This document shows, piece by piece, positions 1 to 64,000 of a stretch of DNA of 64,000 nucleotides; within the stretch, counting starts at the first letter, position 1; each line of letters begins with the position of its first letter. A model generated the notes under the pieces. The model did not search any database. It was not told the origin of the DNA and saw only the letters and a list, made by a program, of their open reading frames with translations. Made by a program: the position numbers and the translations under genes. The stretch is taken from the IMG/VR virus record IMGVR_UViG_3300009104_001827, positions 124,001 to 188,000 of that record; one strand, given 5' to 3'.

Positions 1-384
1 TCTATTGTGGTCCAAAGTATTGTGTTGACTCTCCTCCACCACCGTTTGTCCCAAAATTTGTCAAATGCCCATATGTCTTCTGCCCCCACATAAACATCGG
101 GACGCTCTTCCTCGATAATTGAGTCGATTGTGAGGTGTCCATATCCGGCTTTGTTTTTATTATTCCCGGAATTTTCGTTGTAGTCTTCGGGAAAGGTTCC
201 TACGCACTTCCATGGAAAAAGCTCTAGTGCGGGTGAGTTTTTTTTAATTCCATTCGCAACCTCGACAACTTCATATTTGTCCGTATTGTAAAGGTAGGTC
301 AGTACGTTTCTTGCATTCTTGCCAAACCCCGAAAGCACTCTTGAGCAATTACTGTGAAAGAGTATTTTTTTTTTTTTTAGACAT
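1..384 (-). CDS. Glycosyltransferase-like (GT-B) protein, N-terminal part; runs off window end; frame interrupted by A14 tract
   Basis: ATG at 384 overlaps upstream TAA (TAATG). Frame from 365 to 1 is open: ILFHSNCSRVLSGFGKNARNVL...IIEEERPDVYVGAEDIW, typical of phage GT4-like N-termini. With 14 A the ATG frame stops at 351-349; 13 A would join them. Confidence 0.6.
365..378 (-). repeat. A14 homopolymer (T14 on + strand) just after start codon
   Basis: Counted directly: T at 365-378. Confidence 0.9.
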
Positions 385-920
385 TAAAACGGGGCTTTAT
401 CTTCGCTCCGCGCCTCAGTCTTCTCTTCCGCATGTTTCTTAGATTTGTTTTTTGAGGCCGTAAATAATTCATTAAGGTATCGCTTAAAAAGGCATTTGAG
501 CGTCTCCACTTCGCCGGGCTCCAGGGGGAGTCTAAAAACTTGGTTGCCGTTTCTGGTTAAAACTATCCCGAAGGCGGGAACGGTTAATGATCCGTCTTTA
601 GTTTTTACTTGCTTGTCCCACGGGGTTAATTTAATGGAGGTAGAATTTTCTTCGAAGGTGTGGTAGGTGCTGTACTCGTATCTACCATTAAATGCTGATA
701 TAATACCTCCTATTTCCCACTCATTGAATTTAATGTTTATGTTCTTGTTTGTGTCGCCCCTGTTGTTTGAAAAATTGGCTGTTTTCGTCTTGTCGTCCCA
801 GCTGAATTGTTGTATCGCGCTAACGTAAAGAGCGGGAAGCCCTTTGCTCCCCGGCCCTACGCTAAAATTGAATGCGCAACCCGTATTTTTGCTATTCGGC
901 TTGTATAGGCTGAGGTTCAT
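384..920 (-). CDS. Hypothetical protein, possibly Whirly/PC4-like ssDNA-binding, with SSB-like PF tail
   Basis: 178 aa; beta-strand pattern KNINIKFNEWEIGGII / FRLPLEPGEVETL resembles Whirly repeats; ends EDKAPF. Confidence 0.45.
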   Translation of the reverse strand: MNLSLYKPNSKNTGCAFNFSVGPGSKGLPALYVSAIQQFSWDDKTKTANFSNNRGDTNKNINIKFNEWEIGGIISAFNGRYEYSTYHTFEENSTSIKLTPWDKQVKTKDGSLTVPAFGIVLTRNGNQVFRLPLEPGEVETLKCLFKRYLNELFTASKNKSKKHAEEKTEARSEDKAPF

Positions 921-1833
921 CTTCTTGAAGTGCTACGTTTTTAATGAGGAAGGGGAATTCTTTTTCAAATAAAGATTTTCCTTTACCTCCTTTTTTTACT
1001 TTAAGTCCGGAAGACTCTACTGGTAAATTTTCTATCTCTTCAAACGTGGGCATTTTTGCCTTGGGGTCTAGGGCCCAAAGTAAGGCGTTTTCGTCTGCCC
1101 ATTTCTTCATTCTGCGAATTGGAACAATTAAATTAAAATTCTCTCCAGCTCCTCTTACTAGCATTCCTACATAGGTTCCGCTTTGTAGATATACTCCACC
1201 CCCGCTAGAGCCCGGAAAAGCTGTAACCGTCGTCTGGTCGAACTCGACCTTGCCCTCAACCCTTCCTACTTGAGAGACGATTCCCGTAGTCATGCTGTTT
1301 GCTCCCATTTGACCCAAGAGGGATCCTACGTGAAACAATTGAGTTCCGATCGGGACGATAGCTTCATCTTCATTAAGGTAGAACTTAGCCCCTGCCTTGC
1401 CGTAATTTTTAGCCCGAACCATAAGGAGCGCCAAGTCGTGCCCGTGCTCGTAGTCGCTATACTTAATAACTTTCGCGTCCATTTTCATTTCCCCCACCCT
1501 TCTTCCGTCCTCTACTAATTCCTTGACGATTTGGGCGTCATTGAATTCAATAACCTTCACTGAAGATCCGGACTCGTCAACAACCGTCCTAATGTTTCTA
1601 AGGATATCTACTACGTGCGCAGCGGTCCATACGAAAGTTACGCTTTCTCCTTCTATTTGCCTTGTTATTAAAACTCCGGAGCCTTCCGATTTTCTATAGT
1701 CTCCTTCTGCTTTAATTGTTACGGATATATCCTGCAGGTGTTGCGCTGTTTCTTTTTTATTTACGGCTTTATCTTCCCCTGAAAGGGGAAGGGCTAGCCC
1801 TATGGTTAGTAATGCTAGTGATAGTTTATTCAT
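892..1833 (-). CDS. Secreted trypsin-like serine protease (S1)
   Basis: Signal peptide; catalytic motifs TAAHV, DLALL, GSSGGG. Confidence 0.9.
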   Translation of the reverse strand: MNKLSLALLTIGLALPLSGEDKAVNKKETAQHLQDISVTIKAEGDYRKSEGSGVLITRQIEGESVTFVWTAAHVVDILRNIRTVVDESGSSVKVIEFNDAQIVKELVEDGRRVGEMKMDAKVIKYSDYEHGHDLALLMVRAKNYGKAGAKFYLNEDEAIVPIGTQLFHVGSLLGQMGANSMTTGIVSQVGRVEGKVEFDQTTVTAFPGSSGGGVYLQSGTYVGMLVRGAGENFNLIVPIRRMKKWADENALLWALDPKAKMPTFEEIENLPVESSGLKVKKGGKGKSLFEKEFPFLIKNVALQEDEPQPIQAE

Positions 1834-1839
1834 TATAGT

Positions 1840-1868
1840 ATAATAACATTGTGGTTTATAAATGTCAA
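1840..1868 (-). promoter_or_regulatory. sigma70-type promoter for protease gene
   Basis: TTGACA (1868-1863), 17 bp, TATTAT (1845-1840); ATG 6 nt after -10. Confidence 0.7.
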
Positions 1869-1872
1869 CCTT

Positions 1873-4314
1873 TTATTGACAACTTTCGCAGGTTTCTCCA
1901 TTTTTCATAGCTTCTATACTGCAAGCCGTGGCCTCTGGGTCTCCGTCTGAAGTTGCTTTTTCAATTTTACTTGCAGCCCTGTTTCTTAGGTAGTATGTTG
2001 TTTTTAGTCCTGACTCCCAGCATTTTACGTATATATCATTTAGATACTTTAGAGAGGTGCCCTTGTTGTATAAATTAAAACTTATTGATTGATCCATCCA
2101 TTTCTGTCTTGTTGCGTTACATTCAATTAATTTAAACATGTCTCTATCGAAAACTGTTTTATATTTATCTTTGATCCATGTCGGAATTTCGCCATTAAGT
2201 AAGGATAAATCTCCATCTACGCTCTTTATTAGATTTGCCATCTCCGGGCCCCATAAGCCTTCGGATTTCATGTCTCTTACAAAGTGTTCATTTGCAATAT
2301 AAAAATTTCCGCTCTTGTTTTCATAAACAAATAAAACCGAGAAGTTGGGCTCAATGCTTTGCTCTACGCCGTTGATATAGCCAATTGTTGCAGTGGGGGC
2401 AATCGCCATGACGTTTGAATTTCTCATTCCGTGGTTCGATACAGACTCCCTTGTTTCCTCCCAGTTGAAATTCGTCTTATGCGTCTTCCTCTTTCCTCTA
2501 TACTCTTGCAGGTTGTTCCAGCTGTCTAAAGGTAGTATGTTTTGGTCCCAGAGCGACCCCATGTAGGATTTATAGGCCCCTTTTTCTTTTGCTAAATCAC
2601 TACTTGCCTGAATGGCGTTTTTGCTATAAAATTCAAATAACTTATCGTTGAAGGCTAGCGCCTCTTCGGAGTCTATTTTGATATTTAATTTATGTAAAAC
2701 GTCATGAAGGCCCATAAGTCCTAGCCCTATGGGTCGATGTTGCATATTGGAGTTCTTCGCTTCCGCTGTAGGGTAAAAGTTAAGATCGATAACGTTGTCC
2801 AGCATGCGGACTGCTTTGTGGATGCTGTTTCCTAGGTCGGTCCAGTTGATGTCTGCACCGGTAGATTCTCCGTTCTCATCCCAAAATTCTCTTACATGAT
2901 TATATAAATTAATCGAGCCCAAATTACAGACAGCTGTTTCCCCGATCTCAGTTTTTTCGCCCTTATGATATTGGGAGGCTTTTGTGTGAAGAGTTATTTC
3001 TGTGCAAAGATTAGAGCTATGTACGGCCCCTTCGTGTTGATTTGTATACCGAATGTTGCAAGGGTCCTTAAAGGTATTCCATGGGTGTGAGGTTTCGAAT
3101 AGGACCTTTAGCATTTTCTTCCAAAGCTCTTTGGCTTGTACCTTCCTGAAGTTGTTAATCTCTCCGGCTTCCGCCTTTCTGGAGTAAAGTTCATATTTTT
3201 TATCAAAAGCCTCACCAAAGATATCATGTAGGTCTGGGCACTCCCTTGGGTCGAACATATACCAGTCTTCTCCAGCCTGAGCCTTTCTCATGAATATGTC
3301 TGGGATCCAAGATGCCGTGTTCATGTCGTGGCACCTGAGTCTGTCGTCCCCTGTGTTTCTTCTTAGGTTTAGGAAGTCTTCGAAGTCTAAATGCCACGGT
3401 TCTAGATACGCACAGCCTGCTCCAGGCCGCTTCCCTCCTTGGTTCACTGCTATAAGTAAATCGTTATATATCTTTAGCCATGGAATTAATCCGCTAGAGA
3501 CTCCGTTTGTTCCAGAGATGTGTGAGCCCGTGGACCTAAATGGGGTAACATCGAGTCCGAGCCCTCCTGCAAATTTAGACTTGCGAGCCTCTTGCCATGC
3601 CCCGTCAAAGATTCCATCTATCGAGTCGTCAAAGGTGTTTAAATAACAGGAACTTAATTGTGAATGAGATGTCCCGCTATTAAATAATGTCGGCGTTGAC
3701 GGGGTATAACGCATGCGACTCATGAGGTTGTAGAACTCGATTGCCGAAGCTTCCTTATCGTCTTCGTTTATCGCCAGTCCCATAGCTACCCTCATCCAAA
3801 ATCCCTGGGGAGATTCCATGATCTTGTCGTCTTGGCGAATGAAATACCTATCGTGTAAAGTTTTTAGCCCTAAATATTTAAAAGACAAATCTCTTGCGGG
3901 CTCCAGGGACTCCGAGAGCTTTTTGAGATCGAAGCTTAGTAGTCTTTTGTCGAACCTGTTGTTTTTTACCAATAGCTTTATGTTTTGAATAAAGGTTTTT
4001 CGATACTGGAGATCTAATATGTCGGAGTCTACCCCTTCCCTGAAAACTTCTTTATAGAGACAATTTAATAGTAATCTTGACGCCGCAAAGGAGTAGTTTG
4101 GTTCCTTGAATATCTTGTCTCTAGCAGAAAGAATTAGTGCCTGATCTATTTCTGTGGTGGGGATCTTGTTGTATAATTGTAGTTGTGCATCCAACACTAT
4201 TTCGCTAGCGGAAACATCTGAAAGATCTTCGCAGGCTCTCTCTGCGCAGACATTGATTTTGTCTACGTTAAAGCCTTCGAGTCTTCCGTTTCTTTTTTTT
4301 ACTTGTATGTCCAT
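1873..4314 (-). CDS. nrdA: Ribonucleotide reductase alpha subunit with ATP cone
   Basis: N-terminal VKKRNG ATP cone, QLSSCY, SSNLCTEI, AIAPTA, GLKTTYYLR, C-terminal CxxC. Confidence 0.97.
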   Translation of the reverse strand: MDIQVKKRNGRLEGFNVDKINVCAERACEDLSDVSASEIVLDAQLQLYNKIPTTEIDQALILSARDKIFKEPNYSFAASRLLLNCLYKEVFREGVDSDILDLQYRKTFIQNIKLLVKNNRFDKRLLSFDLKKLSESLEPARDLSFKYLGLKTLHDRYFIRQDDKIMESPQGFWMRVAMGLAINEDDKEASAIEFYNLMSRMRYTPSTPTLFNSGTSHSQLSSCYLNTFDDSIDGIFDGAWQEARKSKFAGGLGLDVTPFRSTGSHISGTNGVSSGLIPWLKIYNDLLIAVNQGGKRPGAGCAYLEPWHLDFEDFLNLRRNTGDDRLRCHDMNTASWIPDIFMRKAQAGEDWYMFDPRECPDLHDIFGEAFDKKYELYSRKAEAGEINNFRKVQAKELWKKMLKVLFETSHPWNTFKDPCNIRYTNQHEGAVHSSNLCTEITLHTKASQYHKGEKTEIGETAVCNLGSINLYNHVREFWDENGESTGADINWTDLGNSIHKAVRMLDNVIDLNFYPTAEAKNSNMQHRPIGLGLMGLHDVLHKLNIKIDSEEALAFNDKLFEFYSKNAIQASSDLAKEKGAYKSYMGSLWDQNILPLDSWNNLQEYRGKRKTHKTNFNWEETRESVSNHGMRNSNVMAIAPTATIGYINGVEQSIEPNFSVLFVYENKSGNFYIANEHFVRDMKSEGLWGPEMANLIKSVDGDLSLLNGEIPTWIKDKYKTVFDRDMFKLIECNATRQKWMDQSISFNLYNKGTSLKYLNDIYVKCWESGLKTTYYLRNRAASKIEKATSDGDPEATACSIEAMKNGETCESCQ

Positions 4315-4329
4315 TTTGGGATGTTTAGT

Positions 4330-4358
4330 AGTTTAACATGAGGGCGCGCTTATTGCAA
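4330..4358 (-). promoter_or_regulatory. sigma70-type promoter for nrdA
   Basis: TTGCAA (4358-4353), 17 bp, TAAACT (4335-4330). Confidence 0.55.
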
Positions 4359-4384
4359 GTAAAATATCAACAACTTATTCACAA

Positions 4385-5200
4385 TTATAAGTTTTTTATA
4401 TCCTGAACCCACCCGTCTTCTTTTGTTGTTAAGCGCCTGTATTTTCTGTAGCTGGCGGTCCATATGGATCCTGGCATTTTTGCTATAGGCAATACATCGA
4501 AATTTTCCTTCATGATTTTTTTGGACTTATACTCCTTAGGTTCAACGTTGACCGCCTTTAACAATGCGTGGCAAATTAATTGCTCTGGAAACCTGAACCT
4601 GCACTTCTCGGACGTGGTCGACAAAAACTCCGCTAACTTAAAGCCGTCCTTTAGGCTTCTTGTTCTACCTCCGATGATATGATCCGACGGGTGAAACTTC
4701 TCCGCAGAGTCTTTTCGGAAGTAAATGTCCGAAGTGAGGAATTTTCCGATAAAATCGGCGCTTATAAGCTTTCTGTAAAATACATCTAGCGCTGGAAATA
4801 TTTCGTCAGATCTGGTTTTGATAGAAAGATAGCCGGTCGCTCGCTTGAGCCCGTTGTGGGTTGTGTGATTTTGATAAGCCCATGGATTCGGCCCTCTTTT
4901 TGAATTGTTGTTTTTGTACCGAGATAAATTGTTGTAATCATTTTGTTCGATATGGACCAGCGGATCTTCGACAAAGTCTTTGATAATGCCCGTGTCGTCG
5001 TCGCTCCAGTGGGAGATTACTAAATTGCCATACTCCTTGTACTTGGTGTCTTTAATTAGCTTAAGATAGTGAGGGATGGACTCGTTCATTCTTTTATGGA
5101 GTGGGCCCTGTACAATAATGGATAGTGAGCACTCTAATCTTTTAAACCTAATGAGTAGATCCTTTAGAAAGTTTACCTCCCAAGACTGATTGTTGACCAT
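4385..5200 (-). CDS. WavE-like LPS/glycan biosynthesis protein
   Basis: SIIVQGP, VISHW, IKTRSDE motifs resemble WavE; sits in sugar cluster. Confidence 0.6.
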   Translation of the reverse strand: MVNNQSWEVNFLKDLLIRFKRLECSLSIIVQGPLHKRMNESIPHYLKLIKDTKYKEYGNLVISHWSDDDTGIIKDFVEDPLVHIEQNDYNNLSRYKNNNSKRGPNPWAYQNHTTHNGLKRATGYLSIKTRSDEIFPALDVFYRKLISADFIGKFLTSDIYFRKDSAEKFHPSDHIIGGRTRSLKDGFKLAEFLSTTSEKCRFRFPEQLICHALLKAVNVEPKEYKSKKIMKENFDVLPIAKMPGSIWTASYRKYRRLTTKEDGWVQDIKNL

Positions 5201-5206
5201 GATAAT

Positions 5207-5629
5207 TTACACTAAAAAGTCCGAGCAAACTCCAAAGCAGGATTGAAATTTCATATACTTTGCATTGGAAGATACTATTACTGACTTTTCGCACACCTTT
5301 TGATGTGGATACGTCCATATGTAACCTTTTGATGTTAAGGTATATGCGTCATTTTCATGCCAGAAAACATTTAAATTTACTATGTTGGACAATAATGATA
5401 ATGCCCCTATGTTTTTACAGTGAATCCAGAGGTGTTGATGGTTTCGCAAGAGGAAGTCTACGTCGCTCTCGTATTGTGGCTCATCATGTCCGAAGTATAT
5501 TCCGTCTAACGCCCAAACGTCCACCTCTGCATCATACCCACGCTTAAACGCCCTCTCCAGGTAATCTGGGGAATTCTCGTCCTTGGCATTCTTGCCGTCA
5601 ATGTTGCCTCTGTGTGCTATTAGCTTCAT
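5207..5629 (-). CDS. Small GDPD/PLC-like phosphodiesterase
   Basis: MKLIAHRGN, ENS, EVDVW, GHD, WIHCKN, GVCSD. Confidence 0.75.
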   Translation of the reverse strand: MKLIAHRGNIDGKNAKDENSPDYLERAFKRGYDAEVDVWALDGIYFGHDEPQYESDVDFLLRNHQHLWIHCKNIGALSLLSNIVNLNVFWHENDAYTLTSKGYIWTYPHQKVCEKSVIVSSNAKYMKFQSCFGVCSDFLV

Positions 5630-6995
5630 AATGTCTGAGGAAGTAGTCTAGGTCCTCTGGCGTCCCTAGTCCCCACATTTGGGATTCGTCAATTTCGTAT
5701 ATTTTAACTTTCTCCTTATTTAAAATACACTCGTTATATGTGGGGCAAACATAAAATTCGCCATTCGTCCTGATGTTTTTATCAATCATCTGTTTTGCTG
5801 CTCTAACGTAATTCTCTCCTCTTCTGAAATAATATACCCCCACCGTTGCGTGCTCGCTTATCGGCTGCTTTTCTGCCACCCTTGTTACCATTCCGTCGCT
5901 CCCAACTTCTGCGTAACTCCATTTGGGGTGGGTCGATGGAAAGGTTAATATCCCTCCGTCGATGTTGTCCCCTGTCATCGAGTACATAAACTGATTACTA
6001 TCCCAGTCTAAGTACTGGTCGGAGTTTGCTATTAGCAACGGCTCCTCGTTGTTTATGAGGTCTTCCGCGAGAAGTGTTGTGCATGCCGCCCCTTCCGTTA
6101 CTCCGTCGACTTGCACAATTTCACAATTAGGAGCTATTAGGTTTAGCGTGTGCTTTAATGCGTATTTTTCGAAATGCTCTTTTTGCACTATAAAGATAAA
6201 TTTAGCATTAATATTAAGGCTTTCCGTTACGAGCTGTATCATCGGCTTGCCTTTGACGTCTATTAGTGGCTTGGGGAAAGTATATCCCGCTTTTTCGAAA
6301 CGAGTTCCCGCTCCTGCCATAGGTATTAAAACATTCATGTTTTTGCCTTCCCATTTTGTTTGCTCTCCTTCTTTGAGGTTGAGCTTGTTGAGGTGTGTTG
6401 TGATTTTTTCATATGTTAAATCTTCGGGGTCGGTTACCGCGCACAGGTTTGCCCCAGAGTCTGCAACCGCTTTTCTTCCCGTATTGGAGTCTTCAATGAT
6501 TAGAGTCTTTTTTGCCGGAACGCCTGACTGTATCATTATCCTGTAATACATTTCGGGGTTTGGTTTTGCTCTTAAGACGTCCTCGTTGGAGTATATGTAA
6601 TCGAAGTAATTCAATATACCTTTGTTATGTAACGCACATATTACGCTTGCTCGTATTGAGTTTGACGCTAGCCCTATTTTATATCCCTTTTCTTTTAGTT
6701 TATGTAATATGAGGTCGAGTTTGAGGTCTTTTTTATATTCCTCCATTAGGGCTATTGTTGCTCTTTGTTTTCGTTCCCAGATATCGTCGTATAAAGATTC
6801 TGGTAGGCCCTTGTTTTTGGTTAATAGTTTTAGCTTTTGCGTTGTAGGTAGCCCGTCGTATGTCGAGAGGTGCTCTTCCTTGGAAATCTTGTATTTTGGG
6901 TAGTGGTTGAATAGTACGGAGTTAAGAGACCTGTAATGTAGTTCCCTTGAGTCTATTAATACTCCATCTAGATCAAATATAATTAGTTCAATCAT
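5598..6995 (-). CDS. HAD phosphatase fused to sugar-phosphate nucleotidyltransferase
   Basis: FDLDGVL, KPNP, IEDS (HAD); LIPMAGAGTRF, PKPLI, GLGTPEDL (NTP transferase). Confidence 0.9.
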   Translation of the reverse strand: MIELIIFDLDGVLIDSRELHYRSLNSVLFNHYPKYKISKEEHLSTYDGLPTTQKLKLLTKNKGLPESLYDDIWERKQRATIALMEEYKKDLKLDLILHKLKEKGYKIGLASNSIRASVICALHNKGILNYFDYIYSNEDVLRAKPNPEMYYRIMIQSGVPAKKTLIIEDSNTGRKAVADSGANLCAVTDPEDLTYEKITTHLNKLNLKEGEQTKWEGKNMNVLIPMAGAGTRFEKAGYTFPKPLIDVKGKPMIQLVTESLNINAKFIFIVQKEHFEKYALKHTLNLIAPNCEIVQVDGVTEGAACTTLLAEDLINNEEPLLIANSDQYLDWDSNQFMYSMTGDNIDGGILTFPSTHPKWSYAEVGSDGMVTRVAEKQPISEHATVGVYYFRRGENYVRAAKQMIDKNIRTNGEFYVCPTYNECILNKEKVKIYEIDESQMWGLGTPEDLDYFLRHYEANSTQRQH

Positions 6996-7740
6996 GTCTT
7001 GCTAGTTTTATTCTTATATTACCAAAATTATTTGAACCCGTCAATTGTTTATATCTGCAATTATTTAGATTCAGGTGGGTTGTGAATACCGACTCAGGCA
7101 CCTTGAGCATATACTCGGGGTAGCCTTCGTCCCAGAGAAAATGTATGGCCTCTCTGATTTTATTTGACGCACACATGTACTTCTCCATTTCCTTCGGCGG
7201 GCCAATGGCCAGCTGGTCGTTGACCTGGTTCGGTAGTGATGCCTTGTCGTAAACAAAGCTAAAGGCGAACTCCTTCTTTAATTCTTCTTCATGATTATAA
7301 ATATTATTACTTTCAAAATATGGTAGTCTAATCAATTTATTTTTAATGCAATCTTCTATTTCGTGTTTTTTTATTTGCTCTAATACTAATATGTCTGGTC
7401 TTAATCTTATTATTAAATCGTATTTAATTTTATTACTTCTTGAATATGAATTGTATAGCCTGTTGCATGAGTGCATGTTGTATAGCATTGGCAACAATCC
7501 CGGACTTATGTCTTGGGAGCAATCGGAGATTAGGTTTTTTATGGCTGGTTTTGTTTCTTCGTAGTTTGAAATATTTATTTTTTTTGGTTTATAGTAATTA
7601 GAGAAATGCTTGTAGTCCTCATCGTCCCACGTTGAAAGGAAGATGTCTGGCTTGAGCGGCCCAACTACGTTCTGAACGACCGAGTCTGCGCAGGACTTCC
7701 ACTCGTCTAGTTTTCCGCTGAAGCATAATGCTATTTTCAT
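6988..7740 (-). CDS. Putative glycosyltransferase-like protein
   Basis: MKIALCFSG, DIFLSTW, YDLIIRLRPD, NDQLAIG, PE: common phage/capsule-locus family. Confidence 0.55.
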   Translation of the reverse strand: MKIALCFSGKLDEWKSCADSVVQNVVGPLKPDIFLSTWDDEDYKHFSNYYKPKKINISNYEETKPAIKNLISDCSQDISPGLLPMLYNMHSCNRLYNSYSRSNKIKYDLIIRLRPDILVLEQIKKHEIEDCIKNKLIRLPYFESNNIYNHEEELKKEFAFSFVYDKASLPNQVNDQLAIGPPKEMEKYMCASNKIREAIHFLWDEGYPEYMLKVPESVFTTHLNLNNCRYKQLTGSNNFGNIRIKLARHD

Positions 7741-8666
7741 TAACTCTGGTACTCCCTCTTCAATAGAGTGTTATTTATGTCATTGGCGCCAAATTGTGGC
7801 GCTATAAAAAAGTTGTCTGTATTTATTAGGTTGTTCATGCAATTCTTCATGTAGTTGGCGTTGTATTCTAGAGGAAAGAAGAGCTGCGGGAATATCAGCC
7901 ATCTAATTTGATGTGCATACGTAACTACATGAGGTTTTGGCGACTCCCTTGCCCAGCACAATGTGGGCTTATTGAAAGTGTATCCCAAGTACTTGATTCC
8001 TGAATCAATTCCAAAAATACCAGAGCAATCCTTGACGAGGCTTATTACTTCCGTTAGTGTTCCTTCAAAGATGTTCACCCCCGCCCCTGTATTTACGACA
8101 GTTTCTATAAAGCTCCTTGTTGATGGGGTGCTCAGGATGAAAAGCTTGAAGTCTTGCGCTAGCTCCGAGATGAACGCATGTAAGTATTCCTCGCTCATTC
8201 TGTGGCCATTCGCTAGATTATCTGAAGCAAGCTGAAGGACTAGGTAGTCTCCGCAATGATCGCCGTCCGGTATTTTGTTTGTGGGAGGAGGGAATGAATA
8301 AAAATATCTTTGCCAGTCGAAGTCGTACGACATCCAATCTAGTGCGTCTATATGCAGGTCATAAAGCCTGTCGTAACTCTCCATGAGTTCATATTGATCC
8401 TTGATTGTGTTCTGTATGCTCTGAGGGCGATTCTCTAACCCAAACTGGGACTTCATCATGTAATCTTTATTTTCTCGATTAAGCAGGAAGACATTGTCGT
8501 AATAATTAAAAAGATAGGTTAGCGCCGAAGACTGTATTATTTCACCTTGAGTTTCAGAGAATAAGTCCAAACGAGCCTTCGGGTATTCATTCAGAATACC
8601 ACGCACAAACCTATTCCCTAATAGGTGGTCACCTATGCCGCCCTCCAGTCTAATGGCAATTTTCAT
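7740..8666 (-). CDS. GT9 (heptosyltransferase-like) glycosyltransferase
   Basis: RLEGGIGDHL N-terminus; FGIDSGIKYL...NKPT C-terminal motif. Confidence 0.7.
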   Translation of the reverse strand: MKIAIRLEGGIGDHLLGNRFVRGILNEYPKARLDLFSETQGEIIQSSALTYLFNYYDNVFLLNRENKDYMMKSQFGLENRPQSIQNTIKDQYELMESYDRLYDLHIDALDWMSYDFDWQRYFYSFPPPTNKIPDGDHCGDYLVLQLASDNLANGHRMSEEYLHAFISELAQDFKLFILSTPSTRSFIETVVNTGAGVNIFEGTLTEVISLVKDCSGIFGIDSGIKYLGYTFNKPTLCWARESPKPHVVTYAHQIRWLIFPQLFFPLEYNANYMKNCMNNLINTDNFFIAPQFGANDINNTLLKREYQS

Positions 8667-8982
8667 CTCTCACCCTTTCTCCTTTTATATAGATATTATT
8701 TCGGTCCTTCACAAAGGTGAGAAGCTCTGTGGAGGTCGCCCCATTAAGGTTGCTTCGCTGTAAGTGACCGCTACCCACCAATCTCTTAAGGCTGTCTGCA
8801 AGCTTGCTTAAGGATATGCCCCCTAAATCCTTGCACATCCTTAACCTGTTGAGATAGATCGGGCGGCCATGGGATCCTTTCGAGCATAAATACATATATA
8901 CCAATATGTCGGTTGGGATTATTCTCTTTGAAATCACATCTAGGTAGATCTCCCTTGGTATTGTTATGAATTTCTGATTCAT
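8650..8982 (-). CDS. Winged helix-turn-helix DNA-binding protein
   Basis: DILVYMYL...LCKDLGGISLSKLADSLKRLVGSGHL-like wHTH pattern. Confidence 0.55.
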   Translation of the reverse strand: MNQKFITIPREIYLDVISKRIIPTDILVYMYLCSKGSHGRPIYLNRLRMCKDLGGISLSKLADSLKRLVGSGHLQRSNLNGATSTELLTFVKDRNNIYIKGERVRDENCH

Positions 8983-8988
8983 CTAAAA

Positions 8989-9017
8989 ATAATAACATTT
9001 CTCCTGCTCGATGTCAA
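8989..9017 (-). promoter_or_regulatory. sigma70-type promoter for wHTH/sugar operon
   Basis: TTGACA (9017-9012), 17 bp, TATTAT (8994-8989); ATG 6 nt after -10. Confidence 0.7.
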
Positions 9018-9060
9018 GCCCGTTTGGATTTTCGAACGCCAACGTGTGATTTTTCAAACA

Positions 9061-9112
9061 CCTATTAATCTAAATATTTATTATATATCTATACCCTATA
9101 TTAGTATTAGAT
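9061..9112. other. AT-rich stretch in divergent intergenic region
   Basis: Almost G-free AT-rich run between two divergent promoters. Confidence 0.5.
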
Positions 9113-9131
9113 TCCCCCTGAAAGAAAACTC

Positions 9132-9160
9132 TTGACTTTTCACATTTGGTGTGCTATGAT
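9132..9160 (+). promoter_or_regulatory. sigma70-type promoter (extended -10)
   Basis: TTGACT, 17 bp, TGnTATGAT; ATG 10 nt downstream. Confidence 0.75.
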
Positions 9161-9170
9161 TTAAGCCTAA

Positions 9171-9467
9171 ATGATTAAACCAGAAAACGATAAAGAGAAA
9201 TTCTTTTACATTCAGAACGGAAACTGGAGCTCTGTCGTCTCCGCAGAGGATAGAAGCTTCGCTTTAAAGAAGGCCTTTAATGAATGTTTAAAAGAGAAGG
9301 ACGCACACTTCATCTCCCCAATAGTCACCGTACTTGATATTGATATCTGTACCAAGGAATTGGCTTTGGAGGATGCCCTGAAGTTTATCCCCGTATTCGA
9401 AGCAGCCGAAGAAGCAGGGGAGGAAGACTTGTCGAAGTCTTTAAGAAGTATTTTTAGGGGTGATTAA
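9171..9467 (+). CDS. Hypothetical protein
   Basis: First ORF after promoter; overlaps next gene. Confidence 0.75.
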   Translation: MIKPENDKEKFFYIQNGNWSSVVSAEDRSFALKKAFNECLKEKDAHFISPIVTVLDIDICTKELALEDALKFIPVFEAAEEAGEEDLSKSLRSIFRGD

Positions 9468-10014
9468 AGTGATCGGTATTAGCGGACCAGCGAGGGCAGG
9501 CAAAGATACCCTTTTTGAGGTATTGGATGATTTATTTGAAACCGTAAATCTTACAAGACTTGCTTTTGCCGACGCACTTAAGGCAGAATGTGACGACTTC
9601 CTAAAAACTCACACAGGAATCTCAGCCTTTACGTCAGACACCGCAGAGAAGGAGATCATAAGACCCTTTTTAGTAGCTTACGGCAGTAAGGTTCGAAGAA
9701 AAATGAACCCTCGCTGCTGGATTGAATGTATAGAAAAATCAATAAAGGAAAATAAAAAAGATACGATATATGTCTTGACTGATGTCAGGTATCCCAATGA
9801 GCTCGACTGGATAGAAGGACAAGGCGGGCTCTCTATACATGTATCAAGAGACGGCGTTCTTCCCGCGAACAGTGAAGAGGAGATTAACGACCCCATATTA
9901 AGGTCTAGGTCTAAGTTAAGCATCTCCGTCCCGACGTTTCAACAAAACTATTTCAACCAATGCAAAGAAACGATACAAAAAAAGATTCCAAGAAAACTGA
10001 TAACGAGCTTATAG
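9460..10014 (+). CDS. Deoxynucleoside monophosphate kinase
   Basis: IGISGPARAGKDT P-loop, AFADALK, TDVRYPNE. Confidence 0.9.
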   Translation: MIKVIGISGPARAGKDTLFEVLDDLFETVNLTRLAFADALKAECDDFLKTHTGISAFTSDTAEKEIIRPFLVAYGSKVRRKMNPRCWIECIEKSIKENKKDTIYVLTDVRYPNELDWIEGQGGLSIHVSRDGVLPANSEEEINDPILRSRSKLSISVPTFQQNYFNQCKETIQKKIPRKLITSL

Positions 10015-10586
10015 CTCAAATTAAAGGGGGGAACCACAAAGAACCCCTCCGAGAACTGACCGAGCGGCACACCCCACTCTATATATCGGTAATACATAAT
10101 CTCGCAAAAAGATTCTGCAATTGGAGTACAGCCCAAGACGTAATAGCAGACAAGGACTATGTAGTCTTTAGAGCGGCAGAGAAATATGACTCCACGAGGA
10201 ATACAAAATTCTCAACATTCCTAGCTAATGAAGCAAAGTGGGCATTTTTAAACAAGACACAAAAGGAAAAAAGGTTCAACAAGCACCTACTTATATCAGA
10301 TGACGGCCAATTCGAGTTCGTGGCGCCCCTTGAAGAATTCAACTCCAACGCGCCAACAGATACACTGGACTATATTTTTACGACCCTCAACGAACACCCC
10401 GACGAGAGGGTGGGAGATATATATAGACTGAGATATAAATCCGGGAAAAAGAACAAAGTCATGCCCTGGTATATGGTCGGCAACGAGATGAACCTCAGCG
10501 CCCAAGGCTGCATAAATATTCACAACAAAGCTCTCAATTACATTAAAGATAAACTAACCAAGGAAGGAATACTCAATGTTAAATAG
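9960..10586 (+). CDS. Sigma70-family RNA polymerase sigma factor
   Basis: Region 2 (AAEKYDSTRNTKFSTF) and region 4 HTH (VGNEMNLSAQGCINIHNKAL). Confidence 0.85.
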   Translation: MQRNDTKKDSKKTDNELIAQIKGGNHKEPLRELTERHTPLYISVIHNLAKRFCNWSTAQDVIADKDYVVFRAAEKYDSTRNTKFSTFLANEAKWAFLNKTQKEKRFNKHLLISDDGQFEFVAPLEEFNSNAPTDTLDYIFTTLNEHPDERVGDIYRLRYKSGKKNKVMPWYMVGNEMNLSAQGCINIHNKALNYIKDKLTKEGILNVK

Positions 10587-10953
10587 ATATAACGCAATGG
10601 GAAATCTCACTAGAGACCCCGAAATAGTAGATGTATCAGACCAACACAAGGTTTGTAAATTCAGCATCGCAATTAATAACCCAATCAAGAAGACCGTCCT
10701 CTATATGGACGTTGAAGCTTGGAACAGAACGGCGGAAAATTGCCAAAAATACCTTACTAAAGGGTCCGCAGTAGCTGTAGATGGAAGGCTTGACTCCAAA
10801 AAGTGGACCACCGACAGCGGGCAAAATCGCTCGAAAATTTTCTGCGTAGCGGATAACGTGCATTTCGTCAGGCTAAAAAATCAAGACGAAGAGCAACCAG
10901 CAGGAACAGCGAACGCAGGGGAAGAAGAGGAAGAGGAAGAGGTTCCATTTTAA
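10576..10953 (+). CDS. ssb: Single-stranded DNA-binding protein
   Basis: GNLTRDPE, VAVDGRL OB fold; acidic tail EEEEEEVPF. Confidence 0.95.
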   Translation: MLNRYNAMGNLTRDPEIVDVSDQHKVCKFSIAINNPIKKTVLYMDVEAWNRTAENCQKYLTKGSAVAVDGRLDSKKWTTDSGQNRSKIFCVADNVHFVRLKNQDEEQPAGTANAGEEEEEEEVPF

Positions 10954-12035
10954 TGCCTCAACTAAATGTAAAATGCCCTATAAATAAATTATCCTTCGGA
11001 AACGTTTCAGTTAATATACTGAGAGAGCTCTTCAAGAAGGGGGTTGATGCGTGTGTATTTCCCACTGGCCAACCAGACCTGTCTAGCTATGACCAAGCCT
11101 CAAAGGAGTTCTACGAATGGTTAAGGAGCGCTATGGCTCGGCGTCTTACAGATGTCGACCGAAGTAATCCCACCTTAAATATTTGGCATATAAACGGAAG
11201 TGAGAACAAAATCTCAGACAAAAATACACTCTTAACGTTTCACGAAACCGGCCACCCTACGCCAGAAGAACTAAATTTAGCAAAACTATACGACAAGGTT
11301 TGCTTTGGCAGCAATTACGCAAGAGAGGCCTTTCAAGATTGCGGAGCCACAAATGTCACAAATGTCCCTATGGGATTAGACCCCGACTTATCCTGTCTCC
11401 CACAAAAGAAATCTAGCGACAATATTCATTTTGGGCTAATGGGAAAATGGGAAAGAAGAAAGCATACGTCAAAAATTATAAAATGCTGGGCAAAAACATA
11501 CGGTAACAACAATCGCTATGAATTATCATGCTGCGTAGGGAATAGTTTCCTTGAAGAAAGCCAGCTCGAATCCGCCAAACTAGAAGCCTTGGGGTCCCGG
11601 GAATTTAGCAATATTAACTTCCTTCCGTGGCTTCCAAAAAACTCCCAAGTTAACGACTTCATCAACTCAATAGACGTAGACCTCAGTGGCATGAGCGGAG
11701 CGGAGGGCTGGAACCTTCCAGCGTTCAACGCGACCGCACTAGGAAAATGGAGCATAGTACTGGACTGTACATCCCACAAAGATTGGGCCACGGAAGGGAA
11801 TTGCATCCTAATAAGCCCTTCAGGAACGGAAAGCATAGAAGACGGAATCTTCTTTACCAAAGAGTCCCCATTCAACAGGGGTGTTAAATTTACATTCAAC
11901 GAAGACTCCCTAATCAAGGCCATGGAGCTAGCGGAGCATAAATGCAAAACAGAAAACACCAAAGGGAAAGAACTCGCAACTCAATTCACCTACTCAAACA
12001 CTGTAGATAAATTACTGGATATTTGCTTCTCATAG
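10953..12035 (+). CDS. GT4-family glycosyltransferase
   Basis: GKWERRKH, AEGWNLPAFNATALGK GT-B motifs. Confidence 0.8.
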   Translation: MPQLNVKCPINKLSFGNVSVNILRELFKKGVDACVFPTGQPDLSSYDQASKEFYEWLRSAMARRLTDVDRSNPTLNIWHINGSENKISDKNTLLTFHETGHPTPEELNLAKLYDKVCFGSNYAREAFQDCGATNVTNVPMGLDPDLSCLPQKKSSDNIHFGLMGKWERRKHTSKIIKCWAKTYGNNNRYELSCCVGNSFLEESQLESAKLEALGSREFSNINFLPWLPKNSQVNDFINSIDVDLSGMSGAEGWNLPAFNATALGKWSIVLDCTSHKDWATEGNCILISPSGTESIEDGIFFTKESPFNRGVKFTFNEDSLIKAMELAEHKCKTENTKGKELATQFTYSNTVDKLLDICFS

Positions 12036-12040
12036 TGTAT
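12035..12040 (+). promoter_or_regulatory. GTGTA-box (putative phage late promoter)
   Basis: GTGTAT 11 nt before ATG 12052; one of many copies. Confidence 0.55.
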
Positions 12041-12051
12041 ATAATATATAC

Positions 12052-12390
12052 ATGCCACTATACACTTTTGAACATCCGGAAACGGGGGAACATCAAGATG
12101 TTTTATTCGGAATGAATGATGACAAAAGCTACGTAGACAGCGAGGGAACTTCCTGGATTAGGGTTTGGCACTCCCCCCAAGCGACAGTAGACGCCAACAT
12201 AGACCCATTCTCCTCAAGTCAATACCTTGAGAAAACCAACACGAGGGGAACGATGGGAGACCTTCAGGAGCGCAGCAGGGAACTGAGTGAAAAGCGCGCG
12301 AGCAAGCTGGGCTACGACCCAATTAAGAAGAAATACTTCGAGGAATATTCAAAAAAAAGAAACGGCATCAAGCATCACTTAGACACATAA
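12052..12390 (+). CDS. FmdB-like small protein (zinc-ribbon Cys absent)
   Basis: MPLYTFEHPETG start resembles the FmdB MPxYxYxC pattern without Cys. Confidence 0.5.
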   Translation: MPLYTFEHPETGEHQDVLFGMNDDKSYVDSEGTSWIRVWHSPQATVDANIDPFSSSQYLEKTNTRGTMGDLQERSRELSEKRASKLGYDPIKKKYFEEYSKKRNGIKHHLDT

Positions 12391-12412
12391 TAGAGGCAAC
12401 CAGCCTCAATAG

Positions 12413-12418
12413 GTGTAA
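12413..12418 (+). promoter_or_regulatory. GTGTA-box
   Basis: GTGTAA 8 nt before ATG 12427, preceded by hairpin GAGGC-AACCA-GCCTC (12393-12407). Confidence 0.55.
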
Positions 12419-12426
12419 TAGAGGGT

Positions 12427-14340
12427 ATGCCGGACTTCAAAGACAACCCTCTTTTCAATGACCAAATAAGAAAATTCGTTGGGGCAGTACCCAACGTTTC
12501 CTTTGATTATATCTGGGATGAATCATTAGCTAAGTGGGTTCCCAGCAAAGGGGTAAGCGTCACAATTGATGACGTGGATCTAGACATAGACCTAGAGGAC
12601 GAGGTGACCCACGGACTACTTGCAATCACCAATGCTAAACTTGATACAATAAATACAAGTCTTAGTAATCTGGACTCAGACTCCTCAGACGAAACGACGC
12701 ACGCACTACTGACCCTAAACAACACTAAACTTGACGCAATAAACTCAAAACTAGAAAACCTAGATTCCTCAGACGAAACCACACACAACCTACTTACGCT
12801 CACAAATACAAAACTGGACCTTTCCAATACAAAGTCCGACCTGACCAATGTCAAGCTGGATTCTGCAAACACCAAGCTAGATTCCGCAAACACCAAGCTA
12901 GATTCCGCAAACACCAAGCTTGCCAGCCTAGAAGACCTCACAGAGCATACTCACGTAATGCTCAATCAGAACCACACTCACCTGCAAAACGTAAAATCCG
13001 CAGTAGACTCATTAAAGTCGGCGAACCAGGCAGACGCCTTACTTTTAAGAACAATCCAAACCGCAGCAGACGTTAAACTCGGAGAGATAAAGGGAATCAA
13101 CACCAGCATATTGACTGAAAGCGAAGAGGCTAACGTAAACCTCCTAAATATCGCCTCAACAAACTCAGGCATCCTAGATTCCTCGGAGGACCTAGAGGTC
13201 TTAGTTGGAACTTCAAACACCTTACTAGGAGAGGTCAAGCAGGCAGTGGAAGACCTAGAACTCAACATTGCTGGCGACGCAGAAACGCATAGAATACTTT
13301 CAGGAATTTCCGGCCAAGATAAATCACATTATTTTGAAAACGAAGAGCTGCTTAGATATATAAACGACGCAAACGAGGACACCAACCTCTCCTTACAAGA
13401 ACTAAAAGGAAACTATCGAGACCTGACTTTTCATGTTAGGAAATTTGAAGAAGAAACAATAATACAAGAGTGTCCAGACGAAACTTTTTCACCCAACCTA
13501 AGCGACCCCAGGAGTTTCCCCGACAGGGTTCACAACAAAGCCACAACCAACGGGAGAATCAACGACTCAACCACTAAAGAAATAAACCAAGTCCCAATAG
13601 TTGCTGAAGGCTTCAACAAAGATGTCGCAGAAAGACATGAAGTGTTCGACGAAGCTATGCCATTTTCTATAAAAATGGAGAGCTACAAAGGGTCCTCATC
13701 CGGATACCATTCAATATACCCCTTCGACAAGCGATTGGGTCTCGATGACAAAATTACAATCTACAACGACAGCCCATACCCCTTCGACATCAGCTTCAGA
13801 GGAGGAGACAAAACAACTCTTGCGGAAGGATTTTCCATGGAGCTATCCAAGGAAGAAGCTGCCCAAGCTTCGGTGAAAAGAGATTATACAATATCTGGCT
13901 TCGAAATAAGATACTCCATAGAGAGAATGTATACCCCTGAAAATAATTACTATGATCCAGAAACCGATAAATACCCAATCAACAGGCAACAAACCCACTC
14001 TAGGTTAGGGGTAGACGGAATACTTGCGGATGCACAATATATATATTTAAGATTTGAGGAGACATGGAAAAGGACAGCAATAGCAAGTTGGGCAACATGC
14101 GTTTTCAGAACCGCTTCATCCGCAAAAATACACTACTTCGAGCCCTATACTACAGCAAGCCATCTTTACGTCAACACTCTCGACGGCCTGAAAAGAATTG
14201 CGATTGCCGACTGGATTACATGCGAGCGCGTTCCACTAGAATGCCACAATAATATCTGGGCCGACAATAATTATCTATATGCTAAAACTAAATCCAATTG
14301 GAGAAAGTTTCCACTAGCAACTGATTATGAAAATATCTAA
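12427..14340 (+). CDS. Putative virion fibre-like protein (coiled coil plus C-terminal triple repeat)
   Basis: Heptad NTKLD repeats; three YLY...WKR..L..W-like units at C-terminus. Confidence 0.55.
   Translation: MPDFKDNPLFNDQIRKFVGAVPNVSFDYIWDESLAKWVPSKGVSVTIDDVDLDIDLEDEVTHGLLAITNAKLDTINTSLSNLDSDSSDETTHALLTLNNTKLDAINSKLENLDSSDETTHNLLTLTNTKLDLSNTKSDLTNVKLDSANTKLDSANTKLDSANTKLASLEDLTEHTHVMLNQNHTHLQNVKSAVDSLKSANQADALLLRTIQTAADVKLGEIKGINTSILTESEEANVNLLNIASTNSGILDSSEDLEVLVGTSNTLLGEVKQAVEDLELNIAGDAETHRILSGISGQDKSHYFENEELLRYINDANEDTNLSLQELKGNYRDLTFHVRKFEEETIIQECPDETFSPNLSDPRSFPDRVHNKATTNGRINDSTTKEINQVPIVAEGFNKDVAERHEVFDEAMPFSIKMESYKGSSSGYHSIYPFDKRLGLDDKITIYNDSPYPFDISFRGGDKTTLAEGFSMELSKEEAAQASVKRDYTISGFEIRYSIERMYTPENNYYDPETDKYPINRQQTHSRLGVDGILADAQYIYLRFEETWKRTAIASWATCVFRTASSAKIHYFEPYTTASHLYVNTLDGLKRIAIADWITCERVPLECHNNIWADNNYLYAKTKSNWRKFPLATDYENI
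12859..12921 (+). repeat. 3 x 21-bp tandem repeat (DSANTKL)
   Basis: GATT(C)(T/C)GCAAACACCAAGCT(A/T) three times. Confidence 0.95.
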
Positions 14341-15052
14341 ATTTAAAGAAATCGACACTTACGAAAACGCGCTCCACCAGGAAAATGTTGAAGAAGCCCT
14401 TGAGTCCATAAAAACGCAGGACCAAGAGTTGCACAATTCTACTACCGCACAAATACAGAACCTTCACGACGCCAGCTCCGCGCAATCACTAAACCAGCAC
14501 ACGGCAATCGCAGATGACCTAGACGAAGTAAAGTCTATACTTAGCGGGATCAAGCCAAGATCTTCCCGCACGAAAATATTCAACCAAAAGATAGATGAAA
14601 ATTTCATCATACTAGAAACTACCGATGAATTGATGAGGCCGCCGGACCAATGCGAAGATATTTTTAATCCAGCAACAGCGCTAAAAGAGGTTAACCAGTT
14701 TTTTGTTTTAGAAGAAAATATAGACGAGGAGCACTGCGCACAAAGAAAATTCAACTTCGATACAGACGCTAAGTATGCGATCCGAATGGACACCTATTCT
14801 GGGGATGCAGACGGATTCTACAACGTATACGGGCACCTTGAAAATAATAGCTCAGATATATTTTTAATCAACGACACCCTATACAAGCTAGAACTCCGGC
14901 TCGATGAAGTCAACGAGAGAGTGCAGCTCGAAGACGGCTTCAATTTAAGCTTTAATGATTTAGAAAAAGACAACATTCTATCATTTAAAAGAAACCATAC
15001 AATATCGGGCTATACTTTCAAATATATAATAGAAGGAAAAGCAAACTCTTAG
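14327..15052 (+). CDS. Hypothetical protein, partly paralogous to middle of upstream gene
   Basis: Acidic; TKIFNQKIDENFII vs TFHVRKFEEETII resemblance; coupled by overlap. Confidence 0.7.
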   Translation: MKISKFKEIDTYENALHQENVEEALESIKTQDQELHNSTTAQIQNLHDASSAQSLNQHTAIADDLDEVKSILSGIKPRSSRTKIFNQKIDENFIILETTDELMRPPDQCEDIFNPATALKEVNQFFVLEENIDEEHCAQRKFNFDTDAKYAIRMDTYSGDADGFYNVYGHLENNSSDIFLINDTLYKLELRLDEVNERVQLEDGFNLSFNDLEKDNILSFKRNHTISGYTFKYIIEGKANS

Positions 15053-15736
15053 ATGAAAATCTCCAGCAATAAAAGCCTAATCAAGGAAATAGCCCCAGGG
15101 GTATTCTCAATAGGGAACAACCCCTTTGCTCCAGCCTTCCTGCTGGACGCCAACACCCAGAAAGCTTCTGTGTCTGGAGTAGAAGTTGTGCTAGATGGAG
15201 ACCTCCAGCATCTCTTTGACGAACTTAATTTAGTTGACGAAAAACACACGACCGACATTCAGACGAACGCAGACGCAATCTCCAGTGAAGCCACAAGAGC
15301 GAATACGGCGGAGTCCGCGATTCAGTCCGAAGTGGACCAGAACAGCTCCAAGCTGGCAAATATTGAAGATAATGCCACCGCCGATCAGACTAGCGAAGAG
15401 ATTAAAGCTTCGTACGAAGCCAACGCAGATACTAACGAATTCTCCGACATCAACAAATCCAAGCTAGACGGCATCGAGGATAATGCCAACAATTACGTTC
15501 ACCCAAATCATTCCGGAGAAGTTTCGTCCACCTCAGACGGGGCAACAATTATATCCGACAATGTAGTGGATGAGGCCAACCTCAAGGTTTCCAATCCTCC
15601 ATCTGATGGCTATATGCTTACAGCGCAATCCAGCGCATCAGGCGGATTAGTCTGGGTATCTCCCACAACCGGGGGCGGGCTATCGGAGGCAGAAGTGAAG
15701 GCTATAGCCTTCAGGTCGGCGATTATTTTTGGCTAA
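15053..15736 (+). CDS. Tail-fibre-like protein
   Basis: KLANIEDNATADQT / KLDGIEDNANNYVHP repeats typical of phage fibre shafts. Confidence 0.65.
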   Translation: MKISSNKSLIKEIAPGVFSIGNNPFAPAFLLDANTQKASVSGVEVVLDGDLQHLFDELNLVDEKHTTDIQTNADAISSEATRANTAESAIQSEVDQNSSKLANIEDNATADQTSEEIKASYEANADTNEFSDINKSKLDGIEDNANNYVHPNHSGEVSSTSDGATIISDNVVDEANLKVSNPPSDGYMLTAQSSASGGLVWVSPTTGGGLSEAEVKAIAFRSAIIFG

Positions 15737-16198
15737 TCAAAGAGCCTTCACCAAAACATGAACTATGCCGCCCGTTTCCTTTACGGTGTCACTAAGAAAC
15801 AGGTCAAACCCGGTGTTGGTTATATTTTTGACGACCGTAGAGTAAAACAACACATCGTCCCCATCAGGCGGCTCGTATTGCACAAAAACCGACGGAGGAG
15901 TATCAAAGGTGGTTCCAAACGGTATTGTCGCAGACTCAAAGTTCAACGGAACGTCATACTTGATGGACACCTCTCTTTTTTGTCCCGCCAGAGCTTTCCA
16001 AACCAATTCCCCGCTACCATCATGGTCTGAAATATAAAACTGCCCCTGAGCATCAGAAGCTAAAGCTCCCTCAAAAGGAGGCGTTGCATTGTCCAAGAAC
16101 GAAGAATCAACCTTCTGAACCTTAAGCGGCATTGCCGCCAATAAATTACCTAATTGAGCCTGAACGTTTTGTAAACTCATATCACAAAGACTCCTCAA
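15737..16198 (-). CDS. Virion protein with H-type-lectin-like C-terminal domain
   Basis: FGTTFDTPPSVFV...KNITNTGFDL pattern. Confidence 0.55.
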   Translation of the reverse strand: MRSLCDMSLQNVQAQLGNLLAAMPLKVQKVDSSFLDNATPPFEGALASDAQGQFYISDHDGSGELVWKALAGQKREVSIKYDVPLNFESATIPFGTTFDTPPSVFVQYEPPDGDDVLFYSTVVKNITNTGFDLFLSDTVKETGGIVHVLVKAL

Positions 16199-18089
16199 TT
16201 GTTACGGTAACATCCAATATGTTGCCTGCATTAGTTATAACCTGATTATCTATAATCAATTCACTATCATTAACTATACCGAACCCTGCTTCCAAATTAG
16301 ACGTGCCGTCTTGTTTCGGGGTAGTAATCCCTGCGTCATACGGAATAGAAAATGTATTACCCCCAGCTGGTGTCGCGGTAGCGGTTAGCTTAGAAGTATT
16401 ATATACATCTACTCCCAAGTCAACCGCCAGGTAATCCGGAGCAAGGATTGTTACAGACCTTTGGTCAAAACCTCGCACAGTACCCGTATCATCCCGCTGA
16501 AAGGTTTCTCCGATTAACTTCTCCCCCTCGAAGCTTATCGTAAATTGCCCCCGAGGAGTGTCATCGGATATTAAAATCTGGAACGAGAAAGACGTATTAC
16601 TATTCTTGGAAATTGCCCCAACTGTTATATTTGGATCGGAGACAGAAAGTATAGAAAGAGATTCAAGGGGTTCACCCACACTAACATTAACGTTACTATA
16701 CTGAGCCCCAGCAGAAGAAGAACGAAATGTGTTCGGGGAAAAGTTAACCGACGGAACGGTTCCCTCGGACTGAATCTGTATAGAGGACGTTGAAGAGGAA
16801 GCGCTCCTGCCGTTCGACTGCTTAAAAACAGAAACGCTCATTGTCCCACTGGTGTAATTACTCGCATTTTCTCCGGAGACCACAAATGGACCAGAATTAA
16901 TATCAGCAGGTATTGTTACAAATTTCAAAACATAACTTTTTGAATAATTATGGTTATCAAAATTGGAAGCAGTAACATTAACATCAACGCTCTCTCCTGT
17001 ATTATTTATTATATTATTGGAGTTGGGGTAGCTAAAACTAAGAGAGACAGAAGGGGCTGAATTATTTGTTATAATATCATTGTCAGCAGCATAAGATTGA
17101 GATTGGTTGCCTGTTATATCCTGAACAGTTACGTTAAAACTCTTCGCCTGAACACTATTCGATGCGCCGCCGATAGTAACATTAAACTCGTAGTCATAAG
17201 TGCCGTCTCCGTTGTCATTAAAGTTAGGATTGTTAACAGTCTTTGATTGAAGGGCTCCGCCCGAAACAACAATCTTGCCGATCTCTTTTGAGGACTTAAC
17301 GTACACCCTTGCGGTATCGCCATTTTTAGCCTCGGTCTGTGAATGAGACTGATTGCCGTCGTGTGCATTAAACGAGGTCTGCCCGTAAAAAGTTCCAGTA
17401 TCCGTTCGGTTTACAAACTTTGCTTCAAGGACCTGGGGAGGAGTATCCTTCTCAAGAGAAAGGTAAGTCTGCCTGCCTCCGTTTTTAAATAAATATGTTG
17501 TAGGCACTGAACAGTCCAGCCTAAGCGTAGTATTAAAAGAATAGCCGTTGCTATTTGTTGACAACTGAGAAAAATCAACATCCTGATACTGAGGGTCTTC
17601 GCCGCTAACAGCATAACTTATGGAAGGCTTGAACGTCTGAGCATCTCCCCTTTCTACCAACAACTTAACATCTACCTGATCACTAGCGGTTTTGACCTTT
17701 CTTACTACAGCCCCACTGAACTCAGACTCCAAGATTTCCTCGACCCCGCCAACAGCGGTTACGTTAGTTACAAAAATCGGCCCGGTATTTATCCCCCCAG
17801 ACGACTCCCCAGAGGAACCGCCAGCGTCAGACCCAACAATATCCCCAACAACAATTTGGTCAAAATAACCAACCTGCCCCCTAAATATATGCCCGCTTAT
17901 ATCTCCACTCTCAGACGTAAAGTCTACTATCTGAGAGATTCTCGTATCGCCAATAACCGTCAGATCACCCTGAACGGTTAGATTATCCTGAAAATCCTTA
18001 TGACCAAAGACGTCCTCGTCGCCCGAAAGGCTCACGAAGGTCCCTAAGGTGCCCTCCCCAAAAGGATTTTTCTGGATAAATTCAGCCAT
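16182..18089 (-). CDS. Ser/Thr-rich beta-sandwich (Ig-like) virion protein
   Basis: 635 aa, S/T/N/G rich; VTVQDITGN, APSVSLS Ig-like strands. Confidence 0.55.
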   Translation of the reverse strand: MAEFIQKNPFGEGTLGTFVSLSGDEDVFGHKDFQDNLTVQGDLTVIGDTRISQIVDFTSESGDISGHIFRGQVGYFDQIVVGDIVGSDAGGSSGESSGGINTGPIFVTNVTAVGGVEEILESEFSGAVVRKVKTASDQVDVKLLVERGDAQTFKPSISYAVSGEDPQYQDVDFSQLSTNSNGYSFNTTLRLDCSVPTTYLFKNGGRQTYLSLEKDTPPQVLEAKFVNRTDTGTFYGQTSFNAHDGNQSHSQTEAKNGDTARVYVKSSKEIGKIVVSGGALQSKTVNNPNFNDNGDGTYDYEFNVTIGGASNSVQAKSFNVTVQDITGNQSQSYAADNDIITNNSAPSVSLSFSYPNSNNIINNTGESVDVNVTASNFDNHNYSKSYVLKFVTIPADINSGPFVVSGENASNYTSGTMSVSVFKQSNGRSASSSTSSIQIQSEGTVPSVNFSPNTFRSSSAGAQYSNVNVSVGEPLESLSILSVSDPNITVGAISKNSNTSFSFQILISDDTPRGQFTISFEGEKLIGETFQRDDTGTVRGFDQRSVTILAPDYLAVDLGVDVYNTSKLTATATPAGGNTFSIPYDAGITTPKQDGTSNLEAGFGIVNDSELIIDNQVITNAGNILDVTVTIEESL

Positions 18090-18580
18090 TAGAAATCAGT
18101 AAATGTAGCAGTTGCGGTTACTCTTCCCCCTACCTGCGAAGACGCGCCTATACTTTCGTTATGGTTTAGTAAAAACTTCTCCCCGCCAAACATAAAAGTT
18201 TGGCCAGGTGGAATATATAATTCGGACACAACCTTTGATTGGTTTCCTGGATCAACATCCTTGCGAATGGTTACGTCGCTCCACACTGCTGGCGCAGACC
18301 CAGGAACGTCTGCTGGACTTGACTCAGATATAGCTTGCCACGCCTTAGAATCATGCCTCACACGGTCATCGATTCCATACACGCCGCCATTACCCCCGTC
18401 GGCAGCCCACGGACTTAGGTCCGCAGGATTGAACCCTATCGCCTGAGCGACAAAAAGATCAATAGTTTCTCCCTCTGTGGTAGTGTTACAGAAATATATT
18501 CCTAAGTTTGCGTATTTTTGGCTGCTGGGTGCGGAAATAATTTCTGTATATTCATTACTTACTACTATATTTTTAATCAT
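18089..18580 (-). CDS. Small structural protein with inserted CBM5/12-like module
   Basis: Internal YGIDDRVRHDSKAWQA...VPGSAPAVW segment. Confidence 0.55.
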   Translation of the reverse strand: MIKNIVVSNEYTEIISAPSSQKYANLGIYFCNTTTEGETIDLFVAQAIGFNPADLSPWAADGGNGGVYGIDDRVRHDSKAWQAISESSPADVPGSAPAVWSDVTIRKDVDPGNQSKVVSELYIPPGQTFMFGGEKFLLNHNESIGASSQVGGRVTATATFTDF

Positions 18581-20624
18581 CTTCTGCCCTCTGCTGACTA
18601 TGATAGTATAGGGCTGACGGGTATATCGCCAGCTCCTTGTCTCCGCTAATGCTTAATATCTCTGGGAGAATATCAAGCCCCTCTATATTGGAGTTGTCGC
18701 TAATACAAGCCTCCGCTATAGATTCCCACTCGTCCAAGCCACGGGAGCACACGATTGACTCGCATAACTCCCCGGCCAACTCTGTTTGTTTTTTAGTTAG
18801 TCTCTTTTTCTTGCTTTGTGCCCGCAGCCCTCTTTTAATAAAGGAGCTCAAGCTCTCGATCTTATAAACTATCTCTTGGATATCCTTTCGGCTTACCTTT
18901 TCGCTAGCTGCTCGCTGTTGAGGAATTCCTCTAGTGCCTGCAGGCCTACCCACCTCATTGGGCGTGCTTGGCTGGCCTCCAGATGGTTGCGTAGGAGTTT
19001 TCTGCTCGGATATTCTCTCCTTTAGATCGCGCTCCTCCTCTGCTCCGGGAGCCTCAACTGCGGGAATTCCTCCAACCAGGGGATTGTATAACCCCTTCTT
19101 CCTCTCCTCGGAGAATATCTCTTGGGCTTCCTTTAGCTCACTTGAAGGCGGATATATTCCAGTTTTAATAGCGTCAATGCCTTGCTCTGGAGTGAGTATG
19201 CCCAGTTCAAGCAGCCTAGTAGCCACCCTTTGCAACTGCGCCTCATCCTTAATGTCTATCTCCTCGAATTTAGCTTTGGGATATTGCCTAAACCCTAGAT
19301 TCTGGCAGACCATCTTGATCTGTTTTTGGAGAAAATCATTCAAGAAAGCGTTTCTAGATTCCTTAAGGCGTTCAAGGAATATTTCTGCCTTGACCTGCGT
19401 ATTACTATAACGCTCGTCACCAACAATTATATTCTGAAGGCCCTCCCTAATATCTTGATTGACAATTTGATACTTGTCCGGACCCACAACCTTTCTTAGA
19501 TCAGGAATAATGAAGTCGGCCTTAGTGGTATAATCTCCAACAAGAACTCTTCCCACACTCTCGTTCTGAAATAGGCTTTGCATTGCCTCAAGGTTGCGGG
19601 GGTTTATTCCTCCGTCGTCAGGCTTGGCTCCCATGGTAATTAATAGAATGACATTTTCAATTGTCCGGCATATAGCTTGGTCAATCTTCTTGAGTTCTAT
19701 TTTATAATTAATATCATCCAGCACAGGGTAACCAAACGGAACCGCAAACGGCTCATAGTCTTGCTTCTTATAGAATGAATAAACTAATTTTTCAGGATCA
19801 AGGGATATCTCAACACCCTCCTTCATATAGGATCCGTCCTTAATTTTTTTCTTTAGGTCAGAATCCAAGGATTCAAAAACCTGCTCGTCATAGTCCGTTT
19901 TAGGATTCGCCAACCTCTCCAGGTCGTACTCAGAGAGAATCTTAAAATACTGCCCCTCACTAAATGAGGTGGACCGCGCGGCAGTTATATCGTATGGATT
20001 CAAAAAGATATACTTCAACGGAATCCCGCCAGGGGAGATTCCTCCGTAAACCTTGCTCATTTTAGCGAAGTCCTCTGCTGTGAACTTGCCATCAACTCGG
20101 TACATGAAAACATTACCAGATCTGTAATACTCGCGAAAATATTGATCTCTAACCGTCCATAGGTTAATCTTATCAAACCACTTATATACAAAGTCCCTTG
20201 ATTTTTGGTTGCCTCCCTCAAGGTGGATATTAGAATTAGCAAATTCAGACATAATGTCTATTGCATTTCTAAATATTGATATATTGGCGTAAGCCTTCTG
20301 GCACAGCTCTATAGCATTTCTAACGGAGACGCCGTCCGAACTAAACTCGAACGGGAGAAGTCCAGACTCTATATTAGAGAGCCTTTTCTTCTTGTCTCTT
20401 TTATATATACTATTCCTTCTTCTTGGATCACTTAAGGACTCCCCTTCGTTCCTGGCGGCTGAAGTTGTCGATTTAAATGACCCAAGAGTTTCTTCGGTAT
20501 AATAATTTTCCCCAGCAAATATTGGTGGAAGAAAATCCTGGTCCAGATTTTGACCAGTCTCACTTGGAGGCTTGTTAAACTGATCCCAGTACGAAGATTT
20601 CTTGGTATATTTTCGCTTTTTCAC
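18573..20624 (-). CDS. Portal protein
   Basis: About 680 aa; AYANISIFRNAIDIMSEF, YFREYYRSGNVF, AVPFGYPVL; likely start GTG 20624, 10 nt after a GTGTAA box (ORF track extends to 20687). Confidence 0.8.
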   Translation of the reverse strand: MKKRKYTKKSSYWDQFNKPPSETGQNLDQDFLPPIFAGENYYTEETLGSFKSTTSAARNEGESLSDPRRRNSIYKRDKKKRLSNIESGLLPFEFSSDGVSVRNAIELCQKAYANISIFRNAIDIMSEFANSNIHLEGGNQKSRDFVYKWFDKINLWTVRDQYFREYYRSGNVFMYRVDGKFTAEDFAKMSKVYGGISPGGIPLKYIFLNPYDITAARSTSFSEGQYFKILSEYDLERLANPKTDYDEQVFESLDSDLKKKIKDGSYMKEGVEISLDPEKLVYSFYKKQDYEPFAVPFGYPVLDDINYKIELKKIDQAICRTIENVILLITMGAKPDDGGINPRNLEAMQSLFQNESVGRVLVGDYTTKADFIIPDLRKVVGPDKYQIVNQDIREGLQNIIVGDERYSNTQVKAEIFLERLKESRNAFLNDFLQKQIKMVCQNLGFRQYPKAKFEEIDIKDEAQLQRVATRLLELGILTPEQGIDAIKTGIYPPSSELKEAQEIFSEERKKGLYNPLVGGIPAVEAPGAEEERDLKERISEQKTPTQPSGGQPSTPNEVGRPAGTRGIPQQRAASEKVSRKDIQEIVYKIESLSSFIKRGLRAQSKKKRLTKKQTELAGELCESIVCSRGLDEWESIAEACISDNSNIEGLDILPEILSISGDKELAIYPSALYYHSQQRAEDD

Positions 20625-20634
20625 GATGATTACT

Positions 20635-20640
20635 TTACAC
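20635..20640 (-). promoter_or_regulatory. GTGTA-box upstream of portal
   Basis: TTACAC on + strand. Confidence 0.55.
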
Positions 20641-20650
20641 CTATAATAAC

Positions 20651-20691
20651 CCAAAGTCGGCCAAAAGTCTAAAAGTCGACTTTTCAACTTT
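20651..20691. repeat. Clustered AAAGTC direct and inverted repeats
   Basis: AAAGTC at 20653, 20664, 20672; palindrome AAAAGTCGACTTTT 20671-20684. Confidence 0.7.
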
Positions 20692-20771
20692 CACAACACC
20701 CTCGCTTTCAGTAATTAATGAAAAAAATGTCTATAAAAAACTTACATTCCAAAGAACCTCCCCCGAAAGGG

Positions 20772-20777
20772 GTGTAA
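20772..20777 (+). promoter_or_regulatory. GTGTA-box upstream of DUF2827 pair
   Basis: GTGTAA 9 nt before ATG 20787, abutting CCCC-GAAA-GGGG hairpin. Confidence 0.55.
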
Positions 20778-20786
20778 ATAAGCTCA

Positions 20787-21926
20787 ATGAGGGTAGCAAT
20801 CACAGCAACACTAGACTACAGTTTTTTCTCCAACGGGCTAATTCAGAATATTATATCCCTATATGAATTACTAGAGAAGTGTGGATTCAAGGTTTCCCTG
20901 CTTGATTTCGGAGACAAAAGCAGAAGTGGCTCGACCCATGCCCATAATAAACTAAACAAGAAAAATATATTGCGCTGGGGCGAATTCACCAGGAAGCAAC
21001 AGCACTTTGATTTAGTTATATGCGCAGGAGTATCCCTCGATGAAAACTTAAAAGATTCGCTAACCAAAGCCAACCCCAAAATAAAAACAGTGGGAGTACA
21101 TTACGGCAATAATTTAATTAACCTGATGTGCGAATGGTTTTCAAAAGTCCCGCCCAAAAGGATTTCCGGGCACCCCGACTGCCCCCCGATGAAGCTTAGG
21201 CATGAAAAACTATACGAAGAAACGTGGATCTCGGAACATTATCTTTTCGCAAAAGAATTTTATGAATACACAGACGAAAGCCCGGTCCGCACAATGCCCT
21301 ATATATGGAGCCCCAGTTTTATTGAAGGGGAGGCAATAGACCACGGAATTAATATAAACTATATTCCAGTCAAGAAACCCAACTTAGCCGTGGTCGAGCC
21401 TAATATAAATATATCAAAAAGCTTTTTAATTCCGATGCTCGCAATTTCAAGCGTCCTAGAATCCAGCCCAGACATATTTGAACATGCATGTATTTACGGA
21501 TCGGATTCCTTTTTTAGGAACAGAGAGTTCCTTAAGGAATGGATACACGACTGCACGTCGCTCGGAGAAAACAAAGACCGATTCACATTCTTCCCCAGGA
21601 AGCCCATTCCAGGCATTATGCACGTGAAAAATCCAGCAATAATAAGCCACCAACACTTAAATGAATTAAACTACACACACCTAGAAGCCCTGTTTTGCGG
21701 TTACCCATTAATACATAATTCTCCCCCATTTAAAGAGTTTGGATATTTCTACGAAGGCTTCAACCTTCTGGAAGCCGCAGAAAAAATAAAAGAAGCAATA
21801 GAACAGCACAACGACAACCTTTCAGCATACTTAGAAAAAGGGAAAGAAGCCGCCTGGAAGTACAGTCCTGAAAATCGAAGCAATATTGAGTGCACTAAGA
21901 AGCTGGTACTAGATTTGTTTAAATGA
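20787..21926 (+). CDS. DUF2827-family putative glycosyltransferase
   Basis: SNGLIQN, VVEPNINISK..LIPML, ISHQHLNELNY..LEAL..GYPLIHNS, GYFY. Confidence 0.8.
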   Translation: MRVAITATLDYSFFSNGLIQNIISLYELLEKCGFKVSLLDFGDKSRSGSTHAHNKLNKKNILRWGEFTRKQQHFDLVICAGVSLDENLKDSLTKANPKIKTVGVHYGNNLINLMCEWFSKVPPKRISGHPDCPPMKLRHEKLYEETWISEHYLFAKEFYEYTDESPVRTMPYIWSPSFIEGEAIDHGININYIPVKKPNLAVVEPNINISKSFLIPMLAISSVLESSPDIFEHACIYGSDSFFRNREFLKEWIHDCTSLGENKDRFTFFPRKPIPGIMHVKNPAIISHQHLNELNYTHLEALFCGYPLIHNSPPFKEFGYFYEGFNLLEAAEKIKEAIEQHNDNLSAYLEKGKEAAWKYSPENRSNIECTKKLVLDLFK

Positions 21927-22996
21927 ATATTGCAATAACGAGCCTACTCCACAGAAACCCGTGGAAATCAAGACAGAAGCAGTCAGCCGTCAACCTATAT
22001 GATTGTCTTCAAAACTTAGGTTGTAAAGTTTTTTACATAACCCCTTCAACGGATTACCAAAATTTCAACAAAGACCACGTCGGCTACCCAGAGCGGGCTA
22101 TGACAAACAAGGGTGCACCCAAGGTAGATATACTGATCATCCACGGCTACGTTCCCTCGGAAAAATTCTTTAATGAATTTTTCAAAGTAAACAAAAAAAC
22201 CAAAATCATTCACAACTATCTCGAAAACCCACTTGAAGAACTCTCTTGCGGACTGTCCTCCAAAGAAAAATTAAATATTTCAAAATTCACCGAAGAGCTC
22301 TGGCTGCCACCCCACCACATAAGTAAAAAAAACCTAATGGAGTCACTCCACCCTTCGGGTTGCGAGGCAAAAGAGTCTCCTTACTTATGGAGTTCATTTT
22401 TCATAGATGAAGCGTCTCGACAAAAAAAGGGAAGAACCCTACGGTTTAACAAAGACAGGGCCGGGGGAATATCAATCCTAGAGCCAAACATCTCCTATAT
22501 AAAAAATTTCATCATTCCCATTTTAGCTAGCGAAAAAGCAAATCTCAAAAGCCCGGAGGCGATCAATACAGTAAGCGTCTTCAACACGCAACACCTTAAA
22601 AACACAGAATTTTTGCATTCGATTACCTCAGGAATGTCGATAAACAAACAAAAAAAACTCTATTTAAGCAACAACTGGGAAGCTCCAGACATATATAGCC
22701 GTTGCGGACAACACATAATTTCCCACCAAGTAGACAGCGAACTTAATTATCAGCACCTAGAAGCCCTATACTTGGACCTTCCGCTTATACATAATTCAAA
22801 AACAATATCATCCACGGGGTATTATTACAAAGATAGCGAAATAGAGCTTGCAGCAAACCAGTTAATAAATTCCATCCTTCACCACACGAACAACTTAGGA
22901 GAATACAGAAACGCCTCAAGGGAGCTAATCTCTATCTTCTCCCCAGGAAACAAGCGAAACCTGGACATATATGCCAGCTTGATTTTTGAAAAATAA
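21923..22996 (+). CDS. DUF2827-family paralog
   Basis: ILEPNISYIKNFIIPI, ISHQVDSELNYQHLEALYLDLPLIHNS, GYYY; ATGA overlap. Confidence 0.75.
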   Translation: MNIAITSLLHRNPWKSRQKQSAVNLYDCLQNLGCKVFYITPSTDYQNFNKDHVGYPERAMTNKGAPKVDILIIHGYVPSEKFFNEFFKVNKKTKIIHNYLENPLEELSCGLSSKEKLNISKFTEELWLPPHHISKKNLMESLHPSGCEAKESPYLWSSFFIDEASRQKKGRTLRFNKDRAGGISILEPNISYIKNFIIPILASEKANLKSPEAINTVSVFNTQHLKNTEFLHSITSGMSINKQKKLYLSNNWEAPDIYSRCGQHIISHQVDSELNYQHLEALYLDLPLIHNSKTISSTGYYYKDSEIELAANQLINSILHHTNNLGEYRNASRELISIFSPGNKRNLDIYASLIFEK

Positions 22997-23038
22997 AAGT
23001 TCCCACAACTTGATTTCCGAATGTAACTATAGACAACT

Positions 23039-23686
23039 ATGGCAAAGAAAATACTTGCCGAGGAGTTCAGCCTAAATAGTTACGATCTAAAATTAGACGG
23101 CAACAATAAGTTGCAGTTCAATAGCGTAACACAAGCTGACGCAACAGACATTAGTTCTATCGATACTCGTGTCTCTAAAGAAACATCCCTAAGGGACTCA
23201 AAGGTTAAAAGCATTGACACTCGTGTTTCCACGGAAGTCTCAACCAGAGGAAAAAAAATCGACAGCCTCGATATTAGAGTTTCTCTTGAAACCTCTACCA
23301 GAGGAAAAAATATCGACAGCCTCGACACTAGAGTTTCTCTTGAAACCTCTAATCGTGGAGTGGCAATCAACAGCATCGACACAAGGGTGTCTTCAGACAT
23401 CAAAAGTCTCGACGAGCGCTTGACGGACGAAGAAAATACGACGAAGATTTTAGCGAATCAAGACGTAACGAACGGCGCTTCAAGCCAAGCAGTAAGCCTT
23501 GTCGGCCTTGGATTTGTAGAAAATTCGGAACCAGTGGTCGTTGGAATGCTTCGAAGCACCGACTCCGACGATCCTATCGTTGCTTGCATGCTCTCAGGAG
23601 CCGCATCGCACTCAACTGCAACATTCTTGTTCTCAGACGAGATTCCTTCCAATAATTATAAGTTAGACGTTATCCTAACAAGATAA
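23039..23686 (+). CDS. Short fibre-like protein with 18-aa S(I/L)DTRVS repeats
   Basis: Five repeats, then small beta-rich C-terminal domain. Confidence 0.65.
   Translation: MAKKILAEEFSLNSYDLKLDGNNKLQFNSVTQADATDISSIDTRVSKETSLRDSKVKSIDTRVSTEVSTRGKKIDSLDIRVSLETSTRGKNIDSLDTRVSLETSNRGVAINSIDTRVSSDIKSLDERLTDEENTTKILANQDVTNGASSQAVSLVGLGFVENSEPVVVGMLRSTDSDDPIVACMLSGAASHSTATFLFSDEIPSNNYKLDVILTR
23156..23422 (+). repeat. 54-bp (18-aa) tandem repeats
   Basis: ATCGACAGCCTCGA units at 23258 and 23312, variant ATCAACAGCATCGA at 23366. Confidence 0.9.
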
Positions 23687-23698
23687 CCTTAAGTTTCA

Positions 23699-24976
23699 AT
23701 GGCCAGTAAAATACTAGCAGAGGAACTTCAGTCGGGCTCTTATAGCCTGAGTACTAACGAAAGTAACGGAGGGACAGATATAGGCGCTATCGAAGAATTC
23801 GACAGCACCTCAGCCTACTCCGCTAACGATAAAGTTAAATACCGCCCTAACGCCAGCACGGCATATTCCGTATACAAAATCAATTACGACATGCCCGCAG
23901 ACAAGCTTCCCGCAAATGCGCCGGAGGCTGACGAATGGACCGGAGCTAACACCTATGACGCAGACTCGGCGTACTCCGCAGGAGACAAAGTCAACTACTT
24001 AGGAAGAGGCTATATGGCTCACGCTGATCATGACGCAAGTAACCACAACATTTCGAACGCTGCCCACTGGGGGCTGGCGAGCGCAATGTTTACCAACATT
24101 ACCTTGCGTATAGATGGGTTTAACGATGGAGATATTGCCGATACACGGACAGTTGAAAGTCTTAACGTTAGAATTGCGAATGAAGAATCAGCGGACGGCG
24201 TAGCCAAGGAGGTATTCTCCACAGAAGATGGCTTCGCAACAAATAAGACCAGCATCGACGTACGGGTTGCGCTCGAAAAGACCACTCGCGAAAGTGAGGT
24301 CAGCAGTACAGAGGACGACATCGAAGCTGAGAAAACCGCTCGCGAAAGTGAGGTCAGCAGTACAGACGACGACGTCGAATCCGTCACGAGCAATCGTGGC
24401 AGCAAAGTGACCTCGGTCGATAACCGGTGGTCATCCGAAGTGTCAACATGGAATTCTTCCCTTTCTGAAGAAGAGGGTACAATGACGTACATCGAGGGCA
24501 TTCCCTTGACTAAGCCTGACTCAAGCCCCAGCAATGGGACAACCTTAGGGTCTGGATCTGACGACTACTCAATCAACGCTGACGGGAACGTGGTTACTAT
24601 CACCTATCCCTCCAGGACCTTTGGGGTAGATCCAACCAGCCTTACCGCCTTCGATGATGAAGGAACTTACGTCAAAGGCGACCAGGTTTCCTACGACAGC
24701 AAGTCATGGCAGGCCCTAAGCGACCATGACGGATCACAAGGAACCACTCTCGATAACCCAGGCGACACCGCCGGGGAATGGGAAAACATCACCAATAAAA
24801 CGGTTCCCGCCGCAGTTGCATCCTTAAGGATGACTGCCGCTGGGTTCGCCGCAGGTGCACCAATGCTTATGTGCATGGGGCAAGGAACCCCTACAGCGAC
24901 ACAGGCAAGCTTTGTTCTTTCGGCCGCGCCGGAAGAAGACAGCCACTACGTGATGGATGTAGCAGTTGCTATGTAA
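23699..24976 (+). CDS. Fibre/adhesin-like paralog with three CBM5/12-like modules and 18-aa repeats
   Basis: N-terminus MASKILAEE like upstream MAKKILAEE; Y..GD.V.Y modules; 54-bp duplication at 24281/24335. Confidence 0.65.
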   Translation: MASKILAEELQSGSYSLSTNESNGGTDIGAIEEFDSTSAYSANDKVKYRPNASTAYSVYKINYDMPADKLPANAPEADEWTGANTYDADSAYSAGDKVNYLGRGYMAHADHDASNHNISNAAHWGLASAMFTNITLRIDGFNDGDIADTRTVESLNVRIANEESADGVAKEVFSTEDGFATNKTSIDVRVALEKTTRESEVSSTEDDIEAEKTARESEVSSTDDDVESVTSNRGSKVTSVDNRWSSEVSTWNSSLSEEEGTMTYIEGIPLTKPDSSPSNGTTLGSGSDDYSINADGNVVTITYPSRTFGVDPTSLTAFDDEGTYVKGDQVSYDSKSWQALSDHDGSQGTTLDNPGDTAGEWENITNKTVPAAVASLRMTAAGFAAGAPMLMCMGQGTPTATQASFVLSAAPEEDSHYVMDVAVAM

Positions 24977-25017
24977 TAGTCTCACTAATTAGAATATAAT
25001 TAAATTCTAACATTTTT

Positions 25018-25042
25018 AGCCCCCCATTGGGGGGCTTTTTTT
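25018..25042 (+). terminator. Rho-independent terminator
   Basis: AGCCCCCC-ATT-GGGGGGCT followed by T-run. Confidence 0.85.
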
Positions 25043-25056
25043 GTGTAAACCCAACC

Positions 25057-25710
25057 ATGGGCATATTTGACATTTTCCGCAATTGGCAAAAAAATGAGCT
25101 CGGCCAGTTCTCCGAGAAGAAGGGACAAAAGAAAAAGAGCAAGAAATCCTCAAGCATAGACCCCGAAAAAGCAAAGATCATGCGAAAACTCAAACATAAA
25201 TCGAAATACCTTGAGCTAGAATACGAGGAAGCGAAAGAGATTCTAGAGATCGCTAAAACCGAATTCTTTACAAGCATACAAGAGTATTGCCAAGCCAACC
25301 CCGAGGCAAAGAACCCTCTTTGTCCCGTCGAGCCCAACAAGAAAAAAGACAAAACAGACATGGATTTCCCCGACGAACTAAAAACAATCTATCGTGAAAT
25401 AATTAAAGCGACACACCCAGACCACCACCAAGAGGGTGACGAAGAGGAGCTAACAGAAACATTGATTAGCGCAACACACGCAAAACAAGAAAACAAAATA
25501 GAAGACCTAATCAATATATCCTTCGACCTAGATATTGATATATCAAACATTAGCCTAGACCTTATAGAGGAAGTGGAAAAGGGTTTAAGAAAAAAAGAAA
25601 TTAAAATAAAGAAAATGAGAAAAAATAATGCGGTAGTTTGGTATTATGCTCCGCCGGACCAACGGAAAATATTTATCGAACGCATTTGCCCCATTAAAAA
25701 AGAAGAATAA
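25057..25710 (+). CDS. Protein with J-domain-like HPD segment
   Basis: LKTIYREIIKATHPDH; start ATG 25057, 8 nt after GTGTAA (25043-25048). Confidence 0.6.
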   Translation: MGIFDIFRNWQKNELGQFSEKKGQKKKSKKSSSIDPEKAKIMRKLKHKSKYLELEYEEAKEILEIAKTEFFTSIQEYCQANPEAKNPLCPVEPNKKKDKTDMDFPDELKTIYREIIKATHPDHHQEGDEEELTETLISATHAKQENKIEDLINISFDLDIDISNISLDLIEEVEKGLRKKEIKIKKMRKNNAVVWYYAPPDQRKIFIERICPIKKEE

Positions 25711-25716
25711 TTTGCC

Positions 25717-25745
25717 TTGACATTTATTCCATTTAATGCTAGAAT
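25717..25745 (+). promoter_or_regulatory. sigma70-type promoter for nrdB
   Basis: TTGACA, 17 bp, TGnTAGAAT; GTG 6 nt downstream. Confidence 0.8.
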
Positions 25746-25751
25746 CAACGC

Positions 25752-26765
25752 GTGAATGACAAAACAGGAGAACTTTTAAGCGACAATATCGCTGGAGTGA
25801 ACAGGATCTTGCCCCATAAACACAAGTACGCCTGGGATCTCTTTATAACTAGCTGCGCCAACAACTGGATGCCTACAGAAATATCCATGCAGGGCGACAT
25901 ACAACAATGGAAAAATGACGAAATCACAGAAGATGAAAAACTCCTCGTCAAGAGGTGCCTCGGATTTTTTGCTGGAAGCGAGTCTTTGGTTGGGAATAAC
26001 CTGCTGCTTTCTGCTTTCAGATTTGTTACGGACGCTGAGTGTCGCCAGTATATTTTGCGCCAGGCTTTCGAGGAAAGCCTTCACAACCTTACTGTCGTTT
26101 ATATATGCGACAGCCTGGACCTGGACATTGAAGAGGTTTTTACTGCCTACGAAACAATCCCAAGCATTAAAGCAAAGGACGATTTCCTCCTAGAAATTAC
26201 AACCGACATCACAAGGCAGGAACTTAACTACAAAACAAAAGAAGGCAAACAGGAAATACTCAGAAACCTTCTTACTTATTATATAATTTGCGAAGGAACC
26301 TTCTTTTTTAGCGGATTTGCCATGATGCTCGCACTAGGCAGGCAAAATAAACTCCAGGGGATATCCGATCAAATAAAATATACTCTAAGGGACGAAAGTT
26401 CCCATATTGCGTTTGGTGTTTATTTAATAAACACAATCATAGAGCAGAATCCCGGAATCTGGACTAAGGCAATACAAGAGGAATTCGTAGACCACATGAA
26501 AAAGGCTGTGGACCTGGAGATTGCATATGCTCACGACGTATTGCCTACGGGCATTTTGGGTCTCAACGCAGAAATGTTCATTGACTACATGCATTACATA
26601 GGCAATCGGCGACTGGAAGCTATCGGCTTAGACTATCGGTTTCCCGGAGACAAGAACCCATTCCCCTGGCTAGGAGAGGTAGTAGACGTGCAGGCTATGG
26701 GCAATTTCTTCGAAAGAAGGGTCAGAGAATACCAGCAGGCAGGAACGCTTGAAGATGATTTTTAG
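25752..26765 (+). CDS. nrdB: Ribonucleotide reductase beta subunit, class Ic-like
   Basis: NNWMPTEI, GSESLVGNN, EESLHNLTV, EGTFF, RDESSH, GNFFERRVREY. Confidence 0.95.
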   Translation: MNDKTGELLSDNIAGVNRILPHKHKYAWDLFITSCANNWMPTEISMQGDIQQWKNDEITEDEKLLVKRCLGFFAGSESLVGNNLLLSAFRFVTDAECRQYILRQAFEESLHNLTVVYICDSLDLDIEEVFTAYETIPSIKAKDDFLLEITTDITRQELNYKTKEGKQEILRNLLTYYIICEGTFFFSGFAMMLALGRQNKLQGISDQIKYTLRDESSHIAFGVYLINTIIEQNPGIWTKAIQEEFVDHMKKAVDLEIAYAHDVLPTGILGLNAEMFIDYMHYIGNRRLEAIGLDYRFPGDKNPFPWLGEVVDVQAMGNFFERRVREYQQAGTLEDDF

Positions 26766-26804
26766 TTAGACAAAAAAGGCATCAAGGTGTATATAACATA
26801 CATC

Positions 26805-27263
26805 ATGAGTCACATAGATTACCCCAATAATAACAACCCCAACAATTCGCCCGCGCCCAATTACTCAAGCCAATCGGCGTTTGTTCCCGGGCTTGCTAAA
26901 GGTGACAGGGGTTACTACGGTAACGATAATGGAGGGGCTTATTCAAACTCAAACAGCGCAATAGCTCTTTTTGCGGCCGTGCAAAACCTAACCGCTGGAG
27001 ATCACTCCCCCCCAGGAAGCAAATTAAACGAATGGTTGGACGTCACGAATTCCGACACATGGGCCGACATTGGGATTGCGCCCCCAGCCAACTGGAGAGA
27101 GGTTACCCCTACGTATAGCCATACAACAAACTACCCCCCGGCGACATTAGTTCAGTACGTTGAGTCCAGAGGCAAAACTGGATGGTTCGATAGGGACGAA
27201 AACGGAAACCTAGTTACTAGACTTCTTAAAAACAAGCCCGCAAACTCAAACTTAAAAATATGA
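26805..27263 (+). CDS. Hypothetical protein
   Basis: ATG 26805 lies 12 nt after GTGTAT (26787-26792); N/P-rich N-terminus. Confidence 0.7.
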   Translation: MSHIDYPNNNNPNNSPAPNYSSQSAFVPGLAKGDRGYYGNDNGGAYSNSNSAIALFAAVQNLTAGDHSPPGSKLNEWLDVTNSDTWADIGIAPPANWREVTPTYSHTTNYPPATLVQYVESRGKTGWFDRDENGNLVTRLLKNKPANSNLKI

Positions 27264-29233
27264 TTTTTTCATTTGGATATTTAATTTCAGCGCTAGCAAT
27301 TTCCGGAATTGCTGCATATTTCAGCGTTGTTGGGCTGGCAACCATTTTTCCCGGGGCAATCGGAGCTGTCATAATCATGGGGGGAGTACTTGAAATAGGA
27401 AAAATCATAACGGCCATCTGGTTACATAGAAACTGGAAGACAGCACCACTTCTAATTAGAAGCTACCTTTGTTTTGCGGTATTTACGCTCATGGGAATTA
27501 CTAGTATGGGAATCTTTGGTTTTCTCTCTAAGGCCCACATAGAGCACCAGGTTACAACCGAAAAGACCCAGGCCCTCGCAGCCCAAGTAGAAAATAAAAT
27601 ATCACGAGAGAAAGACTACATAGCCAGGCAAAAAGAATATATTGAAAACCTTGAGTCCAGAACAAGCGAGAGCGCCTCTGACATTCGCATCGACATTGAT
27701 CAAGAAAACGCCAGAATTGCAGACATCACCGAGCAAATGAATAAGGATATAGCATTCGAACAGGGAAGGATTGATGCCGCGAACAAAAAGATTGCAGAGA
27801 TGAAAGCTGAACTTGCAGAGCTAGAAGATAAGGCCGGAGGACTATTCAGCAATAAAAAGAAAAAAGTAGAAGAACTCAAGGCCCTCCAAAAGGAGCCACT
27901 AGAAAGTCTGGCCTCAGAGATAGCGACATACAATAAAAACATCACAGATTTTAGATCCGAAGCCCAAGCGGCTATAAAGAAAATCGAAGATAAAAAAGAC
28001 GCCTTCAGACAAAAAACCGAAGTAAAAGGCGAAAGCTTGGCGCCGGAAATAGAAGAGCACAGTAGAAATATAGCGGCAGCATATAATAAAATAGATGACC
28101 TTGAAAAGGAAAAGTTCAATTATCAAGATAACGCAAAAAATCTCGAGGCAGAGGTTGGTCCCGTTAAATACGTCGCAGAACTAATTGCTGACCTTACGGG
28201 AGTTGAATTCGATATATCCCAGGCAGTCAGAATAGTCATTGTTATCTTAATTTTTGTCTTTGATCCGCTAGCTATCCTCCTGGTTATCGCTGCCAACATC
28301 AGTATAGCCAAGCATTTTCCGCAACATACTAAAGAACTTAAATCCCTTCAGTCTGAAGTCGACAAGCTAGATTCCCTAAAGCTGGAACTCAACGAAAAGA
28401 ATGACGAAATCACAAAAGAAAAAGAACGTCTAGCGTCGGAAGAACACGCGCTTTCTAAAGAGGAAAAAAGAATAGAGAAAGACCTCTGCATGGCGGGAGA
28501 AGTTCTCTTGGCGCTTAAAACAGACATTGACAACCAAACGCAAAAAAAAGAAGACATAAACAAGGATATCCTTGCTGCAAAAAACTCCCTCAAGGAACTT
28601 AAGTCTAACGCCGATAAAGCCAAATCAGACCTTTCCCAGCAGGAGCAGGAAATAAAGGCCAAGTCCAAGGCTATGGCAAACAAAACTCAAAAATTAAAAG
28701 AAGACAAAGCCGCCGCCATTAAGGCTGAGGCAAAAATTAACGCCATTACAGCGAGCACAGAATCCCAGCAGAAAGAATACCAGTCCAAGATAGACGGACT
28801 GCAAGAAACAATCGATGAGCTCATGGCAAGCAAACTCAACATAAAAGAAGAAAAGCTTCAACTAGAAAAAGAGCGCGACGCAATCAAGGCAGACATAAAG
28901 ATTCAACGAGACCTAATTTCCTCACTAGAGAAAACCTATAAAAAGGCATCCAAGACAGGAGGGATTAAAGACGCTTTCTCTAACTACGACCTCTATGAAG
29001 TCGTCACAAACATGGAAGACGGCAACAAATTACTATCGATCAAAGACTCAAGGGAGCGCGTACATCAGTTCATTATCCCCACCATGTATGCAAAGGTAAC
29101 GCACGAATACTTCCATCGCGTGGTAGAGTCGCTAGAATCAATTTTGGACCCCGACGATCTACCACACGAATACGCAATAGAGATTGCAAAATACATTAGA
29201 GGCCCACGCCCGAAATATAAATGCTTGACTTAA
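27260..29233 (+). CDS. Membrane protein with long coiled coils
   Basis: Three N-terminal TM helices (AAYFSVVGL, GGVLEIGK), coiled coil, TM IFVFDPLAI, second coiled coil. Confidence 0.75.
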   Translation: MIFSFGYLISALAISGIAAYFSVVGLATIFPGAIGAVIIMGGVLEIGKIITAIWLHRNWKTAPLLIRSYLCFAVFTLMGITSMGIFGFLSKAHIEHQVTTEKTQALAAQVENKISREKDYIARQKEYIENLESRTSESASDIRIDIDQENARIADITEQMNKDIAFEQGRIDAANKKIAEMKAELAELEDKAGGLFSNKKKKVEELKALQKEPLESLASEIATYNKNITDFRSEAQAAIKKIEDKKDAFRQKTEVKGESLAPEIEEHSRNIAAAYNKIDDLEKEKFNYQDNAKNLEAEVGPVKYVAELIADLTGVEFDISQAVRIVIVILIFVFDPLAILLVIAANISIAKHFPQHTKELKSLQSEVDKLDSLKLELNEKNDEITKEKERLASEEHALSKEEKRIEKDLCMAGEVLLALKTDIDNQTQKKEDINKDILAAKNSLKELKSNADKAKSDLSQQEQEIKAKSKAMANKTQKLKEDKAAAIKAEAKINAITASTESQQKEYQSKIDGLQETIDELMASKLNIKEEKLQLEKERDAIKADIKIQRDLISSLEKTYKKASKTGGIKDAFSNYDLYEVVTNMEDGNKLLSIKDSRERVHQFIIPTMYAKVTHEYFHRVVESLESILDPDDLPHEYAIEIAKYIRGPRPKYKCLT

Positions 29234-29253
29234 TTTAAAAAATAAGCTAAACT
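29225..29253 (+). promoter_or_regulatory. sigma70-type promoter
   Basis: TTGACT, 17 bp, TAAACT; GTG 6 nt downstream. Confidence 0.7.
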
Positions 29254-29259
29254 ATAACG

Positions 29260-29589
29260 GTGAATAAAAAGAAGGTTCTAGAGAGGCTATTACCAAAATC
29301 AAGCCTCACTTCTCGCGGAGACTACTTCAAGCAATACGCAATCTTTAACTCTCTATTTAAAAAATACAACAATGAGAGGTTTTGGTCTGTGGTAAATTTC
29401 GGAGATAAACTAACAAGTCTTTATTTTTTCAAAACCCCATTCGGAGGAGAACTTCTCTTAAAAAAATACCAAGAGTTCTGCTATAGGCCCAAGGGCAAGG
29501 ATCAAAAGTATTCCCTTGGAAAAAAATCCGGCAAAGATGTTTCAATCCCAATAGTCAACAAAACAACCCGAAAGTTTCTTAATGAGTAA
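29260..29589 (+). CDS. Hypothetical basic protein
   Basis: Lys-rich 109 aa; coupled to recA. Confidence 0.7.
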   Translation: MNKKKVLERLLPKSSLTSRGDYFKQYAIFNSLFKKYNNERFWSVVNFGDKLTSLYFFKTPFGGELLLKKYQEFCYRPKGKDQKYSLGKKSGKDVSIPIVNKTTRKFLNE

Positions 29590-30679
29590 AGTAACCGCAC
29601 TAAACCAGATACAATCGTTTCTGGACGATAAAAATAATAAAAAATACCACTTCAACAACTTTGAAGAATTGGACTACAAAATTCCATCTGGAAGCCTAAA
29701 CCTAGATATAGCACTGGGAGGAGGGCTAACGTCTGGCGCACATAGGTTTACAGGAGTTAATGAGGGAGGAAAAACAAGCTGCGCACTCTCCTTCGCAAGG
29801 AACTTCCAGAACTTATTTGAAAAAGACGGAATGGTAATCGTGATTAAAAGCGAGGGCCGCCTAAGTAAAAGCCTACTAGATCGCAGCGGCATAGACACAT
29901 CTCCCTCGAAATTTTTTGTATTAGACTGCAATATATTTGAAAAAGTATTTGAACTTATACGGGACCTAGTTTACAATAACGAAGAAAATAAGAGGTATAT
30001 GTTTATAGTGGACAGCGTTGATGCCCTTTGTAGGATTAACGATATAGATAAATCTTTCGATGAGCCAGAACAGGTCGCCGGAGGAGCTCTTATTACTTCG
30101 GTCTTTCTAAAAAAAATGGTACTCCCAATAAGTAAAATGGGGCATACCCTAATCCTTACTTCTCAAGTAAGAGTGGAGGTTTCAACCAATCCTTACGCAT
30201 CAAGGGGAGGGCCAAAGGTTAAACAGGCGGGCGGAAACGCGATCAAACATTATGCTAATTTTATTCTTGAATTCGAAGAAAGATACAATTCAGATATAAT
30301 GTTCACAAACCCCTCTGCATCAAAACTAGAAGACAAAGGGGACCCAATAGGTCATTATTGCAAGATTCGATTTCGCAAAAGCGTTAATGAAAAAACTGGG
30401 GCTCAAGTTAGGTATCCCATTAAATATGGAAGAACGGACGGAAACTCTGTCTGGAAGGAAAGGGAAATCGCAGACATGATGTTTGTTTTTCAAATGGCAA
30501 TAAAGAAAGGCGCATGGATATCCTTCTCAGAGGACCTCGTAAAAGAACTTGAGTTAAATGAAATTGAACACGAAGCCAAATTCCAAGGTGAACAAAAGTT
30601 CTTACAATACCTTGAATCCAATGAAAAGCTTTGTGATTTCCTCTACGAAGAGTTCAAGAAATTTAGCAATGCGATTTAA
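29582..30679 (+). CDS. recA: RecA/UvsX-like recombinase
   Basis: IPSGSLNLDIALGGG, GVNEGGKT Walker A, IVDSV, GGNAIKHYA. Confidence 0.93.
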   Translation: MSKVTALNQIQSFLDDKNNKKYHFNNFEELDYKIPSGSLNLDIALGGGLTSGAHRFTGVNEGGKTSCALSFARNFQNLFEKDGMVIVIKSEGRLSKSLLDRSGIDTSPSKFFVLDCNIFEKVFELIRDLVYNNEENKRYMFIVDSVDALCRINDIDKSFDEPEQVAGGALITSVFLKKMVLPISKMGHTLILTSQVRVEVSTNPYASRGGPKVKQAGGNAIKHYANFILEFEERYNSDIMFTNPSASKLEDKGDPIGHYCKIRFRKSVNEKTGAQVRYPIKYGRTDGNSVWKEREIADMMFVFQMAIKKGAWISFSEDLVKELELNEIEHEAKFQGEQKFLQYLESNEKLCDFLYEEFKKFSNAI

Positions 30680-31076
30680 AACCATCCAAGGGTCTCTTAA
30701 AAGGCTATCCAAGCCTCACAAATACATAATTGACTGGGAAAAAGAAAGCAGAAGCAAACTACAATTCCAAGTCAAACAATTACTGAAGAAACACTGGAAG
30801 TCTCATGTGGTTTTCGAAGAATTTCCAGTCGCAGGAACCAAAATGTCCCTCGACTTTTATAATGCAAACAAGAAAATAGCGATAGAGGTCCAGGGGAAAC
30901 AACACACAAATTACACCCCTCACTTCCACGGCGGCAACCAAGCAAACTTCCTATCCCAAAAGAGAAGGGATTATCATAAAAAAATCTTTTGCGAAAAAAA
31001 CGAAATTAAACTTATTGAGATACATGAAGGAGAAGATATTGGGGAAAAACTTATCAAAAGTGTATTATATAAATAA
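30669..31076 (+). CDS. DUF559/Vsr-like endonuclease
   Basis: FEEFPV..SLDFY...IAIEVQGKQH, RDYHK; start ATG 30669 preferred. Confidence 0.75.
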   Translation: MRFKTIQGSLKRLSKPHKYIIDWEKESRSKLQFQVKQLLKKHWKSHVVFEEFPVAGTKMSLDFYNANKKIAIEVQGKQHTNYTPHFHGGNQANFLSQKRRDYHKKIFCEKNEIKLIEIHEGEDIGEKLIKSVLYK

Positions 31077-31342
31077 TGAGCAACGAGGATTTAAACCCTA
31101 ACGCACTACCCGAATTCCAAATGCCAAGGAATTTATTAAATCAAATCTATGAATTCACAGGCTCCACGGAGCAAAACAAAGGATTCATTCTTGGCTTTGT
31201 GGACCAAACAGGATCTCCTCAGATAATCTCACATGCATCTTCGCCTATTATTGAAATGGGAATCAGGAAGGCTGTCGAAGAATATTTATCTGAGTTTGGC
31301 GGCATAGTTTTGCCGGGAGTGGACCCAGAAGAGCAAGAGTAA
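31076..31342 (+). CDS. Hypothetical protein
   Basis: TAATG coupling; GTGTAT at 31060-31065. Confidence 0.7.
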   Translation: MSNEDLNPNALPEFQMPRNLLNQIYEFTGSTEQNKGFILGFVDQTGSPQIISHASSPIIEMGIRKAVEEYLSEFGGIVLPGVDPEEQE

Positions 31343-31347
31343 AAATC

Positions 31348-31376
31348 TTGACACAGGGCCCACTTTGTGATACCAT
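31348..31376 (+). promoter_or_regulatory. sigma70-type promoter for helicase operon
   Basis: TTGACA, 17 bp, TGnTACCAT; ATG 10 nt downstream. Confidence 0.75.
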
Positions 31377-31386
31377 ATAAAACAAT

Positions 31387-32907
31387 ATGATTTATTCCTA
31401 TGAATGCGAGCAACAATTACTTGCCGGCTTAATAAAACATCCAAAAATTTATTCAGAGATTGCCACCTTCATTTCCGAAGAGGACTTCTTCAGTCAATCC
31501 AGCCTAGTTAACAAAACTATTTTTTGCGTCCTAAGACAGTCCCTTAGCGCAGGAGAGCAAATAGATGAAGTGATCCTCTCCGAAAGGGTTCAGTCGCTCG
31601 GAATATCATTTGAGGACAACCTAAACCTCTCGGACTATATCAAGGCTCTTGCAATGAGAAAAGTTTCTGCGTCTTCCCTTATGGACACCGCTAGAGAGCT
31701 AAAGAAACTAACCGTCAAGCGAGGACTGTGCGACGCGGCAACGGATATTGTTGAAAAAATAACAGCCCTACCCAATACCACTCCTTACGACGAAATCGTA
31801 CAGTCCGCAGATCAAATTTATAACGATAAAATTAATCTATATCAAGAGGGGTCTGACGCCCCCGAAAATATTTTTGAAGAAATGGAGCAAACCATAGAGG
31901 CTAGAGGGAACGATCCCGTATCCGAATTTGGTTTCTTGGGTCCCCACGACTCCATAAACAATCTTTATGGATCACTCCTTAGGCCTGGAAACATCACTGT
32001 CCTTGTCGCTCGCTCAGGGGTGGGCAAAACCCAGTTTTGCATGGACTTCTGCACAAAAACCTCTGCAAAATACGACAACCTTACAGTGCTCCATCTAGAC
32101 AATGGGGAAATGAGTAAAGAAGAAATCATGAATCGACAGTGTGCCTCCATGTCTGACGTTCCGCTAAACTTGCTTGAGACGGGACAATGGAGACAAGCCG
32201 GAGCTGAGACGGTCAAAAAAGTAAGAGACACATTCAAGAAAATCAAAAACATGAAATTCTTCTACTATAACGTCGGGGGAATGTCTGTGGACAGCATGAT
32301 AAATACGGTTAGAAGGTTTTACTATTCTAGCGTCGGAAGAGGAAACAAGATGATATTAAGTTTTGATTATATTAAAACTACCTTTGAAAAATTTAACACC
32401 AAATCGGAATGGCAAGTTGTAGGAGAAATGGTAGATAAGTTTAAACGCCTAGTTCAAAAAGATATAGTATTCGAAGGAGAACCCATGATAGCCATGATGA
32501 CTAGTGTTCAAAGCAATCGGGCAGGCATTGTCGGAAACAGGAACTCAGACGCTTTAGTTGAAGATGAAAGCATAGTCTCCCTATCGGACCGCATCATACA
32601 ATTCTCCTCCCACCTCCTCAGTCTCAGGCAAAAAACCACAGACGAACTTCAAACTGAGCCCGCAGGATTCGGCTCGCATAGGCTTACATGCCTCAAGCAT
32701 AGACACTTAGGTCCAGAAGTGTATCGAGCGCTCAACCCCATTGAGCTCCCAGATGGATCAAAAAAGAAAAACTTCATCAATCTTGAAATATCAAACTTCA
32801 ACATAACAGACAAGGGAGATCTTCAGGACATGTCAGATCATATGCTGTTAAATAACGTAGAACTCGAACCCGACAACAACTTCTTTCGTGCGCCAGAAAT
32901 ATCATGA
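31387..32907 (+). CDS. dnaB: Replicative DNA helicase
   Basis: ARSGVGKT Walker A, DNGEMSKEE, FDYIK, SVQSNR. Confidence 0.93.
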   Translation: MIYSYECEQQLLAGLIKHPKIYSEIATFISEEDFFSQSSLVNKTIFCVLRQSLSAGEQIDEVILSERVQSLGISFEDNLNLSDYIKALAMRKVSASSLMDTARELKKLTVKRGLCDAATDIVEKITALPNTTPYDEIVQSADQIYNDKINLYQEGSDAPENIFEEMEQTIEARGNDPVSEFGFLGPHDSINNLYGSLLRPGNITVLVARSGVGKTQFCMDFCTKTSAKYDNLTVLHLDNGEMSKEEIMNRQCASMSDVPLNLLETGQWRQAGAETVKKVRDTFKKIKNMKFFYYNVGGMSVDSMINTVRRFYYSSVGRGNKMILSFDYIKTTFEKFNTKSEWQVVGEMVDKFKRLVQKDIVFEGEPMIAMMTSVQSNRAGIVGNRNSDALVEDESIVSLSDRIIQFSSHLLSLRQKTTDELQTEPAGFGSHRLTCLKHRHLGPEVYRALNPIELPDGSKKKNFINLEISNFNITDKGDLQDMSDHMLLNNVELEPDNNFFRAPEIS

Positions 32908-33950
32908 GCCCATCAAAAATACAAGAAACGCTTATATCCTTGGGGTACAAGCTCTCAGACAGAGGGGTGTACTGGCAGACCAACGCCGTATTCAGGAACG
33001 GAGACAACCAAACCGCGCTACAAATATACAAAAACACTGGAGTCTGGAAGGACTACGTTCAGGACACCGCCTTCTCCCCCTTCAAGAGGCTGATTGAGGC
33101 TACGCTCGGGACTAACGATAAAAGCGTTGTAGATAAATATATCAACGATGAGGATGCCGGCCTACTCTATCTAAAAAAAACCACCGCAGCACCAAAGATA
33201 GAAATGGAAGAAATCTACGGAGACGATATGCTAGAGAGGCTACTTCCTCATTATAAATTTTATAACAACAAAGGTATATCCACTGAAATTTTACAAGAAC
33301 TTAAGGGCGGTCTCGCGACCTCGGGCCAACTCAATCAAAGATTTGTTTTTCCTATTTTCAATGATTTAAACCAAATCCATGGATTCTCCGGCAGGGATAT
33401 GTTAGCGAACCCAAGCAAGAGCAGACCAAAATGGAAACACATAGGAAAGAAGAAGAATTGGATTTACCCATTTTACGCAAGCGACAAAACAAAGGAAGCC
33501 ATAAGCGCTAGCAGAACAGTAATACTGGTCGAAAGCATAGGGGACGCATTAAACCTAAAAGAAAACTCCATTGACAATTGCCTAGTTGCCTTCGGTCTCA
33601 ATCTCTCAGGAAAACTGATATGCCACTTAGTATCGCTATCTTTAGATCAAATTGTGATTGCCTTTAACAACGACTCCGACAAGGCAGACAACAGAGGGCT
33701 AACTGCGGCGGTCAAGAGTTACCTTACCCTCCTACAAGTATTTGAAGCCGATAAAATCAAAATCTGCCTGCCGACGAAAAACGATTTTGGAGATATGAAT
33801 AAAGACGACTTTGCCGAGTGGAAGGCAAAAGCCAAGAATGTCACGAACGTCGATCAAAAACCGAACATCATAAACCTTATATCTGAGCTTGCCCCTCAGG
33901 GCAAGATTCCCAAAAAGCTACTTGCACGAAAAAAACTTTTAGAAAAATGA
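32904..33950 (+). CDS. DNA primase (TOPRIM)
   Basis: RFVFPI, GFSGR, KWKH, LVESIGDA, AFNND, NDFG. Confidence 0.88.
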   Translation: MSPSKIQETLISLGYKLSDRGVYWQTNAVFRNGDNQTALQIYKNTGVWKDYVQDTAFSPFKRLIEATLGTNDKSVVDKYINDEDAGLLYLKKTTAAPKIEMEEIYGDDMLERLLPHYKFYNNKGISTEILQELKGGLATSGQLNQRFVFPIFNDLNQIHGFSGRDMLANPSKSRPKWKHIGKKKNWIYPFYASDKTKEAISASRTVILVESIGDALNLKENSIDNCLVAFGLNLSGKLICHLVSLSLDQIVIAFNNDSDKADNRGLTAAVKSYLTLLQVFEADKIKICLPTKNDFGDMNKDDFAEWKAKAKNVTNVDQKPNIINLISELAPQGKIPKKLLARKKLLEK

Positions 33951-35020
33951 GCGCCAAGAAGGTATATCTCTCAGCCAGCAGAATTAAGACCGCACAACAA
34001 TGCTCTTGGACCTATTGGTGCAAATATATCCTTAAACTGCCAGACAAATCCAACGACGGCGCCAGCAAGGGGTGGATCTGTCATTTAATTTTTGAGGTGC
34101 TTGGAAGAAAAGATCGAAACGACATTTTAAATCTAATACTCTCCGATGGCTCAATATGGGGCGTTCCGGCTATCGAACGTCTAGTACTATACCACGCCAA
34201 AAGATTAAACGTTAACACCGACGAACACCTCGGAGAGATCGACAGGATGATACTAAACGGCCTCAATTACGACTTTGGCGGGCAGCACAAGCCGGGACTA
34301 GAAAAAGAATTCTCCGAAAAAGACTTCCAACTTTCAGTGGACGAGGAAGGCATTAAGTATAACATAAGAGGCTTCATAGACAAGCTATTCCTCTACGAAG
34401 ATAAGCGGGCTATAATTAGGGACTTTAAAACCAGTAAGCAAAAATTCAAAGGGAAAGAGCTTACGGACAACATGCAGGACCTAATGTATTGCCTCGCCGT
34501 AAAAAAGATGTTTCCAGAATACAAGAGCGTATCAGAATTTCTTTTTCTTAAATTCGATCTAGATCGAGATTTATTCGGGAGCCCCGGCACAGGAGTAATC
34601 AGGATGGACGATATTAGCGATGACGCCCTAGAGGGGTTTGAGTATGAATTAACAGAAATCCAAAAATACCTAGAAACGTTTGACTCAAGCAAGGCCACCA
34701 GCAATTTTGCGGGGGCACAAGATTACCCCAAGGATGGAACCTTTGGCGGGCCGCTAGCGTGCGGGAAAGATGGATTTAAAAAGTGCAAAGGAGAGAACGT
34801 GCTAGATTCCTCCGGAAACCCAATTAAAGCCTTCATATGTGCCTTCAGGAAGCCCTTTAAGTATTATTCTCTTGTAGACGAAGGGGGGAATATTAAAAAA
34901 AGTGTATTTATTGATGACCTCGAAGGACTAAAGGAGTCCGCACTCGAAGGAGAAACTATCAAGGAAAAAGAATATGAAGGATGCCCATACTGGAAAAGAA
35001 AAGACAGGGGAGAACTATGA
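33947..35020 (+). CDS. PD-(D/E)XK nuclease (RecB/Cas4-like)
   Basis: LSASRI..QQC, RGFIDKL, RDFKTSK, QDLMY, C-terminal CPYW. Confidence 0.85.
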   Translation: MSAKKVYLSASRIKTAQQCSWTYWCKYILKLPDKSNDGASKGWICHLIFEVLGRKDRNDILNLILSDGSIWGVPAIERLVLYHAKRLNVNTDEHLGEIDRMILNGLNYDFGGQHKPGLEKEFSEKDFQLSVDEEGIKYNIRGFIDKLFLYEDKRAIIRDFKTSKQKFKGKELTDNMQDLMYCLAVKKMFPEYKSVSEFLFLKFDLDRDLFGSPGTGVIRMDDISDDALEGFEYELTEIQKYLETFDSSKATSNFAGAQDYPKDGTFGGPLACGKDGFKKCKGENVLDSSGNPIKAFICAFRKPFKYYSLVDEGGNIKKSVFIDDLEGLKESALEGETIKEKEYEGCPYWKRKDRGEL

Positions 35021-35420
35021 ACAAGCCCCTTATGTTGGCACCGCGCTCCTATTCAAGAACCTTATTCTTTTAGCAAAAAGAATAGAGATATGTCCACATA
35101 CAAAAGAACGAGTCAAATACGGCGGGTATTGGTCGATTTTTTGCGGAGCAGTAGAAGAAAATGAAGCCCACTATATCGCTGCACACAGAGAGGTCTTCGA
35201 GGAGACTGGCCTAAATCTAGATAAAAAAATGTTTGTGCATCAAGAATTAGTTGAAGACCTACGCCTATATACTTATGAACTTGATGAAATGGTCCACCCT
35301 ACATTGAATTACGAACACACAGAGTGGGGGTATTTCAAAATAGATCAAATCAAAATAAGCCCCACCCCAATAGACGAAAAAATTGCGGAGAGGATACAGG
35401 GCTTCAGGCGGTCTGTGTAA
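34974..35420 (+). CDS. NUDIX hydrolase
   Basis: GAVEENEAHYIAAHREVFEETGL Nudix box; start uncertain. Confidence 0.88.
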   Translation: MKDAHTGKEKTGENYEQAPYVGTALLFKNLILLAKRIEICPHTKERVKYGGYWSIFCGAVEENEAHYIAAHREVFEETGLNLDKKMFVHQELVEDLRLYTYELDEMVHPTLNYEHTEWGYFKIDQIKISPTPIDEKIAERIQGFRRSV

Positions 35421-35429
35421 TTATAAATA

Positions 35430-36704
35430 ATGAAAAGGAGAACCTTTATAGAGGTTGGCGCAGCAACTGGAATTGGCAGTCTCACCTTGCCCCAATTGCT
35501 TGCGTCAAATAAAAGAGCACTTAATGATAATAAATCGATTATCGTTGTTTGGATGAATGGAGGGCCGTCACATCACGAAACCTTTGACCCTAAACCATAC
35601 GCACCCCAACCATTCAAGGGGCACTTTGAGGCGATCCCTACAGTTGCAGACGGGATACAGCTCCCCGAGCATCTAGTTAAGTGCGCGGACTGCATGGACA
35701 AATGGGCCATAATTAAGGGGCTATACCACGACAACAACAACCATAGCTCTGCGCATGAAATTATGCACTCTGGCTACAAAGCCAAGGAGCCTAATCAGCA
35801 ACAAAATTTTTACCCCAGCATAGGATCAACAATTGCGGAACATGCCAAGAGAGACGGCGAAGTTCCCCCATATGTTGTTATCCCCAACCACAGCAGAGGA
35901 ACTCGTCCCGGATATTTGCCTCATGAATTCGGGCCTTATGAAACAAAGACTCGCCCTTCTTCTAGCGAAACATACAAAGACACGAATTTCACACTCAACG
36001 AATCACTAACCATTAATAGAGTTGACAATAGAGGAGATTTATTAAAATCCTTCGATAACTTTAGGTCGGTTTTAGATAAATCTGGAATGACGAAGTCCAT
36101 TGATGAATTCAACATAAAAGCTCAAGGACTACTTACTAGCGGGCAAGCAGCAAAGGCCTTCGATATTGAAAAAGAATCTACATTCACAAAAGATTTGTAT
36201 GGCCCAGGATTCGGCCGTGATTTACTACTCGCAAGGCGCTTAGTTGAAAACGGCGTAAAAATGGTTACCGTAAAAACTCCCTTTGGCTGGGACACTCATC
36301 AAGCGAGCGACAAAAGCATGGGAAACAAGAACCTGCCCCAGTTCGACGTGGCGTTTAGCGCGTTAATTAACGACCTTCATTCCAGAGGCATGATGGAAGA
36401 CGTTATGGTTGTAGCTTGGGGTGAATTCGGTAGAACCCCAAAGATTAATGCCAATGGAGGCAGAGACCATTGGTCTCGCTCAATGGCTGCCGCCATCGCA
36501 GGAGGAAAGGTGAGCGGGGGCGTTGTCGCCGGAGAAAGCGACAAAACTGGCTCAGAGCCCATAACAGGAATAACCCCTCCAGACGTACTAGTTACGCTTT
36601 ATGACCACATGGGAATAAACCCAAAACACAATTACTATGATCACAGCGGGAGACCTCACCCAATAATTAACTCAGGTAGAATACTTACAGAATTATTCGT
36701 ATAA
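35430..36704 (+). CDS. DUF1501-family protein with Tat signal
   Basis: MKRRTFI Tat motif; MNGGPSHHETFDPKP, GWDTH, WGEFGRTPKINANGGRDHW; GTGTAA at 35415-35420. Confidence 0.9.
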   Translation: MKRRTFIEVGAATGIGSLTLPQLLASNKRALNDNKSIIVVWMNGGPSHHETFDPKPYAPQPFKGHFEAIPTVADGIQLPEHLVKCADCMDKWAIIKGLYHDNNNHSSAHEIMHSGYKAKEPNQQQNFYPSIGSTIAEHAKRDGEVPPYVVIPNHSRGTRPGYLPHEFGPYETKTRPSSSETYKDTNFTLNESLTINRVDNRGDLLKSFDNFRSVLDKSGMTKSIDEFNIKAQGLLTSGQAAKAFDIEKESTFTKDLYGPGFGRDLLLARRLVENGVKMVTVKTPFGWDTHQASDKSMGNKNLPQFDVAFSALINDLHSRGMMEDVMVVAWGEFGRTPKINANGGRDHWSRSMAAAIAGGKVSGGVVAGESDKTGSEPITGITPPDVLVTLYDHMGINPKHNYYDHSGRPHPIINSGRILTELFV

Positions 36705-36713
36705 TATAAACAA

Positions 36714-38678
36714 ATGAAAAATAAAAAACTCAAACAACTATCCATTATTAATTTAATTATAGGATATATAACATTAATGCTATTTAGCTTATTAGTAATA
36801 CTGAACCAACCGACAGAATTGATGGCTGAAGATCAAGACCTTACAGTGGTCAAGGCTTCTGACGAAGATAAAACGGAAGCCCTAGAGCCGCCAGACGAAG
36901 TTAGCGCAAAAGAAAAAGAAATAATCTATATAGACGGGCACCCAACAACATATATTAGAGACAATAGTATAGGCGTAGATAGGCTATCAGGTGTAATTAT
37001 TGATAACGTACCCAACAGACTGGTCGAAAGGGACGACCTAAGGGGTAATATCGCGATAGCAAGAGACACTAGAAATGAAAACCTATTAATAGATAGGCGC
37101 GATAATATAATTATTGATGAAACAATTGATAGACACAATTATAGCAATAGGACTGGCGCTAGCGTCGGTGATAGGCTATATGGGGTTCGTAATAACTCTT
37201 TTGTTGATAATAAAAACAATAGAAGAGATCGGTTGGTTGAAGACATTGATGCTGGAATTCTAGATAGGAGGCTAAATGAGGCAAACCCCTTCGAGGAAAA
37301 CACTGAAGAAGTCGGCGAAGACTTTGGATTAGACGGAAACGATTTCGCTGGAGTTACGCTAGCAGAAGACGATGAAGGTGAGTTAGATTTTGATATTGAC
37401 GATTTCAAAAATGCAGAAATGGGCTCAAAAGGCTACGGAGTCGATAAAGGAAACCTGTACGCCTACAACTACCCCAGCCAGGGCGTTGGAGCTGGTATTG
37501 GAAATGCCGGTGTTGGCGCCGCAGCAGGATTTGCGGGCATTGGCGCCGGAGTTGGACAGGCAGTACTCAACGGAGAAACCGTCCCTACCCTAGGAGGAGT
37601 AGGAACATCTCCCATCATTCCCGGCAATCTGGAAGTTACCCCCGAAAACGACAGAGACGGAGATGGGCTTCCCGCCTCAGTTGAATCTCAAATTGGAACC
37701 AACCCAAACAATGCCGATACAGATGGTGACGGCCTAAGCGATGGAGACGAAGTGTTTAGCTATTCTAACCCCCTAGATAAAACAAGCACCCCCCTCGATT
37801 CCGGCTCGGCTCCCCTCCCCCAATTTGGCGGGGTTGGCGGCTTAGTCAGTGGAGCAGGATCAGGTGTTGCGGCCGGCTTGGTAACCGGCATGGTTAAGAA
37901 GCAACTCGGAATTGGAATTGCCCCCAAGGGGTGCGCCGAGTGCGGAGGTGAGTGCAAAGGGCACGGACACGGGCACGGACACGGAAAGCACGAATACGAT
38001 TTGCCGCCCGATGGAGCGTTGCACATTATGATCCATGTCGACGGAAGTGGGAGTATTCTCGCAACCAGGCGCCAGCTGGACATCATGAAGGACACTCTTA
38101 TGAAGGACGCGCTACTTCCCTACTATAATAATGACGAGTCTCTATACAATAAGAGGGTGACCATTATAGATAACTCGGGAGAACGAACGCTGAGATTCTA
38201 TACGGAAGCAGCAAAGAAAGACAATGTTCTAGCGATTGCGTTCCAAGATGAAGCGGCCCCCGATTATCACCTACCCAATTTTAATAAGACCCCACAAAAT
38301 GCGTATAGCGCAGACTTGGGCAAGCTTAGATCGAACCTGAACGGATACGGCGGATTATACAGAGGCATAATGTTCCAAGTGGACAGGGGACGCACTTTTG
38401 CAAAGTCGTTCAAGGAGCTTGTCGAGTGCGCGTGGAATGGAGAGGGGTACCTGGAAAAACCGGGGACGAACCTCAAGAAGTATCACAGAGACAACAACCT
38501 GCACAATATCAAGAATAAGAACGGAATCGTTTTCAGTGATGAGTATCACGCGAAGTCTGAGGGTGATCCACAATACTATTTGGACTTGATCTTCAAGGCT
38601 TCGAAACGAGTGGGTCTGGACCTTCAAGCAAAGGGCGCTGGACTTACGGACGGTAAATATAACCAAAAGATTGATTGA
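36714..38678 (+). CDS. Exported protein with Ca-binding DxDxDG repeats, His-rich linker and vWA-like domain
   Basis: N-terminal hydrophobic anchor; DRDGDG/DTDGDG; CAECGGECKGHGHGHGHGKH; VDGSGS MIDAS-like motif. Confidence 0.65.
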   Translation: MKNKKLKQLSIINLIIGYITLMLFSLLVILNQPTELMAEDQDLTVVKASDEDKTEALEPPDEVSAKEKEIIYIDGHPTTYIRDNSIGVDRLSGVIIDNVPNRLVERDDLRGNIAIARDTRNENLLIDRRDNIIIDETIDRHNYSNRTGASVGDRLYGVRNNSFVDNKNNRRDRLVEDIDAGILDRRLNEANPFEENTEEVGEDFGLDGNDFAGVTLAEDDEGELDFDIDDFKNAEMGSKGYGVDKGNLYAYNYPSQGVGAGIGNAGVGAAAGFAGIGAGVGQAVLNGETVPTLGGVGTSPIIPGNLEVTPENDRDGDGLPASVESQIGTNPNNADTDGDGLSDGDEVFSYSNPLDKTSTPLDSGSAPLPQFGGVGGLVSGAGSGVAAGLVTGMVKKQLGIGIAPKGCAECGGECKGHGHGHGHGKHEYDLPPDGALHIMIHVDGSGSILATRRQLDIMKDTLMKDALLPYYNNDESLYNKRVTIIDNSGERTLRFYTEAAKKDNVLAIAFQDEAAPDYHLPNFNKTPQNAYSADLGKLRSNLNGYGGLYRGIMFQVDRGRTFAKSFKELVECAWNGEGYLEKPGTNLKKYHRDNNLHNIKNKNGIVFSDEYHAKSEGDPQYYLDLIFKASKRVGLDLQAKGAGLTDGKYNQKID

Positions 38679-38703
38679 CTTTTTGCCTCCCCGACAACAC
38701 AAT
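38675..38703 (+). promoter_or_regulatory. sigma70-type promoter for clpP
   Basis: TTGACT, 17 bp, CACAAT; ATG 38711. Confidence 0.5.
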
Positions 38704-38710
38704 ATATTGT

Positions 38711-39448
38711 ATGTCAAACAAAAGTAAGGACCGAACACCAGAAGAGATAGAGGCTAATGTCGAAAAATTAAAAGCCGAAGCATCAAAAGCTCAGGCTGAA
38801 GCTCGGAAAGTTATAGCTGAAGCGGATACCGCAGAGACAAGAGCTCAAAAGGAAAGGTTTGAGTTCGAAAGGTATCAGGAAGAAAGAAAAAAAAGGCTTT
38901 CCGTTGATAGGGAAAATCGCGTATATCGATTCAGTGGTGGGGTAGATAAATCCTCAGTTGAAAAATGCAGAGACGCCCTAACTGAATGGTCGAGATGCTC
39001 TCCAGGGTGTGATATAGAAATTGTATTTGCCTCCCCTGGCGGAGGAATAACTGCGGGGTTTGAATTATTTGACTACATCCAGCAATTAAGATTTGCGGGT
39101 CACAAAATCACAACAGGATCTTTAGGTATGGCTGCATCTATGGCGGGCATATTGCTTCAAGCTGGCGAACATCGCTGGATTGGGCACCAATCTTGGATAC
39201 TAATACATCGGGCAGCCTTTGGGGCCATTGGTAAAACTTTTGAAATTGAAGATGAGGTGGAATTAATTAAAAGAATTGAAGAAAGGATAATTGAAATTTT
39301 CACCTCTAGATCAAATCTTACAAAATTAAAAATTAAAAGAAATTGGAACAGAAAAGATTGGTGGATAAATGCAGACGAAGCGCTAGACATGGGTCTTGTT
39401 GACGAAGTTAGAGGCAAACTGCCAGAGGGAAAAAACATCGGCGGCTAG
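38711..39448 (+). CDS. clpP: ClpP-family serine protease
   Basis: SPGG, GMAASMA (Ser), ILIHR (His), DWWINADEALDMGLVD (Asp); coiled-coil N-terminal extension. Confidence 0.88.
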   Translation: MSNKSKDRTPEEIEANVEKLKAEASKAQAEARKVIAEADTAETRAQKERFEFERYQEERKKRLSVDRENRVYRFSGGVDKSSVEKCRDALTEWSRCSPGCDIEIVFASPGGGITAGFELFDYIQQLRFAGHKITTGSLGMAASMAGILLQAGEHRWIGHQSWILIHRAAFGAIGKTFEIEDEVELIKRIEERIIEIFTSRSNLTKLKIKRNWNRKDWWINADEALDMGLVDEVRGKLPEGKNIGG

Positions 39449-39544
39449 CGGACGATTCCGTTCTAAAGTCCATTCCTAAAACACACGCCCCAGCAGACAG
39501 GGGCAACAAAAGCCAAGGTTTCCTCACCTAGACATACATTAACC

Positions 39545-39573
39545 TTGACAATTAAGCTTAAATCGGGTAGACT
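39545..39573 (+). promoter_or_regulatory. sigma70-type promoter for polymerase operon
   Basis: TTGACA, 17 bp, TAGACT. Confidence 0.7.
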
Positions 39574-39592
39574 ATATACAATTCCGATTAAG

Positions 39593-40318
39593 ATGATTCC
39601 TCTATTTACTTCTCACTACAGCATTGGCAAAAGCATATTAACGCTCGACCACCCAGACAAGCAAACCGAGGGCGGCTCAACCAGCGTATTTAGTATCGCT
39701 CAAAAGAACAACCTAAAAGAAATATTTTTGGTAGAAAACTCACTGACCGGATTTCCTCAGGCGCTCACGATATCAGCGGAGCTAGGAATACAGTTATGCT
39801 TCGGCCTTTTGCTCAAAATCTGCGAGCAAGACCATAAGATTATCGTCTTCGCAAAAAACTCAAAAGGATGCAAAAGATTAAATCAAATATACAGCGAAGC
39901 GTTCGCGGGAGATAAAGAATGTATCTCAACCGAAAACTTAAAAAAATTCTGGAACAGTAAGGAGCTTATGCTCTGCATACCGTTTTACGACTCTTTTATA
40001 TATAAAAATATAATGACGTTTGACAGTTGCACGCCAGACCTGTCCGCGTTCAGTCCGCTATTTTTTCTCGAAGAAAACAACCTACCTTTTGACAATCTCG
40101 TTCGCCAGAAGGTCGAAGCATATGCCGAATCAAGAGGGCATGACACGCAGTTAGTTAAATCCATTTACTACGAAAACCAAGAAGACGCAGAAGCCTTGCA
40201 GGTCTATAAATGCATATGCAGCAGAAGGTTCGGAAAGAGCTCTCTGTCAAAACCGAATCTAGACCACTTCGGAAGTGATGAATTTAGCTTCGAGAGCCTA
40301 CTTAAGAAGAAAAAATGA
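39593..40318 (+). CDS. Stand-alone PHP domain of DNA polymerase III alpha
   Basis: SHYSIGKS, IIVFAKNSKG..RL match DnaE PHP; metal ligands look degenerate. Confidence 0.8.
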   Translation: MIPLFTSHYSIGKSILTLDHPDKQTEGGSTSVFSIAQKNNLKEIFLVENSLTGFPQALTISAELGIQLCFGLLLKICEQDHKIIVFAKNSKGCKRLNQIYSEAFAGDKECISTENLKKFWNSKELMLCIPFYDSFIYKNIMTFDSCTPDLSAFSPLFFLEENNLPFDNLVRQKVEAYAESRGHDTQLVKSIYYENQEDAEALQVYKCICSRRFGKSSLSKPNLDHFGSDEFSFESLLKKKK

Positions 40319-40827
40319 AATACAAGCTATACAATTCAGGGAAAACCTTCCTTGACAGATCCCCTATTTCAGGCAGGGGCGTTTTCGCCTCTGAACCCTT
40401 TCGCAGGGGAGAACTCATAGAGCAATGCCATTTCATTATACCAGAACAAGATAAAGGCGGCAGAGATAAGGAACTCTTGAGATACATGTTTGCCATAACC
40501 AATGAAGAATCAATAAAATCCTCCAAGGAAACATTCCTTAAGATTTTTCTAGGAAATCTAATCGACAACAAGAAGGACGCGGGCAGCGAGCGCTCACAAG
40601 CAATAAAGAACTGCGTTGAGCTTGGATATAAATCGCTAGACAAACTATTCGATTCGGCAGTTGTACTCGGAAACGGAATGATATTTAATCATTCAGACAA
40701 ACCAAATATTGATTATTGTTTTAATGAAGACGACTTCTGCTTCGACTATAATGCATCTAAAGATATACAACAAAACGAAGAGCTCGTAATTAATTACGGC
40801 AACCCAGAAAGGGGAGATATAAAATGA
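40315..40827 (+). CDS. SET-domain protein-lysine methyltransferase
   Basis: SPISGRGVFA, IFNHSDKPN, DIQQNEELVINYG. Confidence 0.88.
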   Translation: MKYKLYNSGKTFLDRSPISGRGVFASEPFRRGELIEQCHFIIPEQDKGGRDKELLRYMFAITNEESIKSSKETFLKIFLGNLIDNKKDAGSERSQAIKNCVELGYKSLDKLFDSAVVLGNGMIFNHSDKPNIDYCFNEDDFCFDYNASKDIQQNEELVINYGNPERGDIK

Positions 40828-41465
40828 AAGAATCGCTATTAAGATTTAAAGACAAACAGAAATATCTTATTTTTGATTATGAAACCTGCAACCTCAACCT
40901 CATGTCAAAAGATAATAAACCTTGGCAGCTTGCATTTCTTTTAGTTCAGGGCAATAAAATATTAGACAAAGCCGACTACATACTCTCTTGGCCAGACATC
41001 AACGTCTCTAAAGACGCAGCCAGAATAACAGGCTTTTCCTACGCCAAGTATAATAAGAGAAAAAGCTGCCCGCTGAAGGCGTTAGATCACTTCGAAAAAT
41101 ATTTATACGATAAAAAAATCCTAACCGTCGGACACAACATACTCGGATTCGACTTATATATCCACAATATCCACCGCAAGCTTTGCGGGAAAACCTCCGA
41201 CTACTCATATATAGAAAATACGCTAGACACCGTGTGCCTTGGGAGGGCTATTAAAGCGGGTATAAAGAGGCAGAAGGGGACAGACCTACTATCGTGGCAG
41301 TATAGGCTATTAAACCACCGCCAAAAAGGCCTGAAGGTAACACTAAAGCAATGCTGCAAGGACTACGGAATAAACTACAATCCGGAAAAATTGCATGATG
41401 CGCTTTACGACATAGAGAAAAACAACGAAGTATTTCAAAAAATGCTATGGGAGGTGGAGGTATGA
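40824..41465 (+). CDS. dnaQ: DEDDh 3'-5' exonuclease (epsilon-like)
   Basis: FDYET, GHNILGFD, LHDALYD. Confidence 0.88.
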   Translation: MKESLLRFKDKQKYLIFDYETCNLNLMSKDNKPWQLAFLLVQGNKILDKADYILSWPDINVSKDAARITGFSYAKYNKRKSCPLKALDHFEKYLYDKKILTVGHNILGFDLYIHNIHRKLCGKTSDYSYIENTLDTVCLGRAIKAGIKRQKGTDLLSWQYRLLNHRQKGLKVTLKQCCKDYGINYNPEKLHDALYDIEKNNEVFQKMLWEVEV

Positions 41466-44017
41466 TATCCAACTTCAAAAAATACAAAGACTGCATGCCC
41501 CCAGGTGTACTGCTTCCGAATATTAAGATCAATAAGAAATATTACGACGAGCTCGAAATCCCGAGCGATTCATCCAATTTCGACTTCCTTAGACACTTAT
41601 GCCTAAAGGGAGTAAAAGAAAAAAATATTAACAAGAAAAACGATGACGAAAAGCAGACCTATTATTCTAGAGCAAAAATGGAACTCAAAATCCTTGACGA
41701 GCTTGGGTTTATCGACTACATTTTACTTAACTGGGATATTCTTGAGTATTGTCATAATAACAATATTCCTACTGGGCCTGGCCGTGGCTCGGCGGCTGGC
41801 TCGCTTGTTCTATATCTGATAGGCGTAACAAAAATAGATCCGGTAGAACATAATCTCTTTTTTGAGAGATTTGTCTCTAAAAGCAGGGCAAAATCCACAG
41901 AACATAAGGGAGTAAAATACCTTGACGGAGGACTACTGGCGGATATTGACAATGATATAGCCTACGAGCATAGGCAAGAAGTAATAAAATACATCGAGGG
42001 AAAACACCCAAATAGCACTGCAAAGATATTAACTTTAAATACGCTTAGCAGCAAACTCTGCCTTAGGGAATGCGGGAAAATAGTAGGAGAATTAGACGAG
42101 CAGGAAATTTCACTAATTACGGACGAGATTCCTAAGCAATTTGGCAAAGTAGACCCTCTTAGCGATTCCTATAATAAAAGCGAAAAAATTAAGGAATGGG
42201 CCGACGCCAATCCGCGCATATTCGGTGTTGCGAAAAAACTTGAAAACCTGAACAAGAACACGGGAGTTCATCCCTCCGGCATCGCAATTGCCGCAGAAAA
42301 TATCTCAAACATATGCCCAATACAAAAGACGAAAGACGGAAGCCTTATTACCGGGTACGATATGAATTGGGTTTCAGAATTAATGGTTAAATTCGACATA
42401 CTCGGACTTCGAACATTAAGCGTTATCAATACGACCTGCAAGCGAGTGGGCATATCGGCTGAGGACATAGACATAAATGACGAAGGGGTCTATCTCCCGT
42501 TGCAAGACCTTCGCCACCCTCATGGGCTTTTCCAAATTGAGGCAGATACAGACTATAAGGTTTGCAAGAAAATTCAGCCCAAAAATATAGAAGAGCTGAG
42601 CGCAGTACTGGCAATCGCTCGCCCAGGTGCATTGGACTTCTTAGATAATTATCACAATCACGTTTCCACGGGCAACTTCCAAAGCATACATCCCTTCTTC
42701 GACGACATCCTCTCGCACACCGGCGGCATCCCACTGTATCAGGAGCAGTTAATGCAAATGGCCGTAAAGGTTGGATTCACGCTTGACGAATCGGAGCAAA
42801 TAAGAAGAATAGTGGGTAAAAAGAAAATCAAAGAAATGCCGATATGGAAAGAAAAAATTAAAGATAAAATATCCGAAAACGGAGTTGATAAAGAAGCCGG
42901 AGACGTCCTATGGAGAGTGGCAGAAGATAGCGCAAACTATTCGTTCAACAAGAGTCACTCAATCGCATACTCCACTCTATCAGCCTGGACAACATATCTA
43001 AAATTCAAACACCCCCAACAGTTCTTCTTGTCATTGCTTCAGATGACTAGATTTGAGCCCTGCCCTCAAGACGAGATTGGCAAAATCAGTCAAGAGCTAT
43101 CTTCTTTTGGCATTAAACTATTGCCTCCAAATTTGGCAAAGTCAAAAATGGACTTCTCGATAGAGGGTCCAGATATACGCTATGGATTAAATAGCATTAA
43201 GGGAATTAGCGAAAAGTCGCTTAAGTCTTTAATGGAATTCAGAAAAGAGAGCGGAACCTCAAAATATGACATGTTCATGTCTGCCAAGCAGGCCGGACTG
43301 AATATAGGTACGGTTTGCGCCCTCATCCAGGCCGGAGCTCTCTCCAATTACAACGGCAGCAGGCCGCTGCTAGTATTGGAGGCTCAAGTATTCAACTCCC
43401 TGACAGAGAGGGAGAAAAGAAACTTTGTCGAACTAGGCCCAAAGTTTGAGTATAGATTGCTAGATTCTATAGTCCACGCAAGAGACAACGATCTTGTCGG
43501 GGACGACGGGAGACCCCTCTTTAAGGAGTCTAGATTTCAGACCTTCAAGAAAAAGTACGAGCCCTATAAGCAAATTTACATAAAAAATAGCAAGTCTCAG
43601 AGTTTCGCAGACTGGTATTTTGAGAATCAGCTATTAGGATATTCTTATAGCCAAAACCTAAGGTCTGTATTCTCAAGAAAACCTGAAACATTTGTAAATT
43701 ATAGCGACTACGAATTAATGGGCAAGAATTCCGCAGGAAGAATTATAGGGATGGTGCAGGATTCTTTTGTGAGGACCAGTAGAAGCGGAAATAAGTATAT
43801 GAAAATTGAAATTGCAGACGAGAGAGGAGTATTTCAATGCATGCTATGCAATAGTCGAAGAGGTAACAGGCTGGACGAATTCTTGGAAGACAACGACGTT
43901 CCAGATAAAAACAGTATAGTAATTGCCTATGGCTCCAAAGGGGAAGACGCCTTCTTTCTGGAAGACATGAAAATTATGGATGAGCAAATTTACATGAAGC
44001 TCGCAGACCTCAAATAG
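41462..44017 (+). CDS. dnaE: DNA polymerase III alpha catalytic core lacking PHP
   Basis: GPGRGSAAGSL, DIDND, GVHPSG, KFDILGL, YQEQLM, SFNKSHS, C-terminal OB fold; ATGA overlap at 41462. Confidence 0.95.
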   Translation: MISNFKKYKDCMPPGVLLPNIKINKKYYDELEIPSDSSNFDFLRHLCLKGVKEKNINKKNDDEKQTYYSRAKMELKILDELGFIDYILLNWDILEYCHNNNIPTGPGRGSAAGSLVLYLIGVTKIDPVEHNLFFERFVSKSRAKSTEHKGVKYLDGGLLADIDNDIAYEHRQEVIKYIEGKHPNSTAKILTLNTLSSKLCLRECGKIVGELDEQEISLITDEIPKQFGKVDPLSDSYNKSEKIKEWADANPRIFGVAKKLENLNKNTGVHPSGIAIAAENISNICPIQKTKDGSLITGYDMNWVSELMVKFDILGLRTLSVINTTCKRVGISAEDIDINDEGVYLPLQDLRHPHGLFQIEADTDYKVCKKIQPKNIEELSAVLAIARPGALDFLDNYHNHVSTGNFQSIHPFFDDILSHTGGIPLYQEQLMQMAVKVGFTLDESEQIRRIVGKKKIKEMPIWKEKIKDKISENGVDKEAGDVLWRVAEDSANYSFNKSHSIAYSTLSAWTTYLKFKHPQQFFLSLLQMTRFEPCPQDEIGKISQELSSFGIKLLPPNLAKSKMDFSIEGPDIRYGLNSIKGISEKSLKSLMEFRKESGTSKYDMFMSAKQAGLNIGTVCALIQAGALSNYNGSRPLLVLEAQVFNSLTEREKRNFVELGPKFEYRLLDSIVHARDNDLVGDDGRPLFKESRFQTFKKKYEPYKQIYIKNSKSQSFADWYFENQLLGYSYSQNLRSVFSRKPETFVNYSDYELMGKNSAGRIIGMVQDSFVRTSRSGNKYMKIEIADERGVFQCMLCNSRRGNRLDEFLEDNDVPDKNSIVIAYGSKGEDAFFLEDMKIMDEQIYMKLADLK

Positions 44018-44028
44018 TGTAAGTTATC

Positions 44029-46557
44029 ATGATGGAGCACAAACCAAACTTTACCCCCAGAGCGCAGAGGGCAATAGAAATATCAAAAAAAACCGCCAAA
44101 GACATGGGCTCGAAGACCGTTGCGCTCGAGCATCTTTTCCTGGGCATACTGCACCTCAAAGCAGGAGTAATCCACGAAGTGCTCTTGGGAGTGGGAATCA
44201 GCCCTGCTAATCTTATTACTGCCATTTCCAATAGAATAAAGGAAGAGGCAGTCTTCCACGCCTCTGAAGACACTCCCGAATTTGATCCAAAATTCAAGCA
44301 GGTACTAGAAATAGCTGCACTAATTAGCAAAAATTTTGGGCATGATTATGTAGGGATAGAGCACATGCTTTTAGCAATGCTAAAATATGACGGTTCTCCG
44401 ATTAATGAGTATTTCAAACTCCTCGACATACCCGAAGATCTGATTATTGAACAAATTAAAAACTATTTTCAGCTTACAGTGCCGGAGGTCCCGATCATAG
44501 GAGGGTTCCACCCTTTCTTTATAAATCCCCAAGGAAACCCCCAGAACCAAGCAGGGGCAGAGCCCTCCCAGAGTAAGCCCCGGCGCCAAACGATGATCGA
44601 TAAGTACGGGGTTAATTATGTGGAAATGGCGGCAGATAATAAATTTGACGAAATAATAGGAAAAGAATCCGAAATCCTGGAGGTATGTGAAATTTTATGC
44701 AGGAGAATAAAAAACAACCCAGTACTCCTGGGAGACCCTGGCGTTGGGAAGACTGCAATCGTAGAGGGCCTCGCGCAGTCTATAGTAAAAAGCTCCGCAC
44801 CAGAACACCTGCTTGATAAGCAGATATACGGGATAGATCTAGCCTCTATGATTGCGGGAACCAAATACAGGGGGCAATTTGAAGAAAGGCTCAAAGGAAT
44901 GCTTGAAGAAGCGATAGAAGACGATAGGATAATTTTATTCATTGACGAGCTGCACACCTTAGTCGGCGCTGGCAGCGCAGAAGGAACAATGGATGCGGCA
45001 AACATATTAAAACCCCTCCTTTCAAAAGGAGCCATAAGATGCATTGGAGCGACAACAAACAAAGAATACAAAAAAAGCATACTTAAAGACGGTGCGCTTG
45101 ATCGAAGATTTCAGCCCGTAACATGCAGGCAACCAAGCGAAAAGGAAACCCTAGAGATACTTAAGGGGGTAAAACATAAATATGAGGAATTCCATTACGT
45201 AGACTACGACCAAGAGTGCCTTAAGCTCATAGTAGATTTGGCAGCAAGATACATTCCGTCAAAGCAATTCCCTGACAAAGCGCTAGACATATTAGATCAA
45301 GTAGGCGCAAAAGTAAAAATAAAATCTTTTGTCCGGCCTAAGAAAAGCAAGGCAATGGAGCTAGAACTGGAAGACCTCATGAGAGAAGAAGATATCCTAC
45401 GAGGTCAAGGAATAGATTGCTCAGGAGTAAACAAAAAACAAGAAGACCTTCTAGAAAAATACTCAAAGTCCCTGCAGAACTGGGCAAACAAAAACTTTAA
45501 AAACAGAAAACGAATAAGGCCTCAGGATATTTACAGAACCGTCTCCCAACTCACCAACGTGCCCATGGCAGAACTCTCAAGGACTGACGCCCAGAGATTT
45601 CTCAACCTTGAAGATAAAATGAAATCAAAGATTATTGGGCAAGACCATGCGGTCGCGACAATCTGCAAAGCAATACTACGCTCAAAATCTGGACTCAGAA
45701 ATGAGAGCAAACCAATCGGCAGCTTTCTGCTTCTAGGTCAGACCGGTTTGGGTAAAACCTATACCGCAAAAACGATAGCCTCATCCCTTTTTGGGAGTAG
45801 TTCTGAAATAATTGCGGTAGACATGAGCGAGTATTCTGAAAAAATTTCCAGCACAAGACTATCGGGCGCTGCACCAGGCTACGTTGGCTACGAAGAGGGT
45901 TCCGCGCTAATAGACAAAATCACAAAAAACCCATATAGCGTAGTATTATTTGATGAAATAGAAAAGGCACACCCAGACGTAATCCAGTCTCTACTACAGG
46001 TCCTCGAGGAGGGTAGATTAACAGACGGACTAGGAAGGGTTGGCGATTTTACAAATAGCATAATTATCCTAACAGGCAACATAGGCTCGGAAATTGCCGG
46101 ACAGGGCGGTAGTATGGGATTCGCAGCAGCAGAAGACCAGCATTCTATTATTGTTGACAAAATTACCGAAAAGGCGAGCCAAGCACTTAGGCCAGAGTTT
46201 GTAAACAGGATAACAGAAGTTATAGTTTTTAATTCATTTAGTAAAGAAGATTTTTCCAAGATATTAAACTTAGAGCTCAAACCATTAAGGAAGAAACTCA
46301 AGGAAAGAGACATATCCCTACGCATAGGAAAGAATCTAAGAAGTTCAATTATAGAGAAAACTCAAGATTCAAACTATGGCGCCAGGCCTGTAGCAAGAAT
46401 AATTCAAAAAGAAATAGAGGACGAACTGGCTGAACTCCTAATTAACGGGAAGCTCAAAGACGGCGAAAAAATCTCTTTCACTGGGTCCGTCGGAGAAGTA
46501 AGTTATTCCATTACGGCAAAACCGGCTTCTGAGGATCAAACGCCTCCTCTTCCTTAA
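44029..46557 (+). CDS. clpC: ClpC/ClpA-type Hsp100 AAA+ ATPase
   Basis: Clp N-domain, GDPGVGKT, FIDELH, short M domain, GQTGLGKT, FDEIEKAH, SMGF loop. Confidence 0.9.
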   Translation: MMEHKPNFTPRAQRAIEISKKTAKDMGSKTVALEHLFLGILHLKAGVIHEVLLGVGISPANLITAISNRIKEEAVFHASEDTPEFDPKFKQVLEIAALISKNFGHDYVGIEHMLLAMLKYDGSPINEYFKLLDIPEDLIIEQIKNYFQLTVPEVPIIGGFHPFFINPQGNPQNQAGAEPSQSKPRRQTMIDKYGVNYVEMAADNKFDEIIGKESEILEVCEILCRRIKNNPVLLGDPGVGKTAIVEGLAQSIVKSSAPEHLLDKQIYGIDLASMIAGTKYRGQFEERLKGMLEEAIEDDRIILFIDELHTLVGAGSAEGTMDAANILKPLLSKGAIRCIGATTNKEYKKSILKDGALDRRFQPVTCRQPSEKETLEILKGVKHKYEEFHYVDYDQECLKLIVDLAARYIPSKQFPDKALDILDQVGAKVKIKSFVRPKKSKAMELELEDLMREEDILRGQGIDCSGVNKKQEDLLEKYSKSLQNWANKNFKNRKRIRPQDIYRTVSQLTNVPMAELSRTDAQRFLNLEDKMKSKIIGQDHAVATICKAILRSKSGLRNESKPIGSFLLLGQTGLGKTYTAKTIASSLFGSSSEIIAVDMSEYSEKISSTRLSGAAPGYVGYEEGSALIDKITKNPYSVVLFDEIEKAHPDVIQSLLQVLEEGRLTDGLGRVGDFTNSIIILTGNIGSEIAGQGGSMGFAAAEDQHSIIVDKITEKASQALRPEFVNRITEVIVFNSFSKEDFSKILNLELKPLRKKLKERDISLRIGKNLRSSIIEKTQDSNYGARPVARIIQKEIEDELAELLINGKLKDGEKISFTGSVGEVSYSITAKPASEDQTPPLP

Positions 46558-47056
46558 CCATAGGATCTTCAAATTTTTCCCCAGGATTCTCGGTGGCCTC
46601 TTCCGGGGCGTCGTTAAAGATTAACATGCACGCCATAAATCTATCGCTCTGCTCGGGGTATCTCTGCTTCATGTTTGGGTCCGTTATACATCTCCCCATA
46701 AATCCGTCGCCGGATTCTCCCTCAGATGGGGTGGGGTATCGCTTGTCTTCATTAGATAAAAAGTTATTCTTGTCCTTTTGCTCCTCTTCGTCTGTTGACG
46801 GCAACTCTGGAGCTGGCGCAGAGGGGTAGAGCTTTTCGTACTCTACGAACTTAAAGGCCTCTTCTATCTGGTCATAAGAAGTCATGATCCTTTGTTGCAC
46901 CCAGTCTTCCAAAACATCGCCATCCTGCAAGAGCTCAAATAGGCCCTGCGCGCATTTTGCAATTTGATACAACTGAGATTTGTACATCCGAATGGAGTTC
47001 GAGTCCTCCGCCTCAGACTCCATTCTGGAGAATTTAATATCCTCTAGATCATTCAT
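46511..47056 (-). CDS. Hypothetical head-associated protein
   Basis: SQLYQIA..LEDWVQQRI and PTP...FMGRC...RFMAC motifs; GTGTAA 9 nt upstream. Confidence 0.55.
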   Translation of the reverse strand: MNDLEDIKFSRMESEAEDSNSIRMYKSQLYQIAKCAQGLFELLQDGDVLEDWVQQRIMTSYDQIEEAFKFVEYEKLYPSAPAPELPSTDEEEQKDKNNFLSNEDKRYPTPSEGESGDGFMGRCITDPNMKQRYPEQSDRFMACMLIFNDAPEEATENPGEKFEDPMVKEEEAFDPQKPVLP

Positions 47057-47078
47057 CCTATTTAATTACACCAAAAAA

Positions 47079-47540
47079 TTAAGCCGGAGCGTCATCGCCT
47101 GAAATTTGTCCAGGCCTCGCGGCATACATATTATAACTATGTACCAGTGCATCCAGTTTTTGCTGAGTGTGAGAAATTAAGCTTCTGTAGTTTTTTGCTA
47201 TTTCGCTTTTATTTGTGCGGGTGATAACCGAATCCCCTTCTCTGATAGTATGGAAATCCAACTCCCCTTGAGATCCATCAACAAGCCTAAGCACATTCCT
47301 GCTCTGTCGCCTATAGTATTGAAGCAAATACATTTCCCTAAGGATAGATTTTTCCTCCTGAAGAATAAGAGATAAATCCGTTAACTCGAAATTTGTATTT
47401 ATGAGGGTGTTGAGCTCCCCCAAGTGAGCCTCAAGCCATGCAGTAATTAATGCTATTTCCGCTGCACGTTCTTCCGCAGACTCCGAGAAACATAATTCCG
47501 AGTCATAAATTTGCGTTGCCAGATCAGATAAAGCGGACAC
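47079..47540 (-). CDS. Putative head-tail connector/adaptor
   Basis: Helical 153 aa, TIREGDSVITR; downstream of capsid. Confidence 0.4.
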   Translation of the reverse strand: MSALSDLATQIYDSELCFSESAEERAAEIALITAWLEAHLGELNTLINTNFELTDLSLILQEEKSILREMYLLQYYRRQSRNVLRLVDGSQGELDFHTIREGDSVITRTNKSEIAKNYRSLISHTQQKLDALVHSYNMYAARPGQISGDDAPA

Positions 47541-47545
47541 TATGG

Positions 47546-48007
47546 CTATTCCTCCAGAATTTCGATAAGCTTTTTATGCTTGGGGTTATTTGGGTCAAGC
47601 TCAAACGGTGGCCCATTATCAATTACAACATTTGTGCCAAGATTCTCAGACTTAAAAGCCTTTGTGAGTTTGTTTTTCAAGATTGTCCTATTCCCCGAAG
47701 GAAAAACCCCTGCGCGCACAGCAACCTCCTGGAGTTCGGTCAGACTCATTCCCGCCATATTCTCCTCAAATATCCTGGCGTCATTCGTTCCGTACGGATT
47801 GCTCTTTCTTACCTCCAGAATCTCCTCTAGCTTTTTAACGTACTCTAAGTTCTGCTCGTACGTTTTTCCTGTGGTTTGATTTAAATCTTTTAATTCCGGC
47901 TTCCTGGCGGCCTTGGCGGCCTTAGCTCGCTTAGCTGGCTTAACCCCTCGGGCGGGCTTACCCTTACTAGAGGCAGCTCTCTTCTTGTTTGTTTTTTTAG
48001 TACTCAT
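47546..48007 (-). CDS. Hypothetical protein with basic N-terminus
   Basis: K/A-rich histone-like N-terminus; SD AAGGAAG. Confidence 0.7.
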   Translation of the reverse strand: MSTKKTNKKRAASSKGKPARGVKPAKRAKAAKAARKPELKDLNQTTGKTYEQNLEYVKKLEEILEVRKSNPYGTNDARIFEENMAGMSLTELQEVAVRAGVFPSGNRTILKNKLTKAFKSENLGTNVVIDNGPPFELDPNNPKHKKLIEILEE

Positions 48008-48062
48008 ACTTCCTTATACCTTTCTTAGGAGATACACATATATATGGTGTGCGTGAAAAACA

Positions 48063-48091
48063 AAAAAATCCACCCATAAGGTGGATTTTTT
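48063..48091. terminator. Bidirectional intrinsic terminator after major capsid gene
   Basis: AAAAAATCCACC-CATAA-GGTGGATTTTTT. Confidence 0.85.
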
Positions 48092-48116
48092 GTTTAAAAA
48101 CTAAGGTTTTAAAGCC

Positions 48117-49298
48117 TTATACAATTATGCCTGTGAGAACCTTGTCGTCAAGGATCATGCGACCCTCTTCGATAGCGCCATAGTAACCAATCTTTTGTGA
48201 TCGGGATACCCATTGGTCGTCAACGACGAGATCGAACTCAGAACCACTTTCCGCGTCGGTTGCGACAGCGCGAAGCATGGATTCCTTGGATAGATCGATA
48301 CCGAGGCAGATTTCCTCTTTGTCTCCGTCGAACGTTTCGTCGGTGGCGTTTTTAACATCAGCATCGCCGACTCCGCCATCGCCGTGCTTGTCCCAGTCCT
48401 TATCGCCAGAAGCAGTGTCAAACACTGTGTTCCACTTTTGCTCCTTACCCATTTCGTTGATTTCCATGATGGAAACACCATAGAACTCAGGAATGCCAGC
48501 GGAATTAAAGATCTTATCTCTAAAGCTGTCGGTTCCAGCAATGTCTCCGCCGCCCGCGATTTTACCGCCGCCGCCATCAGAATGAGTTACATTACTTCTT
48601 GTGTTAATTGGGTTATAAGCCAATCCACGCAGTTCCTCAACGATTTCGGGAGAAACGATGAGGTCAGTAACCCCACGACCCCTGCGGTCGGCAGGAGTGC
48701 CTTTCGTCCACGAAGTGTTAATTCTCTTAGCGAGAGTAAACAGTTTGTTAAGGTCTGCCAAAAGGAAGCGATCCTTCGAATGCGACCGGAAGACATGCTT
48801 CAGTCCATTCGTTTCGGCATTGGCCAAGGCAGTCATAATCATAACCGCAGAAGTCTTCTCTTGCTTGAGAAGGATTTCCTGGGCAATTCTTGTAAATGTC
48901 TTACTAACGACATCAAGCCTGGAACGTTGAGCGAATCTCTTGTCAAAAGAAACCGCACTATCCAAACGATAGGTCGTAAATTTCATTTCCTGTTGGACAG
49001 GAGCCACGTGATTGGTCGGAAGGCCGCCAGGGGAGTTTTGACTCCAGATCTGGATGTAGTCTTCGTCTGTAATATCGTGGTAAAGGTCCAACGGAATACT
49101 AGCGTTGTCTTCAGAACCAAACTGAAGAGAGCTAAATAGGTTGCTCAGCGTAGGAGCCGTGTTAACGACTTCGGCCAAAAGAGGTCCGATGAAATCGCCG
49201 AGGGCCGCTTGGGCTTCATAAGCTACATCGCGGTTCTTGGAAGCCATAGCTTTAATAAGCTCGACTTGCTCTGGAGTTCTTTCGATTTTTATTTCCAT
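48117..49298 (-). CDS. Major capsid protein
   Basis: 393 aa in protease-decoration-capsid order; TDLIVSPEIVEELR, GYYGAIEEGRMILD; strong SD, terminator. Confidence 0.85.
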   Translation of the reverse strand: MEIKIERTPEQVELIKAMASKNRDVAYEAQAALGDFIGPLLAEVVNTAPTLSNLFSSLQFGSEDNASIPLDLYHDITDEDYIQIWSQNSPGGLPTNHVAPVQQEMKFTTYRLDSAVSFDKRFAQRSRLDVVSKTFTRIAQEILLKQEKTSAVMIMTALANAETNGLKHVFRSHSKDRFLLADLNKLFTLAKRINTSWTKGTPADRRGRGVTDLIVSPEIVEELRGLAYNPINTRSNVTHSDGGGGKIAGGGDIAGTDSFRDKIFNSAGIPEFYGVSIMEINEMGKEQKWNTVFDTASGDKDWDKHGDGGVGDADVKNATDETFDGDKEEICLGIDLSKESMLRAVATDAESGSEFDLVVDDQWVSRSQKIGYYGAIEEGRMILDDKVLTGIIV

Positions 49299-49316
49299 GT
49301 TGTTATTCTCCTCAAG

Positions 49317-49949
49317 TTAGAAAGAAATCTTGCAAAGCCACTTGGTTCCGTCCTCATTCTTGGCGATAATTCTGCCAACGTCACCCGCTGCGGCATCGTC
49401 GACCTTAAATAGGCCTTCCTTGCCAGCACCACCAACGGTAAGTCCCTTTCCAACTCCACCATCTCCATCTAGGGCGTCGTTCGTGAGAAGGACCATGCCT
49501 CTAGTTAGAATGGGAACAGTTTGTCCAGGAAGTACGCATTGAAGTTCGTCTTTCTTTACGGGATAACGAAGAAGATTTTCTCCGTTTTCGTCGTAAGCCA
49601 ATGTTTCCTTAAGTGTGATACCTAAAGCGGGGTTGCCCGCTGCAGATGATGCCTTAACGACATTCATATCATTCACTGGATACGCGTTATAACCAACATA
49701 GGCGCTCGAAGGTTCGTTGCCTAAGTATGCTCTAAACGGAGCTCCAGTACTCGCTAGGCCAGAGGGGAGATCACCTGGTAACTGGGCGTTATCTTCCGCC
49801 GCAACCACAACTCCCGAGTCCCAGTCTTTATCGGCAGTACCTCCTGGCACCAACGCTTGAAAGTTGGCCAGTCCGTCTACCTTCAACGAAAAGAGGTTAA
49901 TAACCTCGTGCTCGCTATAATCTCTGAATGGTTCTAATCTTTTTGCCAT
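49317..49949 (-). CDS. Capsid decoration/cement protein
   Basis: Immediately upstream of capsid; ALGITL, VPILTRG beta-tulip-like pattern. Confidence 0.6.
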   Translation of the reverse strand: MAKRLEPFRDYSEHEVINLFSLKVDGLANFQALVPGGTADKDWDSGVVVAAEDNAQLPGDLPSGLASTGAPFRAYLGNEPSSAYVGYNAYPVNDMNVVKASSAAGNPALGITLKETLAYDENGENLLRYPVKKDELQCVLPGQTVPILTRGMVLLTNDALDGDGGVGKGLTVGGAGKEGLFKVDDAAAGDVGRIIAKNEDGTKWLCKISF

Positions 49950-49967
49950 TATTTTATTCCTCTAAAA

Positions 49968-51554
49968 TTAATATGTCACCTTCACACTGTCCCGAAAAGC
50001 TTTCGCGAATCTCTCGCGGAGGCTCTCTTCAGTTTCAATGGATTCTCCATTGTTATTAGGAAGGCTTGCGTCTTCAGAAGTCGCTTGGTCGAGGGACTGC
50101 TCCACATCTGCGGTAGCCTCAGCCTCTTCAACAGCTTCTTCTTTAACGCTTTCTTCGGTAGTAGCCTTAGATTCCAATCTCTTGGTAACTTCGGCCTCGA
50201 TCTTGGCTTCCATTTCGTCGGCCAATTTTTGTAAATACTCTTTATTCTTTGTCTTGAATAATACCGCAAGCTTTTCTTGATATTCTGCGAAAGCTTCGTC
50301 GGCTAGATCCAGAGAAGAAACTTCCGATGCGACGATCTTCTTGTCTTCGCTGTCAAGCTCATACAATTCCTCAATCGCCTCCATACGGGAATCAAATCTC
50401 GCACGCGCTTCTCTTTCAGCATTCTCTTCCTCGAGACCTTCTAGCTTGGTTTCGGTTTCGGTAAGCTTCTCCTGAAGTTCCGAGAGTGTTTTTGCCAGCT
50501 CATCTTTCTGAGTCTGGGCTTCGGCTTGGTCAGCTTTTGCTTGTTCGATCTGGTCGACATACTCTTGGCTTTTCTCGCGAATGGCGTCATGAAAAACCTT
50601 AGTAATGTTGGCAATAGCTTCATCCGAAAAGTCCTTCGCAGCCGCCTTTTCAGAAAGGAGCTGTTCAATATCTTTTAATAGTTCTTGCTTTTCCATAGTA
50701 TTAAGAAAAAATTCGTGGTCAGATTGTATTACATTAGTGGATTCTAAATGAGAACTTTTTTCTTTATCAGTATAATGCTCCCTAACGCGTTGATCGTCAA
50801 CTTTTTCTTTATCCTCCGCCAAAGATTCTTTAGTTAGGACTCCAGTAACATCTGCTGCGGGGGTATTAGTGAACCCTATCCCCAAGGGGTATATCTCACC
50901 AACAATAAGCCTATTGACCTTTTGCCCATCTTCAAGTTCGCCGCTACCACCAAATGATTTTAAATGAGGGGTCAAGGCTTCCACCTCAGCAGGATCAGTA
51001 ATAACCTCCGAGTCCCCAATGTTACCGTTGCCGACGGCAACAGCAAATTCGTTAAAGCCTATCTCCCAACTTGCGGAAACACTATTATATGATTCGCTTT
51101 CAGGATCAGAAGAAGCGAGCAGTACATCCGCAAACTCCGGCGACGCAGTCTTATATACTACTGCCCCCAAAGATATGTTGAACGGATCGCTTGAGCTTGC
51201 ATCCACTTCGCTTAAGATTTCTCCCTCACCCTTGTACTCGGAAAACTCTGCAGACACGATATGGCCAACGATATTGTCCTTTTGGTGTTCTATGTTTGTG
51301 GGCTTATGAATAAAATAATCCTTAATTGCCATCGCCGACATAGTGTCAATCCCATCCCCGTTTTGATTAAATTTATTAACCACCGCAGCATTAAATGCCA
51401 CACCGACCAGATCGATATTTCTGTCTAGATCTATACTATCCGGAATTAATTCCTTAAGGGGCTCAAGCGATGCAGTCGAAATATTCATGTCCTCAACAAC
51501 AGAAGAGGCAGTAACAACGCTTTTGAATTTTGCAGTATATTTAAATTTTTCCAT
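49968..51554 (-). CDS. Prohead protease fused to scaffold
   Basis: NQNGDG, KPTNIEH, SASWEI, GIGFTNTPA; acidic coiled-coil C-terminal half. Confidence 0.85.
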   Translation of the reverse strand: MEKFKYTAKFKSVVTASSVVEDMNISTASLEPLKELIPDSIDLDRNIDLVGVAFNAAVVNKFNQNGDGIDTMSAMAIKDYFIHKPTNIEHQKDNIVGHIVSAEFSEYKGEGEILSEVDASSSDPFNISLGAVVYKTASPEFADVLLASSDPESESYNSVSASWEIGFNEFAVAVGNGNIGDSEVITDPAEVEALTPHLKSFGGSGELEDGQKVNRLIVGEIYPLGIGFTNTPAADVTGVLTKESLAEDKEKVDDQRVREHYTDKEKSSHLESTNVIQSDHEFFLNTMEKQELLKDIEQLLSEKAAAKDFSDEAIANITKVFHDAIREKSQEYVDQIEQAKADQAEAQTQKDELAKTLSELQEKLTETETKLEGLEEENAEREARARFDSRMEAIEELYELDSEDKKIVASEVSSLDLADEAFAEYQEKLAVLFKTKNKEYLQKLADEMEAKIEAEVTKRLESKATTEESVKEEAVEEAEATADVEQSLDQATSEDASLPNNNGESIETEESLRERFAKAFRDSVKVTY

Positions 51555-51599
51555 AACTCTTTAGAATAATCTTACACTTATTATATTTCTTCGAGAAAA

Positions 51600-53471
51600 C
51601 TACCCGATAAACATCGGAGTAAAAGTAGATTGGACATTATCTGCCTCAAGCTCCGTCATATCATAATATATCTTAATCATCCAATTACCAAGTACTAACG
51701 CAGAATACGAGTCTTTCCTTGCTTTCTCGGGCCCGCTTTGCCTTCGCAGGTTGTCCGGAAGATCAAAGGTTTGCGTCCCTTGTGGAGAAGTCTTGATTTG
51801 GATTAGTGCGCATTCGGATTTAGTAAGATCTACCATATCGGTTTGATGCTCCACAAAGTCTATCATTTTTGCGGAGTCAGATTGCCGGGATTCAGACTCT
51901 GCAGTTCTTAAGAATTTGATTTTCTTAATTGGAATCTTCTTCCTCCTTTGCTCATGATACGCGTCATCCGTGGCCCTTGCGCCGAACCATATACGCTTAT
52001 GATCGAAATTCGCTTGAAGTAATTCGTTGGCTATGCGAATCCATGATGAACTAGGTTTTCTTAAATAACAAATTACATTAGCTTCCGGATCGTACTCTCT
52101 CTTCGCCGCGAGCAAATCATCCCGGTAATCTTCTTGCTTATCAAAATTAGGGCTCATAAGTCCAATCTTTCTCTTTTTCTTCTTAAACACACTACTTTCA
52201 TTTACGGCATTAATAAACTGAAGCCCGCCATTATAATCCCCAACTATGCAAACTATGTTAAAATTACTTAATATATAATCAAAATAATCTATATGTTGCT
52301 TTAGATTTGTTCCGGACAGCGCATATCCATGGACCATAGTGCCCAATCTTTTATTGTCGTCTAGTTTAAATACCGTCATAGCAAAGTCGTCAGAACTTTC
52401 CGACTCGGCCCAGCTGGGGTCAAACGCTAAAAGGTACTTTGCCCCAACCTCCCCTTTTACCTCAACTGAAGGGGAGCCTCCATCCGAAACAGTACATTCA
52501 GACATCCTTGAAGTTTTAAAGTATCCGCTGCTGTCGTCTGTAAATATGGCTCCGAACTCTCGCTCAAACTGACTATGGCTCATTGAGCTTTTTGCTTGAT
52601 TAATGAGATTCTGATCATATAGTTGCAACGGGGCGCAATCGTAACTGAATTGCATGATCGTTCTAGCCGCATTATCCCGCTCGACATCTTCAGATAGGAT
52701 TAGATCCTCAAATTGACTATACAGTTTATACATATACTCAAATTTATAAGAAGCGGAGGATAACATGATTAGCTTATTGTTGGGCCACTGATGCCGGTCT
52801 TCCTCCTTCATTTTCCCTTCCTCTATTAAGCTGGTCTCTAACTTATACAGGTCGTCTCTTTGCGTTGGGTTTTCTACAACAGAAAGAAAGGGAACTATAA
52901 CTTCATTATAAATCCTCTCAGGCATAAGGGCAAACTCATCGATTATAATCCTATGAAACCTAAAGCCCCGAAGCTTTTCTCCGTCTCCCAAGGGAAGGGC
53001 TCGAATCCTAGAGTCTCCTATCTCCATAAGCCACTCATCATTACTCTTGGATTTCCTTGTGATACATTGCGCCAGCAAAGCTGCTTCGGGCTTAGAGGCA
53101 ATATCTTCAATTTTCTTAAATATCATTTTCGCCTGCCGAAAAGACTTCGAAAGTATTCCAATTTCAACCCCTTGGTTCATTATGGCGTCTAGAAATGCAA
53201 ATATTCCTGTAGTAAAAGATTTTGACATCCCCCGGGACCAAACCCCCATAAAGTAATCGGTTTCAAACATGGCCTTGATTGCGGCGTGTTGAAAAGGAAA
53301 AAGTTTTATTCCTGAAAGTAGATCTGTAGCAAAAGTTACGTTTTCCCTTAGAAATTTATACAAGAGTATCCTCGCCTCTCGCTCCTCAATGAAACCCTTT
53401 TTATCTAAAAGAATTTCATTAATATGAGGCCCCTTACTCTTTTTAAGTTGCTTTCCCGTTTCCCAGCTCAT
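51600..53471 (-). CDS. terL: Terminase large subunit
   Basis: WSRGMSKS Walker A, LRGFRF..IIDEF Walker B, AFDPSW..DDFA, KDSYSA nuclease. Confidence 0.92.
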   Translation of the reverse strand: MSWETGKQLKKSKGPHINEILLDKKGFIEEREARILLYKFLRENVTFATDLLSGIKLFPFQHAAIKAMFETDYFMGVWSRGMSKSFTTGIFAFLDAIMNQGVEIGILSKSFRQAKMIFKKIEDIASKPEAALLAQCITRKSKSNDEWLMEIGDSRIRALPLGDGEKLRGFRFHRIIIDEFALMPERIYNEVIVPFLSVVENPTQRDDLYKLETSLIEEGKMKEEDRHQWPNNKLIMLSSASYKFEYMYKLYSQFEDLILSEDVERDNAARTIMQFSYDCAPLQLYDQNLINQAKSSMSHSQFEREFGAIFTDDSSGYFKTSRMSECTVSDGGSPSVEVKGEVGAKYLLAFDPSWAESESSDDFAMTVFKLDDNKRLGTMVHGYALSGTNLKQHIDYFDYILSNFNIVCIVGDYNGGLQFINAVNESSVFKKKKRKIGLMSPNFDKQEDYRDDLLAAKREYDPEANVICYLRKPSSSWIRIANELLQANFDHKRIWFGARATDDAYHEQRRKKIPIKKIKFLRTAESESRQSDSAKMIDFVEHQTDMVDLTKSECALIQIKTSPQGTQTFDLPDNLRRQSGPEKARKDSYSALVLGNWMIKIYYDMTELEADNVQSTFTPMFIG

Positions 53472-54378
53472 TTTTATCTATATAGTATTGTAAGTCTACG
53501 CCCCACAGCGCCTCTCCTAGTTTTAATATTTTTGGAATAATTAACTCCGAGGCCTCCCTGCTCCCGGAAAAAACGAATTGACATGTGTCAGCAAAATCAT
53601 GAGCCAAAACCCTCATGTTATGATAAATAAATTTAAGATTAGTCGAATGCGGGCCCCACCTGTTCTTTTTGTAAATTTCATTAATGGAGCTTTCTGTTAT
53701 AATAAACAAATAACAATCCATATCCCTTGCTCGCTCGAGCTCTCTCCTGAATCGGTCTAAATTATTTACGCTCAATGTCCCAATGAAGTCCCCTGCGCTT
53801 TTTCGGTCGATATAGGTATAGTCATAATCACTTCCTGCTGCGGTATAGTCTCCGAAGTCAAGTTTCATTACGTCTGAATTACGGAAGCTCAGTGGCTTTT
53901 GTTCTCTTGTGTCAATAAAAATCTTAATATCATCAAGATCGACATCCCCAAACTCACAGGGAAGCCTTTTAGAAAATAAGGGGTCCACTCCAGCCTTCTG
54001 ACAGGCCTGAGTATAGCTCCCAAAGTGATCGACATAAGTATCCACATCAGGAAGTTCAGCCAACCTTAACTCTACATGAGAAGGACCCCGCACAAGCTTT
54101 TTGTCACTTATCCTCTCCCGAAGCAACTTCAGAATATATTCCCCCACCTCCTTTTTTTCGTGAGACTTGCACCACTTAATTAATTGAGCCCTGCTATCAA
54201 AATCCTTACGGAAGTAGTCTTTTTTATTTTTAAACGGCAATGGCTCCCCTGTTAATTTATTCAATTTAGGAAAATACTTAGTATAATATTCGGCCATATT
54301 GGTGCCGTGTTGCTTAAGGTGACAATGAAGTCCCTTTTCGGAGGTAAAACCCTTGTCGCATATTTTACAATTAATCAT
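53443..54378 (-). CDS. C2H2 zinc finger plus ERCC4/XPF-type nuclease
   Basis: CKIC...HLKQH; IDTREQ, GDY, DRKSAGD, RFRRELER. Confidence 0.8.
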   Translation of the reverse strand: MINCKICDKGFTSEKGLHCHLKQHGTNMAEYYTKYFPKLNKLTGEPLPFKNKKDYFRKDFDSRAQLIKWCKSHEKKEVGEYILKLLRERISDKKLVRGPSHVELRLAELPDVDTYVDHFGSYTQACQKAGVDPLFSKRLPCEFGDVDLDDIKIFIDTREQKPLSFRNSDVMKLDFGDYTAAGSDYDYTYIDRKSAGDFIGTLSVNNLDRFRRELERARDMDCYLFIITESSINEIYKKNRWGPHSTNLKFIYHNMRVLAHDFADTCQFVFSGSREASELIIPKILKLGEALWGVDLQYYIDKNELGNGKAT

Positions 54379-55046
54379 AACTCTACATCATATACTTTAA
54401 GGTTTTCCGCAGGCATCCTCCTCCGTTTCCCAAAGTATCCCAACCTTTGCCCTAGCCAAAAGACAATCAACGCGACCCTTGGAACCTTGAATATTTTTCC
54501 ATCAGAATTCGTCACAGTTGGGACCTGGGAGTGCAATACCCGAGCAAGTAAGGTCCTCTCCATATCGACCATTTTACAGTCTTTAATTGAAATATTTCTC
54601 ACCATCGGCCTATTCACATCATCGTAATCCGTCCAATTTCCCAAGTCAACACATGCCCCATCCCACCATTTTGAATAATCATTTATAAATTTACAATTCA
54701 ATATAGAGATGTCCCTCGCGCCACCCTTTATGGTAATATGTTGTTTTGTGTTAGTTGATATAAATTCACAATTAACAAATTGAATATTTCCGCCCCGGAC
54801 AATATCAACGCAGTCCTCCGTTCCCCCAATGATTTTTGAATCAGCAATATAAACATCATAGCAAAAAGACAGCTTAAGCCCCTCGTCGCCCTTGCTTCCG
54901 TCTATCACACAATCTCGAATTTCATAAGCAAGAGGATCCCTCCCTGGTCTCCACGAAAGCCCTAAAGCGGAAGTGTCATTAAATTTATCAACCCCCTTGG
55001 AGTGGCAATAAAATTTTTGTCCGAATATTTCTTTAGTAAACATCAC
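54375..55046 (-). CDS. Right-handed parallel beta-helix protein
   Basis: IRDCVIDG, IADSKIIGG.EDCVDI, FVNCEF, ILNCKF repeats. Confidence 0.7.
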   Translation of the reverse strand: MMFTKEIFGQKFYCHSKGVDKFNDTSALGLSWRPGRDPLAYEIRDCVIDGSKGDEGLKLSFCYDVYIADSKIIGGTEDCVDIVRGGNIQFVNCEFISTNTKQHITIKGGARDISILNCKFINDYSKWWDGACVDLGNWTDYDDVNRPMVRNISIKDCKMVDMERTLLARVLHSQVPTVTNSDGKIFKVPRVALIVFWLGQRLGYFGKRRRMPAENLKVYDVEL

Positions 55047-56101
55047 AGGGAATCAGACTTTGATATTCCAAGAACTCTAGCTTTCCAATCTGGCATTTTT
55101 TCCAGCTCATCCATTTCGTTGCTAATGAGCTTTTGTTGCATTTGAGCCATCTTTAACATGATACCCCTTTCCTCTTCCTCCTGAAACAGCTGCACTAGGT
55201 TAAGTATGCTTGCGTTCTTTGAAACCTGGCTTGCTATTCTTTTGGATCTGTCGCCCTGAAGCTTGGAGATTAAGGATTCCATTCTTTTTTCGCATTGATT
55301 GTATTCTTCGCTTTTTGTTTTTAGGATTTCAGTCAACCTAATGGTCATGTCTTGCTGCTCCTCCGCTTCATCAAACATTCTATTGAGTTTGTCCATTGCG
55401 CTTTGAATTCTTTTTAAATGGATATAATCCATACAAACATTAATATACAGATTTATTTCGTCCGTGGTAAGATCCGGCTTATCCCAGGTAGCCCTAACAA
55501 ATTCTGCCTCAAACAAATTGCGGTCCTCAAGGCCCGTGTAAGTTTCAATTACCTGAAGAAACCGTGGTGCAGACATAAACTTCCTTAAAGCCTCTATGCA
55601 TCGTTTGTATTGCACCGTCATTTTATCCTCGGAAATTTCGACGCCGACGCAATCCTGAATTTTCTTCATTATTTTGCTATCTGCCTTCGGAGGGGAATAT
55701 TTAATGTTCATTGCGGTTTCATTTTTAGGAACATCTAAACCTTCCTCGTGAATAAAATCATGAACCGCCCAGAACTCTTTGCTCATGTGTTTTATTTCTG
55801 CCCCGGCAAATACGAGCCTTGCTAACGCCACGCTACTCACATCTGCGGCGGAGTTGTTTCGAATAAATTCCTTTTGCTCCTCTGTGAGCTGGATATCATC
55901 TTTTTTGCTAATGTGCCGAGTAGAATAGTCAATCCCCGCTTCCTTCATGAATTTTCTAACAAGTCGCCCCTCCCTTGTTCTGCCGTCAAGGGAGTCGTCC
56001 ATAAAAACGTCTCTAGTTAATTTGGACAAATCTCCAATTATTGGAGCATTCTCTTTAATAAATGCCTTTTGATCTTCCGTAAGCTCCGGCAGCGGTTTCA
56101 T
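55043..56101 (-). CDS. Hypothetical protein, possible terminase small subunit
   Basis: Two LTE(D/E)QK.FI helical repeats plus coiled coil; upstream of terL. Confidence 0.4.
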   Translation of the reverse strand: MKPLPELTEDQKAFIKENAPIIGDLSKLTRDVFMDDSLDGRTREGRLVRKFMKEAGIDYSTRHISKKDDIQLTEEQKEFIRNNSAADVSSVALARLVFAGAEIKHMSKEFWAVHDFIHEEGLDVPKNETAMNIKYSPPKADSKIMKKIQDCVGVEISEDKMTVQYKRCIEALRKFMSAPRFLQVIETYTGLEDRNLFEAEFVRATWDKPDLTTDEINLYINVCMDYIHLKRIQSAMDKLNRMFDEAEEQQDMTIRLTEILKTKSEEYNQCEKRMESLISKLQGDRSKRIASQVSKNASILNLVQLFQEEEERGIMLKMAQMQQKLISNEMDELEKMPDWKARVLGISKSDSL

Positions 56102-56897
56102 ATATAATAATTTCTCCTTTATCTAAAATAGACGCAGCCTTGTCTTTGAAAATTTTCTTTAAATTTTTCAATTGCTTATAGCCTGCTTTTCGACCCCTTT
56201 CGCTCGTCTTATACCCCATCACCTTAGCGACTTCCTCTTCATCCATATGTTGGACGTAAAGCATATCGTAAACCTTGTATTGCTTCTCGGGCAACGCCTC
56301 TTTCATTGCCTTCGCTAATTTACCCGCAGCCTCCTCAATGTCGACTTGAGTATCCTGTATGGAGCCAACCTCATGAGTGTGATGTTCTATGGTGACAGCC
56401 ATCTTAATGTCATAGGCTGCCTTCTTAGTTTTGCTCCACTTTAAATACAATGGGCACTCGCTATCCTGTAGCCCGCTTGAGGTGAAGCCGCACAAACTGC
56501 CCGGGGTTATTCCTGGATCCTTCCCGGATCTGGACTGATTAAAAGGGCAATTAAGGCAAGGTCGGACAAAATTAGAATAGTTATTACGCAAAATATTTTT
56601 CATTTGATTAGTAATAATCTTATTGATCCACGGCCCTAGTGGGCGGCTCTGATCCCATTGGTCCCATTTTTTAAAAATATGAGCGCGTATAATTTGCTCT
56701 ACATCCTCAAAATCAAACCAGGACAGGGAGTCCAAAAACCACTTGCCCCGTCGCTTTCTTATCTCCAGATTAATGTCTTCGAATTTATCCTCAAAAGAGA
56801 ACTGGGGAGCTTCACCATCAAGATCCTTGTCTTTTGGAGGTTTTTCTTCTTTTTCTTTGTCTTTTTTTCTTGGGCGCTTCATTGGACGAATCTTCAA
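56055..56897 (-). CDS. Second sigma70-like factor with Cys4 insertion
   Basis: FEDVEQIIRAHIFKKW..W...PWINKII..QMKN (region 2), LPEKQYKVY..EEEVAKVMG (region 4); start may be 56882. Confidence 0.75.
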   Translation of the reverse strand: MKIRPMKRPRKKDKEKEEKPPKDKDLDGEAPQFSFEDKFEDINLEIRKRRGKWFLDSLSWFDFEDVEQIIRAHIFKKWDQWDQSRPLGPWINKIITNQMKNILRNNYSNFVRPCLNCPFNQSRSGKDPGITPGSLCGFTSSGLQDSECPLYLKWSKTKKAAYDIKMAVTIEHHTHEVGSIQDTQVDIEEAAGKLAKAMKEALPEKQYKVYDMLYVQHMDEEEVAKVMGYKTSERGRKAGYKQLKNLKKIFKDKAASILDKGEIIIYETAAGAYGRSKGIY

Positions 56898-57207
56898 CCG
56901 TTGCTTCCTCTATAGGGGGCAACAGGTCCCCTAAGCTTATCTTTCTATTCCCCAAGCCTCCTGAGGATACTTTACATTTAAAATCCCCTATTGTTGGGAC
57001 TTCGTATATATCTGTACCATCCAGCTCGTCCGAGCTCTCTTGGCGAAGGCGGTCGCCTTGCTTATTCTTTGCTCGAGAAACCGTTGTCCTTGGTTTAGTT
57101 GAGTCGCCTTTGCTTGACAACAATTCTCCGCACTCCCCACAAAATTTAGGGACATCCATTGAGTATAGGTTTTTATGTCCACATGACTGACAATAAGTAA
57201 ACGGCAT
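56818..57207 (-). CDS. Double zinc-ribbon protein
   Basis: CQSCG...FCGECG. Confidence 0.7.
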   Translation of the reverse strand: MPFTYCQSCGHKNLYSMDVPKFCGECGELLSSKGDSTKPRTTVSRAKNKQGDRLRQESSDELDGTDIYEVPTIGDFKCKVSSGGLGNRKISLGDLLPPIEEATVEDSSNEAPKKKRQRKRRKTSKRQGS

Positions 57208-57242
57208 ATACTATATATAAGGCTTTTTTGTTAAAAAATCTA

Positions 57243-57839
57243 CTATATTAAATACCCAGCGATTAGCTTTGCCTGGTTTTGCATAAACTCTTCCGTCGTC
57301 ATGCCCTCCACATCCCCAGGAAATGCTTCGATTTTTGAGATATAATCCACGCCCAATATTCCGATAACCTTACCATTTAAAGTCGTAATCGGAACATTAT
57401 AAATTGCCTGCACACCCTTAGAGTTCAACAAGGACCTGAAACCGCTGTCTCGAATTTCATTAATATCCAAGCAAGAAAAAGACCCAACCGAGACTAATTC
57501 CGTAATATATTCGCTATAGTTAGAAACCCTATGATCTTGAGAATGAATACATTCAGAGCTTATCCCCGCCTCCACAGTTTCGTGCGTACAGCTAAATTTT
57601 TGCTGGCCTCTTCCGGAAAAAAAATGCCCTCCATTATGAAATTCTAGAACGTAAGCCCTACCGGAGAACATCATCTGCTTAGTATACTTCAGTGCCGTAT
57701 TAACGTTAGATCCCGCCCTTACGTGCCCCTCTACCGTATTCTTGTGGCGCTCAGACCATTTCTTTTTCGCCCAAACCCCAACTAAGGTAGCAACAGAAGA
57801 CACGATAGTGGCAATGGCTGTGAGCAATTCAGTTTCCAT
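57243..57839 (-). CDS. N-terminal TM plus GAF-like domain (holin-T-like topology)
   Basis: TM 5-23; RAYVLEFHNG, VPITTLNGKVIGILGVDY GAF strands; GTGTAA 9 nt upstream. Confidence 0.6.
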   Translation of the reverse strand: METELLTAIATIVSSVATLVGVWAKKKWSERHKNTVEGHVRAGSNVNTALKYTKQMMFSGRAYVLEFHNGGHFFSGRGQQKFSCTHETVEAGISSECIHSQDHRVSNYSEYITELVSVGSFSCLDINEIRDSGFRSLLNSKGVQAIYNVPITTLNGKVIGILGVDYISKIEAFPGDVEGMTTEEFMQNQAKLIAGYLI

Positions 57840-57844
57840 AATAT

Positions 57845-58159
57845 TTATTTACACTTACAAACTCCATTAATGCGCTGCTTTCTGTATACAAACGCAGATC
57901 CGAAAGTACATATAATAACCGCTAATACAATCCATCCTAACCCAGATGTAGGCTGATCGGTATTAATTGATACAGAATTTGAATAGTACTCCTCCCTGTT
58001 TATTGTCCCATTTTTATCTGTATCAACAGCTTCGAATGACTCTACTACATTTGGCACCGGAGCGGACGGTGCGGCGTTTCGACTTTTAAATATCTTCGGG
58101 CCACTACAGCCAGTGCTCATAAATATTAACAATATTAATAATATAATTTTATTCATCAT
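57845..58159 (-). CDS. Lipoprotein with EF-hand and C-terminal TM
   Basis: Lipobox STGC, DTDKNGTINREE, TM GLGWIVLAVIICTFGSAFVY. Confidence 0.7.
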   Translation of the reverse strand: MMNKIILLILLIFMSTGCSGPKIFKSRNAAPSAPVPNVVESFEAVDTDKNGTINREEYYSNSVSINTDQPTSGLGWIVLAVIICTFGSAFVYRKQRINGVCKCK

Positions 58160-58590
58160 CTCCTCCTACTGGGTATTGCATAAAAACCTACGACCATAAA
58201 GCATAGGTCTAAAAACGAAGAAAGCATAAGCCCCCCCGTAAGCCTCACTACATGAAAGTCCTCTCCTCCAAAAAACCAAGAAAATATACCCCACCTAGTG
58301 TTTTCGCCCTTAGGGACAATAACATCATAACTAATATTTGGATTGTGAGCATAAAACAACATTAAATAACATAAAGTAAATGTTATAGACATAAATAATA
58401 TTCGTCTAGTTATTTTTACGAACGGATCCTTTGCTTGGGCGGCTTGACTTTTAATAGCCGCTTCAATCATCTTCTCATCCCTTGCGGCCAGCATGAGCTG
58501 ATCTTGTCGCTTCTGCTCAAGCCAGGCGTTCAAGATGTTTGCTCCTATCTTGATTCCGGCGCCCAGAATAGTATTTAGAATTGCGCCCAT
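58156..58590 (-). CDS. Membrane protein, holin-like
   Basis: Start ATG 58590 by TAATG overlap; DPFVKITRR then TMs, C-terminal VVGFY. Confidence 0.55.
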   Translation of the reverse strand: MGAILNTILGAGIKIGANILNAWLEQKRQDQLMLAARDEKMIEAAIKSQAAQAKDPFVKITRRILFMSITFTLCYLMLFYAHNPNISYDVIVPKGENTRWGIFSWFFGGEDFHVVRLTGGLMLSSFLDLCFMVVGFYAIPSRRR

Positions 58591-58772
58591 TATTTTTTGT
58601 TTTTCCCTAGGTCGGCAAGCCCCTGGCCCAAGATATAGGCTATCATGGGGGTCACAATAGTCGTGATATGATCCGCATCCCAGCCCCACCCGAAATGGTG
58701 ATTAAGCATAGGAACAGCGGTGGCCACTACGGCTGCCCAAAATTTCTTGCTGTGGTAGAATTGTTTTTCCAT
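58590..58772 (-). CDS. Small 2-TM holin-like protein
   Basis: SKKFWAAVV..., IAYILGQGLAD; SD GGAG. Confidence 0.65.
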   Translation of the reverse strand: MEKQFYHSKKFWAAVVATAVPMLNHHFGWGWDADHITTIVTPMIAYILGQGLADLGKNKK

Positions 58773-58793
58773 TATTTTTTCTCCTTATTAAAG

Positions 58794-59738
58794 TTACATT
58801 ATTTCTATAATGGCCCAAAGGGCCGTAATCGCCATTGCTGCAATAATTAAATATTTTTTATTAAACTTTTTCTTCTCAGGCTTTGGATCAGGTTCTGGAT
58901 CAGGTTCTGGATCAGGTTCTTTCTCCTCGGACTTAACGTCTAGATAATAGGGTCCGACGGCATTAATGATCGCATCCCGATATAAAGAATCCTCCATGAA
59001 AAAGTACCCTTTGTTCCCGAACCATCGCCCCCAGCTATTTTGAAACTCCCAATATAGCTTCCCGTCAATCTCCTTCCAGCCAATCATCGACACTGCATGC
59101 CCACCGACAACTTCGGAGGACAAAAACTTATCAGAATTCACAACGCCCGTGCTGTCGGTTTGAAAAAAATGCCTTCTGACCTTAATCGACGTCCATAGAG
59201 GCTCTTTTAATAAAGCCGACTTAATCCGGTCTGTATCTCCCTTGGGAATTACATAGTATCCATTAATCTTATACTTAAGCGCGTTCTCCGGAGCCTCAGG
59301 AGACATGGGCGCCCCCTCCTTGCGGAGGTCTGGCCAATATTTCTCTTCGCAGCACCCTTCTTTGACCAGCCCCTTGCATGCGCCACGGATGGTCGTGCCG
59401 GAATAATCTTCTCCCGGCCAAGGGTCATATAATTGCCCTTTTTTATAAATCCACATAGCACTAGGCTCCTTGTCCTTGAATTCTTCCGTCGAACCGTAAA
59501 CAACGCGGCCGCTGTGGCCAACGCAAGACCCAATTGACCCTTGGTTCTTGACGCGAGGCGTAAGGTCGCGCCTGGAAAACTCCTTTAGATCAACCTCTCT
59601 GGCTCGCCATATCCTTGAAGTGATCCAGTCTCTGGAATCAACGGGGGCATCAGGCACGTTTAATTTACATCTTCCGAAATATTTAGCTCTAGCTTTTTGC
59701 GCTATCCAACTTCCCGATAATATATTTAAGTATTTCAC
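58794..59738 (-). CDS. Papain-like (C1) cysteine protease with C-terminal membrane anchor
   Basis: NQGSIGSCV (Cys), GGHAV (His), QNSWG (Asn); PEPD linker, basic residues, TM; alternative start GTG 59657. Confidence 0.88.
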   Translation of the reverse strand: MKYLNILSGSWIAQKARAKYFGRCKLNVPDAPVDSRDWITSRIWRAREVDLKEFSRRDLTPRVKNQGSIGSCVGHSGRVVYGSTEEFKDKEPSAMWIYKKGQLYDPWPGEDYSGTTIRGACKGLVKEGCCEEKYWPDLRKEGAPMSPEAPENALKYKINGYYVIPKGDTDRIKSALLKEPLWTSIKVRRHFFQTDSTGVVNSDKFLSSEVVGGHAVSMIGWKEIDGKLYWEFQNSWGRWFGNKGYFFMEDSLYRDAIINAVGPYYLDVKSEEKEPDPEPDPEPDPKPEKKKFNKKYLIIAAMAITALWAIIEIM

Positions 59739-60402
59739 TTCTCAGTATGTCCTCTTTTCCAAATCTAAATGCATGTATACCTCTCTTTACACTTTCCCTG
59801 TCGTTAAACAGGTCAAACATGGCCGGAAATCCACTCTTTCCATTGATGTCGCTCTGCATAAAGTCTCCACAAATAAACAATTTGCAATTCTCCCCAATTC
59901 TAGTGACAAGCGTCGTAAGCTCCTTATAGGTAAAGTTTTGAGCTTCATCTGCAATTACGATCTTATCCTTCCAGTTTGCTCCTCTAAGATAATTTATCGG
60001 CATTGCAGAAATTCTGCCACTTTCAAGCATTTCCCTTTTGGCAGTATTGTTTTTAGGAAGCATTTCATAAAGCTTGTCCTCCAGTGGCGCCATATAGGGA
60101 TTGAATTTTTCATCTATATCCCCAGGCAAGGCCCCAAGCCCCTTTTCTGCGCTCTCAATGACTGTGCGGACATATAGTAAATCCATCTTATCTGACGCAC
60201 TCAAAAGCCTCAACGCAGAATAAACTGCCATATAAGTTTTAGTGGAGCCCGCCGGTCCGGCGACAAACATTATCTTAGTATCATCGTTGAACGCGATAGA
60301 CAAAAACCTTTTCTGCCTATCCGTCAACCTTAGTGAATGGATATGAACGCTTTGTGCCAATTGTGGGATAACAAAATTTTTTTTAGACTTATCGTGAGCC
60401 AT
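59689..60402 (-). CDS. phoH: PhoH-family ATPase
   Basis: GPAGSTKT, YLRGANW, DEAQN, GDFMQSD. Confidence 0.93.
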   Translation of the reverse strand: MAHDKSKKNFVIPQLAQSVHIHSLRLTDRQKRFLSIAFNDDTKIMFVAGPAGSTKTYMAVYSALRLLSASDKMDLLYVRTVIESAEKGLGALPGDIDEKFNPYMAPLEDKLYEMLPKNNTAKREMLESGRISAMPINYLRGANWKDKIVIADEAQNFTYKELTTLVTRIGENCKLFICGDFMQSDINGKSGFPAMFDLFNDRESVKRGIHAFRFGKEDILRSEILKYIIGKLDSAKS

Positions 60403-60454
60403 TAGCTATATATGTATATACACACTACAGAACGATAAAGTGTACTTATATATA

Positions 60455-60661
60455 ATGAAAGATACCAGAGATATACTGAGCTACCTCAGCAATAATCTTA
60501 ATGGGTACGAATCTACCACTTGGCTTAAAGCGGAAAATGATCTTCTCGACGGGCTCTCGCCCGCAGATATGATACTTGACGGCGAGGCGAGAAGGGTTGG
60601 TAGGATTTTGCCGAAAGAGATAAAGAGAATTAAAGCTAAGAAAAAACAGAAGAAGGCTTAG
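60455..60661 (+). CDS. Orphan MbcA/ParS/Xre (DUF2384)-like antitoxin domain
   Basis: TWLKAENDLLDGLSPADMI..GEARRV; own GTGTAC box 60440-60445. Confidence 0.7.
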   Translation: MKDTRDILSYLSNNLNGYESTTWLKAENDLLDGLSPADMILDGEARRVGRILPKEIKRIKAKKKQKKA

Positions 60662-61376
60662 GCATTAGTTCCTTAGGCCAATATTCGCTCAGATCTAGAG
60701 CGGATTTGAAGCCTGTGGGCGAATGAAGAGGAGCCTTCCTGATTCTGGCAATTATGCCCGGCTTCTGGGCGAATGGTATATTTTCATCTTTCCTAATTTC
60801 TGAAATAGATAGCTCCGCATATAAATCTATTAGACGGTCCCATTGCTTGTGCATGGATTCAGCCTTGCTTAAAAATTTTTCAATTAATAATTCCTTGGGA
60901 ACATTTATAAAAATTTCACTACAAATCAAATCGTCTATTAGATGATTTAGCGGCACCCCCTCAGGAATAGAGCTTTCACCGGAGAAAAATTCTATTGCGG
61001 TAACCTTATGCTTGTCATCGAGATCTTTAATTATGCCCCTGCCAAATGGGTTGGCTTCAAGAATAAACCGATCGACCTGCCCCCGCACCCACTCCTTAGA
61101 CGGTTGACATTCGCCGTATATGAGCTGCCCAGGTCGAACGCCGTCGGGGTTCTCAAAGAGCACCCCCGTGATTTCCGCTTCGTTCTCTATTTTGACAACC
61201 CTTTTTCTGAAAAATTCATAGCAGGCAAAAAAGCTAAATTCTTTATGTCTGGCCTGCCCCTGAGGAATTAATCTCGTGCAGTTTGAAAACAGTCCCCGGG
61301 TAATGAAGCCTGCTTTTGATAGAAAATGCACCTCTACTACGGTGTTGCTCAGAGCTCCATATAATATGTTATCCAT
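60636..61376 (-). CDS. Hypothetical protein
   Basis: 246 aa; VVEVHF..K.G...CT weakly SH3/WYL-like. Confidence 0.6.
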   Translation of the reverse strand: MDNILYGALSNTVVEVHFLSKAGFITRGLFSNCTRLIPQGQARHKEFSFFACYEFFRKRVVKIENEAEITGVLFENPDGVRPGQLIYGECQPSKEWVRGQVDRFILEANPFGRGIIKDLDDKHKVTAIEFFSGESSIPEGVPLNHLIDDLICSEIFINVPKELLIEKFLSKAESMHKQWDRLIDLYAELSISEIRKDENIPFAQKPGIIARIRKAPLHSPTGFKSALDLSEYWPKELMPKPSSVFS

Positions 61377-61386
61377 AATTGTATTA

Positions 61387-64000
61387 TTAGTCAGTATCTA
61401 CTTTATTACCAGTATCTTCCCAGGAATCTTTCCATTTTGCAGACCCCAGTATCGACAGGAAAAGTTCCCCGTTGGGAATTATGGTTCCACCAGGAAGGGC
61501 ATTCCCTATCTTCTCTTCCCATGAATCACATATTCCGCGCATTCTAGCCAGGCATTGCGAGTGCGCAGCCCCACCGATGTAAATCACTTCGCAATCACCA
61601 TCTACGCCTGCGGCCCCATATTTATCGCAGTATTCAGTTGTGATTTCAATTAGGTCTGCGTCCGTAAATCCCGGATGGCCTTTATATGGGCCGCCGGGTT
61701 GAAAAGTGTTGCTATCACTATAATTCGATGCGACCTGCGGATTTCTAGCGAAAGCTTCAGCCTCCTCTTGGGTGTCAAAATAATCGTTGGGAAATATTGA
61801 CATTGTTCCCGCTAAATTACTGCCCTCCCGGACGCCAGCGGCGCCTTGGTGTTTAGAATTATCATGTGATCCGTCGTAATCATCAAAACCAACAACAGGT
61901 AATTTAAAAGTTCCACCCCCACTCTTTACCCACCAAGGGGGGATATGCTCACCGTCCACGTGGGGAAGAGAGTGGTTAGTATACGGAAATACCGAGTCAC
62001 CCACTGGCGTACCCCCCCAACGGCCGTCAGGATTATAAGCATTCCACGGGTTCGAGGCGCCGACAACATACGAAGTTCCGGCACCAAGATGGGTAGTGAA
62101 TTCATCGGACGAATTTAACCTAAGAAACGCCTGACATTCGTAAAGCTCCCCCTTCCACCAAGCCCGGTCCCCCGGGTAATATTGCGTTCGCGGAGTCATC
62201 GTGACGTATATGTCAGCATTATCTCCCGCGCCCTCAGGTTTCCCTCCTTCACTTAGTTCCCAGCCTCCATAATCCCAAATTCTCTCGAGATTTATATTCT
62301 CCCATAGCCAATTTCTTCCAGCAACCCATTTTCTCGTCTTATGATCGTACCAGGAAAACCCTAGTTTCTCCCTTTCTTTTGCCCTGCGTATCACCCAGTT
62401 TATCGCCGCATCGCGCGAAGCAAACATTTTAGACCCCCTACAGGTTATTGATACATCCTCAGAGTCATAAATATCCGTAGAGCCTTTCAGTATGTTGTCG
62501 CTTCCTGCTTCTGCGTTTATGTACCATTTAGTAAGCTCCTGCTTGTTTCCGGAATCTAGGTAGCTCTCTGAATAAAACGCGCCCTTCGCTCCAGTCAATA
62601 GCCAGCCCAGGGAATCCCCATTTTCACCAATGTATTCCCACTTGTTATTTGCTCCGCCAGGAGCATCATCTCCTGTTCCGTAGCCAGATGCACTTCCCCC
62701 TTCCTCATTAAATCTCCACACCTTCCAAACGCCGCCGTCTTGGGTTTTTACTAAATCCCCCCTATAGTAGCCGGGCGGGGAATATGGACGCACCTGACAG
62801 CCGCCCCATGCCCCCGGTTCTAAGTTGTTGCCGAAACCCCAACCCGACATTTGAAGGGAGGGGTGGAGCTTTCTAAGTAATCGTTCCCATGACTTTTTTC
62901 TTAAAAGGGGCTGGTCATAAGCCTCACCCAACCACATCGGGCCATTCGAGGAATCCGGAAGGAACTGGTTGGTGACTTTCTTCGCTCCGGACCAGTCCAC
63001 CTTACCAAAAGCGTCCCCCACCTCAGTTGGGGGTGTGTTTATCGACGAATTTGCGCCCGCATCCACGTCCGCTTGCGTGGCAATACGATAGTCTCCCCAC
63101 ATCATCGGATGGTCCTCAGCACCCCCCATCGTTGACTCCCCGGGTACGTTGCGATATATGGGGTCCAACACGGTAGGAGATAATCCATCACTGATCTTGT
63201 CGTCATATTCCTCCTGCCACCTAGATTTACTTTCGCTAGGCGGGGGAAAGGGCTCGTAGGAGCCCAAATGCCAAAAGGCATAAATTGCGCAGGTATCCCA
63301 CGCAGCTCCCACACCATGACTGCCGCAATTTTTAGCCAAGAACAGATCTCCATCAGACAATATTACGTCTCCCGCGCAGTGAGGAAGGCTGGCGTTAGTA
63401 TAAGCGCTTCTATATAAGCTTTCTCCTAGTGGTCCAGATCCAGCAGGTTGGGCGGCAGTTCCAGGCTCGCTCGCGTAATACGGCCGATACATCGCAGGCA
63501 AACCATTAGTCATAGTTTCCCAGTCGGCTGCAGACACTCTTCCATATTCCCCCCACGTCGGCCTCCAGTCGAACATTCTCCAGGGATGAAAGAACATTAT
63601 GGAATTGTAAACATTAAAAAGACCCCAATCGTGGCCAACTTGACCACCGTACCAAAGGGCATCTGCACTAAGAACATTCCATCCGCTTTTCTTGGCGATA
63701 AAAGAGGAATCTCCGCGATGCTCCAATTCGCCAATACCCAAACCTAGTTCGCTGGTCCCCGATGCGAAGTTCAGCATGTATTGCCTAATCGAGTCACCGG
63801 CACCCGTGGGCCAATACCCATTGGGCAAGTCAAAAGTCCACTCCTCCCACTCCTCCCCAAACTCATCGACCCAATCGTCAATAGTCTCGTGAAGCTCGCC
63901 ATTGACCCACTCCCGATCCCACCCAGGGAAAACCACGGTATATCTCTTGCCCAGTTCAATATCTTTCGCCCATATTATTTCCGGGGCATAAATCGTCGAT
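61387..64000 (-). CDS. Large Gly/Trp-rich putative virion protein, 5'-truncated
   Basis: Frame stays open from 63936 to the window end (STIYAPEIIWAKD...); CBM-like YYRGDLV and YYPGDRAW modules. Confidence 0.7.
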   Translation of the reverse strand, partial: STIYAPEIIWAKDIELGKRYTVVFPGWDREWVNGELHETIDDWVDEFGEEWEEWTFDLPNGYWPTGAGDSIRQYMLNFASGTSELGLGIGELEHRGDSSFIAKKSGWNVLSADALWYGGQVGHDWGLFNVYNSIMFFHPWRMFDWRPTWGEYGRVSAADWETMTNGLPAMYRPYYASEPGTAAQPAGSGPLGESLYRSAYTNASLPHCAGDVILSDGDLFLAKNCGSHGVGAAWDTCAIYAFWHLGSYEPFPPPSESKSRWQEEYDDKISDGLSPTVLDPIYRNVPGESTMGGAEDHPMMWGDYRIATQADVDAGANSSINTPPTEVGDAFGKVDWSGAKKVTNQFLPDSSNGPMWLGEAYDQPLLRKKSWERLLRKLHPSLQMSGWGFGNNLEPGAWGGCQVRPYSPPGYYRGDLVKTQDGGVWKVWRFNEEGGSASGYGTGDDAPGGANNKWEYIGENGDSLGWLLTGAKGAFYSESYLDSGNKQELTKWYINAEAGSDNILKGSTDIYDSEDVSITCRGSKMFASRDAAINWVIRRAKEREKLGFSWYDHKTRKWVAGRNWLWENINLERIWDYGGWELSEGGKPEGAGDNADIYVTMTPRTQYYPGDRAWWKGELYECQAFLRLNSSDEFTTHLGAGTSYVVGASNPWNAYNPDGRWGGTPVGDSVFPYTNHSLPHVDGEHIPPWWVKSGGGTFKLPVVGFDDYDGSHDNSKHQGAAGVREGSNLAGTMSIFPNDYFDTQEEAEAFARNPQVASNYSDSNTFQPGGPYKGHPGFTDADLIEITTEYCDKYGAAGVDGDCEVIYIGGAAHSQCLARMRGICDSWEEKIGNALPGGTIIPNGELFLSILGSAKWKDSWEDTGNKVDTD

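What the first reader, a model, noticed from the sequence alone, without database searches (positions are those of the whole stretch)
38711..46557. Phage encodes both halves of a ClpCP-type ATP-dependent protease
Seen: ClpP with full triad, separate from the prohead protease at 49968; Hsp100 with short M domain and MGF loop (46114-46122). Established: the [LIVM]GF loop docks Hsp100 onto ClpP and is absent from ClpB. The two genes bracket the polymerase operon but have different promoter classes. Inference: an autonomous degradation machine that could remove host defence or regulatory proteins, with the ClpP coiled-coil extension acting as gate or adaptor.
Basis: partly seen in the sequence, partly recalled or inferred. 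Interest (0 to 1): 0.75.

Follow-up and report, generated by a model that had tools for sequence, protein, structure and literature searches.

The report
Phage ClpC and separate ClpP-like protease
An uncultured 211-kb marine phage really does encode a ClpC-type unfoldase and a ClpP-fold protease. However, the two genes are inherited independently and the protease lacks the surface ClpC docks onto, so the unfoldase most likely borrows the host's ClpP rather than forming an autonomous phage protease.

Summary
Both genes are real and sit at the stated coordinates. The gene at 44029-46557 is a ClpC-type Hsp100: Clp_N domain, two intact AAA+ rings, short M domain, and an MGF loop at 46114-46122 that aligns with the B. 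subtilis ClpC VGF loop. The gene at 38711-39448 has a ClpP fold, an invariant Ser143/His166/Asp216 triad and a roughly 60-residue N-terminal helix.

The pairing is not supported. ClpC is a core gene, fixed directly after PolIII alpha in about 30 related phage loci, and its x-G-F loop is invariant. Ten relatives' whole records (two at least 90% complete) and the three closest relatives examined have no ClpP gene. The ClpP-like gene is an accessory gene in a hypervariable slot. It also occurs in phages with no Hsp100, including mycobacteriophage Gaia and two marine phages of 158 and 168 kb.

The ClpP-like protein lacks the N-terminal gating loops. Only 3 of the 12 residues that form the E. coli ClpP docking pocket remain hydrophobic.

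Most likely the phage ClpC docks on host ClpP and the ClpP-like protease works independently. It is not the capsid protease: relatives with the same head module lack it, and Omegavirus phages encode both. The complex prediction gave no answer.

The parts
38711..39448 (+). ClpP-like S14 serine protease, 245 aa; an accessory gene in the variable slot upstream of the polymerase operon
   Evidence: PF00574 2e-27. phrog_94 1.7e-50 over the full length. Foldseek matches to solved ClpPs at target-normalised TM-score 0.8-0.88. All NCBIfam ClpP equivalogs and NF045542 score below their cut-offs.
38738..38914 (+). N-terminal A/E/K/R-rich helix (residues 10-68), standing where canonical ClpP has its axial gating loops and helix A
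   Evidence: AF2 model shows helix 10-68 at pLDDT 79-90. It is conserved in all 25 homologues and in Gaia gp118. Heptad a/d positions are 71% hydrophobic plus Ala. PDB ClpPs align only from query residue ~70.
39137..39139 (+). Catalytic Ser143 (in GMAASM)
   Evidence: Aligned to the ClpP active-site Ser. Invariant in alignment A1. Codon checked.
39206..39208 (+). Catalytic His166
39356..39358 (+). Catalytic Asp216 (in RKDWW)
39486..39505 (.). G+C-rich hairpin in the 96-nt gap between the ClpP-like gene and the PHP gene, followed by a sigma-70-like site at 39545-39573
   Evidence: Consensus scan only; sequence read. Suggests, but does not show, that the ClpP-like gene is transcribed separately from the polymerase-ClpC operon.
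39545..40318 (+). PHP-like domain protein (a separately encoded PolIII alpha PHP domain); the true start is probably downstream of the listed TTG
   Evidence: PF02811 0.0011, below cut-off; phrog_405 DNA polymerase 3e-8. Conserved in relatives.
40315..40827 (+). SET-domain protein inside the polymerase operon (present in only some relatives)
   Evidence: PF00856 6e-15.
40824..41465 (+). DnaQ-like 3'-5' exonuclease
   Evidence: PF00929 8e-8
41447..44017 (+). DNA polymerase III alpha core (no PHP domain)
   Evidence: PF07733 8e-61, PF17657, PF14579
44029..46557 (+). ClpC-type Hsp100 unfoldase, 842 aa; last gene of the polymerase operon (11-nt gap after PolIII alpha)
   Evidence: Pfam domains. 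B. subtilis ClpC 650 bits, with D1-M-D2 matched in one stretch. phrog_4871 6e-226. The position after PolIII alpha is conserved in ~30 loci.
44731..44754 (+). D1 Walker A (GDPGVGKT). D1 Walker B (DE) is at 44944-44949 and the D1 pore loop (KYRG) at 44863-44874.
   Evidence: Invariant in 27 phage ClpCs; codons checked.
45337..45558 (+). Short M (middle) domain, about 70 residues
   Evidence: Aligns without large gaps to the B. subtilis ClpC M domain. ClpB matches break here, leaving ~50 ClpB residues unmatched.
45736..45759 (+). D2 Walker A (GQTGLGKT). The D2 pore loop (GYVG) is at 45877-45888 and D2 Walker B (DE) at 45952-45957.
46114..46122 (+). MGF tripeptide of the ClpP-docking loop
   Evidence: Aligns with VGF of B. 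subtilis ClpC. G697 and F698 are invariant in 27 family members, and x-G-F is present in all full-length viral Hsp100 homologues of the 79-sequence alignment (two rows truncated or empty).
35430..38678 (+). Rest of the variable accessory slot between NUDIX and PHP: a DUF1501 protein (35430-36704) and a TSP3-repeat protein (36714-38678)
   Evidence: The slot content differs among relatives: DUF1501, TSP3, PSCyt2/PSD1, RNR, beta-oxidation genes, ClpP-like.
49968..51554 (-). Candidate prohead protease fused to a scaffold-like coiled coil (528 aa)
   Evidence: Atlas leads to Peptidase_S77/S78/YonD_N for residues 1-240. Invariant H90, H98, S160 and S162, with helices 311-466. No HMM hit.
49317..49949 (-). 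Capsid cement/decoration protein candidate
   Evidence: Atlas Phage_cement, score 0.97
48117..49298 (-). HK97-fold major capsid protein
   Evidence: Atlas structure TM-scores 0.56-0.71 to Phage_capsid_4/YonB clusters
51600..53471 (-). Terminase large subunit
   Evidence: PF03237 2e-10

Best explanation
Two independent modules lie side by side; they are not a dedicated pair.

(1) ClpC is a core gene of this lineage of uncultured marine phages of about 200 kb. It is most likely co-transcribed as the last gene of the PHP-(SET)-DnaQ-PolIII alpha operon. It is a complete ClpC-type double-ring unfoldase with an intact ClpP-docking x-G-F loop. That loop is invariant in relatives that carry no ClpP gene of any kind. 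I infer it is kept for docking onto the host's ClpP. The phage would thus supply its own substrate-selecting motor to the host peptidase early in infection, probably to remove host or phage regulatory, defence or replication proteins.

(2) The ClpP-like protein is a divergent S14 peptidase. Its triad is intact, and by sequence so are its handle region and Asp/Arg ring sensor. Its N-terminal gate loops are replaced by a roughly 60-residue Ala-zipper-like helix, and its docking pocket is largely polar. It is a mobile accessory gene in a hypervariable slot. It also occurs in many phages without any Hsp100. I infer it acts on its own, or with a host factor, as a self-gated peptidase of the early/replication phase, not as ClpC's chamber and not as the capsid protease.

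Shown: gene anatomy, motif conservation and gene distributions. Inferred: host ClpP docking, the independence of the two proteins, and the substrates.
For: ClpC anatomy and ClpC-type loop.

Conservation and synteny:
- Walker, pore-loop and GF residues are invariant in 27 phage ClpCs. x-G-F is present in all full-length viral homologues aligned.
- ClpC follows PolIII alpha directly in L003-L033, L117/L118, L121, L122, L129 and L130-L133.

Absence of ClpP in relatives:
- No PF00574 match in 10 relatives' whole records, including G004 (90% complete) and G005 (93%).
- The three closest syntenic relatives examined (ClpC 64-68% identical) lack a ClpP-like gene in the slot.
- The window's own genome has a single PF00574 gene, a single AAA_2 gene, and no ClpS or MecA.

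ClpP-like without an Hsp100:
- G011 (91% complete), G013 (100% complete) and mycobacteriophage Gaia have no Hsp100.
- 306 mycobacteriophage records match the ClpP-like protein. Mycobacterium is not among the ten organism groups named for the ClpC search; 12 further groups were not listed.

Docking surface:
- The 12 E. coli pocket residues come from the ClpAP cryo-EM preprint 10.1101/820209.
- Mapped through the printed PDB alignments, only Y62V, M92L and F112W stay hydrophobic.
- R95 and E103 are invariant in the family.
- N-terminal gate loops 1-18 have no counterpart.

Unequal conservation: ClpP-like 76% against ClpC 43%, RecA 41% and PolIII alpha 61% between the window and L117.

Not the capsid protease:
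- Relatives with the same TerL, p528, p210 and MCP genes lack it.
- Omegavirus Zelink has a capsid maturation protease (gp13) as well as the ClpP-like gp152.
- In other phages its neighbours are replication genes or auxiliary metabolic genes, not head genes.
Against: - No binding or activity data exist, and complex prediction returned 'no answer'.
- The host and its ClpP are unknown.
- The pair does recur in at least three further sublineages, with the ClpP-like gene in the same slot upstream of the polymerase-ClpC operon. Contigs from a metatranscriptomic library cover both genes.
- The pocket argument rests on sequence alignment to E. coli, B. subtilis and S. aureus ClpP, not on a solved or oligomeric structure.
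- Many relatives' records are incomplete (54-79%).
- Gaia has no annotated prohead protease in its head module. A capsid role for the family is therefore not excluded everywhere.
Confidence: 0.55

Rival explanations
1. One reading: ClpC and the ClpP-like protein form an autonomous, host-independent ATP-dependent protease. They would dock through the MGF loop or through a non-canonical contact involving the N-terminal helices.
For: - Both genes are intact and lie 4.6 kb apart in the same early/replication region.
- The combination recurs in L117/L118/L129 and G015, and probably in the P0020/P0191 phage.
- Contigs from a metatranscriptomic library cover both genes.
- By sequence, the ClpP-like protein keeps the triad, the handle region and the Asp/Arg ring sensor.
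Against: - The two genes have independent distributions.
- The docking pocket is mostly polar and the gate loops are missing.
- Seven 60-residue helices would emerge from the apical face, where the hexamer must sit. This is an inference from the model.
- ClpC loops show no signature linked to presence of the ClpP-like gene.
- Conservation is uncorrelated: 76% against 43%.
- The complex prediction was uninformative.
Confidence: 0.15
2. ClpC works without any peptidase, as a remodeller or disaggregase tied to replication. It could assemble or recycle the phage replisome or strip host proteins from DNA. The GF loop would be a relic.
For: ClpC is invariably the gene directly after PolIII alpha in ~30 loci, and most likely shares its operon. 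AAA+ unfoldases are known to remodel replication proteins without degrading them; cites ClpA acting on RepA.
Against: G697 and F698 are invariant across proteins as little as 38% identical, and x-G-F is universal in the viral homologues. Such conservation argues against a relic. ClpB-type disaggregases lack this loop and have a long M domain, which this protein does not.
Confidence: 0.15
3. The ClpP-like protein is a head-maturation or scaffold-associated protease encoded away from the head module, as its best PHROG name and the RefSeq names suggest.
For: - phrog_94 'head maturation protease' scores 1.7e-50.
- RefSeq names the mycobacteriophage homologues this way.
- NF045542 and NF045540 give weak hits.
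- The A/E/K-rich helix resembles scaffold domains.
- Gaia has no annotated head protease.
Against: - The NF045542 score of 77 is below its cut-off of 120.
- GenBank curators call the same proteins 'ClpP-like protease'.
- Zelink has a separate capsid maturation protease.
- Relatives sharing this phage's head genes lack it.
- The head module has its own protease-scaffold candidate.
- Its neighbours are replication or metabolic genes.
Confidence: 0.07
4. Hybrid chamber. A ring of the ClpP-like protein stacks on a host ClpP ring, as ClpP1 does on ClpP2 in mycobacteria. ClpC or host unfoldases would dock on the host ring, and the phage ring would change cleavage or gating.
For: - The handle region aligns without gaps, and the Asp/Arg sensor motif is kept in the family consensus, while the docking pocket is lost.
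- This pattern is expected for a ring that never binds an ATPase (established knowledge of ClpP1P2; not tested here).
- The high conservation of the ClpP-like protein would fit a constraint imposed by a conserved host partner.
Against: The host is unknown, and the N-terminal helices are not explained by this model.
Confidence: 0.08

Closest known systems
ClpC of Firmicutes (B. subtilis ClpC/MecB, PDB 3j3s; S. aureus MecA-ClpC-ClpP, PDB 9gi1)
   Same: N domain, two AAA+ rings, short M domain, D2 helix-loop-helix with [VM]-G-F, and D2-small domain. 650 bits over the full length, with D1-M-D2 in one stretch.
   Different: - It is phage-encoded and fixed behind PolIII alpha.
- It has a roughly 30-residue Pro/Gln-rich insertion between the N domain and D1, and a short C-terminal tail.
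- No MecA or ClpS adaptor is present in the genome.
- Its peptidase partner is unknown.
Canonical bacterial ClpP (E. coli 1tyf, B. subtilis 3ktg, S. aureus 3qwd)
   Same: Same fold (target-normalised TM-score 0.8-0.88), Ser-His-Asp triad, handle region and C-terminal strand.
   Different: - Residues 1-26 (gate loops and the start of helix A) are replaced by a ~60-residue helix.
- Only 3 of 12 docking-pocket residues remain hydrophobic.
- It has a 3-residue insertion near F82, a 2-residue deletion before F112 and an extra Lys before the catalytic Asp.
- It scores far below every NCBIfam ClpP cut-off (for example TIGR00493: 74 against 309).
Non-structural 'ClpP-like protease' of mycobacteriophages (Gaia gp118; Omegavirus, e.g. 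Zelink gp152; Faith1 gp90; phrog_94)
   Same: 33-39% identity over the full length, including the N-terminal helix. Encoded outside the head module; in Gaia it lies between a helicase/nucleotide hydrolase and a DnaQ-like exonuclease.
   Different: The hosts are actinobacteria, and those phages have no Hsp100. No function has been published that I could find.
ClpP-related head maturation proteases (NCBIfam NF045542; protease-capsid fusions NF045540)
   Same: Same S14 core; weak HMM matches at 1e-21.
   Different: It scores below the family cut-offs, lies outside the head module, has its helix N-terminal rather than a C-terminal scaffold or capsid domain, and is absent from relatives with the same capsid genes.

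Membership tests
Hsp100/ClpC subfamily (ClpP-coupled class I AAA+ unfoldase) | Two AAA+ modules with Walker A/B motifs and pore loops | tested here: met
   GDPGVGKT / DE / KYRG in D1 and GQTGLGKT / DE / GYVG in D2; Pfam AAA, AAA_lid_9 and AAA_2.
Hsp100/ClpC subfamily (ClpP-coupled class I AAA+ unfoldase) | Clp_N amino-terminal domain | tested here: met
   PF02861 1.6e-10; residues 7-120 align with the B. subtilis ClpC N domain.
Hsp100/ClpC subfamily (ClpP-coupled class I AAA+ unfoldase) | Short M domain (about half the length of ClpB's) | tested here: met
   Single continuous alignment to ClpC 157-808. ClpB alignments split, leaving ~50 ClpB residues unmatched.
Hsp100/ClpC subfamily (ClpP-coupled class I AAA+ unfoldase) | [LIVM]-G-[FL] ClpP-docking loop in D2 | tested here: met
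   MGF 696-698 aligns with VGF of ClpC. GF is invariant in 27 phage ClpCs.
Hsp100/ClpC subfamily (ClpP-coupled class I AAA+ unfoldase) | Physical docking on a ClpP ring and ATP-dependent substrate delivery | not testable with these tools
   Complex prediction against the phage ClpP-like protein gave 'no answer' (score 0.05). Host ClpP is unknown.
Bona fide ClpP (proteolytic subunit of ATP-dependent Clp protease) | ClpP/crotonase-like fold with a Ser-His-Asp triad | tested here: met
Bona fide ClpP (proteolytic subunit of ATP-dependent Clp protease) | N-terminal axial gating loops (E. coli residues 1-18) | tested here: not met
   PDB ClpPs align only from chain residue ~27, which corresponds to query residue ~70. 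Residues 10-68 form one long helix. The role of the loops is described in 10.1101/820209.
Bona fide ClpP (proteolytic subunit of ATP-dependent Clp protease) | Hydrophobic apical pocket for the IGF/LGF loop (E. coli L23, L48, F49, A52, Y60, Y62, F82, I90, M92, F112, L114, L189) | tested here: not met
   The equivalents are T91, E92, R95, E103, V105, Q125 or F128, G136, L138, W156, G158 and R234. L23 is not alignable. Only 3 stay hydrophobic, and R95 and E103 are invariant in the family. This rests on sequence alignment.
Bona fide ClpP (proteolytic subunit of ATP-dependent Clp protease) | Score above the curated family cut-offs | tested here: not met
   TIGR00493 74 against 308.6; NF001368 84 against 249; all other ClpP models are also below their cut-offs. 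The Pfam domain cut-off is met.
Bona fide ClpP (proteolytic subunit of ATP-dependent Clp protease) | Heptameric rings stacked into a tetradecamer | not testable with these tools
   The handle region aligns without gaps, and the family consensus keeps D-R before the catalytic Asp. The oligomer itself was not modelled.
ClpP-related phage head maturation protease (NF045542) | Score above the family cut-off, and a position in the head module next to portal, scaffold or capsid genes | tested here: not met
   77.4 bits against a cut-off of 120. The gene lies in the replication/accessory region. Relatives with the same head module lack it. Zelink has a separate capsid maturation protease.
Coiled-coil ClpP-like proteases of large phages (phrog_94 in part; mycobacteriophage 'ClpP-like protease') | Full-length similarity including the N-terminal helix; an invariant triad; encoded outside the head module | tested here: met
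   phrog_94 1.7e-50, residues 16-246. 39% identity to Gaia gp118 over residues 9-233. 25-sequence alignment. Genomic contexts.

The most novel reading that the evidence does not exclude
The phage carries a complete, host-independent protease. The ClpC hexamer would couple to a ClpP-like chamber through a non-canonical interface: seven N-terminal helices replacing gate loops and hydrophobic pockets. This would be a new way of joining an Hsp100 to an S14 peptidase.
Probability: 0.12. Interest if true: 0.8.

Novelty: new variant of a known kind. Interest (0 to 1): 0.45.

Why it matters
If the phage ClpC docks on host ClpP, this lineage of abundant marine phages redirects the host's main degradation chamber with its own substrate-selecting motor. 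That host-takeover strategy has not, as far as my literature searches show, been described for phages. It is directly testable with purified proteins.

Separately, the coiled-coil ClpP-like proteases are a large family with no published function that I could find. More than 1,200 metagenomic proteins match, as do hundreds of mycobacteriophage records. The family keeps a catalytic triad but has lost the features that couple ClpP to ATPases. Working out how it is gated would add to what is known about self-compartmentalised proteases.

A practical point: RefSeq's name 'head maturation protease' for these proteins is probably wrong in at least some phages.

Tried and rejected
- **Megablast of the region against GenBank phages:** no match. 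There is no close cultured relative; TerL is at most 27% identical to those of Bacillus phages.
- **Complex prediction** (ClpP-like residues 60-245 in three copies, plus ClpC residues 520-740): score 0.05, 'no answer'. I did not use it as evidence.
- **AF2 model of the 528-aa head protein:** pLDDT 50.7, too poor for a fold search. Pfam, PHROG and NCBIfam gave nothing even at permissive E-values.
- **Promoter and terminator scan:** not above shuffled sequence, so no promoter classes can be assigned.
- **Literature searches** for phage-encoded ClpP, ClpC or Hsp100 and for mycobacteriophage ClpP: nothing relevant.
- **A corrected early conclusion:** I first concluded that only this phage has the ClpP-like gene in the slot. 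Searches showed the gene recurs in several sublineages.
- **'Prophage or host gene' reading:** rejected. The record is a 211-kb virus contig rated 100% complete, and the whole neighbourhood is syntenic in other viral contigs.
- **Search for adaptors or a second unfoldase in the genome** (ClpS, MecA, a second AAA_2 gene): none found.

Full report
**What the window is.** The window is bases 124001-188000 of a 211,117-bp IMG/VR virus record that CheckV rates 100% complete. It has no nucleotide match among GenBank phages. Its terminase is at most 27% identical to those of cultured phages. Near-identical DNA occurs in marine metagenomes from several studies, including a 148.5-kb contig that is 98.7% identical over 38600-44500. 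It is therefore an uncultured marine phage of about 200 kb.

**Gene map around the finding**. The + strand carries RecA, DnaB, a primase-like gene, PD-(D/E)XK and NUDIX genes. A variable stretch follows: a DUF1501 protein (35430-36704), a TSP3-repeat protein (36714-38678) and the ClpP-like gene (38711-39448).

Next comes a tight operon. It comprises a PHP-like gene (39545-40318), a SET-domain gene (40315-40827), a DnaQ-like exonuclease (40824-41465), PolIII alpha (41447-44017) and the Hsp100 gene (44029-46557, 11 nt after the PolIII alpha stop).

The head module converges on this operon from the minus strand:
- TerL (51600-53471).
- A 528-aa protein (49968-51554).
- A cement-like protein (49317-49949).
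- An HK97-fold capsid protein (48117-49298).

**Checking the observation: the Hsp100.**
- It has Clp_N, AAA, AAA_lid_9, AAA_2 and ClpB_D2-small domains.
- Its best solved relatives are B. subtilis and S. aureus ClpC. D1, the M domain and D2 match in one continuous stretch. ClpB and Hsp104 need two stretches and leave about 50 M-domain residues unmatched. The M domain is therefore ClpC-sized.
- MGF (residues 696-698, nt 46114-46122) aligns with the VGF of ClpC's ClpP-docking loop.
- Walker A and B motifs and pore loops of both rings are intact.

**Checking the observation: the ClpP-like protein.**
- It matches PF00574 and has a ClpP fold (AF2 pLDDT 82.5; Foldseek target-normalised TM-score 0.8-0.88 to solved ClpPs).
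- Ser143, His166 and Asp216 align with the catalytic triad and are invariant in 25 homologues.
- The 'coiled-coil extension' is N-terminal. It is a single helix, residues 10-68, rich in A/E/K/R, with an Ala-rich heptad register.

**Checking the observation: the two weaker points.** The claim about promoter classes could not be substantiated. The 'prohead protease at 49968' is plausible but rests only on leads.

**Comparative genomics of ClpC.** A scan of viral contigs with ClpC returned the best 80 of the 594 loci that encode a relative (79 distinct). About 25 of them (ClpC 39-63% identical) keep the block PHP-(SET)-Exo-PolIII alpha-ClpC, followed by the same head genes. None carries a ClpP-like gene within 10 kb.

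A Pfam CLP_protease search of ten of those relatives' whole records found nothing. Two of the ten are 90% and 93% complete. The three closest relatives examined in the wider metagenome collection (ClpC 64-68% identical, fully syntenic) also lack it. In its place they carry other accessory genes, such as DUF1501, TSP3 and PSCyt2/PSD1.

Yet the x-G-F tripeptide is present in every full-length viral homologue in the 79-sequence alignment, two rows of which were truncated or empty. G697 and F698 are invariant in the 27-sequence family alignment. A docking loop conserved this strictly in phages with no ClpP of their own points to the host's ClpP as the partner.

**Comparative genomics of the ClpP-like gene.** It belongs to a large family: more than 1,200 metagenomic proteins, many from marine samples. 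All members examined have the N-terminal helix.

Within this phage lineage it is patchy:
- It occupies the same variable slot in L119 (83% identical) and in L117/L118/L129 (76%), and sits right after NUDIX in L127 (74%).
- It is missing in equally close relatives such as L003 and L121.
- Between the window and L117, the ClpP-like protein is 76% identical. PolIII alpha is 61%, DnaB 55%, ClpC 43% and RecA 41%. The gene is therefore either exchanged horizontally or under much stronger constraint than ClpC. Either way, the two do not co-vary.

In more distant phages (TerL about 40% identical) it sits among auxiliary metabolic genes such as aldehyde dehydrogenase, saccharopine dehydrogenase, glyoxalase and PhoH. 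It is often followed by a conserved 137-aa ORF. Records of 158 kb (91% complete) and 168 kb (100% complete) carry it without any ClpC. Only G015 has both.

The nearest cultured homologues are the 'ClpP-like proteases' of mycobacteriophages, at 33-39% identity over the full length including the helix.
- In Gaia the gene lies between a helicase/nucleotide hydrolase and a DnaQ-like exonuclease. The complete genome has no AAA_2 protein.
- In Zelink (Omegavirus) a canonical capsid maturation protease sits next to the portal and capsid genes, and the ClpP-like gene lies 75 kb away.

**Can this ClpP-like protein accept a ClpC loop?** The E. coli ClpAP cryo-EM study lists the pocket residues: A52, L48, F49 and F82 from one protomer; L23, Y60, Y62, I90, M92, F112, L114 and L189 from the next. 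It assigns residues 1-18 to the gate (10.1101/820209).

The HMMER alignments to B. subtilis, S. aureus and E. coli ClpP are ungapped through these segments. Using them, the equivalents here are:
- L48 to T91 and F49 to E92.
- A52 to R95 and Y60 to E103 (both invariant in the family).
- Y62 to V105.
- F82 to Q125 or F128 (variable in the family).
- I90 to G136, M92 to L138 and F112 to W156.
- L114 to G158 and L189 to R234.
- L23 falls inside the long helix and cannot be aligned.

Only three positions stay hydrophobic. The gate loops have no counterpart. The helix that replaces them would leave the apical face exactly where a hexamer docks (an inference from the model).

By contrast, the handle region aligns without gaps, and the family consensus keeps the Asp-Arg pair before the catalytic Asp. 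Ring stacking is therefore plausible.

NCBIfam places the protein below the cut-offs of every ClpP equivalog and of the ClpP-related head-maturation model. A direct complex prediction gave no answer and is not used.

**Not the capsid protease.**
- Relatives with TerL 72-81% and capsid protein 74% identical lack the gene.
- The head module has its own candidate. This is the 528-aa protein, with an N-terminal domain resembling S77/S78/YonD_N proteases, invariant His and Ser residues, a long coiled coil and a conserved C-terminus.
- Omegavirus phages encode both kinds of protease.

Gaia lacks an annotated head protease, so a capsid role somewhere in the family cannot be fully excluded.

**Expression.** Contigs from a marine metatranscriptomic library cover parts of the ClpP-like, PHP, exonuclease, PolIII alpha and ClpC genes. 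They carry the same variants as a DNA strain from another study. This is compatible with transcription of both genes but does not prove it, because DNA carry-over is possible. It also says nothing about co-transcription.

A hairpin at 39486-39505 and a sigma-70-like site at 39545-39573 lie between the ClpP-like gene and the operon.

**Conclusion.**
- Best model (confidence about 0.55): a core phage ClpC that uses host ClpP, plus an independently acquired, self-gated ClpP-like peptidase of unknown substrate.
- An autonomous pair: about 0.15.
- A peptidase-free replication remodeller: about 0.15.
- A hybrid phage/host ClpP chamber: about 0.08.
- A head protease: about 0.07.

I found no published work on either phage protein family. 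The finding therefore remains moderately interesting and is readily testable in vitro.

Noticed in passing
window 39545-44017: The phage PolIII alpha is split. A PHP-like domain is encoded as a separate ~250-aa gene, followed by a DnaQ-like exonuclease and an 856-aa core that starts at the NTPase domain. A SET-domain gene (40315-40827) sits inside the operon in this phage and a few relatives only.
   Followed up: partly
window 35430-38678; L122:2672-6007; L130:1-5916; L127:10867-16166: The slot between NUDIX and PHP is a hot spot for accessory genes. These include DUF1501, TSP3-repeat and PSCyt2/PSD1 proteins (domains typical of Planctomycetes-like bacteria, which may hint at the host), ribonucleotide reductase, and in one relative a thiolase / enoyl-CoA hydratase / acyl-CoA dehydrogenase set.
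   Followed up: partly
window 49968-51554 (-): The 528-aa head protein has a conserved N-terminal ~240-residue domain with invariant H90, H98, S160 and S162. A ~150-residue coiled coil, an acidic stretch and a conserved C-terminal tail follow. It looks like a protease-scaffold fusion of the SPbeta YonD type, but no HMM recognises it.
   Followed up: partly
L083:10717-11130 and 10 other loci: A conserved ORF of 126-166 aa with no Pfam match directly follows the ClpP-like gene in 11 distant phage loci. It is absent from the window. It could be a partner or substrate of the ClpP-like protease.
   Followed up: no
A1 alignment, C-termini (e.g. L085, L100, L104): Many ClpP-like homologues end in a poly-Lys/Arg tail of 10-30 residues. 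The window's protein lacks it.
   Followed up: no
window 38711-39448 vs L117:10001-10735: The ClpP-like protein is 76% identical between phages whose RecA, ClpC, DnaB and PolIII alpha are 41-61% identical. This suggests horizontal exchange or unusually strong constraint.
   Followed up: partly
window 53443-54378 (-): The ORF next to TerL has weak C2H2 zinc-finger, HNH-associated-repeat and ERCC4 nuclease matches. It may be a homing-endonuclease-like or packaging-associated nuclease.
   Followed up: no
window 39936 and 40197-40383: One metatranscriptome contig (run X8, record 8) carries a 1-nt insertion after 39936 and an odd back-joint at 40383/40197 within the PHP/SET genes. This is probably an assembly or strain artefact.
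   Followed up: no
window 44029-46557, residues ~150-185: ClpC has a Pro/Gly/Gln-rich insertion of about 30 residues between the N domain and D1. It has no counterpart in B. subtilis ClpC and is poorly conserved among the phage homologues.
   Followed up: no

What the first reader, a model, noticed from the sequence alone, without database searches (positions are those of the whole stretch)
40315..40827. SET-domain methyltransferase embedded in the replicase operon
Seen: all SET motifs, a roughly 60-aa insert, no post-SET cysteines, and ATGA coupling on both sides. Established: SET enzymes methylate lysines (histones; chlorovirus vSET; Chlamydia/Legionella effectors) and are little characterised in phages. 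Inference: methylates phage replisome or host nucleoid proteins; the K/A-rich protein at 47546 is a candidate substrate.
Basis: partly seen in the sequence, partly recalled or inferred. Interest (0 to 1): 0.7.

Follow-up and report, generated by a model that had tools for sequence, protein, structure and literature searches.

The report
Optional phage SET-domain lysine methyltransferase gene
A marine jumbo phage carries a small, apparently active SET-type protein-lysine methyltransferase gene between the pieces of its split DNA polymerase III, but close relatives have repeatedly and precisely lost it, so it is optional cargo rather than part of the replication machine, and its target is unknown.

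Summary
**Observation: confirmed.**
- Window 40315-40827 (+) is a 170-aa ORF. It matches Pfam SET at E 6e-15, and its best solved relative is chlorovirus vSET.
- All catalytic motifs are present.
- It has a ~54-aa insert relative to vSET and no post-SET cysteines.
- ATGA overlaps join it to both neighbours.

**Context.** The window lies in a 211-kb uncultured marine phage. The gene sits at a junction of a split DnaE: PHP piece | SET | epsilon-like exonuclease | Pol III alpha core.

**Distribution among 83 related loci that cover the junction:**
- The split replicase is always present, but SET is present in only 23.
- When present, SET is always at this junction.
- At least 8-10 gain or loss events are needed on the polymerase tree.
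- A relative rated 100% complete has no SET anywhere in its genome.
- The indel is exactly gene-sized and bounded by a 7-9-nt repeat at the SET and exonuclease start codons.
- In other relatives the same junction holds JmjC, GMP reductase, HNH or a degenerate SET.

**Selection.** Where SET is present, catalytic residues are invariant and dN/dS is 0.07-0.14.

**Verdict.** It is probably an active lysine methyltransferase carried as dispensable accessory cargo, not a replisome part. Its substrate is unknown. The K/A-rich protein gained no support. Small SET proteins are common in tailed phages, and I found no functional study of one. This is a new member of a known kind.

The parts
40315..40827 (+). 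SET-domain protein, 170 aa: vSET-like minimal SET with a SET-I-position insert and no post-SET zinc cluster
   Evidence: Pfam SET E 6.2e-15. vSET E 8.8e-10. The AF2 model's top Foldseek hit is vSET, TM 0.79 by target. dN/dS is 0.07-0.14.
40372..40380 (+). G20-R21-G22, the N-SET GxG motif (SAM pocket)
   Evidence: R21 and G22 are invariant and G20 is at least 90% conserved in 30 sequences. Its role is taken from established SET-domain knowledge.
40492..40653 (+). Residues 60-113: insert relative to vSET, at the SET-I position. It is predicted helical, mostly acidic in the family, and ends in the conserved L-G-Y (Y105 invariant).
   Evidence: Two-block alignment to vSET. Helices at 64-69, 73-83 and 91-102, but pLDDT is below 50 for residues 65-87. 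Length is 47-61 aa with mean net charge -5 in the family and 0 in this copy. It is not matched by any cellular fold cluster.
40687..40707 (+). N125-H126-S127-D-K-P-N131, the NHSxxPN motif, with D where zinc-binding SET classes have Cys
   Evidence: N125, H126 and N131 are invariant. It aligns with vSET N69-H70-S71.
40780..40797 (+). E156-L-V-I-N-Y161, the C-SET motif with the presumed catalytic tyrosine
   Evidence: E156 and Y161 are invariant in 30 sequences. Y161 aligns with vSET Y105.
40312..40320 (+). AAAATGAAA at the SET start: left copy of the short direct repeat that bounds the gene-sized indel
   Evidence: The same 9 nt occur at the exonuclease start. Sister phages lacking SET join the PHP 3' end directly to the exonuclease ATG.
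40821..40829 (+). AAAATGAAA at the exonuclease start: right copy of the repeat
39545..40318 (+). Stand-alone PHP-domain piece of a split DnaE. The real start may be the ATG at 39593.
   Evidence: Pfam PHP E 0.0011, below the cut-off. phrog_405 DNA polymerase, profile positions 65-265 of 1190, E 3e-8. NCBIfam DnaE N-terminus, E 3e-4. Conserved upstream of the exonuclease in all related loci that reach that far.
40824..41465 (+). DnaQ/epsilon-like 3'-5' exonuclease
   Evidence: Pfam RNase_T E 8e-8 and phrog_192 'DNA polymerase exonuclease subunit' E 2e-16. NCBIfam PolC exonuclease region E 1e-10.
41447..44017 (+). Pol III alpha core (palm, fingers, HhH) without a PHP domain
   Evidence: Pfam DNA_pol3_alpha E 8e-61, finger E 9e-31, HHH_6 E 6e-15, and no PHP match.
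47546..48007 (-).
   Evidence: No family hits. Homologues occur in SET-plus and SET-minus phages, with variable K/S/T-rich tails. Complex prediction gave no answer.

Best explanation
**What it is (inferred from sequence and predicted structure)**
- The gene encodes an active SAM-dependent protein-lysine methyltransferase of the minimal, vSET-like SET class.
- It carries a family-specific helical insert of about 52 aa at the SET-I position. In solved SET enzymes that position walls the substrate groove.

**How it is expressed**
- It sits at the PHP/exonuclease junction of a split DnaE and overlaps both neighbours (shown), so it is probably made together with the replication proteins (inferred).

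**Why it is cargo and not a replisome part (shown by comparative genomics)**
- It was probably present in the ancestor of one phage clade.
- It has since been removed many times by exact gene-sized deletions between the near-identical start regions of SET and the exonuclease.
- It has been swapped between lineages at least once.
- It is kept under purifying selection where present.
- The junction is a plasticity spot that carries other cargo in other relatives.

**Target (inferred, weakest step)**
- The target is most likely a basic protein, of host or phage, that matters only on some hosts or under some conditions.
- This rests on analogy with the few prokaryotic SET enzymes that have known endogenous substrates.
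For: **Enzyme identity**
- Pfam SET E 6e-15. vSET is the best solved relative by sequence and by fold.
- R21, G22, H39, N125, H126, N131, E156 and Y161 are invariant in 30 sequences down to 36% identity.
- dN/dS is 0.07-0.14 in eight unsaturated pairs.

**Coupling and expression**
- ATGA overlaps on both sides.
- No terminator-like site on the + strand between the PHP and polymerase genes; site counts are at chance level.
- A 714-nt contig in a marine metatranscriptome run bridges the PHP/SET junction. This is weak evidence.

**Fixed position, patchy presence**
- SET is at the same junction in L001-L007 and in 23 of 83 loci overall.
- The polymerase tree needs 10 changes of state, at least 8 of them forced by well-supported branches, against a shuffled mean of 19.9.
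- The SET tree mirrors the deep split of the polymerase tree.
- L034 and L024 are incongruent between the two trees (AU p 2e-4 and 7e-5).
- A relative rated 100% complete (204.9 kb) has no SET anywhere.

**Indel and hot spot**
- The indel is exact, with a 7-9-nt repeat at both start codons.
- The same junction carries JmjC/Cupin_8, GMP reductase, HNH and a degenerate SET in other relatives.

**Hints about the substrate**
- The insert is acidic, with mean net charge -5 in the family.
- cpnSET methylates Hc1, and Go1-SET methylates MC1-alpha (PMC3980110).
Against: - No biochemical data exist. SAM binding and methyl transfer are inferred.
- The insert is modelled at low confidence (pLDDT below 50 for residues 65-87). 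In this copy it is electrically neutral.
- No substrate was identified.
  - The complex prediction with the K/A-rich protein gave no answer.
  - No lysine in the neighbouring proteins tracks SET.
- RNA-library contigs may stem from contaminating DNA, and they do not cover most of the SET gene.
- Gain and loss cannot be told apart without a rooted tree.
- The groups used in the AU tests were named after the tree had been seen.
Confidence: 0.6

Rival explanations
1. SET is a working part or regulator of the phage replisome. It would methylate, or bind as a subunit, the PHP piece, the exonuclease, the polymerase core or a clamp or SSB partner, which would explain why it is kept between them.
For: - It has a fixed position between the PHP piece and the exonuclease, with overlapping reading frames.
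- A second, degenerate SET sits at the same spot in the distant relative L069.
Against: - It is absent from 60 of 83 loci that have the same split replicase, including sisters whose polymerase differs by only about 1-3%.
- It is absent from a whole relative rated 100% complete.
- No lysine column in PHP, exonuclease, polymerase or ClpB tracks SET beyond chance (best 4-5 of 9 pairs among about 2,200 columns of those four proteins).
- The junction also holds unrelated cargo such as GMP reductase and HNH.
Confidence: 0.1
2. SET is a counter-defence or host-takeover factor. It would methylate lysines of a host protein, or protect phage proteins from lysine-directed host attack, and would be useful only on certain hosts. 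That would explain the patchy distribution.
For: - Repeated loss, lateral exchange and location in a plasticity spot, together with strong purifying selection where present, form the pattern known for accessory and anti-defence genes (general knowledge).
- Small SET clusters are mostly viral (Uroviricota) in the ESM Atlas.
Against: - There is no match to any PADLOC model, although that library holds defence genes, not anti-defence genes.
- No host is known and no target is known.
- This overlaps with the best explanation and differs only in naming the purpose.
Confidence: 0.2
3. SET is a non-enzymatic or decaying remnant: a SET fold kept for binding, or on its way to being lost.
For: - The L069 copy at the same junction has lost the NH motif, the catalytic Tyr, H39 and Y57.
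- The gene is often deleted.
Against: - In the insert-bearing family every catalytic residue is invariant over 30 sequences.
- dN/dS is about 0.1.
- No frameshifted or truncated copies were seen at the junction.
Confidence: 0.05
4. SET is cargo of a selfish mobile cassette that invades the junctions of the split polymerase gene, as homing-endonuclease genes do.
For: - The junction holds an HNH endonuclease and candidate nucleases of about 155-176 aa in other relatives.
- SET has moved laterally at least once.
- The cassette boundaries are exact.
Against: - The SET cassette consists of the SET gene alone, with no nuclease or integrase in any SET-plus locus.
- The SET tree largely follows the polymerase tree, so descent is mostly vertical.
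Confidence: 0.05

Closest known systems
PBCV-1 vSET (A612L; PDB 1N3J, 3KMA), chlorovirus histone H3K27 methyltransferase
   Same: - It is the best solved relative by sequence (E 8.8e-10) and by fold (Foldseek E 9.5e-8, TM 0.79 by target).
- It is a minimal viral SET without a post-SET zinc cluster.
- GxG, NHS and the C-terminal catalytic Tyr align.
   Different: - vSET has 119 aa and almost no SET-I. The phage protein has an insert of about 54 aa there.
- vSET acts on eukaryotic histone H3 as a dimer (established knowledge). This phage infects a bacterium, and dimerisation was not tested.
S. pombe Set7 (PDB 5H6Z) and P. falciparum PFL0690c (PDB 4RZ0), small SET proteins without post-SET
   Same: They are the next best sequence and fold matches and have the same minimal architecture.
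   Different: - They are eukaryotic chromatin enzymes with about 20% identity.
- They lack the equivalent insert.
Prokaryotic SET enzymes with endogenous substrates: C. pneumoniae cpnSET (Hc1/Hc2) and M. mazei Go1-SET (MC1-alpha)
   Same: They are SET enzymes of cells without histones that methylate basic DNA-binding proteins (PMC3980110).
   Different: - They are cellular, not viral.
- No specific sequence relationship was shown here.
- The substrate of the phage enzyme is unknown.
Uncharacterised SET-domain proteins of tailed phages (for example uncultured Caudovirales A0A6J5L8Y2 and A0A6J5SSB1; Stenotrophomonas phage Ps15 ORF62)
   Same: - They share the fold and the small size.
- Atlas SET clusters are 86-96% viral.
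- The profile search found 969 cluster representatives at E below 1e-10, mostly 110-170 aa.
- The Ps15 ORF is annotated only as a SET domain protein of unknown function (PMC9025141).
   Different: - Nearly all of them lack the insert. Only about 4 representatives match the full length.
- The nearest ones (P0019, P0020) lie among small ORFs near a DOT1-like gene, not in a replicase operon.

Membership tests
SET-domain protein-lysine methyltransferases (Pfam PF00856) | Profile match above the curated cut-off over the whole domain | tested here: met
   56 bits against a cut-off of 22.4, profile positions 1-105 of 105.
SET-domain protein-lysine methyltransferases (Pfam PF00856) | N-SET GxG motif and the NH(S/A)xxPN motif that form the SAM pocket | tested here: met
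   G20-R21-G22 and N125-H126-S127...N131. R21, G22, N125, H126 and N131 are invariant in 30 sequences.
SET-domain protein-lysine methyltransferases (Pfam PF00856) | C-SET ELxxxY motif with the catalytic tyrosine | tested here: met
   E156 and Y161 are invariant. Y161 aligns with vSET Y105.
SET-domain protein-lysine methyltransferases (Pfam PF00856) | SET beta-fold | tested here: met
   The core of the AF2 models has pLDDT 85-97. All top matches in PDB, BFVD and AFDB are SET proteins. These are predicted structures only.
SET-domain protein-lysine methyltransferases (Pfam PF00856) | SAM binding and methyl transfer to a protein lysine | not testable with these tools
   This needs purified protein. 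The complex job included SAM but does not score small molecules.
SUV39/SET1/SET2-type SET enzymes | Post-SET Cys cluster, plus Cys in NHSCxPN, binding zinc | tested here: not met
   No Cys follows Y161, and the motif has D, not C. The protein therefore belongs with the vSET-like minimal class and not these classes.
vSET-like minimal SET | Homodimer as the active form | not tested
Core replisome component of this phage group | Present wherever the split replicase is present | tested here: not met
   SET is present in 23 of 83 loci and absent from a relative rated 100% complete.
Homing-endonuclease-type mobile cassette | A nuclease gene within or beside the inserted segment | tested here: not met
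   The SET indel equals the SET gene alone. An HNH gene occurs only in L069, next to a degenerate SET.

The most novel reading that the evidence does not exclude
- The PHP/exonuclease junction of this phage group's split DnaE would be a dedicated landing pad. It would load protein-modifying enzymes (SET in some phages, JmjC in others) for co-expression with the replisome.
- SET would be the first phage protein-lysine methyltransferase with a defined role. It would methylate a basic host or phage DNA-associated protein, or shield lysines from a host defence, in a host-dependent way.
Probability: 0.15. Interest if true: 0.75.

Novelty: new member of a known kind. Interest (0 to 1): 0.45.

Why it matters
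Small SET-domain genes turn out to be common in tailed phages: hundreds of clusters, mostly viral. I found no functional study of any phage copy in the papers searched, where they appear only as annotations.

This clade offers a natural experiment. It holds near-identical phages with and without the gene, an exact deletion boundary and intact catalytic residues. That makes the question 'what does a phage lysine methyltransferase do?' approachable by comparison and by simple biochemistry.

The finding also shows that the junctions of a split DnaE are hot spots for accessory genes. This warns against reading gene position in a replicase operon as evidence of replicative function.

Tried and rejected
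- **GenBank phages:** blastn and tblastn of the locus and of SET found nothing. The polymerase core finds only relatives below 35% identity, so there is no cultured relative or known host.
- **Other protein libraries:** PADLOC and NCBIfam gave nothing for SET or the K-rich protein. PHROGs gave only a weak match to an unknown family.
- **Complex prediction:** SET + SAM + K/A-rich protein scored 0.11 against a mark of 0.32. This is no answer and is not used as evidence either way.
- **Lysine-tracking scan:** I looked for a lysine that tracks SET in PHP, exonuclease, polymerase, ClpB, the K-rich protein and two neighbours across 9 sister pairs. Nothing rose beyond chance.
- **Promoter and terminator scans:** counts were at chance level.
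- **RNA evidence:** one metatranscriptome run holds contigs of a strain about 98-99% identical, including one across the PHP/SET junction. It does not cover most of SET, and DNA carry-over cannot be excluded. No RNA run holding the SET gene alone was listed.
- **JmjC link:** I checked whether JmjC and SET travel together. They do not: G000 has both, G001 has JmjC only and G002 has SET only.

Full report
**1. What is there**

The window is bases 124001-188000 of a single 211,117-bp virus record. It encodes a large terminase, a ClpP-like prohead protease, ribonucleotide reductase, RecA-like, DnaB, primase-like, PD-(D/E)XK and NUDIX proteins. It is an uncultured marine jumbo phage, and no GenBank phage is close.

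ORF 40315-40827 (+) encodes 170 aa.
- It matches Pfam SET over the whole profile, E 6.2e-15.
- Its best solved relative is chlorovirus vSET, E 8.8e-10. The alignment falls in two blocks that leave query residues 60-113 unmatched.
- Both neighbours overlap it by ATGA.
- There is no cysteine after the C-terminal motif, and the NHS motif is followed by D, not C.

**2. The protein**

AlphaFold2 models built on 16 and on 30 family sequences give a confident SET core (pLDDT 85-97). The insert is poorly defined and helical, with pLDDT below 50 for residues 65-87.

Foldseek ranks vSET first in the PDB (TM 0.79 by target), followed by PFL0690c, S. pombe Set7, SET8 and MLL. BFVD and AlphaFold DB return only SET proteins. 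The hits align about 110-125 of their own residues, so the insert is not shared with them.

In 30 family members, down to 36% identity:
- Invariant residues are L5, R21, G22, E36, H39, F40, D51, R56, Y105, V117-L118-G119, G121, N125, H126, N131, E156 and Y161.
- Y57 and S127 are nearly invariant.

By alignment, Y161 corresponds to vSET Y105 and N125-H126 to vSET N69-H70.

The insert is 47-61 aa long. It varies in sequence, is mostly acidic (mean net charge -5, but 0 in this copy) and ends in a conserved L-G-Y.

Pairwise dN/dS is 0.07-0.14 for the eight pairs with dS of about 1.1 or less. This is a functional, most likely catalytic, protein.

**3. The setting is a split DnaE**

The upstream 257-aa ORF is the PHP domain of a DnaE-type polymerase. 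The downstream genes are an epsilon-like exonuclease and an 856-aa Pol III alpha core that lacks PHP. The string is PHP | SET | exonuclease | core, followed by a ClpA/B-like ATPase.

**4. Relatives**

Fifteen homologues (43-93% identity) exist in marine metagenomes. In seven loci fetched through them, SET lies at exactly the same junction.

A scan of IMG/VR with the polymerase core returned 80 loci at 50-100% polymerase identity.
- All have PHP, exonuclease and core in that order.
- Only 23 of the 83 loci that cover the junction have SET, always at the same spot.
- In most of the others the PHP piece abuts the exonuclease gene within about 15 nt.

On the polymerase tree:
- SET-bearing phages are confined to one well-supported clade of 57 rows.
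- Presence or absence needs 10 changes, at least 8 forced by starred branches, against a shuffled mean of 19.9.

The SET tree reproduces the deep split and most groups of the polymerase tree, which argues for an old, mostly vertical gene. L034 groups with L024 for SET but not for the polymerase, and AU tests reject congruence (p 2e-4 and 7e-5). The groups were named after the tree had been seen.

A relative rated 100% complete by CheckV (204,906 bp) has no SET anywhere in its genome.

**5. How it comes and goes**

In sister pairs the difference is exactly one gene. The PHP 3' end joins the SET ATG in one phage and the exonuclease ATG in the other. The two start regions share a 7-9-nt repeat in seven of the nine pairs, (A)AATGAAAGA in the clearest case and AAAATGAAA in the window at 40312-40320 and 40821-40829. 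This fits deletion, or replacement, by recombination between the repeated start regions, and it preserves the overlap with the next gene.

**6. The junction is a hot spot**

Other relatives carry different cargo at the PHP/exonuclease junction:
- a JmjC/Cupin_8 protein (L049, L066);
- a GMP reductase (L066);
- an HNH endonuclease, an unknown protein of about 170 aa, and a 141-aa SET without the insert that has lost the NH motif, the catalytic Tyr, H39 and Y57 (L069);
- unknown proteins of 153-176 aa (L064, L073, L083).

The exonuclease/core junction also holds cargo in some relatives.

The window's own genome has the JmjC-GMP reductase pair elsewhere, at 59.2-61.1 kb. JmjC and SET occur independently of each other.

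**7. Function**

Shown:
- family membership by sequence and predicted fold;
- conservation and purifying selection;
- fixed position;
- dispensability;
- the exact indel.

Inferred:
- catalytic activity;
- co-expression with replication genes, supported by overlapping frames and by one metatranscriptome contig that bridges 39706-40383, with the caveat of possible DNA carry-over;
- a basic protein as target. This rests on the acidic insert and on the precedents cpnSET-Hc1/Hc2 and Go1-SET-MC1alpha (PMC3980110).

A replisome role is unlikely because near-identical phages do without the gene, and no lysine in the flanking proteins tracks its presence.

The K/A-rich protein (47546-48007, minus strand, beside head genes) has homologues in SET-plus and SET-minus phages, with variable K/S/T-rich tails. 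The complex prediction gave no answer. It remains a possible substrate, but nothing here supports it.

**8. What is known**

The profile search found 4,011 representatives, 969 of them at E below 1e-10. Nearly all are proteins of 110-170 aa matching in two blocks, that is, without the insert. Only about four match the full length.

ESM Atlas clusters most similar to the query are 86-96% viral, mostly Uroviricota. The nearest insert-less relatives lie on other marine phage-like contigs among small ORFs, close to a DOT1-like methyltransferase gene.

In the literature searched I found phage SET genes only as annotations, for example phage Ps15 ORF62, and no functional study.

The gene is thus a new member of a known kind. 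Its specific features are the insert and the location in a plasticity spot of a split polymerase.

**9. Verdict**

- Confidence that it is an active lysine methyltransferase is about 0.75.
- Confidence that it is dispensable accessory cargo and not a replisome part is about 0.85.
- Confidence in the combined account, including the target class, is 0.6.
- Interest is moderate.

Noticed in passing
window 39545-44017: The phage's DnaE is split into three genes: a PHP piece, an epsilon-like exonuclease and a Pol III alpha core without PHP. The arrangement is conserved in all 80 IMG/VR relatives down to 50% polymerase identity. The order PHP-exonuclease-core recalls PolC, and the exonuclease's best NCBIfam hit is the PolC exonuclease region.
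   Followed up: partly
L049:4500-5372; L066:3478-4359 and 4356-5339; genome G000:C1:59211-61086 (outside the window): A JmjC/Cupin_8 protein, paired with a GMP reductase in L066 and in G000, is another movable accessory module in this phage group. In L049 and L066 it occupies the very junction where SET sits here.
   Followed up: partly
L069:3614-5385: A distant relative has three genes at the junction: an unknown 169-aa protein, an HNH endonuclease, and a 141-aa SET without the insert that has lost the NH motif and the catalytic Tyr.
   Followed up: partly
window 35430-36704; L001, L004, L006 upstream regions: The phage encodes a DUF1501 protein (E 1.5e-86). Relatives add a PSCyt2/PSD1 protein beside it. 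As I recall, these families are typical of Planctomycetota and Verrucomicrobiota, which may hint at the host.
   Followed up: no
window 38675-39448 and 44029-46557: A ClpP-like protease (PHROG head maturation protease, E 2e-50) and an 842-aa ClpA/ClpB-like double-AAA ATPase flank the replicase genes. The ATPase is conserved after the polymerase in relatives above about 56% polymerase identity.
   Followed up: no
window 36714-38678: A 654-aa protein with bacterial TSP3 repeats, Gly-rich stretches and a His-Gly repeat. Partial matches occur only in L037 and L063.
   Followed up: no
L088:4117-6819; L090:2321-6393: Other marine phage-like contigs (113-136 kb) carry the nearest insert-less SET, in one case as a tandem double SET of 272 aa. 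A DOT1-like methyltransferase gene lies a few genes upstream.
   Followed up: no
window 47546-48007 (-): The K-rich-tail protein lies between the likely head genes and two small conserved ORFs. Its N-terminal tail varies greatly among relatives while residues from about 40 onward are conserved. It has no family match.
   Followed up: partly
window 38600-44100: Strains about 98-99% identical occur in independent marine metagenomes of other studies, including a 148.5-kb contig that spans the whole stretch with SET in place, and in one metatranscriptome run.
   Followed up: partly
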